Below the pieces are notes generated by a model. It was not told the origin of the DNA. It worked only from the letters and a program-made list of their open reading frames with translations, and searched no databases. A stretch of DNA of 19,954 nt, taken from IMG/VR virus record IMGVR_UViG_2534681899_000007. The stretch is one strand, 5' to 3'. Positions within the stretch are counted from its first letter, which is position 1; every line of letters starts with the position of its first letter. The stretch comes from a virus. Its lineage: Duplodnaviria; Heunggongvirae; Uroviricota; Caudoviricetes. Below, piece after piece: positions 1 through 19,954 of the stretch. The position numbers and the translations under genes were made by a program.

Positions 1-1284
1 TTACTTCTTCGCCTCTGCAACCACTTTACTACCCACGCCGCGGTTATTGTATTCCCACATGCGGTTGTAGTTAGTGTCATTCAGATTGCGCTGTATTTCG
101 TCGTTATCATCTACGCTGCCGGTATTACCCGCAAACGGACGATTAGAGATCACCGCATCGGCCCACGGTTTAGCCGTGTTAAAACCTTCGTTGATGGCGC
201 TATCACGGATCACCACCTGACCGTTGGTATTGGCATCAACATCCAGCGAGCGGCCCAGTTGCGCCACACCATCACCGAAAGCATTGAAACGGCTGTTTAC
301 GGCGAGGAAACCGTAGTAAATGTTGGACAGCGTAGCCGGTGCAAACACATACGCTTCTTGCTGAGTACGTGAGTTCACCACGCGGAATTCGGTGTTATCG
401 AACACCACTGCGCCGCGACCAGAAACGATATCCACATCCCCTTCAATGTAGCTGTTGGTCACCAGCGTACGCGGCTGACGGTTGGTTTCCAGACGGTTCT
501 GCACACCGCTGTTGGTGACAAAGAAGGTGTTCTGACGACCGAGAATGTTAACGTTGTTAATCTGTACCTGGTCACCATCAGTACGCAGTGCCACCGCCGG
601 ATGGTTACCTGCATCTACGCTATCGCCCAGCGTGTTTTCGATGGTCAGATTTTGCAGTTGCAGGCCATTGTTTTGTGACCAGAAGACCGCAGAGCAGAGA
701 ACACCGATACTGTCGCTGCGTTTGCTCTGGCAGCTATCGTACATATACCACGCTGGTTTACCTGGCATATATTTGCCGCGCGGGTTGACGTCGTGACGCC
801 AGTCGGCAGGGCTCATGCCACCATCAAGGGAAAGCCCAATCTTCACATCAATCGGTTTTTCACCTGTACCGTACAGAGTAATTCCACCCGGAGCGGCAGG
901 GACATATACCGTTCCCTGATACTCACCAGGCATCACGGCAATATACTGGCGCTTGTTGGTACGCTTGATAATTGCCGCATCTACCGCCGCCTGAATCGTG
1001 GTATGCGTTACACCTTGAGTGCCCGCCGGGCCGACAACAAAGTCAGGTTGCGCAGGCAGGGTAATCGGGGAAGGATTCCACGCTGCAGCACCTGGTGTCA
1101 GGGATGCAAAATAGTGTTGAGCATCGAAATTCTGCGCTTCTTTTGCCGACAGAATCGGGCGAGAAGAGGTACCAGGCGCGGTTTGATCAGAAGGACGTTG
1201 ATCGGGCGGGGTTGAGCTACAGGCGGTCAGCGTCACGCCAAAAGCCAATGCCAGCGCCAGACGGGAAACTGAAAATGTGTTCAC
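1..1284 (-). CDS. ybhC: YbhC-type outer-membrane lipoprotein (pectinesterase-like acyl-CoA thioesterase family); chromosomal gene flanking attB(lambda)
   Basis: Complete 427-aa ORF with an N-terminal signal peptide and lipobox (LTAC). The sequence is recognised as E. coli YbhC, which lies next to the lambda attachment site in the gal-bio interval. Confidence 0.88.
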   Translation of the reverse strand: MNTFSVSRLALALAFGVTLTACSSTPPDQRPSDQTAPGTSSRPILSAKEAQNFDAQHYFASLTPGAAAWNPSPITLPAQPDFVVGPAGTQGVTHTTIQAAVDAAIIKRTNKRQYIAVMPGEYQGTVYVPAAPGGITLYGTGEKPIDVKIGLSLDGGMSPADWRHDVNPRGKYMPGKPAWYMYDSCQSKRSDSIGVLCSAVFWSQNNGLQLQNLTIENTLGDSVDAGNHPAVALRTDGDQVQINNVNILGRQNTFFVTNSGVQNRLETNRQPRTLVTNSYIEGDVDIVSGRGAVVFDNTEFRVVNSRTQQEAYVFAPATLSNIYYGFLAVNSRFNAFGDGVAQLGRSLDVDANTNGQVVIRDSAINEGFNTAKPWADAVISNRPFAGNTGSVDDNDEIQRNLNDTNYNRMWEYNNRGVGSKVVAEAKK

Positions 1285-1330
1285 AGGTTGCTCCGGGCTA
1301 TGAAATAGAAAAATGAATCCGTTGAAGCCT

Positions 1331-1422
1331 GCTTTTTTATACTAAGTTGGCATTATAAAAAAGCATTGCTTATCAATTTGTTGCAACGAACAGGTCACTA
1401 TCAGTCAAAATAAAATCATTAT
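1331..1422. other. attL (B-O-P'): 15-bp core GCTTTTTTATACTAA (1331-1345) plus P' arm with IHF site and Int arm-type sites
   Basis: Exact lambda core sequence. Bacterial-type B half (CCTGC) lies to the left and phage P' sequence (GTTGGCATTATAAAAAAGCATTGCTTATCAATTTGTTGC) to the right. IHF-like TATCAATTTGTTG is at about 1370-1382; arm-type repeats CAGGTCACTAT, CAGTCAAAAT and AAAATCATTAT are at 1391-1422. Confidence 0.9.
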
Positions 1423-2489
1423 TTGATTTCAATTTTGTCCCACTCCCTGCCTCTGTCATCACGATACTGTGATGCCATGGTGTCCGACTTATGCCCGAGA
1501 AGATGTTGAGCAAATTTATCGCTTATCTGCTTCTCATAGAGTCTTGCAGACAAACTGCGCAACTCGTGAAAGGTTGGCGGATCCCCTTCGAAGGAGAGAC
1601 CTGATGCTTTTCGTGCGCGCATAAAATACCTTGATACTGTGCCGGATGAAAGCGGTTCACGACGAGTAGATGCAATTATGGTTTCTCCGCCAAGAATCTT
1701 TTTGCATTTATCAAGTGTTTCCTTCATTGATATCCCGAGAGCATCAACATGCAATGTTGTTGGGATGGCAATTTTTACTCCTGTTTTGCTTTGCTCGACA
1801 TAAAGATATCCATCTACGATATCAGACCACTTCATTTCGCATAAATCACCAACTCGTTGCCCGGTAACAACAGCCAGTTCCATTGCAAGTCTGAGCCAAC
1901 ATGGTGATGATTCTGCTGCTTGATAAATTTTCAGGTATTCGTCAGCTGTAAGTCTTGATCTCCTTACCTCTGATTTTGCTGCGCGAGTGGCAGCGACCGG
2001 GTTTGTTGTTATATGGCCTTCAGCTATTGCCTCTCGGAATGCATCGCTCAGTGTTGATCTGATTAACTTGGCTGACGCCGCTTTGCCCTCGTCTATGTAT
2101 CCATTGAGCATTGCCGCAATTTCTTTTGTGGTGATGTTTTCAAGTGGAGCATCAGGCAGACCCCTCCTTATTGCTTTAATTTTGCTCATGTAATTTATGA
2201 GTGTCTTCTGCTTGATTCCTCTGCTGGCGAGGATTTTTTCGTAGCGATCAAGCCATGAATGTAACGTAACAGAATTATCACTGTTGATTCTTGCTGTCAG
2301 AGGCTTGTGTTTGTGTCCTGAGAATAACTCAATGTTGGCCTGTATAGCTTCAGTTATTGCTATCCTCCTGTCTCGGCCTAATCCAAACTCTTTACCAGTC
2401 CTTGGGTCCCTGTAGCAGTAATATCCATTGTTTCTTATATAAAGGTTAGGGGGTAAATCCCGGCGCTCATGACTTCGCCTTCTTCCCAT
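1419..2489 (-). CDS. int: Integrase, tyrosine recombinase (lambda Int, essentially identical)
   Basis: 356-aa ORF beginning MGRRRSHERRDLPPNLYIRNNGYYCYRDP and ending RDDRGREWDKIEIK, matching lambda Int as recalled. Its 3' end overlaps the P' arm as in lambda. Confidence 0.97.
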   Translation of the reverse strand: MGRRRSHERRDLPPNLYIRNNGYYCYRDPRTGKEFGLGRDRRIAITEAIQANIELFSGHKHKPLTARINSDNSVTLHSWLDRYEKILASRGIKQKTLINYMSKIKAIRRGLPDAPLENITTKEIAAMLNGYIDEGKAASAKLIRSTLSDAFREAIAEGHITTNPVAATRAAKSEVRRSRLTADEYLKIYQAAESSPCWLRLAMELAVVTGQRVGDLCEMKWSDIVDGYLYVEQSKTGVKIAIPTTLHVDALGISMKETLDKCKKILGGETIIASTRREPLSSGTVSRYFMRARKASGLSFEGDPPTFHELRSLSARLYEKQISDKFAQHLLGHKSDTMASQYRDDRGREWDKIEIK

Positions 2490-2685
2490 TTCTGATCCTC
2501 TTCAAAAGGCTACCTGTTACTGGTCGATTTAAGTCAACCTTTACCGCTGATTCGTGGAACAGATACTCTCTTCCATCCTTAACCGGAGGAGGGAATATCC
2601 TGCATTCGCGCACCCATCGACGAACTGTTTCAAGGCTTCTTGGGCGTCGCTGGCGTGCGTTCCACTCCTGAAGTGTCAAGTACAT
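2467..2685 (-). CDS. xis: Excisionase (lambda Xis)
   Basis: 72-aa ORF MYLTLQEWNARQRRPRSLETVRRWVRECRIFPPPVKDGREY, matching lambda Xis. It overlaps the int start by 23 nt as in lambda. Confidence 0.95.
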   Translation of the reverse strand: MYLTLQEWNARQRRPRSLETVRRWVRECRIFPPPVKDGREYLFHESAVKVDLNRPVTGSLLKRIRNGKKAKS

Positions 2686-2708
2686 CGCAAAGTCTCCGCA
2701 ATTACACG

Positions 2709-2735
2709 CAAGAAAAAACCGCCATCAGGCGGTTT
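2709..2735 (-). terminator. Intrinsic terminator for leftward transcription, upstream of xis
   Basis: On the minus strand: 8-bp GC-rich stem (AAACCGCC / GGCGGTTT) with a 4-nt loop, followed by a T-run (TTTTTTCT). It overlaps the stop codon of the 55-aa ORF. Confidence 0.6.
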
Positions 2736-2892
2736 GGTGTTCTTTCAGTTCTTCAATTCGAATATTGGTTACGTCTGCATGTGCTATCTGCGCCCACAGC
2801 ATCCAGTGGGCATAGCAGTCGTTGATGTCCTCTGCTTCGATAACTCTGTTGAATGGTTCTCCATTCCATTCACCTGTGACTCGGAAGTGCAT
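2725..2892 (-). CDS. Small hypothetical protein (55 aa), not in the supplied ORF track
   Basis: Manually translated: MHFRVTGEWNGEPFNRVIEAEDINDCYAHWMLWAQIAHADVTNIRIEELKEHQTA. A GGAG Shine-Dalgarno lies 7 nt upstream of the ATG and the intrinsic terminator follows immediately. It sits between the accessory operon and xis. Confidence 0.45.
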   Translation of the reverse strand: MHFRVTGEWNGEPFNRVIEAEDINDCYAHWMLWAQIAHADVTNIRIEELKEHQTA

Positions 2893-3050
2893 TTATCATC
2901 TCCATAAAACAAAACCCGCCGTAGCGAGTTCAGATAAAAGAAATCCCCGCGAGTGCGAGGATTGTTATTGTCTTTTCTTCGTGCATTTGTCGCACTTTCG
3001 GCACCATCCAGATAGGCACATCCGTCCGCAATTAACACATATAGGCCACA

Positions 3051-3332
3051 TCATTTCTCCTCTTTTGGTTTATGAATCTGAATGGTCATGCCGCTTTGAG
3101 TGGTGACTACAATGACAGAACCAGGCTGAAGACTGTTAAGATTGAATGCTTCGTAAAACGAATCCAATGCCAGTGCTTTTTTATTCTTTCGGTTCCACCA
3201 ACGCCATCCCCTGCTACAGGCCATGTTGACAATCCACTGCCCACTCCTGTAAGCCATATAAAACCAGATGAGCAAAACCTGAAGGAATGCTATCCAGTCA
3301 ATAATCGTATATTTCGCGAAGGAGTACATCAC
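3051..3332 (-). CDS. Hypothetical protein (93 aa) with an N-terminal hydrophobic segment, probably membrane-anchored
   Basis: ORF in a tightly packed leftward operon; ATGA start/stop overlap with the upstream gene. Hydrophobic stretch IIDWIAFLQVLLIWFYMAY. Confidence 0.55.
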   Translation of the reverse strand: MMYSFAKYTIIDWIAFLQVLLIWFYMAYRSGQWIVNMACSRGWRWWNRKNKKALALDSFYEAFNLNSLQPGSVIVVTTQSGMTIQIHKPKEEK

Positions 3333-3718
3333 TTCACCTCCTGCTGTGGTGCTGCTGGCATTTCACGCCAGTGCGTAACTGAGTGCGGATCCGGATATTC
3401 GGTGCCATCATCCCAGCGATTGCCATTCCACATTGCAGACCACATCTCACCGTCTTCATACATGACCATTACCGGAATTAACTTATCCGGCATTCGCTCA
3501 CTACAGCTTATCCAACCATCCGGAGTTACCGGAGAGTTGCCAGATGGCTCGTTCAACTTGTAAGTTTGGCTTACAGGTTCGGCTTCCAGCGATGCCAGTG
3601 CGATACGAAACACATTGGCAAGCAGGCTGTCTGAAGATTGGTTATCGTGCGCCGGGTCGCTCAGGAAACCAGTGATGAATGATTTAATCTCCGCGCGTTC
3701 TTTGGTAATGGTGGTCAT
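3329..3718 (-). CDS. DUF551-like phage protein (129 aa)
   Basis: C-terminal region DGWISCSERMPDK...VTHWREMPAAP resembles the DUF551 signature common in lambdoid prophage early regions. Operon context supports it. Confidence 0.6.
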   Translation of the reverse strand: MTTITKERAEIKSFITGFLSDPAHDNQSSDSLLANVFRIALASLEAEPVSQTYKLNEPSGNSPVTPDGWISCSERMPDKLIPVMVMYEDGEMWSAMWNGNRWDDGTEYPDPHSVTHWREMPAAPQQEVK

Positions 3719-3719
3719 A

Positions 3720-4019
3720 TCACATCACCCTGAAGCCGTTGCATTTACGTAAGAAATCGCAGATATAGCCCTTCATTTTTTCATGCCAATCTCGATCATT
3801 CCCATTGCACCAACCATCAGGTGGAGTCCAGTTTTCTATCAGAGCAGCCATTTTCTTTGCTTTCGCCGGAGTAGCTGTTGCGGTATCGCAGTAATGACGA
3901 GTGTCAACAAACTTATCCATGCCATCGATATCAAGTACGCAAAACCATGTGTGATTCGGCATTTCAACAGATGGTATTTGTTGCCCACGTCGACGTTTAT
4001 CAATAAGACATACAGTCAT
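3720..4019 (-). CDS. Hypothetical protein (99 aa), Cys/His/Trp-rich
   Basis: ORF tightly packed in the leftward operon; start overlaps the stop of the upstream ORF (ATGA). No family recognised. Confidence 0.5.
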   Translation of the reverse strand: MTVCLIDKRRRGQQIPSVEMPNHTWFCVLDIDGMDKFVDTRHYCDTATATPAKAKKMAALIENWTPPDGWCNGNDRDWHEKMKGYICDFLRKCNGFRVM

Positions 4020-4561
4020 GGTTCCACCTTCTCTATTTGCTTAAGACCGTCTCTCACTGCATTAAGTACGCGTTCCAGATATTGGTATTTCGGGTTTGGT
4101 ATTGTTGGCCAGTTGGCATACCACGGATCATCACCAAAGAGATTCAGTAGTTTGTTACCGACGCCGAAACAGCAGCAGTTTTCTTTTACGTCATCGGCGT
4201 TTTCCGCCTCGTCCCACATTTCGCGAGCCAGTACGGCGTCGATTTCTCTCTCTCTTCGTAACTTTATGATTTCTGACTTCACGAAAAGCAGATTTGCATC
4301 GTTGTCATCGTCGACCGTGCTTAGCAGTTGAGGGTCGAAATTGTCGATTAGATAATCGTTGCTAACTCGCTTAATGAACGTCTGCACATCATCACCGCCC
4401 ATAGCAAACCAAGCCGCTGTCCACGCTTTTCCGTAGCAGGTGATGGTGATTCTTCCCTTTCCATGTTCGTAGTTTTCAATCATCACTCGAACCGGATCTA
4501 GTCGCTCTGCACCGGTTATAACGAATGACAACACATCAATCTTTTCAACCGTTACACTCAC
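4016..4561 (-). CDS. Hypothetical protein (181 aa) with acidic stretches (DDDNDAN, DEAENADD) and a CCC motif
   Basis: Long ORF in the operon frame pattern. No family recognised. The true start may be slightly downstream, as the first 17 nt overlap the upstream gene. Confidence 0.55.
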   Translation of the reverse strand: MSVTVEKIDVLSFVITGAERLDPVRVMIENYEHGKGRITITCYGKAWTAAWFAMGGDDVQTFIKRVSNDYLIDNFDPQLLSTVDDDNDANLLFVKSEIIKLRREREIDAVLAREMWDEAENADDVKENCCCFGVGNKLLNLFGDDPWYANWPTIPNPKYQYLERVLNAVRDGLKQIEKVEP

Positions 4562-4865
4562 TGATTGCCTCCTTTGCTGGGCTTTCTAGCTTCTGAGTGG
4601 TTGTATCAAACTCAAACAACTTAACCACGTCATCAAACAGGACATAATCGCCATCAGAATCTTCAGTCATGTCAGCGCCACAATCCTGACCGCACGAGTC
4701 GCAACCTCCCATATCAAGCTCGTATCGCTTCAGGTTTGCGATATTTGATAAATTCAGCGCCAGTACAGCCAGGTCATAAACCTCTTCGGCGGTATACCCT
4801 GCGCCATGCCCATACATTTCAATGCGGGATATGATTTCTTCTACCCGTTGTTTTGTGATCGTCAT
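4545..4865 (-). CDS. Small highly acidic hypothetical protein (106 aa) with a CxxCxxxC cluster
   Basis: About 22 Asp/Glu versus about 8 Lys/Arg. Cys cluster CDSCGQDC plus a C-terminal Cys. ATGA overlap with the upstream gene. Confidence 0.55.
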   Translation of the reverse strand: MTITKQRVEEIISRIEMYGHGAGYTAEEVYDLAVLALNLSNIANLKRYELDMGGCDSCGQDCGADMTEDSDGDYVLFDDVVKLFEFDTTTQKLESPAKEAISECNG

Positions 4866-5425
4866 TTTTGCTCACCTCCCTGTTCTTCCAGAAAAATACG
4901 CATAGCCTCAAGCATCTCTTCGGTGTCATACGGAGACAGCTTGTCACGCAGGATGTGTTCAATGCTGTTAATGAACTTTCGGATTGCTTTGCGTTCAATT
5001 TCAGTCAGGAAAGCATCGGTGGCTGGGGTGTCTGATTGCATAGACTTTGCGCGATAGTCATTCCACCCTCTTGCATACATGGGATTAACTTGCACTCCAT
5101 CTTTTACGCAATATGCCTGCCCTCCACGGTTGATAACCTTGATTTCGTCCATAGCGCCAGACTTCAGCCCAGCATTCTCCGCCGCCAGCGCCGAAAACTT
5201 CTCGTGAGCCAACTTAACAGCCGCATCAGCCTGCTTAATTGACTCAATCGCTTTCTGGTGGTCTTCGGACAGAGCCGAAATCTTGGCCTCCGCTTCAGCA
5301 AATTTACGCACCAGATATTCAGCGTTTGTTTCGTTAACCTTTAAATCTCGTGGGATGCATTTACCTTTCAGAAATCCATCCATCTCAATTAGTGACATTT
5401 GTTTCATTTCTTCCCACTCCGCCAC
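4862..5425 (-). CDS. Hypothetical protein (187 aa); N-terminal half looks helical/coiled-coil, possibly Ea22-like
   Basis: ORF in operon. Ala/Glu/Lys-rich heptad-like segment ([46 protein letters not shown]). The Ea22-like assignment is a guess. Confidence 0.5.
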
Positions 5426-5601
5426 ATTGCATTCAGATATTTGTTTTGATTTACTGATGGAAAAGAATTTCTCTTAAGCAATTCCTCTCTCGATGGCATT
5501 GGCTTTACGCGTTGGCGAATAATCATTTCTGCCGGAAGAATGCCGGGATTGTATGCAAGTCCTCTCATGGTAAATTCCTCAGTCATTACTGATAGCGCCA
5601 T
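5404..5601 (-). CDS. Small hypothetical protein (65 aa, possibly starting at an internal Met)
   Basis: ORF fills the gap between two operon genes but overlaps both neighbours by about 22 nt. Coding status uncertain. Confidence 0.35.
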
Positions 5602-5875
5602 AGCGTGAGCGGTAATTACGCAGGCGCGGGTCGATATATTCAGGGAAGTGGGTATATGTGGCTTTGCGGAATGGTCGGATTGATGTTTCGTTTATTCGGT
5701 CTTTTTCCTGTTTTTCTGCGAGTTGTATATCGCGTCGGCACTTCCGTTCTTCTTTTGTTTCTGGTGGCAGAGCAAGAAACGCGTCGAGATTATTCTTGAT
5801 ATTTTCCAGCACCTCCGATACGGAATTGCCGGAACAGCGGCGCGGGTCATCCGCACCATACAGAGGCGCTGGCAT
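5579..5875 (-). CDS. Hypothetical protein (98 aa), basic
   Basis: ORF directly downstream of the exonuclease remnant in the same leftward orientation. No family recognised. Confidence 0.5.
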
Positions 5876-5891
5876 GGTTTTCTCCTGTTGA

Positions 5892-6164
5892 TTATTTAGC
5901 TAACTTTTTCCAGATCGCTGAAACGTATTTGGCTTGGTGAATGGCATCATCAAGCGCGTTGTGGCGAGTTCCTTTGAATGACATATCTCGCTTAGGGTCG
6001 AATCCTATTACCTTCCCAAGTTCGACGATTGTTCTTACGTCGCGGTCATTCCACCACTGCCACGGAACTGGCTGCCCTGTCAGCGAATAACTGTTTCGGA
6101 GAATAACGCAGTCAAATGATGCTCCATTCCCCCAAGCCGAAAGCAGACCGCAACGACCTCGCAA
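5892..6164 (-). pseudogene. DnaQ-like (DEDDh) 3'-5' exonuclease, C-terminal fragment (5'-truncated)
   Basis: Contains Exo II-like ([10 protein letters not shown]) and Exo III-like (HNALDDAIHQAKY) motifs, but the Exo I (DxE) region is absent. The upstream part of the ORF overlaps the helicase fragment on the opposite strand. Confidence 0.6.
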
Positions 6165-6553
6165 TTGCTCACATCTCCGGAAGCCTGAAGGCGATGGCGA
6201 AAGACCTGAAAACGCCGGTTATCTCCCTGAGTCAGCTTTCACGCGATGTTGAGAAGCGACCAAACAAACGCCCGACAAACGCAGATTTGCGTGATTCAGG
6301 AAGCATTGAACAGGACGCAGACTCAATCATCATGCTCTATCGGGAAGCTGTATATGACGAGAACAGTAGCGCCGCGCCATTTGCTGAAATCATTGTGACG
6401 AAAAACCGTTTTGGCTCACTTGGTACGGTTTACCAGCGGTTCTGCAACGGACACTTTGTTGCATGTGACCAGGATGAAGCCAGACAGATTTGCACAGCAT
6501 CAAATGCACCCGCTGCACGTGGAAGACGATATGCACAAGGGGCTGACGTATGA
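6116..6553 (+). pseudogene. DnaB-family replicative helicase, C-terminal fragment (5'-truncated)
   Basis: [45 protein letters not shown]...[16 protein letters not shown] matches the C-terminal RecA-like region of DnaB-type helicases (E. coli DnaB: [46 protein letters not shown]). The N-terminal roughly 300 aa are absent; an in-frame stop lies at 6104-6106. Confidence 0.75.
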
Positions 6554-6581
6554 CCGTCTACATCACTGAGATAATAACAGG

Positions 6582-6609
6582 GGCTATTTACACAGTAGCC
6601 CTTTTTTAT
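6582..6609 (+). terminator. Hairpin plus T-run (putative intrinsic terminator) at the helicase/terminase junction
   Basis: GGGCTA...TAGCCC stem followed by TTTTTTATT. Confidence 0.4.
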
Positions 6610-6637
6610 TGGATTAAGAACGAGGGGGATTCCTACG

Positions 6638-7270
6638 ATGGGTAGTGGTCGAATCTTCCAGATACCGGAAGAGACGATTAAGTGTCAGCCGTTCGAGTGT
6701 CCTGATCACTTCTACGTAATTGGTGGGATGGATTTTGGATGGGATCACCCACAGGCGCAGGTTCAGCTTTGGTGGGATAAGGACGCAGACACAATCTACG
6801 TTTCACGCGTGTGGAAGGCGAAAGAAAAAACAGCTGTTCAGGCATGGGGAGCTGTTAAATCATGGGCGCATAAAGTGCCAACCGCATGGCCTCATGACGG
6901 AAACCAGCATGAGAAGGGCGGCGGTGAGCAGCTCAAAGGGCAGTACGCGGACGCTGGTTTTATGATGTTGCAGGAGCATGCGACATGGCCTGATGGCGGT
7001 AACGCTGTGGAGCCTGGAATCACTGAATTGCGCGACATGATGCTTGATGGTCGCTTCAAAGTATTCAACACCTGTGAGCCATTCTTTGAGGAGTTCCGCC
7101 TCTATCACCGTGATGAAAACGGGAAGATCGTCAAGCTTAACGACGACGTGCTATCCGCCGTTCGCTATGCATACATGATGCGCCGCTTCGCCAAAATGAT
7201 GCGCGACATCAAAAAACCAAAAGAGAAAAAGATACCAGCCCCAATCAGGCCCATCGCACGGAGAACTTAA
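6638..7270 (+). pseudogene. Terminase large subunit, C-terminal nuclease-domain fragment (ATPase domain missing)
   Basis: 210-aa ORF with RNase-H-like nuclease-domain features (VIGGMDFGWDHP ... DDVLSAVRYAYMM). Its stop overlaps the portal start (TAAATG), as for P22 genes 2 and 1. An in-frame stop at 6596-6598 leaves no room for the ATPase domain. Confidence 0.7.
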
Positions 7271-8863
7271 ATGGCCGACGAAAACAGACTCAATTCCATT
7301 CTGTGTAAGTTTGACGCGGACTGGATGGCGAGCGATGAAGCCAGAACCGAGGCGACAAATGACCTGTATTTTAGCCGAGTGTCGCAATGGGATGACTGGC
7401 TATCAAACTACACTACCCTGCAATATCGCGGACAATTCGATGTTGTTCGCCCGGTGGTCAGGAAGCTGGTCGCAGAGATGCGCCGTAACCCTATCGACGT
7501 TCTCTTCAGACCAAAAGACGGAGCTAATCCTGATGCTGCCGATGTGTTGATGGGAATGTATCGTACCGATATGCGCCATAACACGGCAAAAATTGCCGTT
7601 AACGTTGGCGTTCGTGAGCAGATAGAGTCCGGCGTTGGTGCATGGCGTCTGGTCACACAGTACGAAGACAACGATCCAACAAGCAACAACCAGGTAATCA
7701 GACGCCTGCCAATCCATGAAGCCTGCTCACACGTCATATGGGACGCCAACAGCAAGCAGATGGATAAGAGCGACGCTAAGCACTGCACGGTGATTAACGC
7801 CTTGTCGCGCAATGGCTGGAAAGAGTTCGCAGAGGATTACGGTATTGATCCGGACACCTTGCCATCTTTCCAGAATCCGAACGATACATGGCTGTTTCCG
7901 TGGGTATCGAATGATGTCGTCTACGTCGCTGAGTATTACGAGGTCGAAGAGAAGAAAGAGAAAGTCTTCATCTACCGCGACCCGCTGACAGGTGAGCCGG
8001 TAAGCTATTACCAGCAGGATATCAAAGACGTCATCGACGACCTGGCTAATCGTGGATTCATTAAGGTAGCAGAGCGCAAGGTGAAGCGTCGGCGTGTGTA
8101 TAAGTCGATCATCACCTGTACGCAGATACTGAAAGACCGCGAGAAGATAGCCGGAGAGCATATTCCAATCGTTCCAGTGTATGGTGAATGGTCATTCGCT
8201 GGTGACAAGGAGTGCTACGAAGGAGTGGTAAGGCTGACGAAAGACGGTCAACGCCTTCGTAACATGATCATGTCGTTCAACGCCGATATTGTTGCTCGTT
8301 CACCGAAGAAGAAACCGACCTTCTTCCCTGAGCAAATCGAAGGCTACGAATACATGTACGGTGGAAATGATGACTATCCGTACTATCTGCAGAACAGGAC
8401 CGATGAAAACGGTAACGACCTGCCGATTGGTCCAATCTCCTACATGGAAAACCCTGAAGTGCCGCAAGCCAACGCTTACATGCTTGAGGCAGCCACCAAC
8501 GCAGTGAAAGAGGTGGCTAGTCTTGGAGTGGATGCGCAGGCGGCAAATGGTCAGGTCGCTTTCGATACCGTCAATCAACTGAACATGCGGGCAGACCTTG
8601 AGACATACGTGTTTCAGGATAACCTGGCTACCGCAATGCGACGTGATGGCGAGATTTATGCCTCAATGGTCAACGATATTTATGACGTTCCTCGCCATGT
8701 AACGCTGACTCTTGAAGACGGAAGCGAGAAAGACGTTCAACTCTACGCGCAAGTTGTAGATTATCCAAACCGTATGCCTGTTGGTAGCGGTAACCAGTTG
8801 GCGAAGTGGAACGGTTGGAATTACTTCCACCGGAAGGAACCTTGCGATAACGGGAGCGAATAA
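7271..8863 (+). CDS. Portal protein (P22 gp1-like), C-terminally shortened or chimeric: 530 aa versus about 725 aa
   Basis: N-terminal roughly 490 aa closely resemble P22 portal as recalled ([18 protein letters not shown]..., [13 protein letters not shown]..., [22 protein letters not shown]...). The last roughly 35 aa do not, and the ORF stops immediately before gp10. Confidence 0.8.
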
Positions 8864-10282
8864 ATGCCGATTCAGCAACTTCCGCTTATGAAAGGTGTCG
8901 GCAAAGACTTTCGAAACGCCGACTATATCGACTATTTGCCAGTGAATATGCTGGCTACACCCAAAGAAATCCTGAACAGCAGCGGATATCTTCGCTCATT
9001 CCCGGGCATTGCCAAACGTTCTGATGTGAACGGTGTATCGCGCGGAGTCGAGTACAACATGGCGCAGAATGCTGTATATCGCGTGTGTGGCGGCAAGCTG
9101 TACAAAGGCGAAAGTGAAGTCGGTGATGTTTCAGGAAGTGGTCGTGTATCAATGGCGCATGGTCGGACATCACAGGCGGTAGGCGTTAATGGTCAACTGG
9201 TCGAGTATCGCTATGATGGCACGGTTAAAACCGTCTCAAACTGGCCTGCAGACAGCGGATTTACGCAGTATGAGTTAGGTTCGGTTCGTGACATTACTCG
9301 CTTACGTGGGCGTTATGCGTGGTCAAAAGACGGCACTGATTCATGGTTTATCACTGACCTTGAAGACGAATCGCATCCTGACCGCTACAGCGCACAATAT
9401 CGCGCAGAATCGCAGCCGGACGGTATCCTCGGCATCGGAACATGGCGAGACTTCATCGTCTGCTTTGGTTCATCGACGATTGAATATTTCTCCCTGACTG
9501 GCGCAACCACCGTTGGTGCTGCTTTGTATGTAGCCCAGCCATCGCTGATGGTGCAGAAAGGCATTGCCGGAACCTACTGCAAAACGCCGTTTGCTGACTC
9601 GTATGCGTTTATCAGCAATCCGGCAACAGGTGCTCCGTCTGTATACATCATCGGCTCCGGTCAGGTATCACCAATCGCCAGCGCGAGCATTGAGAAAATC
9701 CTCCGCTCCTACACTGCTGATGAACTGGCTGATGGCGTGATGGAATCGTTGCGATTTGATGCGCATGAGTTGCTGATTATCCATCTTCCGCGCCATGTTC
9801 TCGTGTACGACGCATCTTCAAGCGCCAATGGTCCGCAATGGTGTGTGCTGAAAACAGGCCTGTATGACGATGTGTACCGCGCTATCGACTTCATTTACGA
9901 AGGCAATCAGATAACGTGCGGAGATAAGCTGGAGTCCGTGACCGGGAAATTGCAGTTCGATATCAGCAGCCAGTACGACAAGCAGCAGGAACACCTGCTG
10001 TTTACTCCGTTGTTCAAAGCGGATAACGCCAGAGTGTTTGACTTTGAGGTTGAATCGTCAACTGGCGTTGCGCAGTATGCTGACCGCCTTTTTCTCTCTG
10101 CAACCACTGACGGCATCAATTACGGGCGTGAGCAGATGATTGAGCAGAATGAACCGTTCGTTTACGACAAACGCGTTTTGTGGAAGCGAGTAGGGCGCAT
10201 CAGGAAAAATGTTGGCTTCAAATTGCGCGTTATCACGAAGTCACCTGTCACTCTGTCTGGCTGCCAGATAAGGATTGAGTAA
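8864..10282 (+). CDS. P22 gp10-like head completion / tail hub protein (472 aa)
   Basis: Full-length ORF recognised as P22 gene 10 product ([16 protein letters not shown]...SGCQIRIE), of the same length. Confidence 0.88.
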
Positions 10283-10983
10283 TGGCGGATTCATCACTGA
10301 ATAATCCTGTCGCGGTTCAGGCTGCGCGCCTTGATGCTTCAATTTTGCCACGCAATATATTCAGCCAGTCTTACCTGCTGTATGTCATAAATCAGGGTGC
10401 TGATGTTGGCGCAATTGCCGGGAAGGCAAATCAGGCTGGTCAGGGCGCTTACGATGCTCAGGTAAAAAACGATGAACAGGACGTCGAACTGGCAGATCAC
10501 GACGCAAGAATCACCGCAAACACAAAAGCGATAAATCTCCTTGAGGTCAGGTTAACAACCGCCGAAGGGAAGATAGTCGTACTACGTAGCGATGTTGATT
10601 ACTTGCTGGATGAGGTTATCGATATTCAGGCGCATCTGGTCACTGTTGACCAAAGACTGGATGGCGTAGAAAGCGATGTATCTGACATTAAGAGTGATTA
10701 CGTATCGAAAACCGTAACCGAATCGCAGTCTCTTGCGTCACCGCTGGATGTAAAAACATCATATTCAGTTGATGGAATTCAGGTTATTGGAGCAAGAAAT
10801 ACCGGATGGACTGCAGCCACAGGTACACCTCTTCTTGGCTCATTCAACGCTAACCAGTCATACACAGTCGGCACTACGTACACACAATCCGAAGTCGCAG
10901 CACTCGCTACAGGTTTGCAGCAGGCGCGGCAGCGTATTCTGGCGCTTGAAACGGCACTTAGATTACATGGGCTGATTGACTGA
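10282..10983 (+). CDS. P22 gp26-like tail needle (233 aa)
   Basis: Length and sequence ([27 protein letters not shown]...; heptad-rich coiled coil) match the P22 tail needle; synteny after gp10. Confidence 0.88.
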
Positions 10984-11438
10984 TGATTACATTCAAACCA
11001 ACGCGAAACATCGACCTGATAGAATCCGTAGGAAATCACCCTGACATTATCGCCGGGAGCAACAACGGTGATGGATACGACTACAAACCTGAATGCCGTT
11101 ACTTTGAGGTTAACGTGCACGGGCAGTTCGGCGGAATTGTTTACTATCAGGAGATTCAGCCGCTGACCTTTGATTGCCACGCCATGTACCTGCCAGAGAT
11201 TCGCGGATTCAGCAAGGAAATTGGGCTGGCGTTCTGGCGATACATTCTGACTAACACCACCGTTCAGTGCGTAACATCGTTCGCTGCACGCAAATTCCGA
11301 CACGGTCAGATGTACTGCGCAATGATTGGCCTTAAGCGTGTAGGAACCATCAAGAAATACTTCAAAGGCGTGGATGACGTGACTTTTTACAGCGCAACAC
11401 GCGAAGAACTAATCGACTTCCTGAATCACGGGAGATAG
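10983..11438 (+). CDS. P22 gp14-like virion assembly protein (151 aa)
   Basis: Position between gp26 and gp7 as in P22; start overlaps the gp26 stop (TGATG). Confidence 0.7.
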   Translation: MITFKPTRNIDLIESVGNHPDIIAGSNNGDGYDYKPECRYFEVNVHGQFGGIVYYQEIQPLTFDCHAMYLPEIRGFSKEIGLAFWRYILTNTTVQCVTSFAARKFRHGQMYCAMIGLKRVGTIKKYFKGVDDVTFYSATREELIDFLNHGR

Positions 11439-11440
11439 CC

Positions 11441-12133
11441 ATGTTATATGCATTTAAGCTGGGCAGAAAACTGCGCGGCGAGGAACCTTATTGCCCTGAA
11501 AAAGGCGGGAAAGGTGGCAGCTCTGATAAAAGCGCAAAGTATGCCGCAGAAGCTCAGAAGTATGCCGCAGACCTGCAAAATCAGCAGTTCAACACCATCA
11601 TGAACAACCTGAAGCCGTTTACTCCTCTGGCTGATAAGTATGTCGGCAGCCTCGAGAACTTATCGTCTCTGGAAGGGCAAGGTCAGGCACTTAACCAGTA
11701 TTACAACTCTCAGCAGTACAAAGATCTTGCTGGTCAGGCTCGTTATCAGAGTCTGGCGGCAGCGGAAGCAACAGGTGGATTAGGTTCCACCGCAACCAGT
11801 AATCAGTTAGCAACAATCGCACCAACGCTAGGTCAGCAATGGCTATCTGGACAAATGAACAATTACAACAACCTGGCAAATATCGGTCTTGGCGCTCTTC
11901 AGGGGCAGGCAAACGCCGGGCAAACATATGCCAACAACATGAGTCAGATTTCACAGCAAAGCGCGGCGCTGGCGGCGGCAAACGCCAACCGACCGTCAGC
12001 ATTGCAGCAGGGTGTTAGTGGTGCTGCATCCGGTGCGCTTTTGGGTGGTGGCATAGCCAGTGCTCTCGAGCTATCAACTCCGTGGGGTGCTGGTATCGGT
12101 GCTGGTCTTGGTCTGCTTGGCTCGTTGTTTTAA
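11441..12133 (+). CDS. P22 gp7-like ejection (DNA transfer) protein
   Basis: 230-aa ORF MLYAFKLGRKLRGEEPYCPEKGGKGG...; Gln/Ala/Gly-rich with a Gly-rich hydrophobic C-terminus, as in P22 gp7. Confidence 0.85.
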   Translation: MLYAFKLGRKLRGEEPYCPEKGGKGGSSDKSAKYAAEAQKYAADLQNQQFNTIMNNLKPFTPLADKYVGSLENLSSLEGQGQALNQYYNSQQYKDLAGQARYQSLAAAEATGGLGSTATSNQLATIAPTLGQQWLSGQMNNYNNLANIGLGALQGQANAGQTYANNMSQISQQSAALAAANANRPSALQQGVSGAASGALLGGGIASALELSTPWGAGIGAGLGLLGSLF

Positions 12134-12143
12134 GGGGTAATCA

Positions 12144-13559
12144 ATGGCTACGTGGCAACAGGGTATTAATTCTGGTGGTTTTCTGGCTGGCATTGGTGCG
12201 CAAAACGAGAATGCGCCAAAGGCAAGCGACATTAACGCAACGCTTGGTCTGATCCGCGAAAACAATGAACTGGCTCGCTCAGGTGCAAATAACGTTGGTC
12301 TGACCGCGTTACGTGGTCTGGCTGGAGTTGCTGATATTTATAAGCAGGAACAGCAACAGAAAGCGATTAGTGCGTTCAATAAGGTTCACGCTGATGCATG
12401 GGCTTCTGGTGATCCATCGGGACTATTTAAGTTTGCCCAGGAAAATCCAGCGTTTGTTGCACAGGCACAACAGGCGTTTTCCGGTCTTAATGAGCAGCAA
12501 CGCAACGATATGGGCGATTTAGCCATGAGGGCTAACGTCGCTCTTTCTCAGGGACCGGAAGCCTACAGTAAATTCATTACTGACAACAAGGACAGGTTAA
12601 ATCGCGTTGGTGCTAATGCTGACTGGATGATTCAGACAGGTATCCAGAATCCAGAGCAGCTATCACACATGCTGACTACTATGTCTCTCGGTGCGCTTGG
12701 GCCAGAAAAGGCGTTTGCTGTTCAGGATAAGATGGCTGGTCGTGAAATTGACCGAGGCAGGCTGGCAGAGACAATCCGCAGCAATCAGGCTGGTGAAGCA
12801 CTTCAGGCGAGAGGGCAAAACCTTTCCTATCAGTCAGCAATGACTGGGCACAATATCGCAGCACAACGCTTGGCTCTGGATCAGCAAGAGTTCGGGTTTA
12901 AGATGCAGCAAGCGCAGGAAAAGGCTCAGCAGTTGATTAGCGAAGCACCTAAGCTGTCAGTAAACATGGAAAAAGGCATCGAGACGGCTGTAAACAATGC
13001 CACAGCATCATCAAACTCAGCCAATTCTATGAGTGCGCTTGCTCAACAGTTCAGAGCAGAAAAACCAACGACAGGTTTGTTCGGTAACGCACAGAACATG
13101 TTCGCAAAACTTACCGGAAGCGATACGACATTGCGTGATTTGCGCATTCGCCAAAATGCCCTTGTTAACAGTCAGGTTCTTAAATTCCTACCTCCCGGCC
13201 CCGCAACGGATAAAGACGTTGAGATCGTTCGTCAGGGTGCACCAACTGACATGGATAACCCTGAGACGGTCGCAAGATGGCTTGATGCTATGGCAAACCT
13301 TGAGCGACGAAACGCGCAGTTTAATGAGTTTAAAGCCGAGTGGATGAGCGCGAATGGCAACCCTGGACAATCGCGTAATGGCGGTCAGATATTGGGGTTG
13401 GATGTTAAAAAAGGTGAATCATTGGGGAGTGCCGTTAAGCGGTATATGTCAATGAATACTGACGCAGCGCCAGCACAAGATTCGACACCTTCAGGAGAAC
13501 CACGGAATCAGGTTGGATCATATACATCAAAATCAGGCATTCAATTTACGGTGGAATGA
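12144..13559 (+). CDS. P22 gp20-like ejection protein (471 aa)
   Basis: Same length and position as P22 gp20. Confidence 0.85.
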
Positions 13560-15397
13560 TGAAAGTAACTGCAAACGGTAAGACATTTACCTTTCCTGAT
13601 GGTACGAGCACCGAAGATATTGGCACCGCCATTGATGAGTATTTTGCTGGTCAGGCTGTTCAGCAACAAACAGTTAATCAGGCCAATAATGCACCAACAC
13701 GGGAAGAACCATCATTGATCCAACAAGCTGGCGATTGGCTCACTGGTGGTCAAAGTGCAGGGCAAATTGCAGAACAGGCTGGTCGTGGTCTGGTAAACAT
13801 ACCATTTGACGTATTGCAGGGCGGCGCAAGTCTGATTAATGCAATCAGTCAGGGGCTTGGTGGACCCAAGGTTTTGGATGATGTTTATCGTCCAGTAGAC
13901 AGACCGACAGACCCCTACGCGCAAGCCGGTGAAACAATTGGTGGGTATTTAGTTCCAGGAGTTGGAACGGCAGGAAGCATGGCTATTGGATCACTGGCAG
14001 AGGCCGCAAATCAGAAAGGCGATTTCGCACAAAATGCAGCTAAAAATGCCGGAGTTAACCTTGCCACTCAGGGTGTTCTTTCCGCAGCAGCAAAGGGAAT
14101 AGGGCGTGGAATAACGGCTATAAAAGGTGATATTGCGCCAGAAGTGGCGAAGAAAATTACCACATCAGAATCGATGGGCGTGACACCAATGACATCTGAT
14201 GTTATCCCGCCGAAAAATGCTTTCACTCGCGGCCTAACTCAGGATGCCGAGGGGGCTTTGCTCGGGACAGGCTCAAAGCGAGCGGAGCAATATGCAACGC
14301 GTAGTAAGCTGGTAAGTAATTATTTTGACCGTTTTGGTGAGTACAACCCTGATGATGTGGTGAAATCTCTTACCACCACGTTAAGGGGGCGGAAGGATGC
14401 CGCTGGCGCTGTTATCAATGACGTCACCAATAAAATGGGTAATGCCGCAGTTGATACCACAAATACCATGAATGCTCTGAATACAGCGATCGCAAGACAG
14501 GAACGGCTTGGGACGTCTGCCAATCAAAGCCTGCTTACATCCTTGCGTAACCTACGTGAAGAATTAGCAAACCCTGCAACTGATTTGGATGTTACGTTTG
14601 ATCTCTTGCGTCAGCACAGAACAGCATTTAGATCTAATGTTCAGGGAGATGCTATGGTCTTCCCCAACCAGGCAAAAGCAGCTACCAATATGGTAGAGAA
14701 TGCAATGTCAAAAGACCTTCGTAACGCAGTTGCTAAAAACCTCGGTGCATCAGACGCAGCAAAATACCTTAAAGCAAATTCCGATTATGCAAACGTTTAT
14801 AATAAGGTGCTTAATAAAAACATTGCTAACAAGCTCAACAAGGCAAGCAGTGAAGCCAGTCCTGAACTTATAAATACCGTTGTATTAAGCAGAAAACCAT
14901 CTGACGTGAAACGAATATGGAGCGCCCTGGATGATAAAGGGAAAGATGCTATGCGTGCAGCTTACGTCAGCAAAATAGCGGAAAAGGCCGGTGACTCTCC
15001 AGCCAAGTTCATCACTGAAGTTAATAAGCTGAAATCTCAGTCAGGCGGTGAAATTTACAACACTATTTTTTCTGGAAAGCACATGAAAGAGCTTGATGCT
15101 CTTCATGAAGTTCTACAGCAAACAGCAAGGTCAGACACCGCAAATGTAGTAACTCAGACGGGGCAATCACAAGCCAACAGGATAAGGACGATTGGCGCAA
15201 CTGCGACTCTTGGTGTATCAATGGGGCTTGAGGCTGGCTTTGGTGCAATGATGCGTTTGTATGAGTCCAAAGCAGCAAGGAATGCTCTCTTACGTCTGGC
15301 AAACACTAAAGCTGGAACGCCAGCCTATGAAAGAGCGTTGAGTAACGCTGCAAATGCCATCAGGCCGCTGCTTGCTACTGAGGCAACACAGCAGTAA
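13556..15397 (+). CDS. P22 gp16-like ejection protein (613 aa)
   Basis: Length and position match P22 gp16; ATGA overlap with gp20. Confidence 0.85.
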
Positions 15398-15421
15398 CGT
15401 ATGGGGAATTGGATTCAATCG

Positions 15422-15811
15422 TTAACATTTTCTTTTTACTTTTCCAACAAAAGCTTTGGTTGAATCCATATTCCCATAACCAGAAATGGTTTTCGACATT
15501 AAAACTGTTCCATTAGGATGTATTACCCATGAGTCGATAACTCGTTGAGTTTCGCCATTCGCGCCGATTCCAATGATGGAGTTTTTAGACAATGCTTTGT
15601 AAGCCATGCCGCCCGCATCCGTCCCAGAATATGTGATACTGGCATCTTCACCGTTTGTCTTAATGATGAATGTTCCACTAAAACCATCTTCTTCCGGTTG
15701 AAAATTATTTCGTTCTGAATAGCTTATTCCGTGCATATCTCCAACGACCCAGCACTCTGCTGAGACAGAAAACGAGAAGACAAGGAAAGCCATTGCTATA
15801 ATCAATTTCAT
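15422..15811 (-). CDS. Small Sec-exported protein (129 aa), beta-rich, Cys near both ends of the mature chain; moron in the mnt operon
   Basis: Signal peptide MKLIIAMAFLVFSFSVSA with cleavage after SVSA. AAGGG Shine-Dalgarno 5 nt upstream of the ATG. AT-rich relative to flanking phage genes. Lies 15 nt downstream of the other moron ORF. Confidence 0.65.
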   Translation of the reverse strand: MKLIIAMAFLVFSFSVSAECWVVGDMHGISYSERNNFQPEEDGFSGTFIIKTNGEDASITYSGTDAGGMAYKALSKNSIIGIGANGETQRVIDSWVIHPNGTVLMSKTISGYGNMDSTKAFVGKVKRKC

Positions 15812-15826
15812 TTTAAGCCCTTATTG

Positions 15827-16162
15827 TTATTGATTCTTTTTGCACGGAAATGTTTTTCCTACTGCTAGGGCGGTTAGTATAACTGCACTCTCATTTCTTG
15901 ATTCTGGGTTTTTGTTTAGATATTTCTCAACGATATCGGTGTATTGATACATGTCAACGCCATCAGGAGGACATAGAGAACCAATTAGTATCAATGAGTC
16001 AGTTACTCCGCGCAAATATCCAGTAATGTAAAGCGATGAAAAATCATCACCCTTTTTACCTTGTTGAATGTTGTAAAGAAGGTCATTACCCGTTTGAAGC
16101 TCGCGCAGCTCAGCACTGGAAGAAGAGACAACTGCTAACAAGAACAGTGATAGAAATCTCAT
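15827..16162 (-). CDS. Small Sec-exported protein (111 aa), probably helical with 2 Cys; possible Rap1a/Tai4-like periplasmic immunity-type fold (tentative)
   Basis: Signal peptide MRFLSLFLLAVVSSSSA. Its start codon overlaps the mnt stop (ATGA) and an AAGGA Shine-Dalgarno lies inside the mnt 3' end. Mature part contains ...GYLRGVTDSL...SLCPPDG...ILTALAVGKTFPC. Confidence 0.65.
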   Translation of the reverse strand: MRFLSLFLLAVVSSSSAELRELQTGNDLLYNIQQGKKGDDFSSLYITGYLRGVTDSLILIGSLCPPDGVDMYQYTDIVEKYLNKNPESRNESAVILTALAVGKTFPCKKNQ

Positions 16163-16413
16163 TTCAAATCCTTTTCATAAATCTTTTTAAGTGTCTCAAA
16201 CACTATAGCCTTGAACTGCTCAGCCTGCTGATCAGCCAAGCGTTCAGCTTCGTCGCGATATCCTGTAATCGGTGATGGTTTTGATAGTGCATCCTGAACG
16301 ATTTGTAATAACTCAGAGTTCATTGACCTTCCGTTAGCCTCGGCTCTTAATTTCAATTTTTCTCTTACTTCCAAAGGCATACGGAAGTTAAAGTGCGGAT
16401 CATCTCTAGCCAT
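16159..16413 (-). CDS. mnt: Mnt repressor (P22 immI maintenance repressor, ribbon-helix-helix)
   Basis: MARDDPHFNFRMPLEVREKLKLRAEANGRSMNSELLQIVQDALSKPSP... is nearly identical to P22 Mnt as recalled. Transcribed divergently from arc/ant. Confidence 0.93.
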   Translation of the reverse strand: MARDDPHFNFRMPLEVREKLKLRAEANGRSMNSELLQIVQDALSKPSPITGYRDEAERLADQQAEQFKAIVFETLKKIYEKDLK

Positions 16414-16435
16414 GCCATCACTCCAAGTTAGTGTA

Positions 16436-16487
16436 TTGACATGATAGAAGCACTCTACTATATTCTCAATAGGTCCACCGTGGACCT
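16436..16487. promoter_or_regulatory. immI control region: Pant (-35 TTGACA 16436-16441, -10 TATATT 16459-16464), Arc operator (16441-16461) and Mnt operator (16471-16487), with divergent Pmnt overlapping
   Basis: ATGATAGAAGCACTCTACTAT matches the P22 arc operator. AGGTCCACCGTGGACCT is a perfect 17-bp palindrome matching the P22 mnt operator. Confidence 0.85.
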
Positions 16488-16503
16488 ATATTGTGAGGTG
16501 AAC

Positions 16504-16665
16504 ATGAAAGGAATGAGCAAAATGCCACAGTTCAATTTGCGGTGGCCTAAAGAAGTATTGGATTTGGTACGCAAGGTGGCGGAAGAAAATGGTCGGTCTG
16601 TTAATTCTGAGATTTATCAGCGAGTAATGGAAAGCTTTAAGAAGGAAGGGCGCATTGGTGCGTAA
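16504..16665 (+). CDS. arc: Arc repressor (53 aa, ribbon-helix-helix)
   Basis: MKGMSKMPQFNLRWPKEVLDLVRKVAEENGRSVNSEIYQRVMESFKKEGRIGA matches P22 Arc. The longer track ORF from 16441 starts inside the operator and is rejected. Confidence 0.93.
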   Translation: MKGMSKMPQFNLRWPKEVLDLVRKVAEENGRSVNSEIYQRVMESFKKEGRIGA

Positions 16666-16667
16666 AG

Positions 16668-16733
16668 TTGAAGCCCCAACTGCTGTAACAGTCAGGGCTT
16701 CGGCATCAACAAATCGGATTAGGAAATATTGAC
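16668..16733 (-). ncRNA. sar: Candidate sar-like antisense RNA covering the ant ribosome-binding site (tentative)
   Basis: P22 encodes a small antisense RNA (sar) across the arc-ant intercistronic region. Here a minus-strand TATACT -10 overlaps the ant start and a GAAGCCC...GGGCTTC hairpin lies at 16666-16702. Confidence 0.35.
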
Positions 16734-17612
16734 ATGAAAAGTATAGCAAAGGCACAAAACGATTTCACCATCTTCAAATTCGGCGACAGTGAAATCCGCG
16801 TCATCAACAAGTGCGGTGAGCCGTGGTTTGTAGCTAAAGATGTTTGTGATGCTTTAGATTTGACTAACTCACGCAAGGCGCTTACTGCACTTGATGACGA
16901 TGAAAAGGGAGTAACTTTAAGTTACACCCTTGGTGGTGAGCAGAATCTAAGCATTGTGAGCGAATCAGGTATGTATACATTGGTTCTGCGCTGCCGCGAT
17001 GCAGTCAATAAAGGTTCAGTCCCGCACAAATTCCGCAAGTGGGTAACAGCAGAAGTTCTGCCTTCAATTCGCAAACATGGCGAGTATGTAAAAGGAAAGA
17101 AAACCACTGTTGAGGAAAGAACACCGCTACGCGATGCAGTAAACATGCTGGTAGGAAAGAAAGGACTTCGCTATGACGATGCATACAATATGGTTCATCA
17201 GCGTTTTGGTATTGACAGCATTGATGAACTTTCAATTGAACAAATCCCGCTGGCCGTAGAGTACATCCACAGGGTAGTGCTTGAAGGTGAGTTCATTGGC
17301 AAACAAGAGAAGAAAACCAACTAGCTTTCTGCAAAAGAAGCAAACAGCCTTGTATGGTTATGGGATTATGCCAACCGCTCACAGGCATTATTCCGCGAAC
17401 TGTATCCGGCGCTAAAACAAATTCAATCGAACTATTCCGGCAGATGCTACGACTACGGTCATGAATTCTCGTATGTTATCGGAATGGCGAGAGACGTTTT
17501 AATAAACCACACACGAGATGTTGATATCAATGAGCCAGACGGACCAACGAATCTTTCCGCATGGATGAGACTTAAGAATAAAGAATTACCTCCTTCAGTA
17601 CATAACTACTGA
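16734..17612 (+). pseudogene. ant: Antirepressor Ant (Bro-N domain) interrupted by an in-frame amber codon at 17322-17324
   Basis: 196-aa N-terminal ORF with a Bro-N-like motif ([16 protein letters not shown]). After the TAG the same frame stays open for 95 further codons to TGA at 17610-17612, giving about 292 codons in total; P22 Ant is about 300 aa. Confidence 0.75.
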
Positions 17613-17630
17613 CAGATAACCAACGCAACG

Positions 17631-17656
17631 ACCCAGCTTCGGCTGGGTTTTTTTAT
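17631..17656 (+). terminator. Intrinsic terminator downstream of the full-length ant frame
   Basis: ACCCAGC-TTCG-GCTGGGT hairpin followed by TTTTTTT. Confidence 0.7.
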
Positions 17657-17713
17657 GCCCAAAATTCACCGTAGCTACGCTGCGGCGATTCCTTGTATCT
17701 GGAGCAAATTAAA

Positions 17714-19954
17714 ATGACAGATTCAATAAATGCCAATGTTGTGGTAAGCATGCCTTCGCAACTCTTCACTATGGCGCGTTCTTTTAAAGCGGTTGCCAAT
17801 GGCAAAATTTATATCGGTAAAATTGACACTGACCCGGTAAATCCTGAAAACCAGATTCAGGTTTATTTAGAGAACGAAGACGGCTCTCACGTTCCTGTAT
17901 CGCAACCAATCATCATTAACGCTGCTGGTTACCCGGTATATAACGGACAGATTGCCAAATTCGTTACTGTACATGGCCATTCTATGGCTGTTTATGATGC
18001 GTACGGTGCTCAGCAGTTCTATTTTCCTAATGTGTTGAAGTATGACCCTGACCAACTCAGGCAAGATCTTGCATCTCAAGGCGGTGTTAATCTGGTAAAC
18101 GGAGCTATCTCACAGGAAGATCTTGTTTTGCAGTCGATCACAAAAATCCCAAGTTATGATAATTCTAACGTAGTCCAGGCGTGGCGCGATAGTGTTGCTA
18201 CCTACGGGTATGTTTACTTTTCTAATCATTCAAAAAATCAGATGGTGTACACCGTACCGTCTACAGCTGCTAACGCTTCTTCCCTTGCGAACAGTAAAGT
18301 AATCATTGATAAAAATGTCACCCTGAGATTCGACAGTGATCTGTACTCACTGTTTAAATCGTTGCAGTACGAGGGGGAGGGTACGTTTGAATTTACGCAC
18401 CTGAACTTTAAAGCAACCGGTGGAGAAGTGGATTACCTGGCTAAGCAGGCCATCCTCAACCGAAACCCTATTCGCATGAAGCGAGTGGAATGGTCAGATT
18501 GTAAAGTTTATTCCATAAATGGTGACACGTTCTTCTATGAAGGTGAAGTCACCATATCCTCAGATAGCGCAGCTGTCGTCGCCTTAACTACTAACTATGC
18601 AACAGGCCTGTTCGCACCAATAGATATTGGTGAGCATATTTCTGCACATATTCGCATGGAATCTCAGGCCGCCTCAGAAGTTGGGATTGTTCTGCGATGC
18701 TCTGGTGGTTGGATGATGTTCTATGGGGCACCAGGTGCTACACAGTGGTCTTATAGACAGAAACCAATTGGTGGTCCAGTAGCAGAAGGAACTCCATTCC
18801 CGCTGCCAGGAGGTTTACTGTCGTACGCCCCGGGCAAAGCAACCGTTGGCGTATCACTGCAAGGTAAAAACTGGGCGCAGATAACGATGAATGGCGTTGG
18901 GATACGTTTGCCCTTTGATACTGGTGATGTAGGGGATGTATACGAAGTTGGGTTTGTTGCACTGACCCCGGCATCTGGAGGTTCTGCGCGAGTAACTGGA
19001 TTATGCAGCTACACCTCTGATAATGGCGTGCACGGTAAGCCTCCACTTAATATCCTTATCCACGGTGATAGTACAGCTGAGGATTTCATTTCCGCGTTCA
19101 GCTCGTACATTCCGCAATTAATGGATGGAGCGAACGGCCACCGTTCATATAGCCTTGTAAACAAGGCGGTTGCCGGACAGACAATGAGGCAACAGTTAGA
19201 TCTCCTGAAGGCTCAGGGGCCGGGTGATGCTTACATCGTTATTATGGTTGCCGGAACTAACGAAGGGCAGGCAAACCAAAACGGCGATTATATGGCGGCA
19301 CTGATAGATGAGTTTGTCTTATATTGCAATGGCCTTGGTCGTATCCCTGTTTGGGTTGAGCCGTGGATGTGGTATAGCCAGTCATTTATTGGAGGGGCTG
19401 GTCAGCCATCTTCTAACTACGACGGTGTCGCAGAGTTGCGAGAAGCTGGTAAACGCCAGATGATGAAATATGGCAATAACGTCATTTGTGTAACAACAAC
19501 TCACCAGCTCCCGGCCCCATATCCAGAGTATTTCAACACGCAATACGACCCACTTCTGCGTGATGACATTCACCAAAGCCAGTTAGGGTATCGTCTGTAT
19601 GCGGAAATTATCTGCTCTGCCATTATCGACTGGTGGTCGCGTGTTGATTACACGCCAAGAGCAGCTGTTCAATGGTGGGCTGGAACAAACGTAACAGTAC
19701 AGGCACCGTCAAGTTTAACTGCCAATTCAATTAATATTAAACTGGCAGCCACTTCATTTGCGAATGGCAATACTGTTCTAACGCTTCCGAGGTGGTGCAG
19801 ACCAAAAGTAACCAAAAATGTCCCTGTACCGTTCACTGCTGATGGCGTTTCATTTGGTATGGCAATGGCCACCATTAATGCTTCAACAGGACAAATATCG
19901 ATTGAAGGGTCCACAACTACATCTCCAACGTTCTACATAGATGCGACATGGTAG
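17714..19954 (+). CDS. Tailspike: P22-type head-binding N-terminal domain fused to a different receptor-binding region containing an SGNH/GDSL hydrolase-like domain
   Basis: N-terminus [35 protein letters not shown]...NVLKYDPDQ resembles the P22 gp9 head-binding domain. The downstream sequence is unrelated to the P22 endorhamnosidase and carries GDS (19064-19072), GTNE (19253-19264) and DDIH (19562-19573). Start chosen at the ATG after a GGAG Shine-Dalgarno, not at 17693. The stop is the last codon of the window. Confidence 0.88.

Follow-up and report, generated by a model that had tools for sequence, protein, structure and literature searches.

A lambda-type att-int-xis module at the left end of a probable young, deletion-crippled P22-like prophage in the classical lambda attachment site of Escherichia coli

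The window, by which we mean the whole stretch of 19,954 nucleotides that was analysed, opens in the host chromosome with ybhC (1..1284, minus strand), encoding a 427-aa protein of the pectinesterase family as judged from its open reading frame and its annotation in E. coli E9 and other genomes. This gene is the left chromosomal flank of attB-lambda, the site itself being located between ybhC and ybhB. The 15-bp core (O) of attL, GCTTTTTTATACTAA, is situated at 1331..1345 (plus strand), is identical to lambda 27724-27738 and is directly preceded by the bacterial B arm (..gttgaagcct), while the P' arm occupies 1346..1422 (plus strand). A motif scan of this arm returned matches to the IHF site H' (TATCAATTTGTTG, 1371-1383) and to the arm-type sites P'1 (1392-1401), P'2 (1402-1411) and P'3 (1413-1422), positioned at +33, +54, +64 and +75, respectively, from the core centre. 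All components of a lambda attL (B-O-P') are present, namely a core with its 7-bp overlap, H', three P' sites and a B arm next to ybhC. The int stop codon is overlapped by P'3.

The adjoining int gene (1419..2489, minus strand) is an open reading frame for a lambda-type tyrosine integrase of 356 aa, an assignment based on Pfam, PDB and lambda comparisons. Pfam matches above cut-off (PF09003 at residues 1-69, PF02899/PF22022 at 81-171 and PF00589 at 179-345) account for the arm-binding, core-binding and catalytic domains, and the lambda Int chains 5j0n, 1z1g and 1z1b of the PDB were matched over their full length. The catalytic set of lambda Int comprises R212, K235, H308, R311 and H333 together with the nucleophile Y342, and all six were found at the lambda positions. 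The protein shares 351 of 356 residues (98.6%) with lambda Int, the substitutions being D118N, H164P, A245T, I248V and E264K, and its identity to the Int proteins of phages mEp332 and ev099 is 99.7%. H164P, A245T and I248V are common to the sequenced phages HK106, JEP4, 434 and mEp332, and E264K to mEp332, leaving D118N as the sole residue absent from these four isolated phages. The exact protein, D118N included, is encoded by prophages L018, L019, L021, L024 and L025, in which repressor, cro, cII and N genes are present together with O/P or O/DnaB genes, and also by L027, a locus that stops short of the immunity region; the prophages combining this Int with complete early regions are all located at ybhC. 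L021 and L027 match the 1476-bp attL-int-xis-pI segment at 100% identity. L019 and L025 differ from it at 27 and 22 nucleotides, respectively, across the whole compared segment and specify an identical Int despite approximately 20 nucleotide differences inside int, all of which are necessarily synonymous. The presence of the exact protein in prophages that retain full early regions ruled out D118N as a lesion acquired after decay.

The excisionase gene xis (2467..2685, minus strand) overlaps int by 23 nt, as in lambda, and specifies a 72-aa protein which matches PF07825 over its full length (residues 1-72, E = 3.9e-41), placing it in the Exc family of winged-helix proteins. It is identical to lambda Xis at 71 of 72 residues (98.6%), the one change, G59S, being common to HK106, JEP4, 434 and mEp332. 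No xis was called in the relatives L023 and L026; loss of the gene was ruled out there, their DNA being 100% identical to the window across xis. Upstream lies the -35 region of pI with its CII-binding repeat TTGC-N6-TTGC (TTGCGTGTAATTGC, 2698..2711, minus strand), which is intact, the sequence from 2645 to 2732 matching lambda throughout, and the homologous feature of phage 434 is annotated as a pI CII site. Three terminator-like hairpins (2735-2716, 2931-2912 and 2963-2942, together spanning 2716..2963 on the minus strand) are positioned upstream of xis, the first corresponding to a terminator annotated in phage 434.

The first-pass annotation of this DNA had described the att core, the P' sites, int and xis as undisrupted, and on this point the sequence, the open reading frames and the lambda comparison agree. 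It had also described the module as lambda-identical, whereas identity is limited to the 184 bp of 1331-1514; the 1.6-kb alignment of 1331-2968 to lambda 27724-29361 has 39 mismatches but is gap-free, at 97.6% identity, and Int and Xis carry five changes and one change, respectively. Judged from this alignment, the match to lambda is far beyond chance. The comparisons support the prediction that attL and the recombination proteins are structurally competent. Core, P' arm, gene order, the 23-nt overlap, the pI/CII site and the ybhC-ybhB location are all shared with lambda (the module corresponding to lambda 27724-29078), but the pL-N-nutL control region of lambda is absent and the rest of the remnant is P22-like rather than lambda-like. 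This int-xis was found in 1973 of 5426 complete E. coli genomes (~36%).

Beyond the module, the remnant bears the marks of three internal deletions, which account for the loss of immunity, replication, nin/Q, lysis, small-terminase, scaffold and coat genes. Early-left accessory genes are retained at 2725..5875 (minus strand); based on PHROGs and on Pfam matches of the identical locus L009/L020, these comprise a lambda orf55-like gene, genes for DUF4752, DUF551, DUF7739, phiTE_072-like and DUF2737 proteins, and one for the anti-RecBCD protein Abc2. A C-terminal fragment of an Rv2179c-like exonuclease gene (5892..6164, minus strand; PHROGs, and PF16473 at profile positions 100-177 of 177 only) represents the left edge of the first deletion as established by comparison with E9. 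Its right edge is a C-terminal 145-aa fragment of a DnaB-type replicative helicase gene (6116..6553, plus strand; phrog_19 positions 471-601 of 621), which can be aligned with the final ~420 bp of the helicase gene in E9. Relative to E9, the remnant lacks the stretch running from abc2 to the helicase 3' end, and with it the recombination genes, kil/cIII, N, pL, repressor, cro, cII and an O-like gene. The second deletion junction is located at 6626..6634, where alignments to L008, L010 and L011 break and the flanks overlap by 9 bp; this deletion is specific to a sub-lineage and removed the region from ninB to Q together with gene 3, which encodes the small terminase, and the 5' portion of the gene for the large terminase, and the gene lists of L008, L010 and L011 retain nin, Q and GP3_package. 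What remains of the large terminase is a C-terminal 210-aa fragment (6638..7270, plus strand), identified by PHROGs and by mapping to E9, its Pfam match, in L009, being to Terminase_6C only. It is followed by an in-frame portal::gp4 fusion of 530 aa (7271..8863, plus strand; phrog_156 plus phrog_637, and E9 mapping), consisting of portal residues 1 to ~499 joined to the last ~33 residues of gp4. The third deletion, at the fusion junction (8761-8767), where the flanking alignments overlap briefly, took away the C-terminus of the portal, the scaffold and coat genes and the greater part of gp4. The 530-aa product was found in 58 blocks of public assemblies.

The late genes that remain are of the P22 type. 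Full-length gp10, gp26, gp14, gp7, gp20 and gp16 occupy 8864..15397 (plus strand), with Pfam matches to Phage_stabilise, DUF2824, P22_gp7, Inj_translocase and Phage_P22_gp16; gp10, gp26, gp14 and gp7 are equal in length to their E9 counterparts, and gp20 and gp16 are uninterrupted and, as in identical loci, of full length. An immI-type region follows at 15422..17612, comprising genes for a 129-aa protein of unknown function, a Rap1a-like protein and Mnt on the minus strand, and arc and ant on the plus strand, ant being broken by a stop codon at 17322-17324. The tailspike gene (17714..19954, plus strand) specifies a protein of 746 aa whose N-terminal domain is of the P22 head-binding type. Among the window's open reading frames and the gene calls of the identical locus, no member of the N, CI, Cro, CII, CIII or Kil families was detected with PHROGs or Pfam, and neither PHROG/Pfam matches nor the E9 comparison revealed lysis, scaffold, coat or immunity genes in the window. 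The element differs from a functional P22-like (Lederbergvirus) prophage in that TerL is truncated and the genes for TerS, scaffold, coat, lysis and replication initiation are missing. That replication, packaging, capsid and lysis functions have been deleted or truncated, as had been proposed at first reading, is borne out by the helicase and terminase fragments, the portal::gp4 fusion and the genes that are absent.

The window ends with the tailspike gene. In the assemblies L005, L006, L007 and L010, all of them 100% identical to the window over the stretches they share with it, attR (P-O-B') is located outside the window, ~400 bp past the tailspike stop codon and next to ybhB; L007, for instance, is 100% identical to window positions 7714-19954, and L009 to 1-18863. 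One and the same attR is present in the four assemblies, with a 15-bp core identical to that of attL, a P arm in which P1, P2, H1 and H2 are motif matches and X1 and X2/F are conserved in sequence, and a B' arm adjoining ybhB. A downstream attR with a matching core, which the first-pass annotation had asked to be looked for, was found in these assemblies, complete with its P arm. The P arm is 87.5% identical to lambda and is almost unchanged from the attP allele carried by HK106 and JEP4; degeneration of the arm was ruled out on the basis of that match. The empty attB junction reads ybhC ...gttgaagcctGCTTTTTTATACTAActtgagcg... ybhB and the circular attP junction ...cacgttcaGCTTTTTTATACTAAgttggcatt....

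Comparable arrangements are known. Intact P22-like prophages with this int-xis occur at ybhC in E. coli genomes such as that of E9 (NZ_CP104500), whose prophage lies at the same site, with int-xis at 98% nucleotide identity, the gp10-gp16 order of the remnant, mnt/arc/ant and a tailspike gene by attR, but with different early-left accessory genes and a different receptor-binding part of the tailspike. Measured from core to core, that prophage is ~39.5 kb as compared to ~19.0 kb for the remnant. The isolated Lederbergvirus JEP4 (MT740315) has its lambda-type int, xis and attP immediately downstream of the tailspike gene, its Int differing by two residues from that of the remnant and the P arm of its attP being 96.6% identical to the attR arm, and phiHS3, likewise a P22-like phage, both integrates, upstream of ybhC, and excises. 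Both are complete plaque-forming phages, unlike the remnant, from which the genes for immunity, replication, lysis, scaffold and coat are missing. The mosaic of lambda-type int and P22-type late genes pointed out in the earlier annotation is real, albeit already known from JEP4 and phiHS3. The cryptic prophages DLP12, Rac, Qin and e14 have likewise lost lytic genes (replication, terminase, portal, capsid and lysis) and kept integrase and tail-fibre or tailspike genes at their borders, a pattern documented statistically in PMC7744054. A search of 5,426 complete E. coli genomes did not reveal any single place covering at least 80% of the window.

With regard to expression, Int is a tyrosine recombinase that bridges arm-type and core-type sites with the aid of host IHF, while Xis and Fis bend the P arm of attR, so that attL and attR recombine to yield attB and a circle. 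The pI promoter requires CII and its product is Int only, without Xis. Transcription of lambda int-xis requires N antitermination, and N-defective prophages fail to excise (PMC6022878). Of a self-sufficient lambda-type excision circuit, N, repressor, cro and cII are absent and the pI/CII site is the sole remainder. We detected no sigma-70-like sites on the minus strand between 2700 and 7400 in a crude consensus scan, which weak or non-consensus promoters could escape. With pL, N, cI and cII lost and terminator-like hairpins standing ahead of xis, the int-xis module is probably silent, a reading that draws on the missing genes and the promoter scan. The proposed mechanism is that a single deletion, in taking pL, nutL, N, repressor, cro and cII, would have abolished every known route of expression; pI survives without CII, and its firing would give Int without Xis. 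The remnant would thus have been grounded through regulatory loss and not through damage to int or att, in contrast to the int/att defects to which grounding is usually put down (PMC6379469).

If the module is silent, excision would need both Int and Xis in trans, from a phage or prophage of lambda-type specificity. Curing in trans by heteroimmune superinfection is classical lambda genetics. Excision would here amount to mere curing of the cell, because there are no origin-binding or replication genes, complete helicase, small terminase, coat or lysis genes, and the circle could neither replicate nor be packaged. The earlier suggestion that the remnant may still be excisable agrees with the structure of the proteins and of attL and with the attR of the identical assemblies, but is overstated in that it left expression out of account, with pL, N and cII deleted. 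Its companion suggestion, that the remnant is mobilisable, appears unlikely given the absence of small-terminase and replication genes. The pac site of P22 is located in the small-terminase gene.

All of this makes it very probable that a young P22-like prophage of the Lederbergvirus type, crippled by deletions, occupies the classical lambda attB, and that its left end carries a common natural allele of the lambda-type recombination module, with att-int-xis undamaged and regulation lost. Relatives differ by 0-1 SNP per 12 kb and form a nested deletion series, all with the portal::gp4 fusion; youth is nevertheless to be read as relative, as the ant nonsense codon indicates that decay did not proceed by deletion alone. 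Recency, deletion-driven decay and the position of int at the prophage border explain the intactness of the module without any need to appeal to selection. An enrichment of integrase and tail-fibre genes among incomplete prophages has been published as a general pattern (PMC7744054). The intactness amid decay that the first-pass annotation had singled out is unremarkable in a very young remnant that decayed by a few internal deletions, and the pattern is ordinary, well documented and already known.

A sequence-intact module could still be non-functional, through D118N, which is absent from Int of the isolated phages compared, or through the attR P arm, which differs from lambda at many positions; the element would then stay fixed even with Int and Xis expressed. 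We regard this as unlikely, as the exact Int occurs in many ybhC prophages with complete early regions and the synonymous-only differences within int point to a selected, working allele, while the P arm nearly matches the HK106/JEP4 attP, keeps its P1, H1, P2, X1, X2 and H2 motifs and adjoins a 15-bp core identical to that of attL. The decay itself might be suspected of being an assembly artefact that conceals a complete prophage, the likely source of the window being a draft scaffold (GCA_000352485.1). The chance of this is negligible, given that the same junctions (portal::gp4, and the helicase fragment beside abc2) recur in many independent NCBI and Logan assemblies from separate runs, and that the fusion is an in-frame open reading frame with briefly overlapping flanking alignments.

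A further rival reading is selection, in the form of a domesticated or helper-dependent, satellite-like element that excises by means of its own Int and Xis, for instance upon superinfection by a lambdoid phage that provides CII or antitermination. The retention of int, xis, attL and attR with about half of the prophage gone would fit such an element, as would the intact pI and CII site, and a satellite-type hypothesis has been proposed for integrase enrichment in cryptic prophages (PMC7744054). Yet 0-1 SNP per 12 kb in the remnant lineage leaves no time for selection to show or to be needed, the int-xis DNA does not differ from that found in prophages whose early regions are complete, and pI would deliver Int without Xis. 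The content is a subset of that of a P22-like prophage, with no small-terminase gene and, by PHROG/Pfam, no regulator/alpA, replication module or capsid- or packaging-redirection genes of the kind that mark a PICI-like phage satellite, and sub-lineages have suffered further haphazard gene loss in the manner of plain decay; we consider such selection very unlikely. It is more doubtful still that the remnant is a trans-activatable 'att-site squatter', silent on attB-lambda, which excises or recombines only upon infection by a phage with lambda-type Int and whose module is selected for that role; were this so, the outcome of infection may be altered, or tailspike and immI genes donated.

Read as a young remnant with lost regulation, the locus carries little weight beyond annotation, and illustrates how border genes such as those for integrase and tailspike outlast lytic genes. 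It would nonetheless provide a clean example of a prophage immobilised by regulatory loss (pL/N/cII) and not by int or att damage. The attB-lambda of the strain is occupied, and a supply of lambda-type Int and Xis could cure the remnant. Tailspike and immI genes could pass between the remnant and incoming P22-like phages via homologous recombination, and the nested deletion series in the relatives could offer a small-scale natural record of how a prophage decays over time.

Direct alignment of window positions 1331-2968 with positions 27724-29361 of lambda (NC_001416) was free of gaps, with 39 mismatches and 97.6% identity, and since no mismatch falls within 1331-1514 the core, H′ and P′1-P′3 sequences are exactly those of lambda. 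The host gene ybhC occupies the start of the window (1-1284, minus strand); beyond it the lambda att core GCTTTTTTATACTAA (1331-1345) lies between the bacterial B arm and the P′ arm of lambda, the latter containing the IHF site H′ (1371-1383) and the arm-type sites P′1-P′3 (1392-1422). The int (1419-2489) and xis (2467-2685) genes, both on the minus strand and overlapping as in lambda, are open reading frames of lambda length (356 and 72 amino acids, respectively). Relative to lambda, 24 nucleotides and five amino acids are changed in int (D118N, H164P, A245T, I248V and E264K), and five nucleotides and one amino acid in xis (G59S), so that the first-pass annotation of an intact, lambda-identical module at 1331-2685 was correct as to intactness and overstated as to identity. 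Pfam matches above the curated cut-offs cover the three Int domains and, at full length, the Exc domain, the crystallised lambda Int chains align end to end with the window Int, and the six catalytic residues of lambda Int (R212, K235, H308, R311, H333 and Y342) are all present.

H164P, A245T, I248V and Xis G59S are common to the sequenced phages HK106, JEP4, 434 and mEp332, and E264K is also found in mEp332, leaving D118N as the only Int substitution not found among the phages compared. An exact-sequence look-up established that the same Int protein is encoded by ybhC-located prophages in many assemblies, of which five (L018, L019, L021, L024 and L025) keep repressor, cro, cII, N and O/P or O/DnaB genes; the locus of a sixth, L027, ends before the immunity region. 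The 1476 bp attL-int-xis-pI segment is 100% identical in L021 and L027, and in L019 and L025 the int gene differs at roughly 20 nucleotides, necessarily all synonymous as the Int protein is the same. That D118N is a lesion of decay was rejected, given its occurrence in prophages with full early regions and the synonymous-only variation in int; from these comparisons D118N appears to be part of a common, selected Int allele. Across L018-L027 the identical Int (int at 10001-11071 in all but L027, where it is at 7890-8960) occurs beside no fewer than six distinct early regions, which vary in repressor, N, recombinase (Erf, RecT, Rad52) and replication genes (P, DnaB, primase-helicase) and illustrate how modules are shuffled about an integration cassette that stays fixed; several of these loci also share identical int-xis DNA.

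Absence of a matching attR downstream, which the first-pass annotation had named as evidence against excision, is contradicted by assemblies identical to the window where they overlap it. L009 (GCA_000352485.1, scaffold KB733082.1), probably the source or a clone-mate, covers window 1-18863 and matches it at 100% identity throughout; L007 matches 7714-19954, also at 100%, and extends past the window end. Approximately 400 bp past the tailspike stop codon lies attR, ...CACGTTCA-GCTTTTTTATACTAA-CTTGAGCG..., followed by ybhB and bioA, and the 519 bp containing it was found unchanged in four assemblies. Its P arm is 87.5% identical to that of lambda, 93% to HK106 attP (from which a handful of aligned positions differ) and 96.6% to JEP4 attP, with motif matches to P1, P2, H1 and H2 and conserved X1 and X2 sequences. 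As the attR core is identical to that of attL and the P-arm sites are present, the substrates for excision exist, and the remnant appears to be structurally excisable. Outside the window, in the tailspike-attR interval of L007 (12390-12500), the lambda sib/tI hairpin region has a homologue (..TTAGCGCAAGAAGAC..CACCTTGCGCTAA..) that is retained upstream of the P arm and differs in length from lambda by one base.

PHROG and Pfam matches, coupled with alignment to the intact P22-like prophage of E. coli strain E9 (approximately 39.5 kb, with the same site and the same int-xis), established three internal deletions in the remnant, which measures approximately 19.0 kb from core to core. The first, between C-terminal fragments of an exonuclease (5892-6164) and a DnaB helicase (6116-6553), removed the recombination genes, kil/cIII, N, pL, repressor, cro, cII, an O-like gene and most of the helicase; the second (6626-6634) removed the nin region, Q, the lysis genes, the small terminase and approximately 287 codons of the large terminase. 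The third (8761-8767), with loss of scaffold and coat, left portal residue ~499 joined in frame to the final ~33 residues of gp4; the resulting 530-amino acid open reading frame (7271-8863) is exactly conserved in 58 blocks of public assemblies. Full-length genes are gp10, gp26, gp14, gp7, gp20, gp16, mnt, arc and the tailspike. In ant (16734-17612) a single in-frame stop at 17322-17324 (KKTNELSAKE in E9, KKTN*LSAKE in the window) shortens the product to 196 amino acids, which is also called in related remnants; the frame beyond is still open up to its normal end. Between gp16 and mnt (15422-16162, minus strand) lie a 111-amino acid gene of the Rap1a family (PF18602), named after T6SS immunity proteins, and a 129-amino acid gene with no Pfam match, both of which resemble moron or exclusion genes and persist in every related remnant seen. 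In the 746-amino acid tailspike (17714-19954) the P22 head-binding domain is confined to residues 4-114; the remaining ~630 residues matched no Pfam family and contain a GDS-type motif recalling SGNH esterases, suggestive of a receptor-destroying domain that deacetylates rather than cleaves glycosidic bonds.

Lambda int and xis share a transcript that starts at pL and needs N antitermination to pass the tL terminators upstream of xis, and N-defective prophages fail to excise (PMC6022878). Autonomous excision of the remnant is unlikely on sequence grounds, because pL, nutL and N are deleted, no sigma-70-like site was found on the minus strand at 2700-7400 (a consensus scan, and weak evidence), three terminator-like hairpins lie upstream of xis at 2716-2963 (likewise weak evidence from a scan), and pI, although its CII site TTGC-N6-TTGC (2698-2711) is intact, is without CII as cII is deleted. 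Moreover, pI gives Int but not Xis. Excision by Int and Xis provided in trans is plausible, the curing of a prophage in trans by a heteroimmune phage being classical lambda genetics. The first-pass proposal that the remnant may still be excisable therefore holds for its structure and probably fails for its own expression, and that of mobilisation is not borne out: an excised circle would have no genes for replication, coat or lysis, nor the small-terminase gene and the pac site within it, and excision would thus mean that the element is lost. The proposed donation of tailspike or immI to incoming P22-like phages is plausible by homologous recombination, albeit generic to any prophage remnant.

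Look-ups with the portal::gp4 fusion protein and with the tailspike retrieved independent assemblies that have both the fusion and the helicase-fragment junction in common. L011 and L012 still contain nin, Q, lysis, gene 3 and full-length terminase, L008 has lost only lysis, and L005, L010 and L013 have extra deletions inside the gp10-gp7 block; independent deletions there join window 10575 to 11800 or 9054 to 11844. An assembly artefact was excluded, as the same junctions recur in both NCBI and Logan assemblies. Related assemblies diverge from the window by 0-1 SNP per 12 kb of overlap, indicating that the remnant is young, and it appears to be clonally inherited and whittled down by deletions. 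Over a period with almost no point mutations a mutational hit in the 1.3-kb border segment is not expected, and deletions removing int would put ybhC at risk too. In incomplete prophages integrase and tail-fibre genes are statistically enriched while terminase, portal, capsid and lysis genes are preferentially lost, 'deletion shielding' of border genes being one proposed cause (PMC7744054); the window is an instance of this pattern, with no need to invoke selection.

The combination of lambda-type int with P22-type late genes, as first annotated, is a real mosaic and is not new. In JEP4, an isolated Lederbergvirus, the tailspike gene is directly followed by window-type int, xis and attP, and the P22-like phage phiHS3 goes through a full cycle of integration, upstream of ybhC, and excision. 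Of the 30 best genome hits at least 15 are P22-like prophages in one stretch with ybhC and int, and this int-xis occurs in 1973 of 5426 complete E. coli genomes. The integration module is thus real and of a kind already known, the original observation being mostly right and its interpretation partly supported. Compared across window 6626-11844, L005, L008 and L010-L013 amount to a small-scale natural record of prophage decay through time. Prophage 'grounding' is usually attributed to int or att defects (PMC6379469), whereas here the control region is lost and int, xis, attL and attR are pristine; grounding through control-region loss is the one slightly instructive point.

Follow-up and report, generated by a model that had tools for sequence, protein, structure and literature searches.

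What does a block of small genes, packed between the recombination genes and xis of a decayed prophage, contribute to its phage, and do its acidic members inhibit host defences? In lambda this position is held by the exo-xis region and in P22 by the ea genes, each an accessory cluster. The question is raised by a window of 19,954 nucleotides of prophage DNA (IMG/VR record IMGVR_UViG_2534681899_000007, Caudoviricetes), by which we mean the whole stretch analysed. A first-pass annotation had placed a compact leftward cluster of about nine ORFs between an exonuclease remnant and xis, and we indeed found nine intact genes at 2725-5875, all on the minus strand, packed with start/stop overlaps and leaving about 95% of the interval coding (approximately 2982 of 3151 bases, calculated from the coordinates). 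That annotation found no family it could assign confidently, yet all nine ORFs have a strong family or homologue match (E 2e-18 to 3e-86), and eight can be placed in named families, namely Abc2, DUF2737, Oad2/EaE, Phage_phiTE_072, DUF7739, DUF551, DUF4752 and lambda Orf55. As set out below, we conclude that the region is very probably the ordinary accessory cluster of a decayed lambda-int/P22-like hybrid prophage at attB-lambda, now a transcriptionally orphaned fossil.

The prophage is defective, sits at the lambda attachment site and adjoins ybhC. The attL core of this site (GCTTTTTTATACTAA; 1331-1345, plus strand) is present as an exact match in the interval between ybhC and int, while none of 200 shuffled sequences gave any match. 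There follow on the minus strand a lambda-type integrase gene (1419-2489, 99% identity to lambda Int) and the excisionase gene xis (2467-2685; Pfam Exc, E 3.9e-41). Next come the nine genes and, beyond them, an exonuclease remnant joined to a DnaB remnant, with terminase and portal remnants last. The exonuclease gene, of the Rv2179c-like 3'-5' type, survives as a C-terminal part (5892-6141, within an ORF at 5892-6164, minus strand) that keeps model positions 100-177 of 177; its homology stops at 6138-6141, and relatives carry an intact gene of 182 aa. The ends of the homology matches, compared with an intact relative, place a deletion junction at 6134-6141, where this remnant runs into the C-terminus of a DnaB-like helicase on the opposite strand, outside the cluster (6116-6553, plus strand; Pfam DnaB_C, E 4.7e-37, model positions 146-247 of 255). 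In intact relatives the exonuclease gene is followed by ssb, a Rad52 or RecT recombinase gene, kil, cIII, N and the repressor gene. At the junction ssb, the recombinase gene, kil, cIII, N, pL, the repressor gene and the replication origin region have been lost. Thus pL, N and a nut site, present in relatives, are deleted and not found upstream of the cluster in the window, which bears out the loss of pL proposed earlier.

The genes of the cluster are joined tightly. The ATGA junctions reported at 4016-4019 and 4862-4865 are present, whereas the one reported at 3329-3332 reads GTGA; the likely junction here is TGATG, a 1-nt overlap with an ATG at 3329-3327 that leads into the 92-aa product given by gene callers and RefSeq. 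A further ATGA at 5404-5407 had been missed, the genes for the 106-aa protein and the 181-aa phiTE_072-family protein overlap by 17 nt, and short intergenic gaps measure 1, 10 and 16 nt. Closely spaced or overlapping genes on one strand, as seen here, are a feature of the pL-driven early-left operon of lambdoid phages, and we infer co-transcription and translational coupling of the cluster genes. A gap of 158 nt (2893-3050), between the DUF4752 gene and orf55, contains two terminator-like hairpins (2912-2963, minus strand), and a bidirectional terminator-like hairpin lies over the orf55 stop codon directly upstream of xis (2716-2735), all of them found by a consensus scan only. In intact relatives the cluster would be read leftward from pL, with N antitermination, as a single compact unit whose products are made within minutes of infection or induction.

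The ORF at 5579-5875 (minus strand, 98 aa) is Abc2, anti-RecBCD protein 2, and on the strength of its sequence a candidate RecC binder. It matches the Pfam model Anti-RecBCD_p2 (PF11043) over residues 1-98, its full length, with E 6e-44 and 148.6 bits against a cut-off of 25, and it matches PDB 8B1T with E 5e-40. Its likeness to P22 Abc2 (PDB 8B1T/8B1U) extends to length (98 versus 97 aa), to 71% overall identity, to the N-terminal 23 residues, which are identical, and to Pro68, which is kept in an RPF motif aligned to the P22 protein. P22 Abc2 hijacks RecBCD by binding RecC, and its Pro68 sits in the active site of the host PpiB (PMC9836394). The window protein would likewise be expected to bind RecC and redirect RecBCD to the benefit of the phage. 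Unlike P22, the window prophage has lost its partner recombinase, so that the recombination role described for Abc2 is without a phage partner here. A DUF2737 gene lies beside it (5404-5568, minus strand); counted from Met12 of a longer ORF, its product has 54 aa, as gene callers give it, and is the equivalent of P22 orf56 (75% identity; Pfam E 4.9e-31, 106.8 bits). This score, like those of the DUF551, DUF4752 and DUF7739 proteins below, exceeds the Pfam gathering cut-offs for the four families, which range from 22 to 27 bits.

Directly downstream of the DUF2737 gene, and joined to it by the ATGA at 5404-5407, lies an Oad2/EaE-family gene (4862-5407, minus strand) in the same slot as in the HK446 and HK75 loci, in the neighbourhood of Abc2. 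The first reading had been of a coiled-coil-like protein of 187 aa. A heptad pattern is present at residues 34-68 (equalled by 1 of 300 shuffles under a crude score devised here), but the likeliest start is the ATG at 5407, giving 181 aa. The protein consists of a conserved N-terminus, the coiled-coil segment and an invariant TPATDAFL motif, and aligns over its full length with HK446 gp27, named Oad2 (39% identity, E 2e-40, 181 and 175 aa), with T127, A129, T130, D131, A132, F133, L134 and E136 among the invariant columns. Its first 33 residues are almost identical to those of Oad2 and the TPATDAFL and C-terminal motifs are kept, whereas the central and C-terminal parts have diverged. An identity with Ea22 was rejected: Pfam returned no Ea22 model (Ead/Ea22 family) and, at E <= 0.1, just two weak, unrelated matches (Phage_Mu_Gam and ZnuA), and BLASTP against lambda Ea22 gave E 11, that is, no similarity. 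In experiments HK446 gp27 binds and inhibits the P2 OLD nuclease, whereas an HK75 homologue, 54% identical, leaves it uninhibited, a sign of narrow specificity; this evidence comes from a single 2026 preprint, not yet peer-reviewed (10.64898/2026.07.10.737580). A protein of this family would be expected to bind an abortive-infection nuclease of the OLD type and block it, such systems being triggered by the disabling of RecBCD. Because identity is only 39% and the 54%-identical HK75 homologue is inactive, the activity of the window homologue against an OLD nuclease, and its target, are uncertain.

The general expectation of host-takeover or anti-defence cargo in an int-proximal early-left cluster was thus right, and it was already established, since regions of this kind have been described as hotspots for anti-defence and lysogeny-modulating genes (PMC7093339; PMC3824215; 10.64898/2026.07.10.737580). 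The anti-defence label holds for two genes, those of the Abc2 and Oad2 families, neither of which had been recognised, but not for the acidic genes to which it had been attached.

Comparison with P22 and lambda places the remaining genes. The order abc2, orf56/DUF2737, EaE-family gene, small ea genes, xis and int is that of the P22 ea region (eaC ... orf56, abc2), with which the window shares Abc2 and orf56 at the identities given above and a weak similarity between its Oad2-family protein and EaE. By contrast, P22 has no counterpart of the genes for the 106-aa, phiTE_072, DUF7739 and DUF4752 proteins, the window int, xis and orf55 are lambda-type, and the exonuclease remnant stands upstream instead of abc1 and erf. 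The lambda exo-xis region (orf60a, orf63, orf61, ea22, ea8.5, orf55) has the same position and direction of transcription, and both regions are made of small, non-essential mosaic genes; Orf55 (93%) and Int are near-identical, whereas no homologue of Ea22, Ea8.5, orf60a, orf61 or orf63 is detectable in the window. The orf55 homologue (2725-2892, minus strand, 55 aa) matches lambda lambdap35 in 51 of 55 residues, belongs to phrog_676 and adjoins xis as in lambda; Orf55 has been modelled as T7 Gp2-like (PMC8614690). Starting at the ATG at 3329, the DUF4752 gene (3051-3329, minus strand) encodes 92 aa, in agreement with the gene call (Pfam E 5.7e-35, 119.7 bits), with one predicted transmembrane helix at residues 8-26 (Kyte-Doolittle 19-residue maximum 1.78). 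The DUF551-like protein noted earlier at 3329-3718 (minus strand, 129 aa) is confirmed as such (Pfam E 2.4e-18, 67.2 bits); it combines an N-terminal helical module with a C-terminal DUF551 domain (residues 68-125) and resembles both ends of P22 EaA, its N- and C-terminal parts. The DUF7739 protein (3720-4019, minus strand) has 99 aa and 6 Cys (Pfam E 1.2e-20, 74.4 bits). Together with the phiTE_072-family, 106-aa and DUF2737 proteins, the Orf55, DUF4752 (membrane), DUF551 and DUF7739 proteins are small proteins without assigned function.

Might the genes without assigned function serve chiefly to adjust the phage's choice between lysis and lysogeny, together with host physiology, and not to counter defence? 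Functional work covers the lambda exo-xis region (PMC7093339, PMC3824215), where Ea22 is pro-lysogenic, orf60a, orf61 and orf63 are pro-lytic and Ea8.5 is linked to cell division. The shared position and the orf55 homologue speak for such a role, as does the description, among Ea22 variants, of DUF551 and of proteins built from an N-terminal segment plus a variable C-terminal domain; YfdS, which contains DUF551, has moreover been tied to tolerance of oxidative stress and, jointly with its neighbours, to inhibiting the initiation of replication. However, the other exo-xis proteins have no detectable homologue here, for two of the families in the cluster the members that have been tested counter defence or repair systems, and the phiTE_072 and 106-aa families occur in strictly virulent phages, where a role in lysogeny would make no sense. 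We consider this explanation unlikely.

The two acidic proteins had been put forward as DNA mimics or defence inhibitors. The 106-aa protein (4545-4865, minus strand) has a three-part layout: residues 1-43 form a helical module, residues 44-88 a portable acidic Cys-loop domain, and residues 97-106 a tail encoded by the phiTE_072 leader. The strong negative charge noted earlier is real (net -14, pI 4.1), and so is the cysteine cluster C55-x2-C58-x3-C62, but the latter is incompletely conserved: among homologues C62 is invariant and C55 kept in at least 90%, while C58 is Phe in many, which rules out a metal-binding Cys cluster with all ligands conserved. A two-Cys site bridged across a dimer could exist. 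C104 falls in the tail dictated by the neighbouring gene. The 45-residue Cys-loop domain holds 13 acidic and 3 basic residues; the domain, of some 40 residues, is not covered by any model in the Pfam copies searched, and it recurs as one module among many in proteins of several domains, joined there to DUF551 or a dATP/dGTP pyrophosphohydrolase. PDB holds no sequence match to the 106-aa protein, whose AlphaFold2 model (mean pLDDT 53.9) is of too low confidence for a fold search. In another prophage the place of the 106-aa gene is taken by a restriction-alleviation gene of the Lar family, which likewise overlaps phiTE_072 by 17 nt. Membership of the Lar family was nevertheless rejected, as the zinc-ribbon body shows no similarity and the match is limited to the last 10 residues (AKEAxSECNG), both tails being encoded by the shared phiTE_072 leader.

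The second acidic protein (4016-4561, minus strand, 181 aa), whose poly-acidic stretches had been noted, carries a net charge of -11 and a DDDND stretch, and starts at a GTG behind an AAGGAGG ribosome-binding site. PF26211 is assigned on the database record of the identical gene and on 120 of 120 homologues among the matches listed, and the protein is about 40% identical to phiTE_072 itself. In the E. coli prophage loci examined, the DUF7739 gene always lies directly downstream of the phiTE_072 gene, and a fusion variant of the two, P0006, occurs. Members of the phiTE_072 and 106-aa families also occur in virulent phages, namely Jersey-like Salmonella siphophages and phiTE-like myophages.

If these proteins were DNA mimics, or otherwise acted directly against restriction-modification or related defences that target nucleic acids, their net charges and the composition of the Cys-loop domain would be accounted for. 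The sole hint in this direction is one of position, the Lar-family gene in the 106-aa slot; the virulent relatives fit general counter-defence better than a lysogeny role, and the neighbouring Abc2 and Oad2 homologue come from families with demonstrated counter-defence activity. Yet acidity is common among cytoplasmic proteins, and the likeness to Ocr and ArdA is confined to small size and negative charge. Neither protein matches an anti-restriction family (Ocr, ArdA, ArdB/KlcA, Lar, Ral or Gam) in Pfam, NCBIfam or PADLOC; the phiTE_072 protein has no sequence match in PDB, and its confident predicted model has no structural match there, Ocr and ArdA included. The multi-domain fusions of the Cys-loop domain, moreover, point to an adaptor or a module for oligomerisation more than to a mimic that works alone. 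The mimic proposal was not borne out by profile searches for the two proteins or by structure comparison for phiTE_072, and we regard it as very unlikely.

That the region is an ordinary, mosaic accessory cluster agrees with how its genes move. Two prophages that differ in integrase and recombinase share, at 99.6-99.8% identity, a segment that begins at about 3488 or 3573, according to the backbone, and ends at 5569. Its boundaries are the point where the N-terminal module meets the DUF551 domain, and the DUF2737 start codon. The same slots hold other genes in other prophages, including Lar, Ea8.5 and YfdS-family genes. Several cluster proteins are modular, and their genes are swapped between phages as cassettes.

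Deletion has stripped this prophage of large parts, among them the promoter, N and the immunity region, and has most likely left the cluster intact but transcriptionally orphaned. With pL, N and the repressor region missing, this strain probably does not express the cluster; on the minus strand, a crude consensus search of 2300-7400, which a weak or non-sigma-70 promoter could escape, found no sigma-70-like promoter. The survival of nine intact frames despite promoter loss could reflect selection rather than recency, but other assemblies, with differently decayed versions of the prophage, match the 3.9-kb region at 100% identity, so that recency is favoured. Domestication of the cluster, with the host keeping and expressing its genes from an unrecognised promoter for a benefit such as stress tolerance or phage exclusion, is highly improbable. 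In its favour, the frames are intact beside exonuclease, helicase, terminase and portal genes that are truncated, several differently decayed versions of the prophage retain the cluster, and the cryptic prophage genes yfdQRST offer a precedent. Against it, the identity of those versions leaves no time for selection to show, the consensus scan gave no promoter-like site, and the deletions simply stop outside the cluster.

In this accessory cluster, the acidic Cys-loop domain might yet prove to be a new portable effector or targeting module and the widely distributed phiTE_072 protein a new broad-host-range defence inhibitor, both new components of counter-defence, which we hold to be quite unlikely. 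Lambdoid and Jersey-like phages could attach the Cys-loop domain to varied partner domains, and it might serve as a small mimic of nucleic acid, or form dimers around a metal site to which each copy gives two cysteines. If so, Abc2, the Oad2 homologue, the Cys-loop protein and phiTE_072 would make up a four-component counter-defence cassette.

The interval 2725-5875 is filled by nine ORFs, all on the minus strand, at a calculated coding density of about 95%, and the strong family or homologue match obtained for each of them argues that they are real genes, as the first-pass annotation of about nine small leftward ORFs had supposed. Read leftward, they encode Abc2 (5579-5875), a DUF2737 protein with 75% identity to P22 orf56 (5404-5568), an Oad2/EaE-family protein (4862-5407), a 106-aa acidic protein (4545-4865), a Phage_phiTE_072 (PF26211) protein (4016-4561), a DUF7739 protein identified by family match (3720-4019), a 129-aa protein composed of a helical N-terminal module and the DUF551 domain already suspected from the sequence (3329-3718), a DUF4752 protein with one predicted transmembrane helix (3051-3329) and a homologue of lambda Orf55 (2725-2892, 93% identity). 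The 129-aa protein resembles both ends of P22 EaA, and Orf55 has been likened to T7 Gp2 as a speculation in a modelling paper (PMC8614690). Other resources yielded little: the NCBIfam scan of the nine ORFs gave no family match, its sole entry being a negligible PcsB match far below the cut-off; the PADLOC scan returned two negligible matches only; sequence searches of the PDB with the 181-aa phiTE_072, 106-aa, Oad2-like, Orf55, DUF551 and DUF7739 proteins returned nothing meaningful; and no peptide string taken from the window ORFs occurred in the searched supplements of two published accessory-gene screens. The region is a known kind of feature whose genes fall in existing families.

Inspection of the junctions upheld the earlier description of this gene arrangement with the exception of one junction and two start codons. 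ATGA overlaps are read at 4016-4019, 4862-4865 and 5404-5407, the last of which had been overlooked, whereas the ATGA reported at 3329-3332 is GTGA, and the probable start is an ATG one base further (TGATG), which yields a 92-aa product, as gene callers choose. The coiled-coil ORF described as 187 aa likely starts at ATG 5407 and encodes 181 aa, and the DUF2737 gene likely starts at Met12 of the longer ORF, giving 54 aa. The genes for the 106-aa and 181-aa proteins overlap by 17 nt, with the latter starting at a GTG behind an AAGGAGG site. Other intergenic gaps measure 1, 10 and 16 nt, apart from a 158-nt gap (2893-3050) that contains two terminator-like hairpins; a further hairpin lies at the orf55 stop. 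Single database variants among relatives of 3329-4865 fuse neighbouring products (106-aa with phiTE_072, phiTE_072 with DUF7739, or phiTE_072 with DUF551; P0003, P0006 and P0007), as expected since single-base changes can strike overlapping stop/start junctions; a fusion of this kind is probably included in phrog_3451, a PHROG profile of 287 positions.

Evidence of counter-defence exists for two of the products, Abc2 and the Oad2 homologue. The window Abc2 (Pfam E 6e-44) matches the solved P22 protein with an E of 5e-40, conserves Pro68 and is 71% identical to P22 Abc2; Abc2 binds RecC and is thought to turn RecBCD to phage use (PMC9836394). The product of 4862-5407 aligns over its full length with HK446 gp27 (39% identity, E 2e-40), which occupies the same slot in HK446, after a DUF2737 gene. 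HK446 gp27 was recovered from a genomic library as a rescuer of OLD toxicity in recB-deficient cells, was named Oad2, was shown to block the tetrameric P2 OLD enzyme, to which it binds, and is related to P22 EaE (July 2026 preprint, 10.64898/2026.07.10.737580). Aligning the window protein with those of HK446 and HK75, P22 EaE and two E. coli prophage versions revealed a conserved N-terminus, the coiled-coil stretch noticed earlier, an invariant TPATDAFL and a conserved C-terminal motif. On this homology, membership of the window protein in the Oad2 family is solid, with P2 OLD no more than a candidate target, since the HK75 homologue, 54% identical, is reported not to inhibit P2 OLD (10.64898/2026.07.10.737580). 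The name Ea22, which RefSeq labels on nearby genes would suggest for this ORF, was ruled out, as the protein has neither similarity to lambda Ea22 nor a Pfam Ea22 match.

The first-pass annotation had instead proposed the acidic proteins as DNA mimics or defence inhibitors. Its descriptions of their charge and cysteines were accurate, and its general idea of anti-defence cargo survives through Abc2 and the Oad2 homologue, but the evidence does not support these particular candidates. AlphaFold2 modelled the phiTE_072 protein confidently (pLDDT 87.7), as a sheet of four strands and, after it, helices; this predicted fold is neither Ocr-like nor ArdA-like, and its comparison with solved structures gave no match. 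Nothing indicates DNA mimicry by this protein except its net charge of -11. Relatives with 25-40% identity occur in phiTE-like myophages, SSU5-type phage-plasmids and phages of Pseudomonas, Vibrio and Pseudoalteromonas; a literature search for phiTE_072 found nothing. In all eight E. coli prophage loci examined, the phiTE_072 gene is followed by DUF7739 with an ATGA overlap, and the two are fused in one database variant. A general obligate pair was ruled out, because phiTE, SSU5 and Pseudomonas phage 8P lack an adjacent DUF7739. At 2552-3034 of the phage 8P locus, the gene that follows phiTE_072 has DUF7740 in the position that DUF7739 takes in the E. coli prophages.

For the 106-aa protein, the AlphaFold2 model (pLDDT 53.9) was of too low confidence for fold comparison. 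Its domain architecture was determined by a profile search of 1.84 billion representative proteins followed by domain extraction. The protein is modular: residues 1-43 form a helical module weakly matching phrog_3323, a model also matched by the N-terminus of the DUF551 protein, while residues 44-88 are a portable domain whose consensus reads [LI][KR]R[YF][DE]LDxxxCDS[CF]GQDCGA[DE]MxExxDG[DE][YF]V. Of the 110 representative proteins that the profile search newly brought in, 79 contain this domain. The proteins that carry it are 60-365 residues long, its place in them is N-proximal, central or C-terminal, and its fusion partners include DUF551 and dATP/dGTP pyrophosphohydrolase. The domain has 13 acidic and 3 basic residues, and two of its three cysteines are conserved. 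Since the middle cysteine is often Phe, a self-contained CxxCxxxC metal site is unlikely; a site shared across a dimer may exist. No Pfam model covers this acidic Cys-loop domain in the Pfam copy searched or in the precomputed Pfam annotation of the collection. The 106-aa protein ends in AKEAISECNG, ten residues whose coding sequence is the phiTE_072 leader with its ribosome-binding site, and a restriction-alleviation protein of the Lar family, found in the same slot of another prophage, has these residues too. That an anti-restriction gene can take over this slot is the one hint that favours the DNA-mimic or defence-inhibitor proposal. The 106-aa family profile also matched 10-11 stretches each in P0300 (2824 aa) and P0311 (1218 aa), the latter resembling a repetitive coiled-coil protein; these matches are probably low-complexity, since the domain-only model finds at most one domain per protein.

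The cluster is a mosaic. Two other prophages, which differ in integrase, integration site and recombination module, carry one segment of it at 99.6-99.8% identity. This segment begins within the DUF551 gene, at about 3488 or 3573 according to the backbone, and extends to 5569, at the start codon of the DUF2737 gene. One edge falls between the N-terminal module and the DUF551 domain, the other at a gene start, and between DUF2737 and xis other prophages carry quite different genes. Sequence similar to the phiTE_072/106-aa segment was found in 621 of 5,426 complete E. coli genomes. The mosaic pattern agrees with what has been published on a phage accessory region. Separately, orf55 and its flanking terminator-like hairpins form a discrete segment of about 257 bp (2713-2969) with 96-98% identity in prophages with unrelated excisionases (torI type) and integration sites; this conservation across unrelated backbones argues that it moves as its own small module.

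The surrounding genes define the host element. At the start of the window lies ybhC, an E. coli gene (1-1284, minus strand), followed by an exact match to the lambda attachment-site core (1331-1345), an integrase with 99% identity to lambda Int and an excisionase gene. Beyond the cluster lie C-terminal remnants of a 3'-5' exonuclease gene (5892-6164, minus strand; positions 100-177 of the 177-position Pfam model), a DnaB helicase on the opposite strand (6116-6553) and a terminase large subunit (6638-7270), then a portal gene of P22 type, truncated near residue 490, and P22-like genes 10, 26, 14, 7, 20 and 16, plus a tailspike. This gene content and these remnants identify the element as a lambda-int/P22-like hybrid prophage at attB-lambda that was hit by several deletions. 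At the exonuclease/DnaB junction, exonuclease-gene homology stops at 6138-6141 and helicase-gene homology starts at 6134, with the loss of ssb, recombinase, kil, cIII, N, pL and the immunity region, all kept in intact relatives; the loss of pL noted earlier is thereby confirmed. This junction was absent from the 5,426 complete E. coli genomes and from GTDB species representatives, and the draft assembly GCA_000352485.1 has the identical arrangement.

Two further deletions and an apparent insertion were observed. Within 6553-6640, the end of the DnaB remnant is joined to the terminase remnant, with a terminator-like hairpin (6579-6603) between them; related assemblies (loci L007 and L010) retain the nin region here, and this deletion is therefore younger than the exonuclease/DnaB junction. 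Within 8742-8864, P22 portal similarity ends at about 8742 (P22 coordinate 3176) and gene 10 similarity resumes at 8863 (P22 coordinate 6787), a break that indicates deletion of the portal C-terminus, scaffold, coat and gene 4; the truncated portal ORF (530 aa) ends exactly at the gene 10 start. Two minus-strand genes (15422-16162) occupy a stretch of low GC (about 0.41-0.42) that separates the P22 gene-16 homologue from the genes for antirepressor and tailspike. One encodes a 111-aa protein with a Pfam match (E 9.7e-15) to the Rap1a family of type VI secretion immunity proteins, the other a 129-aa protein (phrog_2651, no assigned function), and this pair looks like a moron inserted in the late-gene region.

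In lambdoid phages, pL drives transcription of the early-left genes under N antitermination, and the anatomy suggests that the cluster would be expressed in this way in intact relatives, with coupled translation at the overlapping stops and starts. Abc2 would then redirect RecBCD, and a nuclease of the OLD type would be neutralised by the Oad2-family protein. Disabling RecBCD activates OLD, although P22 Abc2 itself did not trigger P2 OLD (PMC12445682); a hotspot logic has been proposed by which a RecBCD manipulator is paired with an inhibitor of a RecBCD-guarding abortive system (10.64898/2026.07.10.737580). In this prophage the cluster is probably silent, since promoter and N are deleted and a crude scan of 2300-7400 found no sigma-70-like promoter on the minus strand. 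Over 3.9 kb, copies of this prophage that have decayed in different ways show 100% identity, and the decay is therefore recent and the intact frames are uninformative on selection.

As it stands, the cluster is a routine case of a mosaic accessory region of a kind long known, carried by a decayed prophage that probably does not express it. What is mildly new is limited to the acidic Cys-loop domain, which is uncurated, and the fold of the phiTE_072 protein, which has no match among solved structures. The domain, the phiTE_072 family and DUF7739, all widespread and uncharacterised, are sensible candidates for anti-defence screens. The value of the finding is practical, in that it places an Oad2-family gene alongside Abc2 in a very common E. 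coli prophage cassette. This agrees with the recent proposal of recombination-linked hotspots in which genes that manipulate RecBCD are paired with inhibitors of abortive systems able to sense the manipulation.

Follow-up and report, generated by a model that had tools for sequence, protein, structure and literature searches.

Cryptic or grounded lambdoid prophages such as DLP12, Rac, Qin and e14 have lost regulatory, replication, lysis and head genes by internal deletion and have kept integrase and some tail or accessory genes, a general pattern laid out in PMC6379469 and PMC7744054. In the latter study, incomplete prophages are described as preferentially losing the genes for replication, packaging and lysis, with integrase and tail-fibre genes being kept. 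The P22-like prophages and phages that serve here as the intact reference (the E9 prophage, IME10, CUS-3 and the KD602 prophage) share their gene order with the locus described below and are 92-99% identical to it at the DNA level in the shared modules, and E. coli E9 carries an intact relative of ~37 kb that is likewise integrated at ybhC and has the same integrase. Large internal deletions that join truncated or unrelated genes are themselves found among P22-like relatives. In KD602, which is defective, a helicase gene that has lost its C-terminus runs straight into a full-length terL (L001 8044-10745), and the likewise defective CEA601S has the stretch immediately behind cII fused to mid-portal (L019 18756-20665).

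To see how a further locus compares with these systems, we analysed a stretch of 19,954 nt from IMG/VR record IMGVR_UViG_2534681899_000007, which is called the window here and from the first letter of which all window coordinates count. The window is 100% identical to scaffold KB733082.1 of GCA_000352485.1 over 18,863 bases and holds almost the whole of an element of ~19.0 kb. The element is a P22-like (Lederbergvirus-type) defective prophage at att-lambda of E. coli, with the order ybhC/int...tailspike/ybhB. Its left boundary is marked by the 15-mer GCTTTTTTATACTAA, which we take to be the lambda att core and which was matched in 0 of 200 shuffles. At the right end of the window lies the tailspike gene, and a second att core is present in locus L009, whose sequence agrees fully with window positions 11844-19954; this core occupies positions 20295-20309 of the locus, so that about 402 nt separate it from the window end and the tailspike stop, and ybhB and bioA come immediately after it. 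In between, the genes run in the order int, xis, ea genes, DUF2737, abc2, exo′, hel′, terL′, portal-gp4 fusion, gp10, tail needle, gp14, gp7, gp20, gp16, two small leftward genes, mnt, arc, sar, ant′ and tailspike, where a prime marks a truncated gene. The P22-type virion module is present in P22 order (terL, portal, gp4, gp10, gp26, gp14, gp7, gp20, gp16, immI, tailspike), as assigned from Pfam matches (P22_portal, Phage_stabilise, DUF2824, P22_gp7, Inj_translocase, Phage_P22_gp16, Arc/Mnt and Head_binding), from PHROG for the tail needle and from the sar RNA, with the scaffold and capsid genes deleted. A virion of P22 type goes together in this element with an integrase of lambda type and an exact lambda att core; the place of integration, between ybhC and ybhB, is the classical att-lambda site. 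The coordinates of all features are collected in Table 1.

Table 1. Features of the window and the evidence on which each was assigned.
Feature	Window coordinates	Strand	Basis or remark
Host ybhC	1-1284	-	Left end of window
attL, lambda att common core GCTTTTTTATACTAA	1331..1345	+	Exact match, between host ybhC and prophage integrase gene
Lambda-type tyrosine integrase, 356 aa, intact	1419..2489	-	Pfam Arm-DNA-bind_1, Phage_int_M, Phage_integrase on identical gene in L008/L014
Leftward accessory (ea/abc) genes, ending with DUF2737 and anti-RecBCD Abc2 (5579-5875)	2784..5875	-	Pfam on L014 called genes; PHROG
3′ remnant of phage 3′-5′ exonuclease gene, residues 102-182/182	5892..6135	-	PF16473, protein alignment, DNA homology end at 6135
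Junction 1, 2-nt microhomology AA, no filler	6134..6135	.	Base-by-base alignment to mEpX2 and KD602 exonuclease genes, HK97 and KD602 helicase genes
3′ remnant of DnaB-type replicative helicase gene, residues 320-458/458	6134..6553	+	DnaB_C, alignment to HK97 and E9 helicases, DNA homology start at 6134
Small gp56-like ORF (phrog_5907), 3′ end cut by Junction 2	6550..6630	+	HK97 homology to 6630; PHROG
Junction 2, AT microhomology	6629..6630	.	Alignment to type A relative (L015+L010), HK97, IME10
3′ remnant of large terminase gene, nuclease domain only	6629..7270	+	Pfam Terminase_6C only
In-frame fusion, portal residues 1-497 and gp4 residues 134-166, 530 aa	7271..8863	+	Alignment to L002, L006, L001; frame arithmetic
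Junction 3, TTA microhomology, inside portal-gp4 fusion	8761-8763		
Surviving immI region	16159..17324	.	Pfam Arc, Repressor_Mnt, Bro-N; Rfam; ant alignment
mnt, intact	16159-16413	-	Pfam
arc, intact	16504-16665	+	Pfam
sar antisense RNA, intact	16666-16732	-	Rfam RF00262, 65.6 bits
ant, cut short by nonsense codon	16734-17324	+	Alignment, Bro-N

Compared with its P22-like relatives, the element lacks three blocks (~7.07, 9.63 and 3.55 kb), which comprise immC, replication, nin, Q, lysis, terS, half of terL, the portal C-terminus, scaffold and capsid; added to the 19.0 kb that are left, these blocks give ~39.3 kb, the normal size of a P22-like genome. The att cores therefore flank an element that, judged from its genes alone, is a defective (cryptic) prophage, without genes for induction, replication, lysis or head assembly. 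Its pattern of loss and retention matches exactly the general finding for incomplete prophages (PMC7744054; see also PMC6379469). The element differs from DLP12, Rac, Qin and e14 in its P22-like virion type (portal, gp10, gp26, gp14, gp7/20/16, tailspike and immI) and in its position at att-lambda. It is also very young: the carriers compared are identical in sequence apart from deletions, so that individual decay steps are still visible.

The leftmost of the three junctions joins an exonuclease remnant to a helicase remnant. We consider, with a probability of about 0.9, that window positions 5892-6553 are the scar of an illegitimate deletion at the level of microhomology (2 nt) within a P22-like prophage at att-lambda, that both remnants are pseudogene fragments and that the deletion was an early step in the decay of the element. 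On the left, the minus-strand ORF (5892..6164, 90 aa) gives a significant match to PF16473, the Rv2179c-like 3′-5′ exonuclease family (E = 7.8e-31, 107.6 bits against a cut-off of 27), that covers only positions 100-177 of 177; the full-length 182-aa homologue of phage mEpX2 covers positions 1-177. In the protein alignment, WGNGASFD (Exo II) and HNALDD (Exo III) are retained and the Exo I segment MVDLET is absent, and the ORF does not contain the complete three-motif domain (Exo I D-x-E, Exo II D, Exo III H-x4-D). Judged from its sequence, the exonuclease remnant is a gene fragment and would not be a functional member of PF16473. The gene from which it derives belongs, more precisely, to the phage Rv2179c-like branch of RNase T/DEDDh-type enzymes, and a PDB search with the full-length exonuclease as the query returned one distant phage-type exodeoxyribonuclease only (8kel, E = 9e-14).

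On the right, the plus-strand ORF (6116..6553, 145 aa) covers only positions 146-247 of 255 of DnaB_C (E = 4.7e-37); the full-length helicase of HK97 (458 aa) covers DnaB_C positions 2-247 and also has the DnaB N-terminal domain. The helicase remnant is without residues 1-319, including GMGKT (Walker A) and the Walker B segment, and retains SQLSR and an 11-residue motif. The combination that marks the DnaB family, an N-terminal domain with a complete RecA-like C-terminal domain containing Walker A and B, is absent from it. Both remnants appear to be pseudogene fragments, neither of which would have a promoter or translation start of its own. The earlier note, made from the sequence without database searches, had described the minus-strand ORF as retaining only Exo II and Exo III and the plus-strand ORF as retaining only the C-terminal domain of a DnaB-type helicase, and both descriptions are borne out by the domain coverages and protein alignments. 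Neither ORF is a full-length member of a short protein family, since each is the C-terminal part of its Pfam domain only.

Alignment to full-length genes, by which the note had proposed to locate the breakpoint, placed it at the position given in Table 1. The exonuclease-side DNA is 91-97% identical to the mEpX2, KD602 and CEA601S genes, with homology stopping at 6135, and the helicase-side DNA is 97-99% identical to HK97, KD602 and hundreds of E. coli prophages (E9 also matches), with homology beginning at 6134. At this point the two remnants lie head to head, and AA (or the imperfect AAnCC) is all that the parental sequences have in common. The overlap at 6107-6164 that the note had assigned to the two remnants is an error, the true shared stretch being 2 nt; near the junction, each ORF starts with codons read by accident from the antisense strand of its neighbour, namely the first 6 codons of the plus-strand ORF (MMLHSP) and the first 9-10 of the minus-strand ORF. 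The search for microhomology that the note had suggested thus yielded 2 nt, although a single 2-nt overlap is not significant alone (P about 0.16). With few shared bases and no long repeat, IS element or filler, Junction 1 has the features of a microhomology-associated illegitimate deletion. A deletion mediated by an IS element or by long repeats was rejected, because neither is present at Junction 1 and the parents share 2 nt only.

Carriers of the junction were located by looking up the exact junction-spanning proteins in a public collection. The 145-aa junction-spanning ORF was found in 54 blocks, which include NCBI assemblies, Logan assemblies and an ENA metagenome. Among the roughly 50-60 carrier assemblies are GCA_000352485.1, GCA_049466035.1, GCA_965255455.1, GCA_900603635.1 and GCA_049463375.1. 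That Junction 1 should be an assembly or chimera artefact is hardly conceivable, as NCBI, Logan and ENA assemblies that are independent of one another all have the identical join, on contigs of up to 3.48 Mb, and the identity of the window to KB733082.1 also argues against it. Exact-match scans for the Junction 1 sequence in species-representative genomes, IMG/VR and JGI metagenomes gave no match.

The persistence of the 145-aa ORF raises the question of whether the truncated ORFs might be functional short proteins, for example a helicase C-terminal fragment that poisons the replicative helicase of superinfecting phages, with the junction being kept by selection. The ATG with which the ORF starts was created by the junction, the subunit-interface motifs (SQLSR and the 11-residue motif) are kept, and the ORF is preserved in all four of the decay states described below. 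However, the carriers are identical in sequence, which makes its retention uninformative on selection. Moreover, no promoter-like site is present near the ORF on either strand, the only GGAG is found 14 nt ahead of the ATG, a distance that we judged too great for efficient initiation, and Walker A and B are missing from the fragment. We regard a selected function as very improbable and retain the view that both ORFs are debris of a deletion.

For the content and size of the deleted interval, mosaic relatives with 91-98% identity were used. Intact P22-like and lambdoid relatives have a leftward exonuclease gene and a rightward helicase gene; in KD602, E9, CEA601S and L022/L024 these two enclose ssb, an Erf/Rad52 recombinase, kil, cIII, small ORFs, an N-type antiterminator, a LexA-family (HTH_3/Peptidase_S24) repressor, cro, cII, a small ORF and an O/gp18-type replication protein. 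The interval between the breakpoints measures 7,072 bp in KD602, and excising this DNA reproduces the head-to-head arrangement of the element precisely, without additional bases. The deletion, of ~7 kb, ran from the middle of the leftward exonuclease gene to two-thirds into the rightward DnaB-type helicase gene. By synteny it would have taken with it the helicase ATPase core and the replication initiator, the immC repressor together with cro and cII, the promoters pL and pR, the N-type antiterminator, kil/cIII, ssb and the Erf/Rad52 recombinase. The positions of pL and pR within the lost block are assigned by synteny.

The most economical reading is that Junction 1 arose in one single deletion event, and we think this likely. 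A less probable origin, though one that merits consideration, is that at least two deletions in succession led to the junction, or that it arose when two different lambdoid genomes, co-resident or incoming, recombined illegitimately. The best matches do differ by arm, the exonuclease side being mEpX2-/CEA601S-like and the helicase side HK97-like, but module mosaicism is normal in lambdoid and P22-like phages, such that different arm matches need no two parents, and both gene types occur in the required orientation within the one KD602 prophage. Repeated deletion is typical of the carriers, which have undergone five further deletions without SNPs, and the scars of earlier nested deletions can be erased by a later, larger one; against this, Junction 1 is clean, with its 2-nt microhomology and no filler, and is the same in all 54 blocks. 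An intact ancestor or intermediate was not found in 5,426 complete E. coli genomes, species-representative genomes, IMG/VR or JGI metagenomes, which leaves room for a multi-step origin. None of the 5,426 complete genomes has Junction 1 or the whole left arm, and none covers at least 80% of window positions 5400-7400, of the whole window or of the left arm at 2970-5890. A look-up of an exact 181-aa left-arm protein returned only the same defective family and two mosaic prophages, which lie at other sites and differ in their recombination modules.

The deletion has predicted consequences for the element. The note had stated that the pL operon and the helicase gene are normally separated by N, the immunity region and the replication initiator, which agrees with the gene content of KD602, E9, CEA601S and L022/L024, and its proposal that a deletion removed the whole immunity and replication-initiation region is supported by synteny and by the clean join. 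Nor does an immunity region of this type lie elsewhere in the element beyond the window, as no HTH_3/Peptidase_S24 repressor is found among the called genes between the att cores. This gene content was read from the called genes of the sequence-identical loci L008/L014, among which there is also no replication initiator, Q, holin/endolysin, terS, scaffold, capsid or immC repressor. Because immC, pL and pR, N, the replication initiator and the helicase ATPase core would have been lost, the element is predicted to be non-inducible and non-replicating, with no immC immunity and no SOS induction. The term ‘repressor-less’, which the note had applied to the element, holds for immC and does not hold for immI, where mnt, arc and the sar RNA persist at 16159-16732.

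The ea/abc genes are normally the distal part of the pL operon. In the element these leftward genes would, by synteny, be without their normal promoter and are probably silent. A consensus scan, which recognises near-consensus sites only, detected no sigma-70-like site in 5300-7400 on either strand and no minus-strand promoter candidate between 5875 and 13517. The scan also revealed no replacement promoter for the leftward genes near Junction 1, which is weak negative evidence; the result fits a leftward accessory operon without a promoter and does not prove it.

The strongest promoter-like pair in the window is a divergent Pant/Pmnt-like pair at 16436-16469, in the immI region. Within this region, ant has an in-frame stop at the position of E9 Glu197, and the frame downstream is open to about 17630 and still matches the Ant C-terminus. 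The ant gene is a point-mutation pseudogene that lies beside intact mnt and arc genes and whose antisense sar RNA is likewise intact. Two small leftward genes between gp16 and mnt (15422-16162, minus strand) are kept in all decay states; one encodes 111 aa with a Rap1a domain (PF18602, a type VI secretion immunity protein family; E = 9.7e-15), and the other encodes 129 aa (phrog_2651). Both may be moron cargo.

The two other junctions lie in the rightward half of the element. Junction 2 is the trace of a deletion of exactly 9,629 bp from the nin region to the middle of terL, its size being measured against a type A relative that is otherwise identical in sequence, and it joins the small gp56-like ORF downstream of the helicase gene to terL. 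A terminator scan placed a terminator-like hairpin at 6579-6603, within this small ORF. The terL remnant is 98-99.6% identical in DNA to full-length terL genes, with the homology starting at 6626-6629. Junction 3 corresponds to the loss of ~3,546 bp, as measured in E9 and L002, comprising the portal C-terminus, scaffold, capsid and the gp4 N-terminus. The resulting fusion ORF matches Pfam P22_portal at positions 2-466 of 594, followed by a P22_Tail-4 tail, and was found in 58 blocks of the public collection. The chimera stops at gp4’s own stop codon, directly before the start of gp10.

The carriers fall into four decay states, all of which have Junctions 1 and 3. Type A (L015+L010, L018) has these two junctions only and retains nin, Q, the lysis cassette, rha, terS and terL. 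Type B (L013+L007, L017) is also without the lysis cassette (3,118 bp, microhomology CAA) and gp26-gp7 (1,226 bp, TA), and type C (L016, L009) is also without the stretch from the Q end through the terL N-terminus (4,355 bp, TAT) and gp10-gp7 (2,791 bp, TA). The window type (L008/L014) also has Junction 2. When the window, type A, type B and L009 were compared with the junctions trimmed, there were zero point differences over all shared DNA, and large deletions at this locus have accumulated much faster than substitutions. Because Junction 2 occurs in the window type only, it is later than Junction 1; Junctions 1 and 3 are ancestral to the carriers, and both precede Junction 2. In the proposed order of events, Junction 1 would be an old step common to all carriers, stepwise decay would also have given Junction 3, and Junction 2 would have followed in the lineage of the window.

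Two smaller differences between carriers were observed. In the type C locus L016 (GCA_900603635.1), the integrase gene at 5305-6374 is split into ORFs of 154 aa and 159 aa, consistent with a single-base gap relative to type A and a further inactivation step. Just to the left of the window, the ybhJ-ybhC intergenic region of types A and B (L013 3676-3870) contains a tandem pair of ~100-nt units that are 92% identical to each other and the region is ~93 nt shorter in the window-type strain (L014).

All seven junctions in the family have 2-3 nt of microhomology. The chance of at least 2 nt is 0.156 (analytic) or 0.160 (empirical) for each junction, and that of at least 2 nt at all seven is about 2e-6, which supports microhomology-level illegitimate joining as the general mechanism in the carriers. 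The later deletions overlap: three independent ones remove the lysis cassette, with a common core at type A positions 15672-18785, and two independent ones remove gp26-gp14-gp7. From a rough estimate based on interval lengths, which is no rigorous test, the probability of such overlap by chance is ~0.02, which is suggestive of selection or hotspots and does not prove either. We entertain only tentatively the idea, which we think rather unlikely, that the loss of immC and replication made the element a liability and that selection purged the remaining late genes quickly and repeatedly.

The KD602 and CEA601S scars resemble that of the element in joining truncated or unrelated genes, but their breakpoints differ from those of the element, indicating independent events, and both prophages have kept the immC repressor that the element has lost. 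A literature search on ybhC, prophage and P22 found no paper on this element. Junction 1 is ordinary prophage decay, a new instance of the well-known deletion scar of cryptic prophages. Annotations should mark the 90-aa and 145-aa ORFs, the 210-aa ORF of the terminase and the 530-aa ORF of the portal as pseudogene fragments and should not label them exonuclease, helicase, terminase or portal. Taken alone, the scar has little significance, being textbook prophage inactivation in which the immunity/replication block is lost and integrase and tailspike are kept. Its modest value lies in the exact breakpoints, the partly resolved order of events and the sister strains with alternative later deletions and no point mutations. 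If the convergence of the later deletions reflects selection, the carriers would constitute a natural time series for the rate and selection of prophage disarmament within one clone.

Follow-up and report, generated by a model that had tools for sequence, protein, structure and literature searches.

Helicase-distal DNA joined to the nuclease domain of the large terminase in a defective P22-like prophage of Escherichia coli: very probably the scar of a single recent 9,629-bp deletion

Results

A decayed P22-like prophage adjoining ybhC

The stretch of DNA analyzed here, referred to as the window, comprises the 19,954 nucleotides of IMG/VR record IMGVR_UViG_2534681899_000007. In Megablast, 16,553 bp of the window align at 100% identity with scaffold KB733082.1 of E. 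coli assembly GCA_000352485.1, and its three remnant proteins were deposited in GenBank under the E. coli names KTE90 and KTE91. At its left end, the window contains ybhC (1–1284, minus strand), which is followed by genes for a lambda-type integrase and an excisionase and by P22-type early-left genes, including that for the anti-RecBCD protein Abc2. Next in order are a helicase remnant, a terminase remnant, a shortened portal gene and the genes for gp10, the tail needle and gp14; the distal part encodes the ejection proteins gp7, gp20 and gp16, an immI-like Mnt/Arc/Ant region and a tailspike. The intact kin of the window, i.e., phages APC_JM3.2 and IME10 and a prophage adjoining ybhC in E. coli E9, are all of the Lederbergvirus type, and the window's prophage is a P22-like (Lederbergvirus-type) element of E. 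coli that adjoins ybhC. Among the genes called in loci of the window type, there is no repressor, replication initiator, Q, holin, endolysin, terS, scaffold or coat gene.

Two features of the distal part are side observations. Between gp16 and mnt lie two leftward cargo-like genes (15422–16162, minus strand), one encoding a 111-aa product with a match to Rap1a immunity protein (E 9.7e-15) and the other a 129-aa product without a Pfam match. The tailspike (17693–19954), whose stop codon is the exact end of the window, has an N-terminus of the P22 head-binding type and, in its receptor-binding part, a weak GDSL-lipase-like match (E 0.0014) that lies under the Pfam cut-off.

A helicase remnant is followed by a terminator-like hairpin

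The ORF at 6116–6553 (plus strand) encodes the 145-aa C-terminal remnant of a prophage DnaB-type replicative helicase and has the native 3' end and stop codon. It matches only model positions 146–247 of the 255 positions of DnaB_C in Pfam (E 4.7e-37) and is collinear with full-length helicase genes, at their 3' end, in two other loci (L004 and L005). At junction 1 (6134–6138), about codon 320 of the helicase (plus strand) is joined to what remains of an Rv2179c-like 3'-5' exonuclease gene, its C-terminal part (5892–6164, minus strand); the two homologies overlap by ∼5 bp, and the position is approximate, the parents used being only 92 to 96% identical.

As the sequence-only reading had stated, 84 bp (6554–6637) separate the helicase stop codon from the next start codon, an ATG at 6638. 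Most of this gap (6554–6628) is native helicase-distal intergenic DNA, and the same sequence follows intact helicase genes both in many IMG/VR contigs and in E. coli BY63 (L005). It contains an intrinsic-terminator-like hairpin (AGGGGCTATT/AGTAGCCCTT) plus T-run at 6579–6609 (plus strand), i.e., on the helicase side, within which lies the hairpin and T-run previously noticed at 6582–6609. The terminator scan that identified this element gives a stem-loop of 10 pairs, four of them GC, with a 5-nt loop (6579–6603), followed by TTTTATT. The hairpin has a fold energy of −15.8 kcal/mol (z = −3.9), and none of 200 shuffled sequences folds as well. A scan of 6400–6800 against Rfam returned no match at E ≤ 1.

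Comparison with intact relatives, proposed earlier as the way to decide which parent had contributed the hairpin, assigns it to the helicase-distal side. First, a hairpin plus T-run is present 25 to 55 nt after the helicase stop codon in undeleted relatives, in E. coli BY63 and in E. coli E9. In BY63, it is followed by an ORF of 70 aa and ninB; in E9, it occupies the same place with another stem sequence. Second, when IMG/VR was scanned using the conserved 3' end of the helicase gene as a pattern, at least 119 contigs (L025–L143) were recovered, nearly all of which have the stem version AGGCCTGC...GCAGGCCT or AGGGGCTATT...AGTAGCCCTT. For both versions, the fold energy is −14 to −17 kcal/mol and a T-run follows; a third, rarer version at the same helicase-distal position has no hairpin. 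Third, across phage contigs, the sequences diverge sharply after the same T-run, and at least five different first nin genes follow it. Thus, the hairpin and T-run derive from the helicase-distal parent, and the element is a recurrent terminator-like feature at a mosaic boundary. The joint to the terminase described below, junction 2, is present in none of the at least 119 IMG/VR contigs.

Only the nuclease domain of the large terminase remains

From 6629 to 7270 (plus strand), the window is collinear with the 3' part of the large-terminase (TerL) gene of locus L021, a near-isogenic relative described below, comprising codons 287 to 499 and the stop codon. Within this segment, the ORF at 6638–7270 (plus strand) opens at Met290 and encodes 210 aa, equivalent to TerL residues 290 to 499, i.e., linker, RNase-H-like nuclease domain and basic tail; in GenBank, its product is annotated as "large terminase". 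The product matches Terminase_6C from model position 1 to 154 of 155 (E 4.7e-29) in Pfam and has no match to the ATPase domain, Terminase_6N, in agreement with the earlier description of a nuclease domain only. It aligns end to end with 4dkw_A, the nuclease fragment of P22 gp2 that has been crystallised (E 1.4e-127), with 83% identity over 208 residues and with the catalytic Asp321 kept. The in-frame stop that had been noted upstream is a TAG at 6596–6598 in the frame of this ORF, and the DNA 5' of 6629 is helicase-distal intergenic sequence. In P22 gp2, the ATPase fold spans residues 38 to 284 and is followed by a flexible linker, the nuclease domain at 313 to 482 and the basic tail at 483 to 499 (PMC11728703). 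From these limits, it follows that the break lies in the interdomain linker and that the ORF contains the whole nuclease domain and tail.

A Shine-Dalgarno-like GAGGGGG is located at 6623–6629 (plus strand), 8 nt 5' of the Met290 ATG, and comes from the 70-aa nin ORF that was deleted here. In the left parent, the sequence is GAGGGGGATCCTGATGG, whose ATG opens the 70-aa ORF; in the window, it is GAGGGGGATTCCTACGATGG. We predict that GAGGGGG is a working ribosome-binding site.

In exact-protein look-ups, the exact 210-aa protein occurs outside this clone only as contig-end truncations of full genes. Similarly, among the named members examined of its 90%-identity cluster, all complete proteins are 499 aa long, and any shorter entry is partial or truncated. 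In all other loci, the sequence 5' of Met290 is ordinary TerL; locus L008 is a contig end within a full gene. Three unrelated short contigs (L009, L010 and L012) share a position 1 that is one base before the Met290 ATG. We considered and rejected these starts as a recombination or mosaic boundary. They probably reflect retrieval bias on randomly broken contigs, because an exact-protein look-up returns only contig-end fragments that start in that codon.

Directly after the TerL remnant, an adjacency as in intact phages, lies the portal gene (7271–8863, plus strand; 530 aa), which at junction 3 continues in frame into the 3' end of gene 4. In Pfam, P22_portal covers residues 12 to 492 of the fusion, and a weak P22_Tail-4 match covers residues 500 to 524. 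The portal-side homology to L004 ends at about 8763, and the gp4-side homology begins at 8761. Junction 3 (8761–8763) joins about residue 498 of the portal to the last ∼30 codons of gene 4; it has a TTA-type microhomology and cost ∼3.5 kb, comprising the portal 3' end, scaffold, coat, a small ORF and most of gene 4.

A near-isogenic relative retains the missing DNA

Near-identical loci that occupy the same chromosomal site as the window were retrieved by exact look-ups of its own remnant proteins. One of these, from GCA_965255455.1 (L021/L016), retains everything from the helicase end through the terminase. It is identical to the left 6,630 bp of the window (1–6630) and has one mismatch in the 12,238 bp of 6626–18863. 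In L021, both flanks are on a single contig, in the same prophage and at the same chromosomal site, and this locus also has the 145-aa helicase remnant of junction 1 and the 530-aa portal fusion of junction 3. Because L021 is nearly identical to the window and its interval is uninterrupted, we consider it to represent the ancestral state.

This comparison shows directly where each flank comes from, where exactly the junction lies, which genes were deleted and where the deletion falls in time relative to junctions 1 and 3. Identity on the left reaches window position 6630 (L021 10515), and identity on the right begins at window position 6629 (L021 20143), so that junction 2 falls at 6629–6630 (plus strand) in a 2-bp microhomology, AT, common to both parents. 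The left parent reads ...GAACGAGGGGGAT / CCTGATGGACACC..., the right parent ...GCTCGCGGTAT / TCCTACGATGGGTAG... and the window ...GAACGAGGGGGATTCCTACGATGGGTAG.... Absent from the window is L021 10516–20144, i.e., 9,629 bp removed as one deletion. The left break lies just past the terminator-like hairpin and separates the ribosome-binding site of the small first nin-region ORF from its start codon. The right break is in TerL codon 287, with L021 20143 as its first base, in a gene that starts at L021 19285; this is the breakpoint residue that an alignment had been expected to define. Ile287-Pro288-Thr289 sit before Met290, which is now the opening codon of the ORF.

In L021, the first part of the interval encodes the 70-aa ORF, ninB, dam, ninE/X/F/G/H, a phosphatase and a Q-type antiterminator; the second part encodes holin, endolysin, Rz, rha, DUF551, DUF2560, terS and the 499-aa TerL. 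The same gene order is found in a more distant intact prophage. All the functions that the sequence-only reading had expected between these genes (nin region, late antiterminator, lysis and small terminase) are therefore present in the undeleted interval. With the deletion, the prophage lost its nin region and Q-type antiterminator, its late-promoter region and lysis cassette, rha, terS and the ATPase domain of TerL. As previously proposed, the element can neither lyse nor package, since no lysis, terS or Terminase_6N gene is left in the window. Specifically, a GP3_package (terS) gene is absent from loci of the window type and present in L013, L016, L017 and L021. The 70-aa ORF, located between the helicase terminator and ninB, encodes a Cys-rich product (MDTVNGMCSDAPRAKKCKCGKSP...) and is found at L005 1806–2018 and at L021 10520–10732; it was called in the contig collection but has no RefSeq annotation for E. 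coli BY63.

The existence of a 210-aa ORF annotated as a large terminase is the sole support for a natural split terminase, in which a nuclease-only protein is normal and its ATPase partner is encoded elsewhere in the element. The sequence-only reading had named such a family as the finding that would speak against a deletion. However, no Terminase_6N gene is present anywhere in loci of the window type, codon 287 is preceded by helicase-distal intergenic DNA with an in-frame stop, and the same nucleotides (1 mismatch in 12.2 kb, 99.99% identity) are codons 287 to 499 within the full 499-aa TerL gene of sister strains. A split terminase has, therefore, a vanishingly small probability.

P22-like prophages are mosaic, and a mosaic boundary lies just after the hairpin; this is what could be expected if the joint were a chimera formed by recombination of two different prophages, or an assembly artefact. 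However, the junction sequence is present in several NCBI assemblies (L006, L014 and L020; proteins ELG43159.1, ELH35294.1 and ELJ84446.1) and in two separate read-set assemblies, SRR633666 (L007) and ERR13865498 (L011), and in the near-isogenic relative a single contig holds the two flanks, within the same prophage and at the same chromosomal site. We conclude that an artefact or chimera is extremely unlikely. Outside this clone, the 42-nt junction has no exact match in the contigs of GTDB species-representative genomes, and none of 5,426 complete RefSeq E. coli genomes contains ≥80% of window 6100–7400 in one place. RefSeq E. coli proteins named "terminase large subunit domain-containing protein" were considered as further truncations and rejected; they are products of full-length genes with a generic PGAP name. 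No evidence contrary to the deletion itself was found.

Junction 2 is the youngest of three junctions

Loci L016, L017, L021 and L024 encode the full 499-aa TerL together with the helicase remnant of 145 aa, the portal fusion of 530 aa or both. Junctions 1 and 3 are common to all of the near-identical loci. Because junctions 1 and 3 are carried by loci in which the interval is intact, junction 2 is the youngest of the three. The earlier proposal of a second large deletion is, therefore, borne out by L021 as far as a large deletion is concerned, while "second" holds in map order only.

The sister strains also carry other deletions in the same region. Allele A is a 3,118-bp deletion (L021 15673–18790) with the microhomology CAA, found in L019, L013, L018 and L023; allele B is a 4,355-bp deletion (L021 15033–19387) with the microhomology TAT, found in L022 and L015, and leaves a TerL of 441 aa. 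Holin, endolysin and Rz are gone in all three late-region deletions (3,118, 4,355 and 9,629 bp). Two additional deletions further downstream, in the gp10-needle-gp7 region (L016 13306–14531 and 11785–14575), have TA at each junction. The deletion in the window encloses both smaller sister alleles and may have arisen from a smaller allele instead of from the fully intact state; because the extents are nested, the structures alone are no proof of independent origin. Nevertheless, the window keeps the needle-to-gp7 region that is lost in both sister alleles and, thus, is not descended from either of them as now seen.

All five deletions that were mapped against near-isogenic sequence have a microhomology of 2 to 3 bp (AT, CAA, TAT, TA and TA). 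We calculate the chance of ≥2 bp at a random junction as ∼0.16 and that of five out of five as ∼1e-4 if the events are independent. Because a single 2-bp microhomology is not significant (∼16%), the class of mechanism is assigned from the five-junction pattern, which fits RecA-independent, microhomology-associated illegitimate recombination.

The orphan ORF is most likely an inert remnant

A consensus scan of 5400–7400 found no sigma-70-like promoter on either strand, and the terminator-like hairpin lies ∼20 nt upstream of the ribosome-binding site. Moreover, no repressor, cro, N-type antiterminator or replication-initiator gene was called in loci of the window type; together with the structure of junction 1, this suggests that PR, PL and the N-type antiterminator are gone. 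When isolated, the nuclease domain of P22 TerL reportedly fails to cleave DNA (PMC5389665). The 210-aa ORF is, by prediction, most likely an inert remnant that is silent or nearly so and functionless. The flanks differ from those of the intact relative by 0 to 1 substitutions in 19 kb; the deletion is, therefore, too recent for the intact ORF to say anything about selection.

The opposite idea is that the deletion created, or was retained for creating, an exapted stand-alone nuclease-domain protein, possibly a decoy for the terS product or portal of superinfecting phages. What is left of the gene would suit such a role: the ORF is intact with Asp321 and the entire C-terminal tail, GAGGGGG precedes its ATG by 8 nt, and the break falls in a flexible linker, so that the remaining domain, which matches 4dkw, should fold. 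However, the recent age of the deletion deprives this intactness of weight, a terminator-like hairpin lies directly upstream with no promoter-like site found in 5400–7400, and the isolated domain is without DNA cleavage in P22 (PMC5389665). Equally, the sister strains have the full TerL gene or a truncation elsewhere (441 aa), and the exact 210-aa protein is otherwise known only from contig-end truncations of full genes. Based on these considerations, exaptation is very unlikely. In its specific form, read-through transcription could yield a free nuclease domain plus basic C-terminal tail that interferes with the packaging motor of superinfecting P22-like phages, a proposal to which we give little credence. 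If it were true, the scar would be a newly born anti-phage decoy that titrates the small terminase or portal of such phages.

Discussion

Here, we describe positions 6554–7270 of the window as, almost certainly, the scar of one recent 9,629-bp deletion by illegitimate recombination in an already defective P22-like prophage of an E. coli clone. In this deletion, the gap separating ribosome-binding site and start codon of the first nin ORF was joined to TerL codon 287 at the 2-bp AT, and the internal Met290 by chance came to lie 8 nt past the orphaned ribosome-binding site. The repressor, cro, N, the replication initiator, most of the helicase, the scaffold and the coat were lost before junction 2 arose. 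Thus, the prophage was dead before junction 2, with neither an immunity and replication region nor genes for scaffold and coat. In a prophage in this state, selection may have favoured the loss of a lysis cassette that was no longer repressed. Altogether, the locus is a case of ordinary prophage decay, and the kind of feature is already known.

Two implications follow from the locus. First, the "large terminase" and "replicative DNA helicase" entries of the KTE strains are remnants of a dead prophage, which is a point for their annotation. Second, the near-isogenic strains, in which the interval is intact or lacks 3.1, 4.4 or 9.6 kb, form a natural decay series that is usable for measuring the speed and mechanism of prophage erosion and that could show whether an unrepressed lysis cassette undergoes selective purging.

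Several known systems resemble parts of this locus. The position of the hairpin, at the start of the nin region, is one that we take to be that of lambda tR2. As with tR2, a GC-rich hairpin plus T-run lies between the replication genes and the nin genes in many relatives; however, the terminator-like element of the window differs in sequence from tR2 and now precedes the terminase remnant rather than nin genes. The 210-aa ORF is a near-exact counterpart of the P22 gp2 fragment 4DKW, covering residues 290 to 499 of a 499-aa gp2-type TerL. The P22 nuclease fragment was reportedly obtained experimentally from the full-length protein by Roy & Cingolani in 2012; in contrast, the fragment in the window is the product of a genomic deletion and is without an ATPase domain or terS.

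An unrelated P22-like prophage in E. coli KD602 (L002 12200–12250, NZ_CM145715.1) also lacks the nin genes, the lysis genes and most of terS, its helicase gene directly adjoining the packaging region. However, this is another prophage, with another integrase at another site; its breaks are inside the helicase and ∼30 nt before the TerL start, and its TerL is complete. In KD602, where the nin-lysis-terS block was lost independently, the truncated helicase gene abuts the final ∼30 nt of terS. That KD602 has a deletion of its own indicates that such losses recur.

Finally, the cryptic or grounded lambdoid prophages of E. coli (DLP12, Rac, Qin and e14) have, like the window, lost immunity, replication, lysis and packaging functions through internal deletions that left remnants behind. 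Grounded prophages have a strong tendency to delete useless or harmful genes (PMC6379469). The prophage in the window differs from DLP12, Rac, Qin and e14 in being P22-like, confined to one near-clonal lineage and very young (0 to 1 substitutions), and also in that its ancestral sequence and alternative deletion alleles persist in sister strains.

Follow-up and report, generated by a model that had tools for sequence, protein, structure and literature searches.

The stretch of DNA analysed here (19,954 nucleotides; hereafter, the window) opens in the host gene ybhC, which is followed by int and xis (1-2685), and nine collinear blocks in it match the intact 37-kb P22-like prophage of Escherichia coli E9, which served as our reference (hereafter, E9). 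In two sister loci of the same element (L006 and L010), ybhB and bioA follow the tailspike gene. With ybhC, int, and xis on one side and ybhB and bioA on the other, the element can be assigned to a prophage at the lambda attachment site. The features on which the following analysis centers are listed below by position and strand.

5892-6164, minus strand: truncated exonuclease gene (PF16473 positions 100-177 of 177), forming the left edge of a deletion termed del1
6116-6553, plus strand: C-terminal fragment of a DnaB-type helicase, 145 aa (tblastn to dnaB 320-458; PF03796), forming the right edge of del1
6579-6603, plus strand: terminator-like hairpin with a T run (consensus scan), between the dnaB and TerL fragments and upstream of the fusion
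6638-7270, plus strand: truncated large terminase (TerL), 210 aa (tblastn to TerL 283-499; PF17289 only), the product of a second deletion termed del2
7271-8763, plus strand: portal-derived part of the fusion ORF (codons 1-498), comprising wing, stem, and clip/stalk and ending within the hammer loop
8761-8763, plus strand: deletion junction with 3-bp microhomology (TTA), common to the portal (GAT TAC) and gp4 (GGT TAT) parents
8764-8863, plus strand: gp4-derived tail of the fusion ORF (codons 499-530 and the TAA stop)
8864-10282, plus strand: intact gp10 gene (tail hub/head closure), 472 aa (PF11134, 998.7 bits, full length)

Positions 7271 to 8863 of the plus strand constitute one ORF of 530 codons, the length stated in a preliminary description of this DNA, plus a TAA stop. 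This ORF is a chimera: its first 498 codons are portal codons 1 to 498, and the final 32 codons of gp4 follow in the same reading frame. Residues 1 to 498 share 99.6% amino acid identity with residues 1 to 498 of the 721-aa E9 portal, and residues 3 to 498 align to residues 4 to 499 of the P22 portal (E = 1.5e-280) in a search against solved structures. Likewise, the PF16510 (P22_portal) profile matches residues 12 to 492 at 436 bits against a cut-off of 26.1 bits, with only profile positions 2 to 466 of 594 being covered. Compared with a P22-like portal, the product thus matches the family profile but lacks the complete domain set, and its gene does not lie in the order TerL-portal-scaffold-coat. 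The last 32 codons are 100% identical at the amino acid level to residues 135 to 166 of gp4 from both E9 and phage CurroJimenez, and Tyr498 of the fusion is common to gp4 (Tyr134). More distantly, residues 493 to 527 align weakly to the C-terminus of P22 gp4 (roughly residues 127 to 157), and PF11650 (P22_Tail-4, i.e., gp4) scores 19.7 bits on residues 500 to 524, under its 21-bit cut-off; only residues 135 to 166 of the adaptor are present, without its helical globular domain. Alignment of the 530-aa protein to gp4 and portal proteins therefore identifies the tail as the gp4 C-terminus and the remainder as portal. The final ~35 codons had been described as unlike a portal; the foreign tail is real, but it measures 32 codons.

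At its 3' end, the fusion ORF stops with TAA at 8861-8863 and gp10 starts with ATG at 8864, so that the two codons are adjacent (TAAATG, 8861-8866) and do not overlap, contrary to the earlier claim. A stop codon that abuts or overlaps the gp10 start is a property of gp4 genes, and the fusion ORF shows it. Among IMG/VR contigs, TAAATG is found on 72 and the overlapping form TAATG on 85, i.e., both are common native gp4/gp10 alleles. The earlier suggestion that TAAATG represents the native gp4/gp10 junction is consequently borne out, and a reading of TAAATG as a deletion scar was rejected. The gp10 product itself shares 98.7% amino acid identity with that of E9.

We mapped the portal::gp4 junction by a three-way nucleotide comparison (with the Dewey portal and the CurroJimenez gp4), combined with a comparison of the flanks with E9. 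In megablast searches against phage genomes, 6626-8767 matches the 3' end of TerL and the portal gene of phages such as Dewey (97.7%), and 8761-11000 matches the gp4 3' end, gp10, gp26, and gp14 of CurroJimenez and IME10 (~95-96%). Consistently, 6626-8763 (the TerL 3' end together with the portal-derived part) corresponds to E9 24871-27008 at 97.4% nucleotide identity, and 8761-12802 (the gp4 3' end, gp10, and the genes after it) corresponds to E9 30552-34591 at 95.7%, so that collinearity with intact P22-like genomes breaks at 8761-8763. The portal parent reads GTA GAT TAC CAG, the gp4 parent reads TCC GGT TAT CCA, and the window reads GTA GAT TAT CCA; because the A at 8760 is portal-specific and the T at 8764 is gp4-specific, the crossover lies within TTA 8761-8763. 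Measured against E9 and CurroJimenez, 3,546 bp are missing; against Dewey, where an additional HNH gene is present, the gap is ~4.16 kb. The lost segment contains portal codons 499-721, the genes for scaffold and coat, a small ORF, and codons 1-134 of gp4. The parental portal and gp4 genes read in the same frame, an in-frame outcome alone having a prior of 1 in 3. Both collinearity and shared frame agree with the internal deletion, in frame with the gp4 3' end, that the preliminary description had put forward.

According to structural work on P22, the portal is divided into a core (1-602), a stalk (344-398) that binds TerL and gp4, a hammer loop (456-505), a crown (525-600), and a barrel (600-725) (PMC5290284). 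Since the portal-derived part ends at the P22-equivalent residue 499, inside the hammer loop, both crown and barrel are lost. The initial view that the barrel is missing and the core retained is therefore correct for the barrel but not for the core, which extends to residue 602 and of which the crown is gone as well. In virions, the C-terminal arm of gp4 is lodged between protomers of the portal, at the base of its ring (PMC5290284; for the Sf6 homologue, PMC9728967). It is a curiosity that the portal is here fused to a peptide that normally binds the portal, and our data contain no sign that this pairing matters.

Besides the deletion that created the fusion, the window carries two more, del1 and del2. 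The former joins the exonuclease gene to DnaB codon 320 at ~6134-6138 (the exonuclease/abc2 match ends at ~6138) and removed recombination, N, cI, cro, cII, and replication functions. The latter (~6626-6634), mapped against sister loci L006 and L007, joins the region after dnaB to TerL codon ~283, with loss of nin, Q, the lysis genes, and terS. The resulting TerL fragment, directly upstream of the fusion, retains only the nuclease domain and the portal-binding C-terminal tail. TerL, DnaB, and portal are all truncated in the window. Searching the whole window with E9 proteins (tblastn) detected no scaffold, coat, terS, cI, cro, Q, holin, lysozyme, replication protein, erf, or N. Scaffold and coat are thus absent, as first noted, but gp4, which had been listed with them, persists in its last 32 codons. 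The window copy has kept gp10, gp26, gp14, gp7, gp20, gp16, and the tailspike gene, as well as intact int and xis, and its ant gene contains a GAG-to-TAG nonsense codon; in one sister copy, the integrase is split. Taken together, the element is integrated with an integrase, is collinear with an intact prophage except for internal gaps, and has lost essential lytic genes, as is characteristic of a defective prophage.

With regard to expression, a simple consensus scan, which weak or read-through transcription could escape, found no sigma-70-like promoter on either strand between 5500 and 9000 (3.8 expected by chance). In the window copy, Q and the late promoter region are deleted. We infer that the fusion gene is not expressed from this copy; where Q and the late region remain, as in some sister copies, its expression may still be possible.

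The distribution of the junction was assessed in several collections. None of the 5,426 complete E. coli genomes spans it (912 carry one side or the other), and a 29-mer across the junction is absent from IMG/VR (2.9 million viral contigs), from GTDB species representatives, and from JGI metagenomes. An exact-sequence look-up located the 530-aa protein in 58 contig blocks, from draft E. coli genomes, including KTE90, and from assembled read sets. The identical junction is carried by at least nine of the loci fetched, which come from independent NCBI assemblies (GCA_000352485.1, GCA_049466035.1, GCA_965255455.1, GCA_015245295.1, GCA_040351245.1, and GCA_900603635.1) and from Logan read-set assemblies. 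All copies fetched match the window with a nucleotide identity of 99.96% or more (100% over 18.9 kb for L005), and copies differ from one another by at most one substitution in 12 kb. Given this near-identity and the absence from other collections, the junction traces to one event in one clone rather than to a family of short portals. We found no intact parent, i.e., the same tailspike or dnaB fragment accompanied by a full portal, among the 24 contigs examined per look-up, all of which carry the fusion where that region is covered.

The copies nevertheless fall into several deletion states, as follows (L008 and L175 cover the element partially and were placed from the regions they contain).

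Least deleted state (L007, L008, L172, L175): nin, Q, the lysis cassette, terS, and full TerL kept
delA and delC (L004, L009, L010; L170 and L174 for the delA region only): lysis lost by delA, gp26 to gp7 lost by delC
delB and delD (L006, L011, L173): lysis to the TerL 5' end lost by delB, gp10 to gp7 lost by delD
del2 state (window, L005, L171): nin to mid-TerL lost

Since del1 and the portal::gp4 junction are present in every copy wherever the locus covers those regions, both are older than the other deletions. These near-identical genomes record three losses of the lysis cassette and two of the gp26-gp7 block, and all deletion junctions show microhomology of a few base pairs only.

From these observations, we conclude that the ORF is very probably a pseudogene-like, nonfunctional chimera that arose from a single ~3.5-kb microhomology deletion in a decaying P22-like E. 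coli prophage. In the scenario we propose, a RecA-independent illegitimate deletion within the late operon of a P22-like prophage, residing in an E. coli clone on the ybhC side of the lambda attachment site, would have joined portal codon 498 to gp4 codon 135 inside the shared TTA. Because portal and gp4 happen to share a frame, translation would then run on into the C-terminal arm of gp4 and end at the native stop of gp4 beside the gp10 start. This one event would have taken the crown and barrel of the portal, the genes for scaffold and coat, the small ORF, and the globular body of gp4, and, together with the deletion of immunity and replication genes, would have left the prophage unable to build heads. 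The prophage may already have been defective when the deletion struck, or was soon to become so, and the lineage would subsequently have gone on losing late and lysis genes by further small-microhomology deletions. The chimeric gene of the window most likely does nothing, and we propose that it persists because the event is recent. The sister-copy losses of gp10, gp26, gp14, and gp7, together with the ant nonsense codon and the split integrase, are consistent with such neutral decay.

Besides weak or read-through transcription and expression in sister copies, both mentioned above as possibilities, two considerations weigh against this conclusion. First, an ORF that is intact, in frame, and 100% conserved across all copies seen is also what selection would yield. 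However, with at most one substitution in 12 kb among copies, perfect conservation of the ORF carries no information, and by a rough estimate, a 1.6-kb gene has a chance of about 30% of being spared by five later deletions in an element of ~28 kb. Second, another P22-like prophage elsewhere in the host may supply coat and scaffold in trans. Literature searches on truncated portals of prophages, functional ones included, and on in-frame deletions in P22-like defective prophages yielded no direct precedent.

A function acquired after the deletion is the alternative that fares best, and we consider it improbable. According to this explanation, the product would be a domesticated, crown-less and barrel-less portal that poisons head assembly of a superinfecting P22-like phage in a dominant-negative manner, either by co-assembling with the portal of a phage of the HK620, Sf6, or CUS-3 type or by titrating its partners. 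The wing, stem, and clip, i.e., the surfaces that bind scaffold, TerL, and gp4, are indeed kept, including the stalk (344-398) that binds TerL and gp4 (PMC5290284), and the intact reading frame has native translational signals at both ends. The ORF is also retained in all copies, even in those found via the tailspike or the dnaB fragment; this retention is uninformative, however, given how nearly identical the copies are. The lack of a promoter-like site, the terminator-like hairpin upstream, and the deletion of Q and the late promoter region from the window copy all argue against a functional product, as does the free loss of neighboring late genes. Moreover, PADLOC matched neither the fusion protein nor the neighboring unknown ORFs to a defence or satellite family, and a text search found no paper pairing a truncated portal with a prophage. 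We regard as more doubtful still the specific proposal that portal(1-498)::gp4-arm, made at a low level, acts as a dominant-negative decoy when P22-like phages superinfect, disturbing their head assembly or the docking of terminase. If true, it would mean that an accident of prophage deletion had been co-opted as an exclusion factor.

Alternatively, the element could be a satellite-like hijacker without capsid genes, using the heads of a helper and supplying its own tail, ejection proteins, and tailspike, as the retention of gp10, gp26, gp14, gp7, gp20, gp16, and tailspike alongside intact int and xis might suggest. We give this idea very little credence, since the element has no replication module, no small terminase/pac recognition, and no immunity/derepression module. 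PICI or P4-like satellites have a replication/primase module of their own, helper-sensing regulation, and a packaging-redirection function, whereas the window contains only the C-terminal fragment of DnaB, and the search with the replication protein, repressor, and small terminase of E9 gave no homologue. In addition, gp10 through gp7 are lost in sister copies belonging to this clone, and the layout, seen in one clone only, is fully explained by deletions from the standard P22-like map.

There is next to no chance that the ORF belongs to a natural family of short (~530-aa) portals in a complete, differently organized phage with coat and scaffold encoded elsewhere. The strong P22_portal match (436 bits) and the name 'portal protein' in public records would fit such a family, but the 97.4% nucleotide identity to 721-aa portal genes stops abruptly at 8763 and resumes at 95.7% inside gp4, the profile is matched over positions 2-466 of 594 only, and the window has no coat or scaffold homologue. 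Nor was the junction found in the viral contigs, the GTDB and JGI collections, or the 5,426 complete E. coli genomes searched. This family, which the preliminary description had named as the case that would overturn a deletion, was rejected on the break in collinearity and because these searches gave no independent, diverged ~530-aa homologues, all copies belonging to one prophage. An assembly or sequencing artefact (a chimeric contig join), a generic concern for any unexpected junction with nothing specific in its favor here, is equally negligible and was rejected, as the identical junction recurs in at least nine loci from independent assemblies and the exact protein in 58 blocks.

The fusion is thus an ordinary gene remnant of a well-known kind, with no sign of a new function. 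It illustrates that prophage decay through short microhomologies can create tidy-looking chimeric ORFs that pass for normal genes in annotation pipelines; the name 'portal protein' given to the fusion in public records is a mislabel and calls for caution in annotation. As only one E. coli lineage carries the junction, it can be used as a clonal marker. The fusion alone matters little, and the set of deletion states is the more interesting by-product: near-identical genomes in successive states could be used to measure rates of, and possible selection in, prophage decay. Prophage domestication and decay are reportedly the subject of a study by Bobay et al. from 2014.

In comparison with known systems, residues 1 to 498 of the fusion are collinear with the E9 portal and align to the P22 gp1 portal (PF16510; PDB 3LJ5, 5JJ1, and 5JJ3), whose gene likewise lies directly downstream of TerL, and the portals of E. 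coli P22-like elements (Dewey, CurroJimenez, IME10, and the E9 prophage) are also among the closest known systems. Unlike a P22-type portal, the fusion lacks the last 223 residues (the end of the hammer loop, the crown, and the barrel) and has a 32-residue foreign tail instead; its portal part (1-498) is also shorter than the experimental portal 'core' construct (1-602; PMC5290284). With the P22 gp4/Sf6 gp7 adaptor (PF11650; PDB 4V4K, 8TVU, and 7SFS), it shares the C-terminal arm and the stop/start junction with gp10, but it is without the helical globular body (1-134) that oligomerizes on the portal and carries gp10. As a whole, the element resembles the cryptic or defective lambdoid prophages known from E. 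coli, which decay through internal deletions: it is integrated at an att site with int and xis, is collinear with intact relatives apart from such deletions, has lost immunity, replication, lysis, and head genes, and has a nonsense mutation in ant. It does not differ from these prophages in kind, and what is notable is the occurrence of several successive deletion states among near-identical genomes.

At least four deletion states of a single prophage have been sampled in E. coli assemblies (window 6116-7270 and 8761-8763; loci L004-L012 and L170-L175, which hold sister copies of the element), and the copies share at least 99.96% nucleotide identity with the window. The exonuclease/DnaB junction (del1) and the in-frame portal::gp4 junction are common to all of these states. 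After both had formed, the lysis cassette was lost three times independently, i.e., in delA, together with the 5' part of TerL (delB), and within the nin to mid-TerL deletion carried by the window (del2), while the gp26-gp14-gp7 block was lost twice (delC, gp26 to gp7; delD, gp10 to gp7). Microhomology at each deletion junction amounts to a few bp only. Selection, rather than chance, might lie behind the recurrent loss of lysis genes.

Features of the window discussed here
5892-6164, minus strand, 3'-5' exonuclease gene reduced to its C-terminal part (PF16473 positions 100-177)
6116-6553, plus strand, DnaB-type helicase fragment (its C-terminal 139 codons), on the other side of the del1 junction
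6638-7270, plus strand, TerL fragment of 210 aa, with the nuclease domain and a basic, proline-rich C-terminal tail kept
16734-17612, plus strand, ant (antirepressor) pseudogene with an in-frame stop relative to the E9 prophage
17714-19954, plus strand, tailspike of 746 aa with a conserved P22-type head-binding domain (residues 4-114)

At del1, the exonuclease and helicase fragments meet head-to-head, and the immunity, N and replication-initiation region is entirely gone. The TerL fragment lacks the ATPase domain; the C-terminal tail of TerL is its portal-binding site (PMC5290284).

Further lesions affect ant and the integrase. Codon 197 of ant is an in-frame TAG, versus GAG (Glu) in the intact 37-kb P22-like prophage of E. 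coli E9. Because homology continues past this TAG in the same frame, up to 17609, the called 196-aa Bro-N protein represents a nonsense truncation of an Ant of ~292 aa. One sister copy, in GCA_900603635.1 (locus L173, 5305-6374), has two called ORFs of 154 and 159 aa in place of a single integrase gene, and this split is an additional inactivating lesion of the same element.

Alignment to E9 is lost across 12802-13703, in the genes of the ejection proteins gp20 (3' half) and gp16 (5' end), and tblastn covered only residues 1-241 of gp20 and 45-624 of gp16. This divergence is a mosaic replacement and not a deletion. Between gp16 and mnt lie two cargo genes (15422-16162, minus strand). The product of one (111 aa) belongs to the Rap1a family (PF18602, E = 9.6e-15), a family of type VI secretion immunity proteins. 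The second gene, an ORF of 129 aa, shares 93% identity with an E9 hypothetical protein and had no match in Pfam or PADLOC searches.

Among contigs with a tailspike identical to this one, all 24 that were inspected held the same defective prophage. The receptor-binding part of the tailspike, for which Pfam returned no hit, does not match the best related prophages, and the first ~127 residues of the tailspike are 87.5% identical to those of E9.

Follow-up and report, generated by a model that had tools for sequence, protein, structure and literature searches.

The region that separates the divergent genes mnt and arc, together with the spacer that follows arc, is, judging from its sequence and with very little doubt, a canonical P22-type immI switch that has been inherited intact within a mosaic P22-like (Lederbergvirus) prophage of E. 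coli. The window, that is, the whole stretch of 19,954 nucleotides that was analysed, was read between positions 15800 and 17900 with its open reading frames listed, and the order of genes around the control region is mnt (minus strand), arc (plus), ant (plus) and the tailspike gene, with a spacer of 90 bp between mnt and arc (between 16413 and 16504) and another of 68 bp between arc and ant (between 16665 and 16734). A megablast search of 16100-17700 against phage records recovered P22, epsilon34 and many P22-like phages, and the records of P22 (BK000583) and epsilon34 annotate Pant, Pmnt, both operators, sar, the sar promoter and the sar terminator. Against the annotated immI of P22 (BK000583 and X01916), positions 16400-16704 are approximately 97% identical with no gaps, and when 16400-16790 is aligned to P22 and epsilon34 the alignment runs gap-free through column 304 (position 16703 of the window); in this comparison every element named in the original prediction is present, with the spacing and the order of P22. 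When the entire window was compared with E. coli genomes and phages, the maximum coverage by any record was 68%, so that the prophage is a mosaic. The tailspike reading frame (17693-19954, plus strand), which runs off the end of the window, combines a P22-like head-binding N-terminus with a C-terminal part unlike the endorhamnosidase of P22.

The two divergent units, mnt on one side and arc-ant on the other, each encode a repressor of the ribbon-helix-helix type, as judged from the Pfam and PDB matches. Mnt (16159-16413, minus strand, 84 aa) matches the Pfam families Arc (97.6 bits) and Repressor_Mnt (44.4 bits), as well as the structure 1mnt (E = 1e-38), to which it is identical in the N-terminal recognition strand, ARDDPHFNFRMP. 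Arc (16504-16665, plus strand, 53 aa) matches Pfam Arc with 105.8 bits and the Arc repressor structure 1arq over its full length (E = 5e-31), and differs from the Arc of P22 solely by R16K, K16 being the common state among relatives.

Promoters and operators between mnt and arc

The arc-ant promoter, Pant, occupies 16436-16464 on the plus strand, with the -35 hexamer TTGACA (16436-41) and the -10 hexamer TATATT (16459-64) separated by 17 nt (11/12 matches in the scan); on the opposite strand the mnt promoter, Pmnt, extends over 16441-16469, with TTGAGA as its -35 (16469 to 16464), a spacer also of 17 nt, and TATCAT as its -10 (16446 to 16441; 10/12 matches), in such a way that each hexamer of Pant adjoins or overlaps a hexamer of Pmnt. 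Promoter-like matches to the consensus are, taken alone, not above chance (4 found, 3.2 expected), and the evidence for these two predicted promoters is their positional identity with P22, not the hexamers: the 29-bp feature of Pant is identical to the annotated arc/ant promoter of P22, and that of Pmnt, also of 29 bp, to the P22 mnt promoter (BK000583 14798-14826). The proposal of divergent promoters around TTGACA/TATATT is borne out in this sense, as both coincide with the P22 annotation.

Between the -35 and the -10 of Pant lies the operator of Arc, O-arc (16441-16461, 21 bp, ATGATAGAAGCACTCTACTAT), which is assigned by its sequence identity to P22, agrees at 21/21 positions with the protein_bind feature of that phage, and is the sole match in the window even when 3 mismatches are allowed (0 expected in shuffles). 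The operator of Mnt, O-mnt (16471-16487, 17 bp, AGGTCCACCGTGGACCT), is a palindrome of 8+1+8 bases placed over the expected start of Pant; it is likewise the sole match in the window (0.04 expected), and the inverted-repeat symmetry around its centre reaches 10+1+10 bases (16469-16489). The placement of both had been predicted to be that of P22, and so it is, O-arc lying between the hexamers of Pant and O-mnt beginning at its expected start. As to their description as perfect operators, it holds for O-arc, but O-mnt agrees with P22 at 16/17 positions, and a palindrome of odd length cannot be perfect at its centre. It is the centre base, 16479, that departs from P22, being C here and G in P22 and epsilon34, while both 8-bp arms are those of P22; in 44 distinct relatives the position is occupied by G (29), C (13), T (1) or A (1), and since it takes all four bases, the sole difference between O-mnt and its P22 counterpart falls at an unconstrained position.

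The antisense RNA sar

The spacer between arc and ant would encode the antisense RNA sar (16664-16733, minus strand, approximately 68-70 nt), complementary to the ribosome-binding region of ant. When the whole window was scanned against Rfam, a single match exceeded the threshold, namely RF00262, sar, at 16666-16732 on the minus strand, with 65.6 bits for a gathering score of 43 and an alignment that covers model positions 1-68, end to end. The 70-nt minus-strand RNA (16733 to 16664) folds as two hairpins followed by AACUUU, with a minimum free energy of -29.8 kcal/mol (z = -6.0; 0/200 shuffles as good) and a minimum-energy fold that coincides with the centroid fold; sar of P22, when folded, has the same two-hairpin architecture. 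The 5' hairpin (16705-16733, minus strand) has a stem of 7 bp, GUCAAUA/UGUUGAU, and exposes in its loop the anti-Shine-Dalgarno UCCU; the Shine-Dalgarno of ant, AGGA (16721-16724, plus strand, 9 nt 5' of the ATG), is complementary by construction to nucleotides 10-13 of sar. The terminator hairpin (16670-16701, minus strand), with a stem of 14 bp and a loop of 4 nt, directly precedes the AACUUU and is the GAAGCCC...GGGCTTC hairpin that had been noticed in the spacer; its stem does not differ from that of P22. The bit score is lower than that of P22 sar (97.8 bits) because the sequence of the 5' hairpin differs, and other alleles lie between 56 and 82 bits.

The predicted promoter of sar, Psar (16740-16768, minus strand, within ant codons 3-12), would consist of the -35 GTGAAA (16768 to 16763), a 17-nt spacer and the TG-extended -10 TGCTATACT (16748 to 16740), whose hexamer TATACT lies at 16745 to 16740; the scan gives 9/12 matches with TG. 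It sits at the annotated position of Psar in P22, its -35 is weak (4/6 of the consensus, vs 3/6 for GTGTTA in P22), and the predicted start of sar, 16733, is the base preceding the ATG of ant, as in P22. The minus-strand TATACT is present as the original prediction had it, but it covers codons 3-4 of ant and not the start that it was said to overlap, and Psar falls outside the interval 16436-16733 that had been given for the circuit. What had been put forward as a possible sar RNA is, by its score of 65.6 bits, its P22-like fold and the position of Psar, a clear member of RF00262.

A different reading of the arc-ant hairpin is that it attenuates or terminates plus-strand transcription from Pant, TATACT being a chance hexamer, and the plus strand of the same 70-nt segment does beat its shuffles (-22.5 kcal/mol, z = -4.1). 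We consider this very improbable, firstly, because the minus strand is the stabler one in every allele examined (among the full-length sar variants printed, -26 to -35 kcal/mol vs -18 to -24 for the plus strand) and because two G.U pairs of the sar stem correspond to C.A mismatches on the arc-ant mRNA, an asymmetry in folding that favours the minus-strand RNA as the structured species; secondly, because the U-run is on the minus-strand side and the Rfam match spans the whole of the sar model; and finally, because TATACT is retained, TG extension included, in ant alleles that have diverged, and sar is experimentally established in P22 (PMC13397905, PMC2629481), having been detected when P22 infection was studied by small-RNA sequencing (PMC13397905).

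The antisense RNA can also be followed through the alleles of the ant leader, of which at least 5 follow the same sar terminator hairpin. The 5' parts, 18 of them distinct and covering every leader allele found, form a minus-strand 5' hairpin in 18/18 cases, with an outermost pair that involves nucleotide 1, and their stems read GUUGGU/ACUGAC (P22), GUCAAUA/UGUUGAU (the window), GUCGU/ACGAU, AUCAAUAA/UUGUUGAU, GUUAG/CUGAC and GUCGA/UCGAU. These alleles were folded one by one, the MAFFT alignment being one column out of register at the 3' side of the 5' stem and therefore unused for pair counts. As the different stem sequences all pair, levels 4 and 5 of the stem show compensatory change, in the form of double changes (A-U, G-C, U-A); the predicted 5' hairpin of sar is kept via compensatory changes despite replacement of the allele. 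All of the loci tested (12/12) pass RF00262, with 56-98 bits. The -10 of Psar keeps TAnnnT (TATACT, TACACT or TAAGCT) together with TG in all ant alleles, whereby residues 3-5 of Ant are fixed as Ser-Ile/Val/Leu-Ala, and in most alleles of the E. coli/Salmonella type the arms of the terminator stem are invariant and the loop alone varies. A diversity of 0.36 for the sar terminator (pi, the mean pairwise difference per site) was rejected as an artefact, because 12 sequences with a 52-aa Arc shift the register by 3 nt, and the stem is invariant when properly anchored.

The manner in which these elements would work together is taken from the P22 literature and carried over to the present copy on account of its near-identity; the components of immI and their roles are summarised in PMC2629481, citing Liao 1987, Wu 1987, Schaefer and McClure 1997, and Vershon 1985, and a transcriptomics paper (PMC7067206) contains nothing on mnt or immI. 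Pant and Pmnt being overlapping and divergent, a polymerase at one would exclude another at its counterpart. In the lysogen, Mnt bound to the palindrome over the Pant start would keep arc-ant off, and Pmnt would be favoured, and with it the expression of mnt and of the genes behind it. After infection, Arc, as the first product of Pant, would bind the 21-bp operator and turn both promoters down. The sar RNA, of about 69 nt, would run from Psar, in the first codons of ant, to the hairpin of the arc-ant spacer, and by pairing with the ribosome-binding site of ant would block the translation of Ant, which, when made, would by analogy inactivate the prophage repressor, an analogy to be read with the N-terminal domain in mind, as this is unrelated to that of P22 Ant.

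Conservation of the circuit and the amber codon in ant

A search with Mnt gave 80 loci from IMG/VR and 3 loci from genomes (Pluralibacter, Pectobacterium and Serratia), which together with 5 record loci make up the 88 fetched loci; the 3 genome loci served as distant outgroups and were left out of the statistics. Diversity was calculated on 75 loci, reduced to 44 distinct sequences (42-44 across comparisons), by anchor-based extraction, with arc taken from 16504. The 34-bp core formed by Pant, O-arc and Pmnt has a pi of 0.0027, with two singleton variants only in the 44 distinct relatives, and the arms of O-mnt one of 0.026, values to be set beside 0.33 for the third codon positions of mnt and 0.17 for those of arc; expressed as variable sites, the count is 6/50 in the elements vs 37/81 at third positions in those halves of mnt and arc that adjoin them (Fisher p = 5e-5). 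By these measures the core of operators and promoters is constrained across the family, with the proviso that the loci had been preselected at >=90% identity over the control-region anchor and that third-position diversity also drops in the first ~14 codons of mnt and arc (0.044 and 0.048), so that part of the conservation may reflect linkage or recent spread of the module. At a greater distance, O-mnt of Pluralibacter and Pectobacterium agrees with P22 at 17/17 and 15/17 positions, with coding flanks that have widely diverged, and O-arc of Pluralibacter has one change. Among close isolates, 173 of 5426 complete E. coli genomes match the 90-bp spacer, all at >=95% identity (the lowest among the matches listed being 96.5%, and 36 being at >=99%), and no drift of the operators, which had been named as the observation that would speak against the preservation of the circuit, was found in these 173 genomes. 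Relatives with an intact ant have the same operator conservation.

The antirepressor gene, ant (16734-17612, plus strand, 292 codons), is interrupted at codon 197 by an amber TAG (17322-17324), where relatives have GAG, and its frame is open again after the TAG, to 17612. It is followed by an intrinsic terminator (17630-17649 and a T-run, to 17659, plus strand), found in the terminator scan as an 8-bp stem and then a run of T, which is the counterpart of the annotated ant terminator of P22. The reconstituted Ant contains the Pfam domains Bro-N (residues 20-110) and P22_AR_C (192-264); the TAG falls inside the latter, the antirepressor encoded in the window is not an intact one, and the truncated Ant is probably inactive unless the codon is suppressed. 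Over 15400-17700 a single difference separates the window from E. coli strain C, T vs G at 17322 (TAG vs GAG), and E. coli strain 631 has the same G as strain C. The amber is absent from 558/558 E. coli records with the surrounding 61-mer (best 60/61), and also from the 48 copies of the preceding 14-mer in the fetched loci (GAG 47, GAT 1, TAG 0), and the 96 codons past the TAG hold no further change from the intact gene of strain C. In strain C itself (NZ_CP029371 4296772-4305072, locus L004) the block of immI, cargo and tailspike lies in a prophage that is truncated upstream, where a partial acyltransferase pseudogene and torI stand before the ejection-protein gene in place of the late operon of the window.

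Since ant is otherwise the same as the intact copy of strain C and its one change is private, the amber codon is, going by these comparisons, either a single-base nonsense mutation of very recent origin or an error in sequencing. This leads to an explanation in which the TAG represents no biological loss whatsoever, being an error of sequencing or assembly, or else read through by an amber suppressor, and in which immI is fully functional. We regard it as a serious possibility, somewhat short of an even chance: a single G-to-T change found in no other sequence, followed by codons that are otherwise those of the intact gene, is what it supposes, but the sequence alone cannot tell an error from a fresh mutation.

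As regards selection, there has been no time since the amber for the operators to drift, and their integrity cannot, as a consequence, show selection after the loss of Ant; the control elements are intact in the present copy simply through descent, and the preservation of immI "despite" the amber reflects recency, not selection. The original prediction, that regulation is under purifying selection even though ant is amber-interrupted, is upheld as far as it concerns constraint on the elements across the family (pi and the Fisher test), but is not supported in its connection with the amber, which is private and recent. That a regulatory region is intact beside a nonsense mutation of one base does not testify to selection, and to recognise this corrects an attractive but unfounded inference.

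Exchangeable modules and the genes behind mnt

Ant is chimeric with respect to P22, in that it shares 85% identity with P22 Ant over its C-terminal 171 aa, whereas its N-terminal ~121 aa, which contain Bro-N, are unrelated to it. In 78 fetched loci the last 95 residues reach at least 90% identity, regardless of the N-terminal allele. The homology with P22 breaks at 16704/16705, just past the sar terminator hairpin, and beyond 16705 the 5' hairpin of sar, the ant leader and the first ~121 residues of Ant belong to a different allele from that of P22. From the other side, phage Kapi1 (vB_EcoP_Kapi1, MT813197) shares 98% identity with the window over a stretch that opens at the arc stop codon (16664) and takes in sar, ant and the terminator, has a sar that passes Rfam and an intact ant, and differs in having another pair of Arc-family regulators and another control region upstream of sar. 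The breakpoints of homology are in this way found to flank the sar terminator hairpin, at 16704/16705 and 16663-16669, the P22-like part ending at 16704 and the Kapi1-like part starting at the arc stop. Upstream of this hairpin there are at least 4 modules, namely the Arc of P22, the 52-aa variant of Arc, the regulators of Kapi1 and a zinc-finger-like reading frame; the breaks on both sides, and a stem that is invariant across at least 5 ant alleles and at least 4 upstream modules, suggest that the terminator is a recombination joint.

A variant form of immI was also observed (L071 1200-2255; also L047, L058, L018, L045, L039 and L025), in which there comes, behind a P22-type mnt, a second ribbon-helix-helix gene that is Mnt-like and of 87 aa. 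The divergent control region in loci of this type is another one, with repeats of TGCGTACC, and after it stand a different Arc-like gene, a 67-aa CxxC...CxxC reading frame, and then the usual sar terminator and ant; the O-mnt and O-arc of P22 are absent from them although mnt is present.

On the other flank, the start codon of a Rap1a/Tai-family immunity gene (15827-16162, minus strand, 111 aa, with a signal-peptide-like N-terminus; Pfam Rap1a, 55.3 bits) overlaps the stop codon of mnt as ATGA (16159-16162), and an identical protein in RefSeq bears the name Rap1a/Tai family immunity protein. This family we take to provide immunity against the amidase effectors of type VI secretion, and the prophage would be carrying an orphan immunity gene as cargo. 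It is followed 15 nt downstream by a reading frame of 129 aa (15422-15811, minus strand), also with a signal-peptide-like N-terminus and with no match in Pfam, of which RefSeq annotates a shorter version of 104 aa as hypothetical; its homologues exceed 90% identity in 15 fetched loci and are weaker in 28 more. No terminator-like site was found between the cargo genes on the minus strand. Expression of the Rap1a gene in the lysogen probably proceeds from Pmnt, co-transcription of the cargo from this promoter is likely, and it is plausible, on the arrangement of the genes, that mnt drives the cargo linked to it. The same cargo genes are carried by the prophage remnant of E. coli strain C (NZ_CP029371) and by approximately 20 other E. 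coli prophages, a group that agrees with the window throughout 15400-17700 save at position 17322. The slot behind mnt in P22 holds accessory genes, and the region has been described as an "ant moron" (PMC2629481); P22 has orf59a and sieA in that position, in contrast to the Rap1a-family gene and the secreted reading frame found here, and epsilon34 has other genes in it. The literature searched on the operator specificity of Mnt and on Rap1a in prophages offered nothing directly usable.

From this arrangement a further explanation can be drawn, according to which Ant is lost and selection maintains the Mnt/Arc/sar circuitry because Pmnt expresses cargo of benefit to the host, that is, the Rap1a-type gene and the secreted 129-aa protein. 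Although the ATGA overlap with the mnt stop, the next reading frame 15 nt on in the same strand, the minus strand without a terminator-like site between the cargo genes and the accessory genes that P22 likewise holds in this slot (PMC2629481) would all suit it, we think it unlikely: the amber is private, in an allele otherwise identical to an intact one over 2.3 kb, which leaves no period after the loss in which selection could show; the same operator conservation is found in relatives with an intact ant; and the cargo is restricted to 15/88 fetched loci and 22 E. coli genomes. Descent, for its part, accounts for the intact control elements in the present copy.

It could be supposed in addition, tentatively and as something that we find rather doubtful when taken as a whole, that the sar terminator has acted as a fixed recombination joint at which modules of regulators and antirepressors are swapped within the mosaic "ant moron" region, the 5' hairpin re-evolving with each ant allele, and that in this lineage Pmnt, activated by Mnt, would drive, by translational coupling, a periplasmic Rap1a-type gene of type VI secretion immunity that protects the lysogen from its neighbours.

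In summary, the switch is real and was correctly recognised, but it is already known, and as far as its sequence allows one to judge it maps one-to-one onto the P22 system, an intact ant being the sole defining feature that it lacks. Since the 1980s immI has ranked among the textbook circuits, and sar has its own curated family in Rfam (RF00262). The automatic annotation of these E. coli prophages recognises two genes as "Arc family DNA-binding protein" and a third as an Ant protein and leaves the 90-bp mnt-arc spacer blank, and the practical value of the finding is one of annotation, with little weight as discovery. What remains of mild interest is the sar terminator, which may be a fixed joint between exchangeable modules, and a Rap1a-type gene that would be translationally coupled to mnt.

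Follow-up and report, generated by a model that had tools for sequence, protein, structure and literature searches.

The question raised by this locus was how to read a P22-type antirepressor gene (ant) that stopped at an amber codon and whose frame continued beyond it: as a naturally short antirepressor, as a gene still decoded to full length, or as one recently broken. The gene was found in a stretch of 19,954 nucleotides (IMG/VR virus record IMGVR_UViG_2534681899_000007), which was analyzed as a whole and is called the window below. A preliminary description, made from the letters alone, had favored a recent nonsense mutation in an Ant protein of roughly 300 aa. The frame given there was recovered from the sequence and its translation: 196 codons preceded the TAG, a further 95 codons were open up to a TGA (17610–17612), and a terminator followed. 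When the TAG was counted as sense, the 879-nt frame comprised 292 sense codons. Coordinates of the features are collected in Table 1.

Table 1. Positions of the features in the window, with strand and supporting evidence.
Feature	Position	Strand	Description	Basis
ybhC	1–1284			
int	1419–2489			
Lesions from abc2 to terminase	5579–7270		abc2 (Anti-RecBCD), DnaB_C fragment and terminase fragment, adjoining in this order	
DnaB_C fragment	6116–6553			
Terminase C-terminal fragment	6638–7270		large subunit, residues 283–497 only	
Portal-gp4 in-frame fusion	7271–8863	+	530 aa; portal aa 1–498 plus C-terminal ~35 aa of gp4	tblastn vs P22 proteins; Pfam P22_portal, partial
129-aa ORF	15422–15811	−	hydrophobic N-terminus	no Pfam match
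Rap1a/Tai-family gene	15827–16162	−	"ant moron" gene	Pfam PF18602
mnt	16159–16413	−	84 aa, Mnt repressor of Pant; intact	Pfam Arc/Repressor_Mnt
Pant/Pmnt	16436–16469	+/−	overlapping divergent promoters: Pant 16436–16464 (+), Pmnt 16469–16441 (−); Arc and Mnt operators	promoter scan, P22 alignment
arc	16504–16665	+	53 aa; intact	WP_000677939.1 in relatives; ~97% identical to P22 arc DNA
sar	16666–16732	−	antisense RNA gene, full length	Rfam RF00262, 65.6 bits (gathering 43), E = 7.6e-12
ant ORF, truncated	16734–17324	+	ATG at 16734; 196 codons, then TAG (17322–17324)	sequence and translation
Lesion	17322	+	T here, G in orthologues; GAG (Glu197) > TAG	base-by-base comparison with L001–L003
ant remnant, untranslated	17325–17612	+	P22_AR_C module, 95 codons plus TGA	identical to intact allele; Pfam P22_AR_C
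ant terminator, intrinsic	17630–17656	+	hairpin 17630–17649, 8-bp stem (5 GC), GAAA-type 4-nt loop, T7 run	
Tailspike gene	17714–19954	+	window ends at its stop codon	Pfam Head_binding (P22-type)

The stop was traced to a single G>T transversion in the first base of codon 197, which was the sole difference from the ant gene of E. coli strain C across the 879 nt. Among complete E. coli genomes, the top DNA matches were 99.9% identical, and their annotation gave the frame as an intact gene (WP_000835339.1, "phage repressor protein/antirepressor Ant", 292 aa). From gp16 to the ant terminator (~4.5 kb), the window and the strain C copy were separated by two substitutions, the second of them synonymous, and the nonsense mutation is therefore very recent. 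Because it is young, the downstream frame and the terminator look preserved. No further decay was seen in the 288 nt that follow the TAG, which is uninformative either way, since only ~0.1 substitution is expected there at the observed divergence. The terminator folded at −14.5 kcal/mol (z = −2.4) and lay in the same place as the annotated P22 ant terminator.

The stop interrupted a conserved domain that was complete in otherwise identical orthologues, and a restart capable of rescuing the missing C-terminal part was not found before codon 251: the first in-frame ATG, GTG or TTG after the TAG was at 17484 and left just 42 aa. Both observations mark the gene as a pseudogene. The 95 residues encoded after the TAG matched Pfam P22_AR_C (E = 7e-28), so the downstream open frame is not due to chance. 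In the conceptual read-through product this domain spanned residues 192–264, and the stop fell inside it, at about position 6 of the 73 in the profile. Almost all Ant homologues were 288–304 aa long, with Bro-N and P22_AR_C fused, and together with the single-base difference from the orthologues this bore out the preliminary description in taking the gene for a recently mutated Ant of about 300 aa and not a naturally short one. A search of the post-TAG part against 1.84 billion representative proteins gave two kinds of close match, C-terminal ends of longer proteins and fragments cut off at contig edges that have no Met; stand-alone versions of it might be represented by just two distant proteins (34–35% identity, 110–121 aa).

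Alignment divided Ant into three modules: Bro-N (aa 20–110), a middle module (aa ~125–192), and a C-terminal module from residue ~193. The N-terminal module was swapped at about residue 120, being Bro-N here, KilA-N in the relative P0112, and P22_AR_N in P22. The middle module was common to the window Ant and P22 Ant, and in both proteins the C-terminal module was P22_AR_C. The TAG was located 4–5 residues past the mosaic junction at which alternative C-terminal modules are swapped in. An AlphaFold model of a 97%-identical intact protein, of modest confidence (mean pLDDT 65.6, pTM 0.33), was used for domain segmentation alone. In this model, the stop fell at the end of a predicted disordered linker (187–196), ahead of a helix (200–229); the low-confidence linkers (119–124 and 187–196) coincided with the mosaic junctions, and the C-terminal helical module was the best predicted part. 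Since the TAG is at the end of the linker, ahead of the P22_AR_C module, the 196-aa product keeps Bro-N, the middle module and the linker, and lacks the entire C-terminal module.

A PDB sequence search with the read-through protein returned no homologue (best hit CorA, E = 0.21, noise), and when the AlphaFold model was compared with PDB structures by Foldseek, nothing matched at E ≤ 0.001. The weak matches to APSES/Mbp1 were not significant, so the fold of Ant allows no functional inference. In the literature, neither an experimental mapping of functions to Ant domains nor a solved structure was found.

Several groups of related proteins were observed alongside the closest homologues. Four relatives (P0092, P0084, P0088 and P0127; 292–314 aa) were 92–99% identical to Ant over the first ~193–213 residues and carried unrelated C-terminal modules of ~100 aa without a Pfam match; these ends appear to be alternative C-terminal modules of the antirepressor family. 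Four longer relatives (P0075–P0078; 401–483 aa) had Bro-N and P22_AR_C followed by Prok-JAB and NlpC/P60, resembling lambda tail protein K; they probably reflect either a deletion that fused ant to a tail gene or an error of gene calling. Other "Ant" entries of 185–202 aa, such as P0132 from TW06591, were considered as independent truncations at this site and rejected. Their allele is a different one (…EKSTN), the majority bear the label partial, and the spread of their lengths, judged at the protein level, is what contigs ending in a repeated module would give. Hundreds of short-read contigs (P0123–P0135) ended within Ant residues ~185–202, and P0123 (187 aa) alone was present on 819 contigs. 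A likely cause is that the C-terminal module is repeated among the prophages of one genome. Partial entries of the P0123–P0135 type can thus mimic truncated Ant proteins in databases.

The distribution of the amber allele was determined with a 63-nt query centered on the TAG. This stretch was present in 558 of 5,426 complete E. coli genomes, none of which had the exact TAG context (best matches all 62/63); the closest relatives read GAG, and other isolates do carry a sense codon here, a point that the preliminary description had proposed to check. An exact-pattern scan of one-genome-per-species representatives yielded no TAG context, which excludes the allele from species-representative genomes only. 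In homologues, the position was occupied by Glu, Asp or Ser, and a stop codon is thus not conserved there as it would be at a recoding site. Assemblies in NCBI, ENA and Logan provided 39 contigs with the exact 196-aa product, named for E. coli KTE90, KTE91 and others, and an exact protein look-up placed the intact 292-aa Ant on 668 contigs. The TAG was present in ten of ten fetched related loci (L004–L013) from independent NCBI, ENA and Logan assemblies, and this recurrence excludes a sequencing artefact. One scaffold (KB733082.1, GCA_000352485.1) was 100% identical to the window.

The gene belongs to an element inserted between ybhC and ybhB-bioA, i.e., at the lambda attachment site, with a lambda-type integrase and P22-like structural genes. 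As abc2 abuts the DnaB_C fragment, the immC region (c2, cro and the replication initiator) must have been deleted, which agrees with the earlier claim that the c2 region is missing. Likewise, the DnaB_C fragment abuts the terminase fragment, and so nin, Q, the lysis genes and gp3 are gone; the portal-gp4 fusion entails the loss of the scaffold and coat genes. With these losses, the element is clearly a dead, multiply deleted P22-like prophage. The deletion junctions were near 5876–6116, 6626–6634 and 8747–8863, with BLAST segments overlapping by 9 nt at 6626–6634 and by 2 nt at the two others, and these overlaps suggest that microhomology mediated the deletions. The defective prophage of E. 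coli B at the lambda attachment site was considered as a source of the element and rejected, no complete E. coli genome covering more than 68% of the window.

For every TAG copy that was read, the carrier was this same defective P22-like element, inserted at the lambda attachment site. All these copies shared the portal-gp4 fusion, and the immC deletion was found in every copy whose fetched locus reached the left side (L008, L009 and L010). Later deletions differed and produced no fewer than four architectures, against a background of 6 SNPs or fewer in ~12 kb: L011 and L012 still had the nin genes, Q, the lysis genes, rha and both terminase genes, the lysis genes and gp26–gp7 were lost in L008, L004, L007 and L013, and gp10–gp7 in L010 and L006. 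From the shared lesions, and from deletions that differ amid so few SNPs, it follows that the TAG has been inherited within, and marks, a single clonal E. coli lineage (KTE90/KTE91-like), in which deletions are whittling the prophage.

In the window and in all related loci the gene order was gp16, two moron genes, mnt (−), arc (+), ant (+) and tailspike. The mnt DNA was identical to that of the strain C gene (WP_000090234.1). Pant and Pmnt scored 11/12 and 10/12 in the promoter scan, and their region was almost identical to the annotated promoter/operator region of P22; over Pant, Pmnt, the operators, arc and the sar terminator hairpin the identity to P22 was ~97%. By position, regulatory elements and homology, the gene would count as a bona fide member of the P22 immI/ant type. 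In an intact phage with a module of the P22 type, the prophage produces Mnt, which represses Pant; Arc is an autoregulator acting on the same promoter, the sar antisense RNA damps translation of ant, and Ant acts by binding the primary C2-type repressor, which it inactivates.

Some further observations were made on the surroundings of ant. The Mnt operator differed from that of P22 by a G>C change of the central base at the dyad center and by one flanking change (16479, 16488), and the half-sites were the same. The Rap1a/Tai-family gene encodes a protein with a type VI secretion immunity-protein fold; together with the adjoining 129-aa ORF it occupies the place of sieA in P22. A T6SS-immunity homologue carried as prophage cargo may deserve attention of its own. 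In the tailspike, the P22-type head-binding domain was followed by ~630 residues without a Pfam match. The part similar to the tailspike of strain C stopped at 18048, and of the 19 differences from strain C, 17 were clustered in 17758–18035, which indicates a mosaic boundary after the head-binding domain.

Taken together, the locus is very probably explained by a recent loss-of-function nonsense mutation (GAG>TAG, codon 197) in a silent ant gene of a multiply deleted, non-inducible P22-like prophage, that is, by neutral decay. Translation would stop at the end of the linker and yield the 196-aa protein of Bro-N and middle module, and the C-terminal module could not be made separately. With c2, cro and the head genes lost, and mnt, arc and sar intact, Ant lacks a target in cis and is presumably silent. 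By analogy with P22 biology, Mnt would keep Pant repressed in the prophage state. Under such conditions ant would be silent and useless, and the nonsense mutation could have drifted to fixation by descent in the lineage. The truncated product has probably lost antirepressor activity.

The same mutation could instead have been fixed by selection, if Ant that leaks from a remnant without a cognate repressor, or is made there under stress, trans-induces co-resident lambdoid prophages or is toxic; hosts with a knocked-out ant would have been favored, and the stop would then be a step of domestication. This is unlikely, if not far-fetched: only two substitutions occur in 4.5 kb and one of them creates the stop in ant, whereas roughly 4–5% of random substitutions are expected to create stops, which is mildly suggestive, and the rest of the right-arm genes of the remnant are intact. 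Trans-acting antirepressors that induce other prophages are documented (PMC3121763), and a disturbance of P22 development by Ant overproduction is cited as background in PMC12111858. On the other hand, the intact mnt, arc and sar should hold ant off, an intact ant is kept in strain C and many other remnants, and the inactivation was a single event in one clonal lineage, with no recurrence. A stable and functional 196-aa protein, acting as a DNA-binding regulator or, in dominant-negative fashion, as a decoy for the Ant brought in by P22-like phages on superinfection, is less probable still. The stop does fall exactly at the linker and leaves two complete modules, which are self-contained and occur with unrelated C-termini (P0092, P0084). 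However, no complete natural homologue was found with these two modules alone, the entries of ~185–202 aa being contig-edge partials, and the allele occurs in a single clonal lineage only, where the prophage is dead. If such a protein were nevertheless a functional derivative retained by the host, the gene would not be dead.

That full-length Ant is still made by reading through the amber codon, by programmed recoding or a host suppressor, is hardly credible. The earlier remark that the allele would be suppressible in supE/supF hosts is formally true, as of any amber codon, but nothing suggests that it is relevant here. The interference with a co-resident or superinfecting P22-like phage, which the same description had raised, is likewise speculative. 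The preserved frame and terminator, which would fit read-through, follow from the mutation being young. As the TAG is absent from all 558 complete genomes that have this stretch, it does not mark a conserved recoding site, and the window contains no tRNA gene. Amber suppressors are rare in natural E. coli isolates. An equally negligible chance is left to a sequencing or assembly artefact, or to a naturally short ant followed by a separate gene. Short-read assemblies often break near this point, but the identical TAG was obtained across projects, years and pipelines. As for a separate gene, the downstream segment lacks a start and completes a Pfam domain whose N-terminal end lies before the stop, and the close homologues are all fused and continue past this position; the preliminary description had named a natural end here, with a gene of its own downstream, as what would contradict it, and this was not what the homologues displayed. 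Neutral loss of function by a recent nonsense mutation is therefore retained as the preferred explanation.

Beyond annotation, the finding matters little: ant ought to be labelled a pseudogene interrupted by an internal amber codon rather than a short "antirepressor". The lineage does offer a tidy example of prophage decay, in which a shared TAG, portal-gp4 deletion and, where the contigs reach, immC deletion can be set against at least four later deletion patterns. The TAG allele is also a natural truncation at a module boundary and is usable for asking which module of Ant carries the antirepressor activity.

Among known systems, the closest in organization is the immI region of P22, in which Ant inactivates the C2 repressor non-covalently and is controlled by Mnt, Arc and sar (PMC2629481, PMC12111858). 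The position of ant matched that in P22: gene 16 and the tailspike gene enclose the module, arc precedes ant, and mnt points the other way. When the conceptual translation, with the TAG read as sense, was aligned to Ant/Bro-N antirepressors, as had been proposed at the outset, residues 122–292 were 85% identical to residues 130–300 of P22 Ant (E = 6e-114). The window differs from P22 in its N-terminal module (Bro-N instead of P22_AR_N), in the TAG at codon 197, where P22 has Asp205, and in the state of the element, which is a dead prophage in E. coli, integrated at the lambda attachment site and equipped with a lambda-type integrase. The nearest intact counterpart, WP_000835339.1 (E. coli strain C, SJC33 and many others), has the same mnt, arc and moron flanks as the window, but reads GAG (Glu) at codon 197 and keeps the full P22_AR_C.

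Loss of ant is not new. Degraded ant genes have been described in the P22-like phages HK620 and Scho1 (PMC2629481), phage L has no functional immI (PMC8022706), and the "ant moron" is regarded as high-flux and dispensable, with repeated loss or degradation of ant (PMC2629481, PMC8022706). In HK620, Scho1 and phage L, ant was degraded by deletion or rearrangement and the phages are still viable, whereas the window has a clean single-base nonsense mutation in an element that was already defective. Module shuffling is likewise known from the Bro-N network (PMC10111431), and the Ant family of the window resembles it in having alternative N- and C-terminal modules joined at fixed junctions; the TAG merely happens to adjoin one of these. 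The feature is thus already known in kind, as ordinary decay of a prophage gene.
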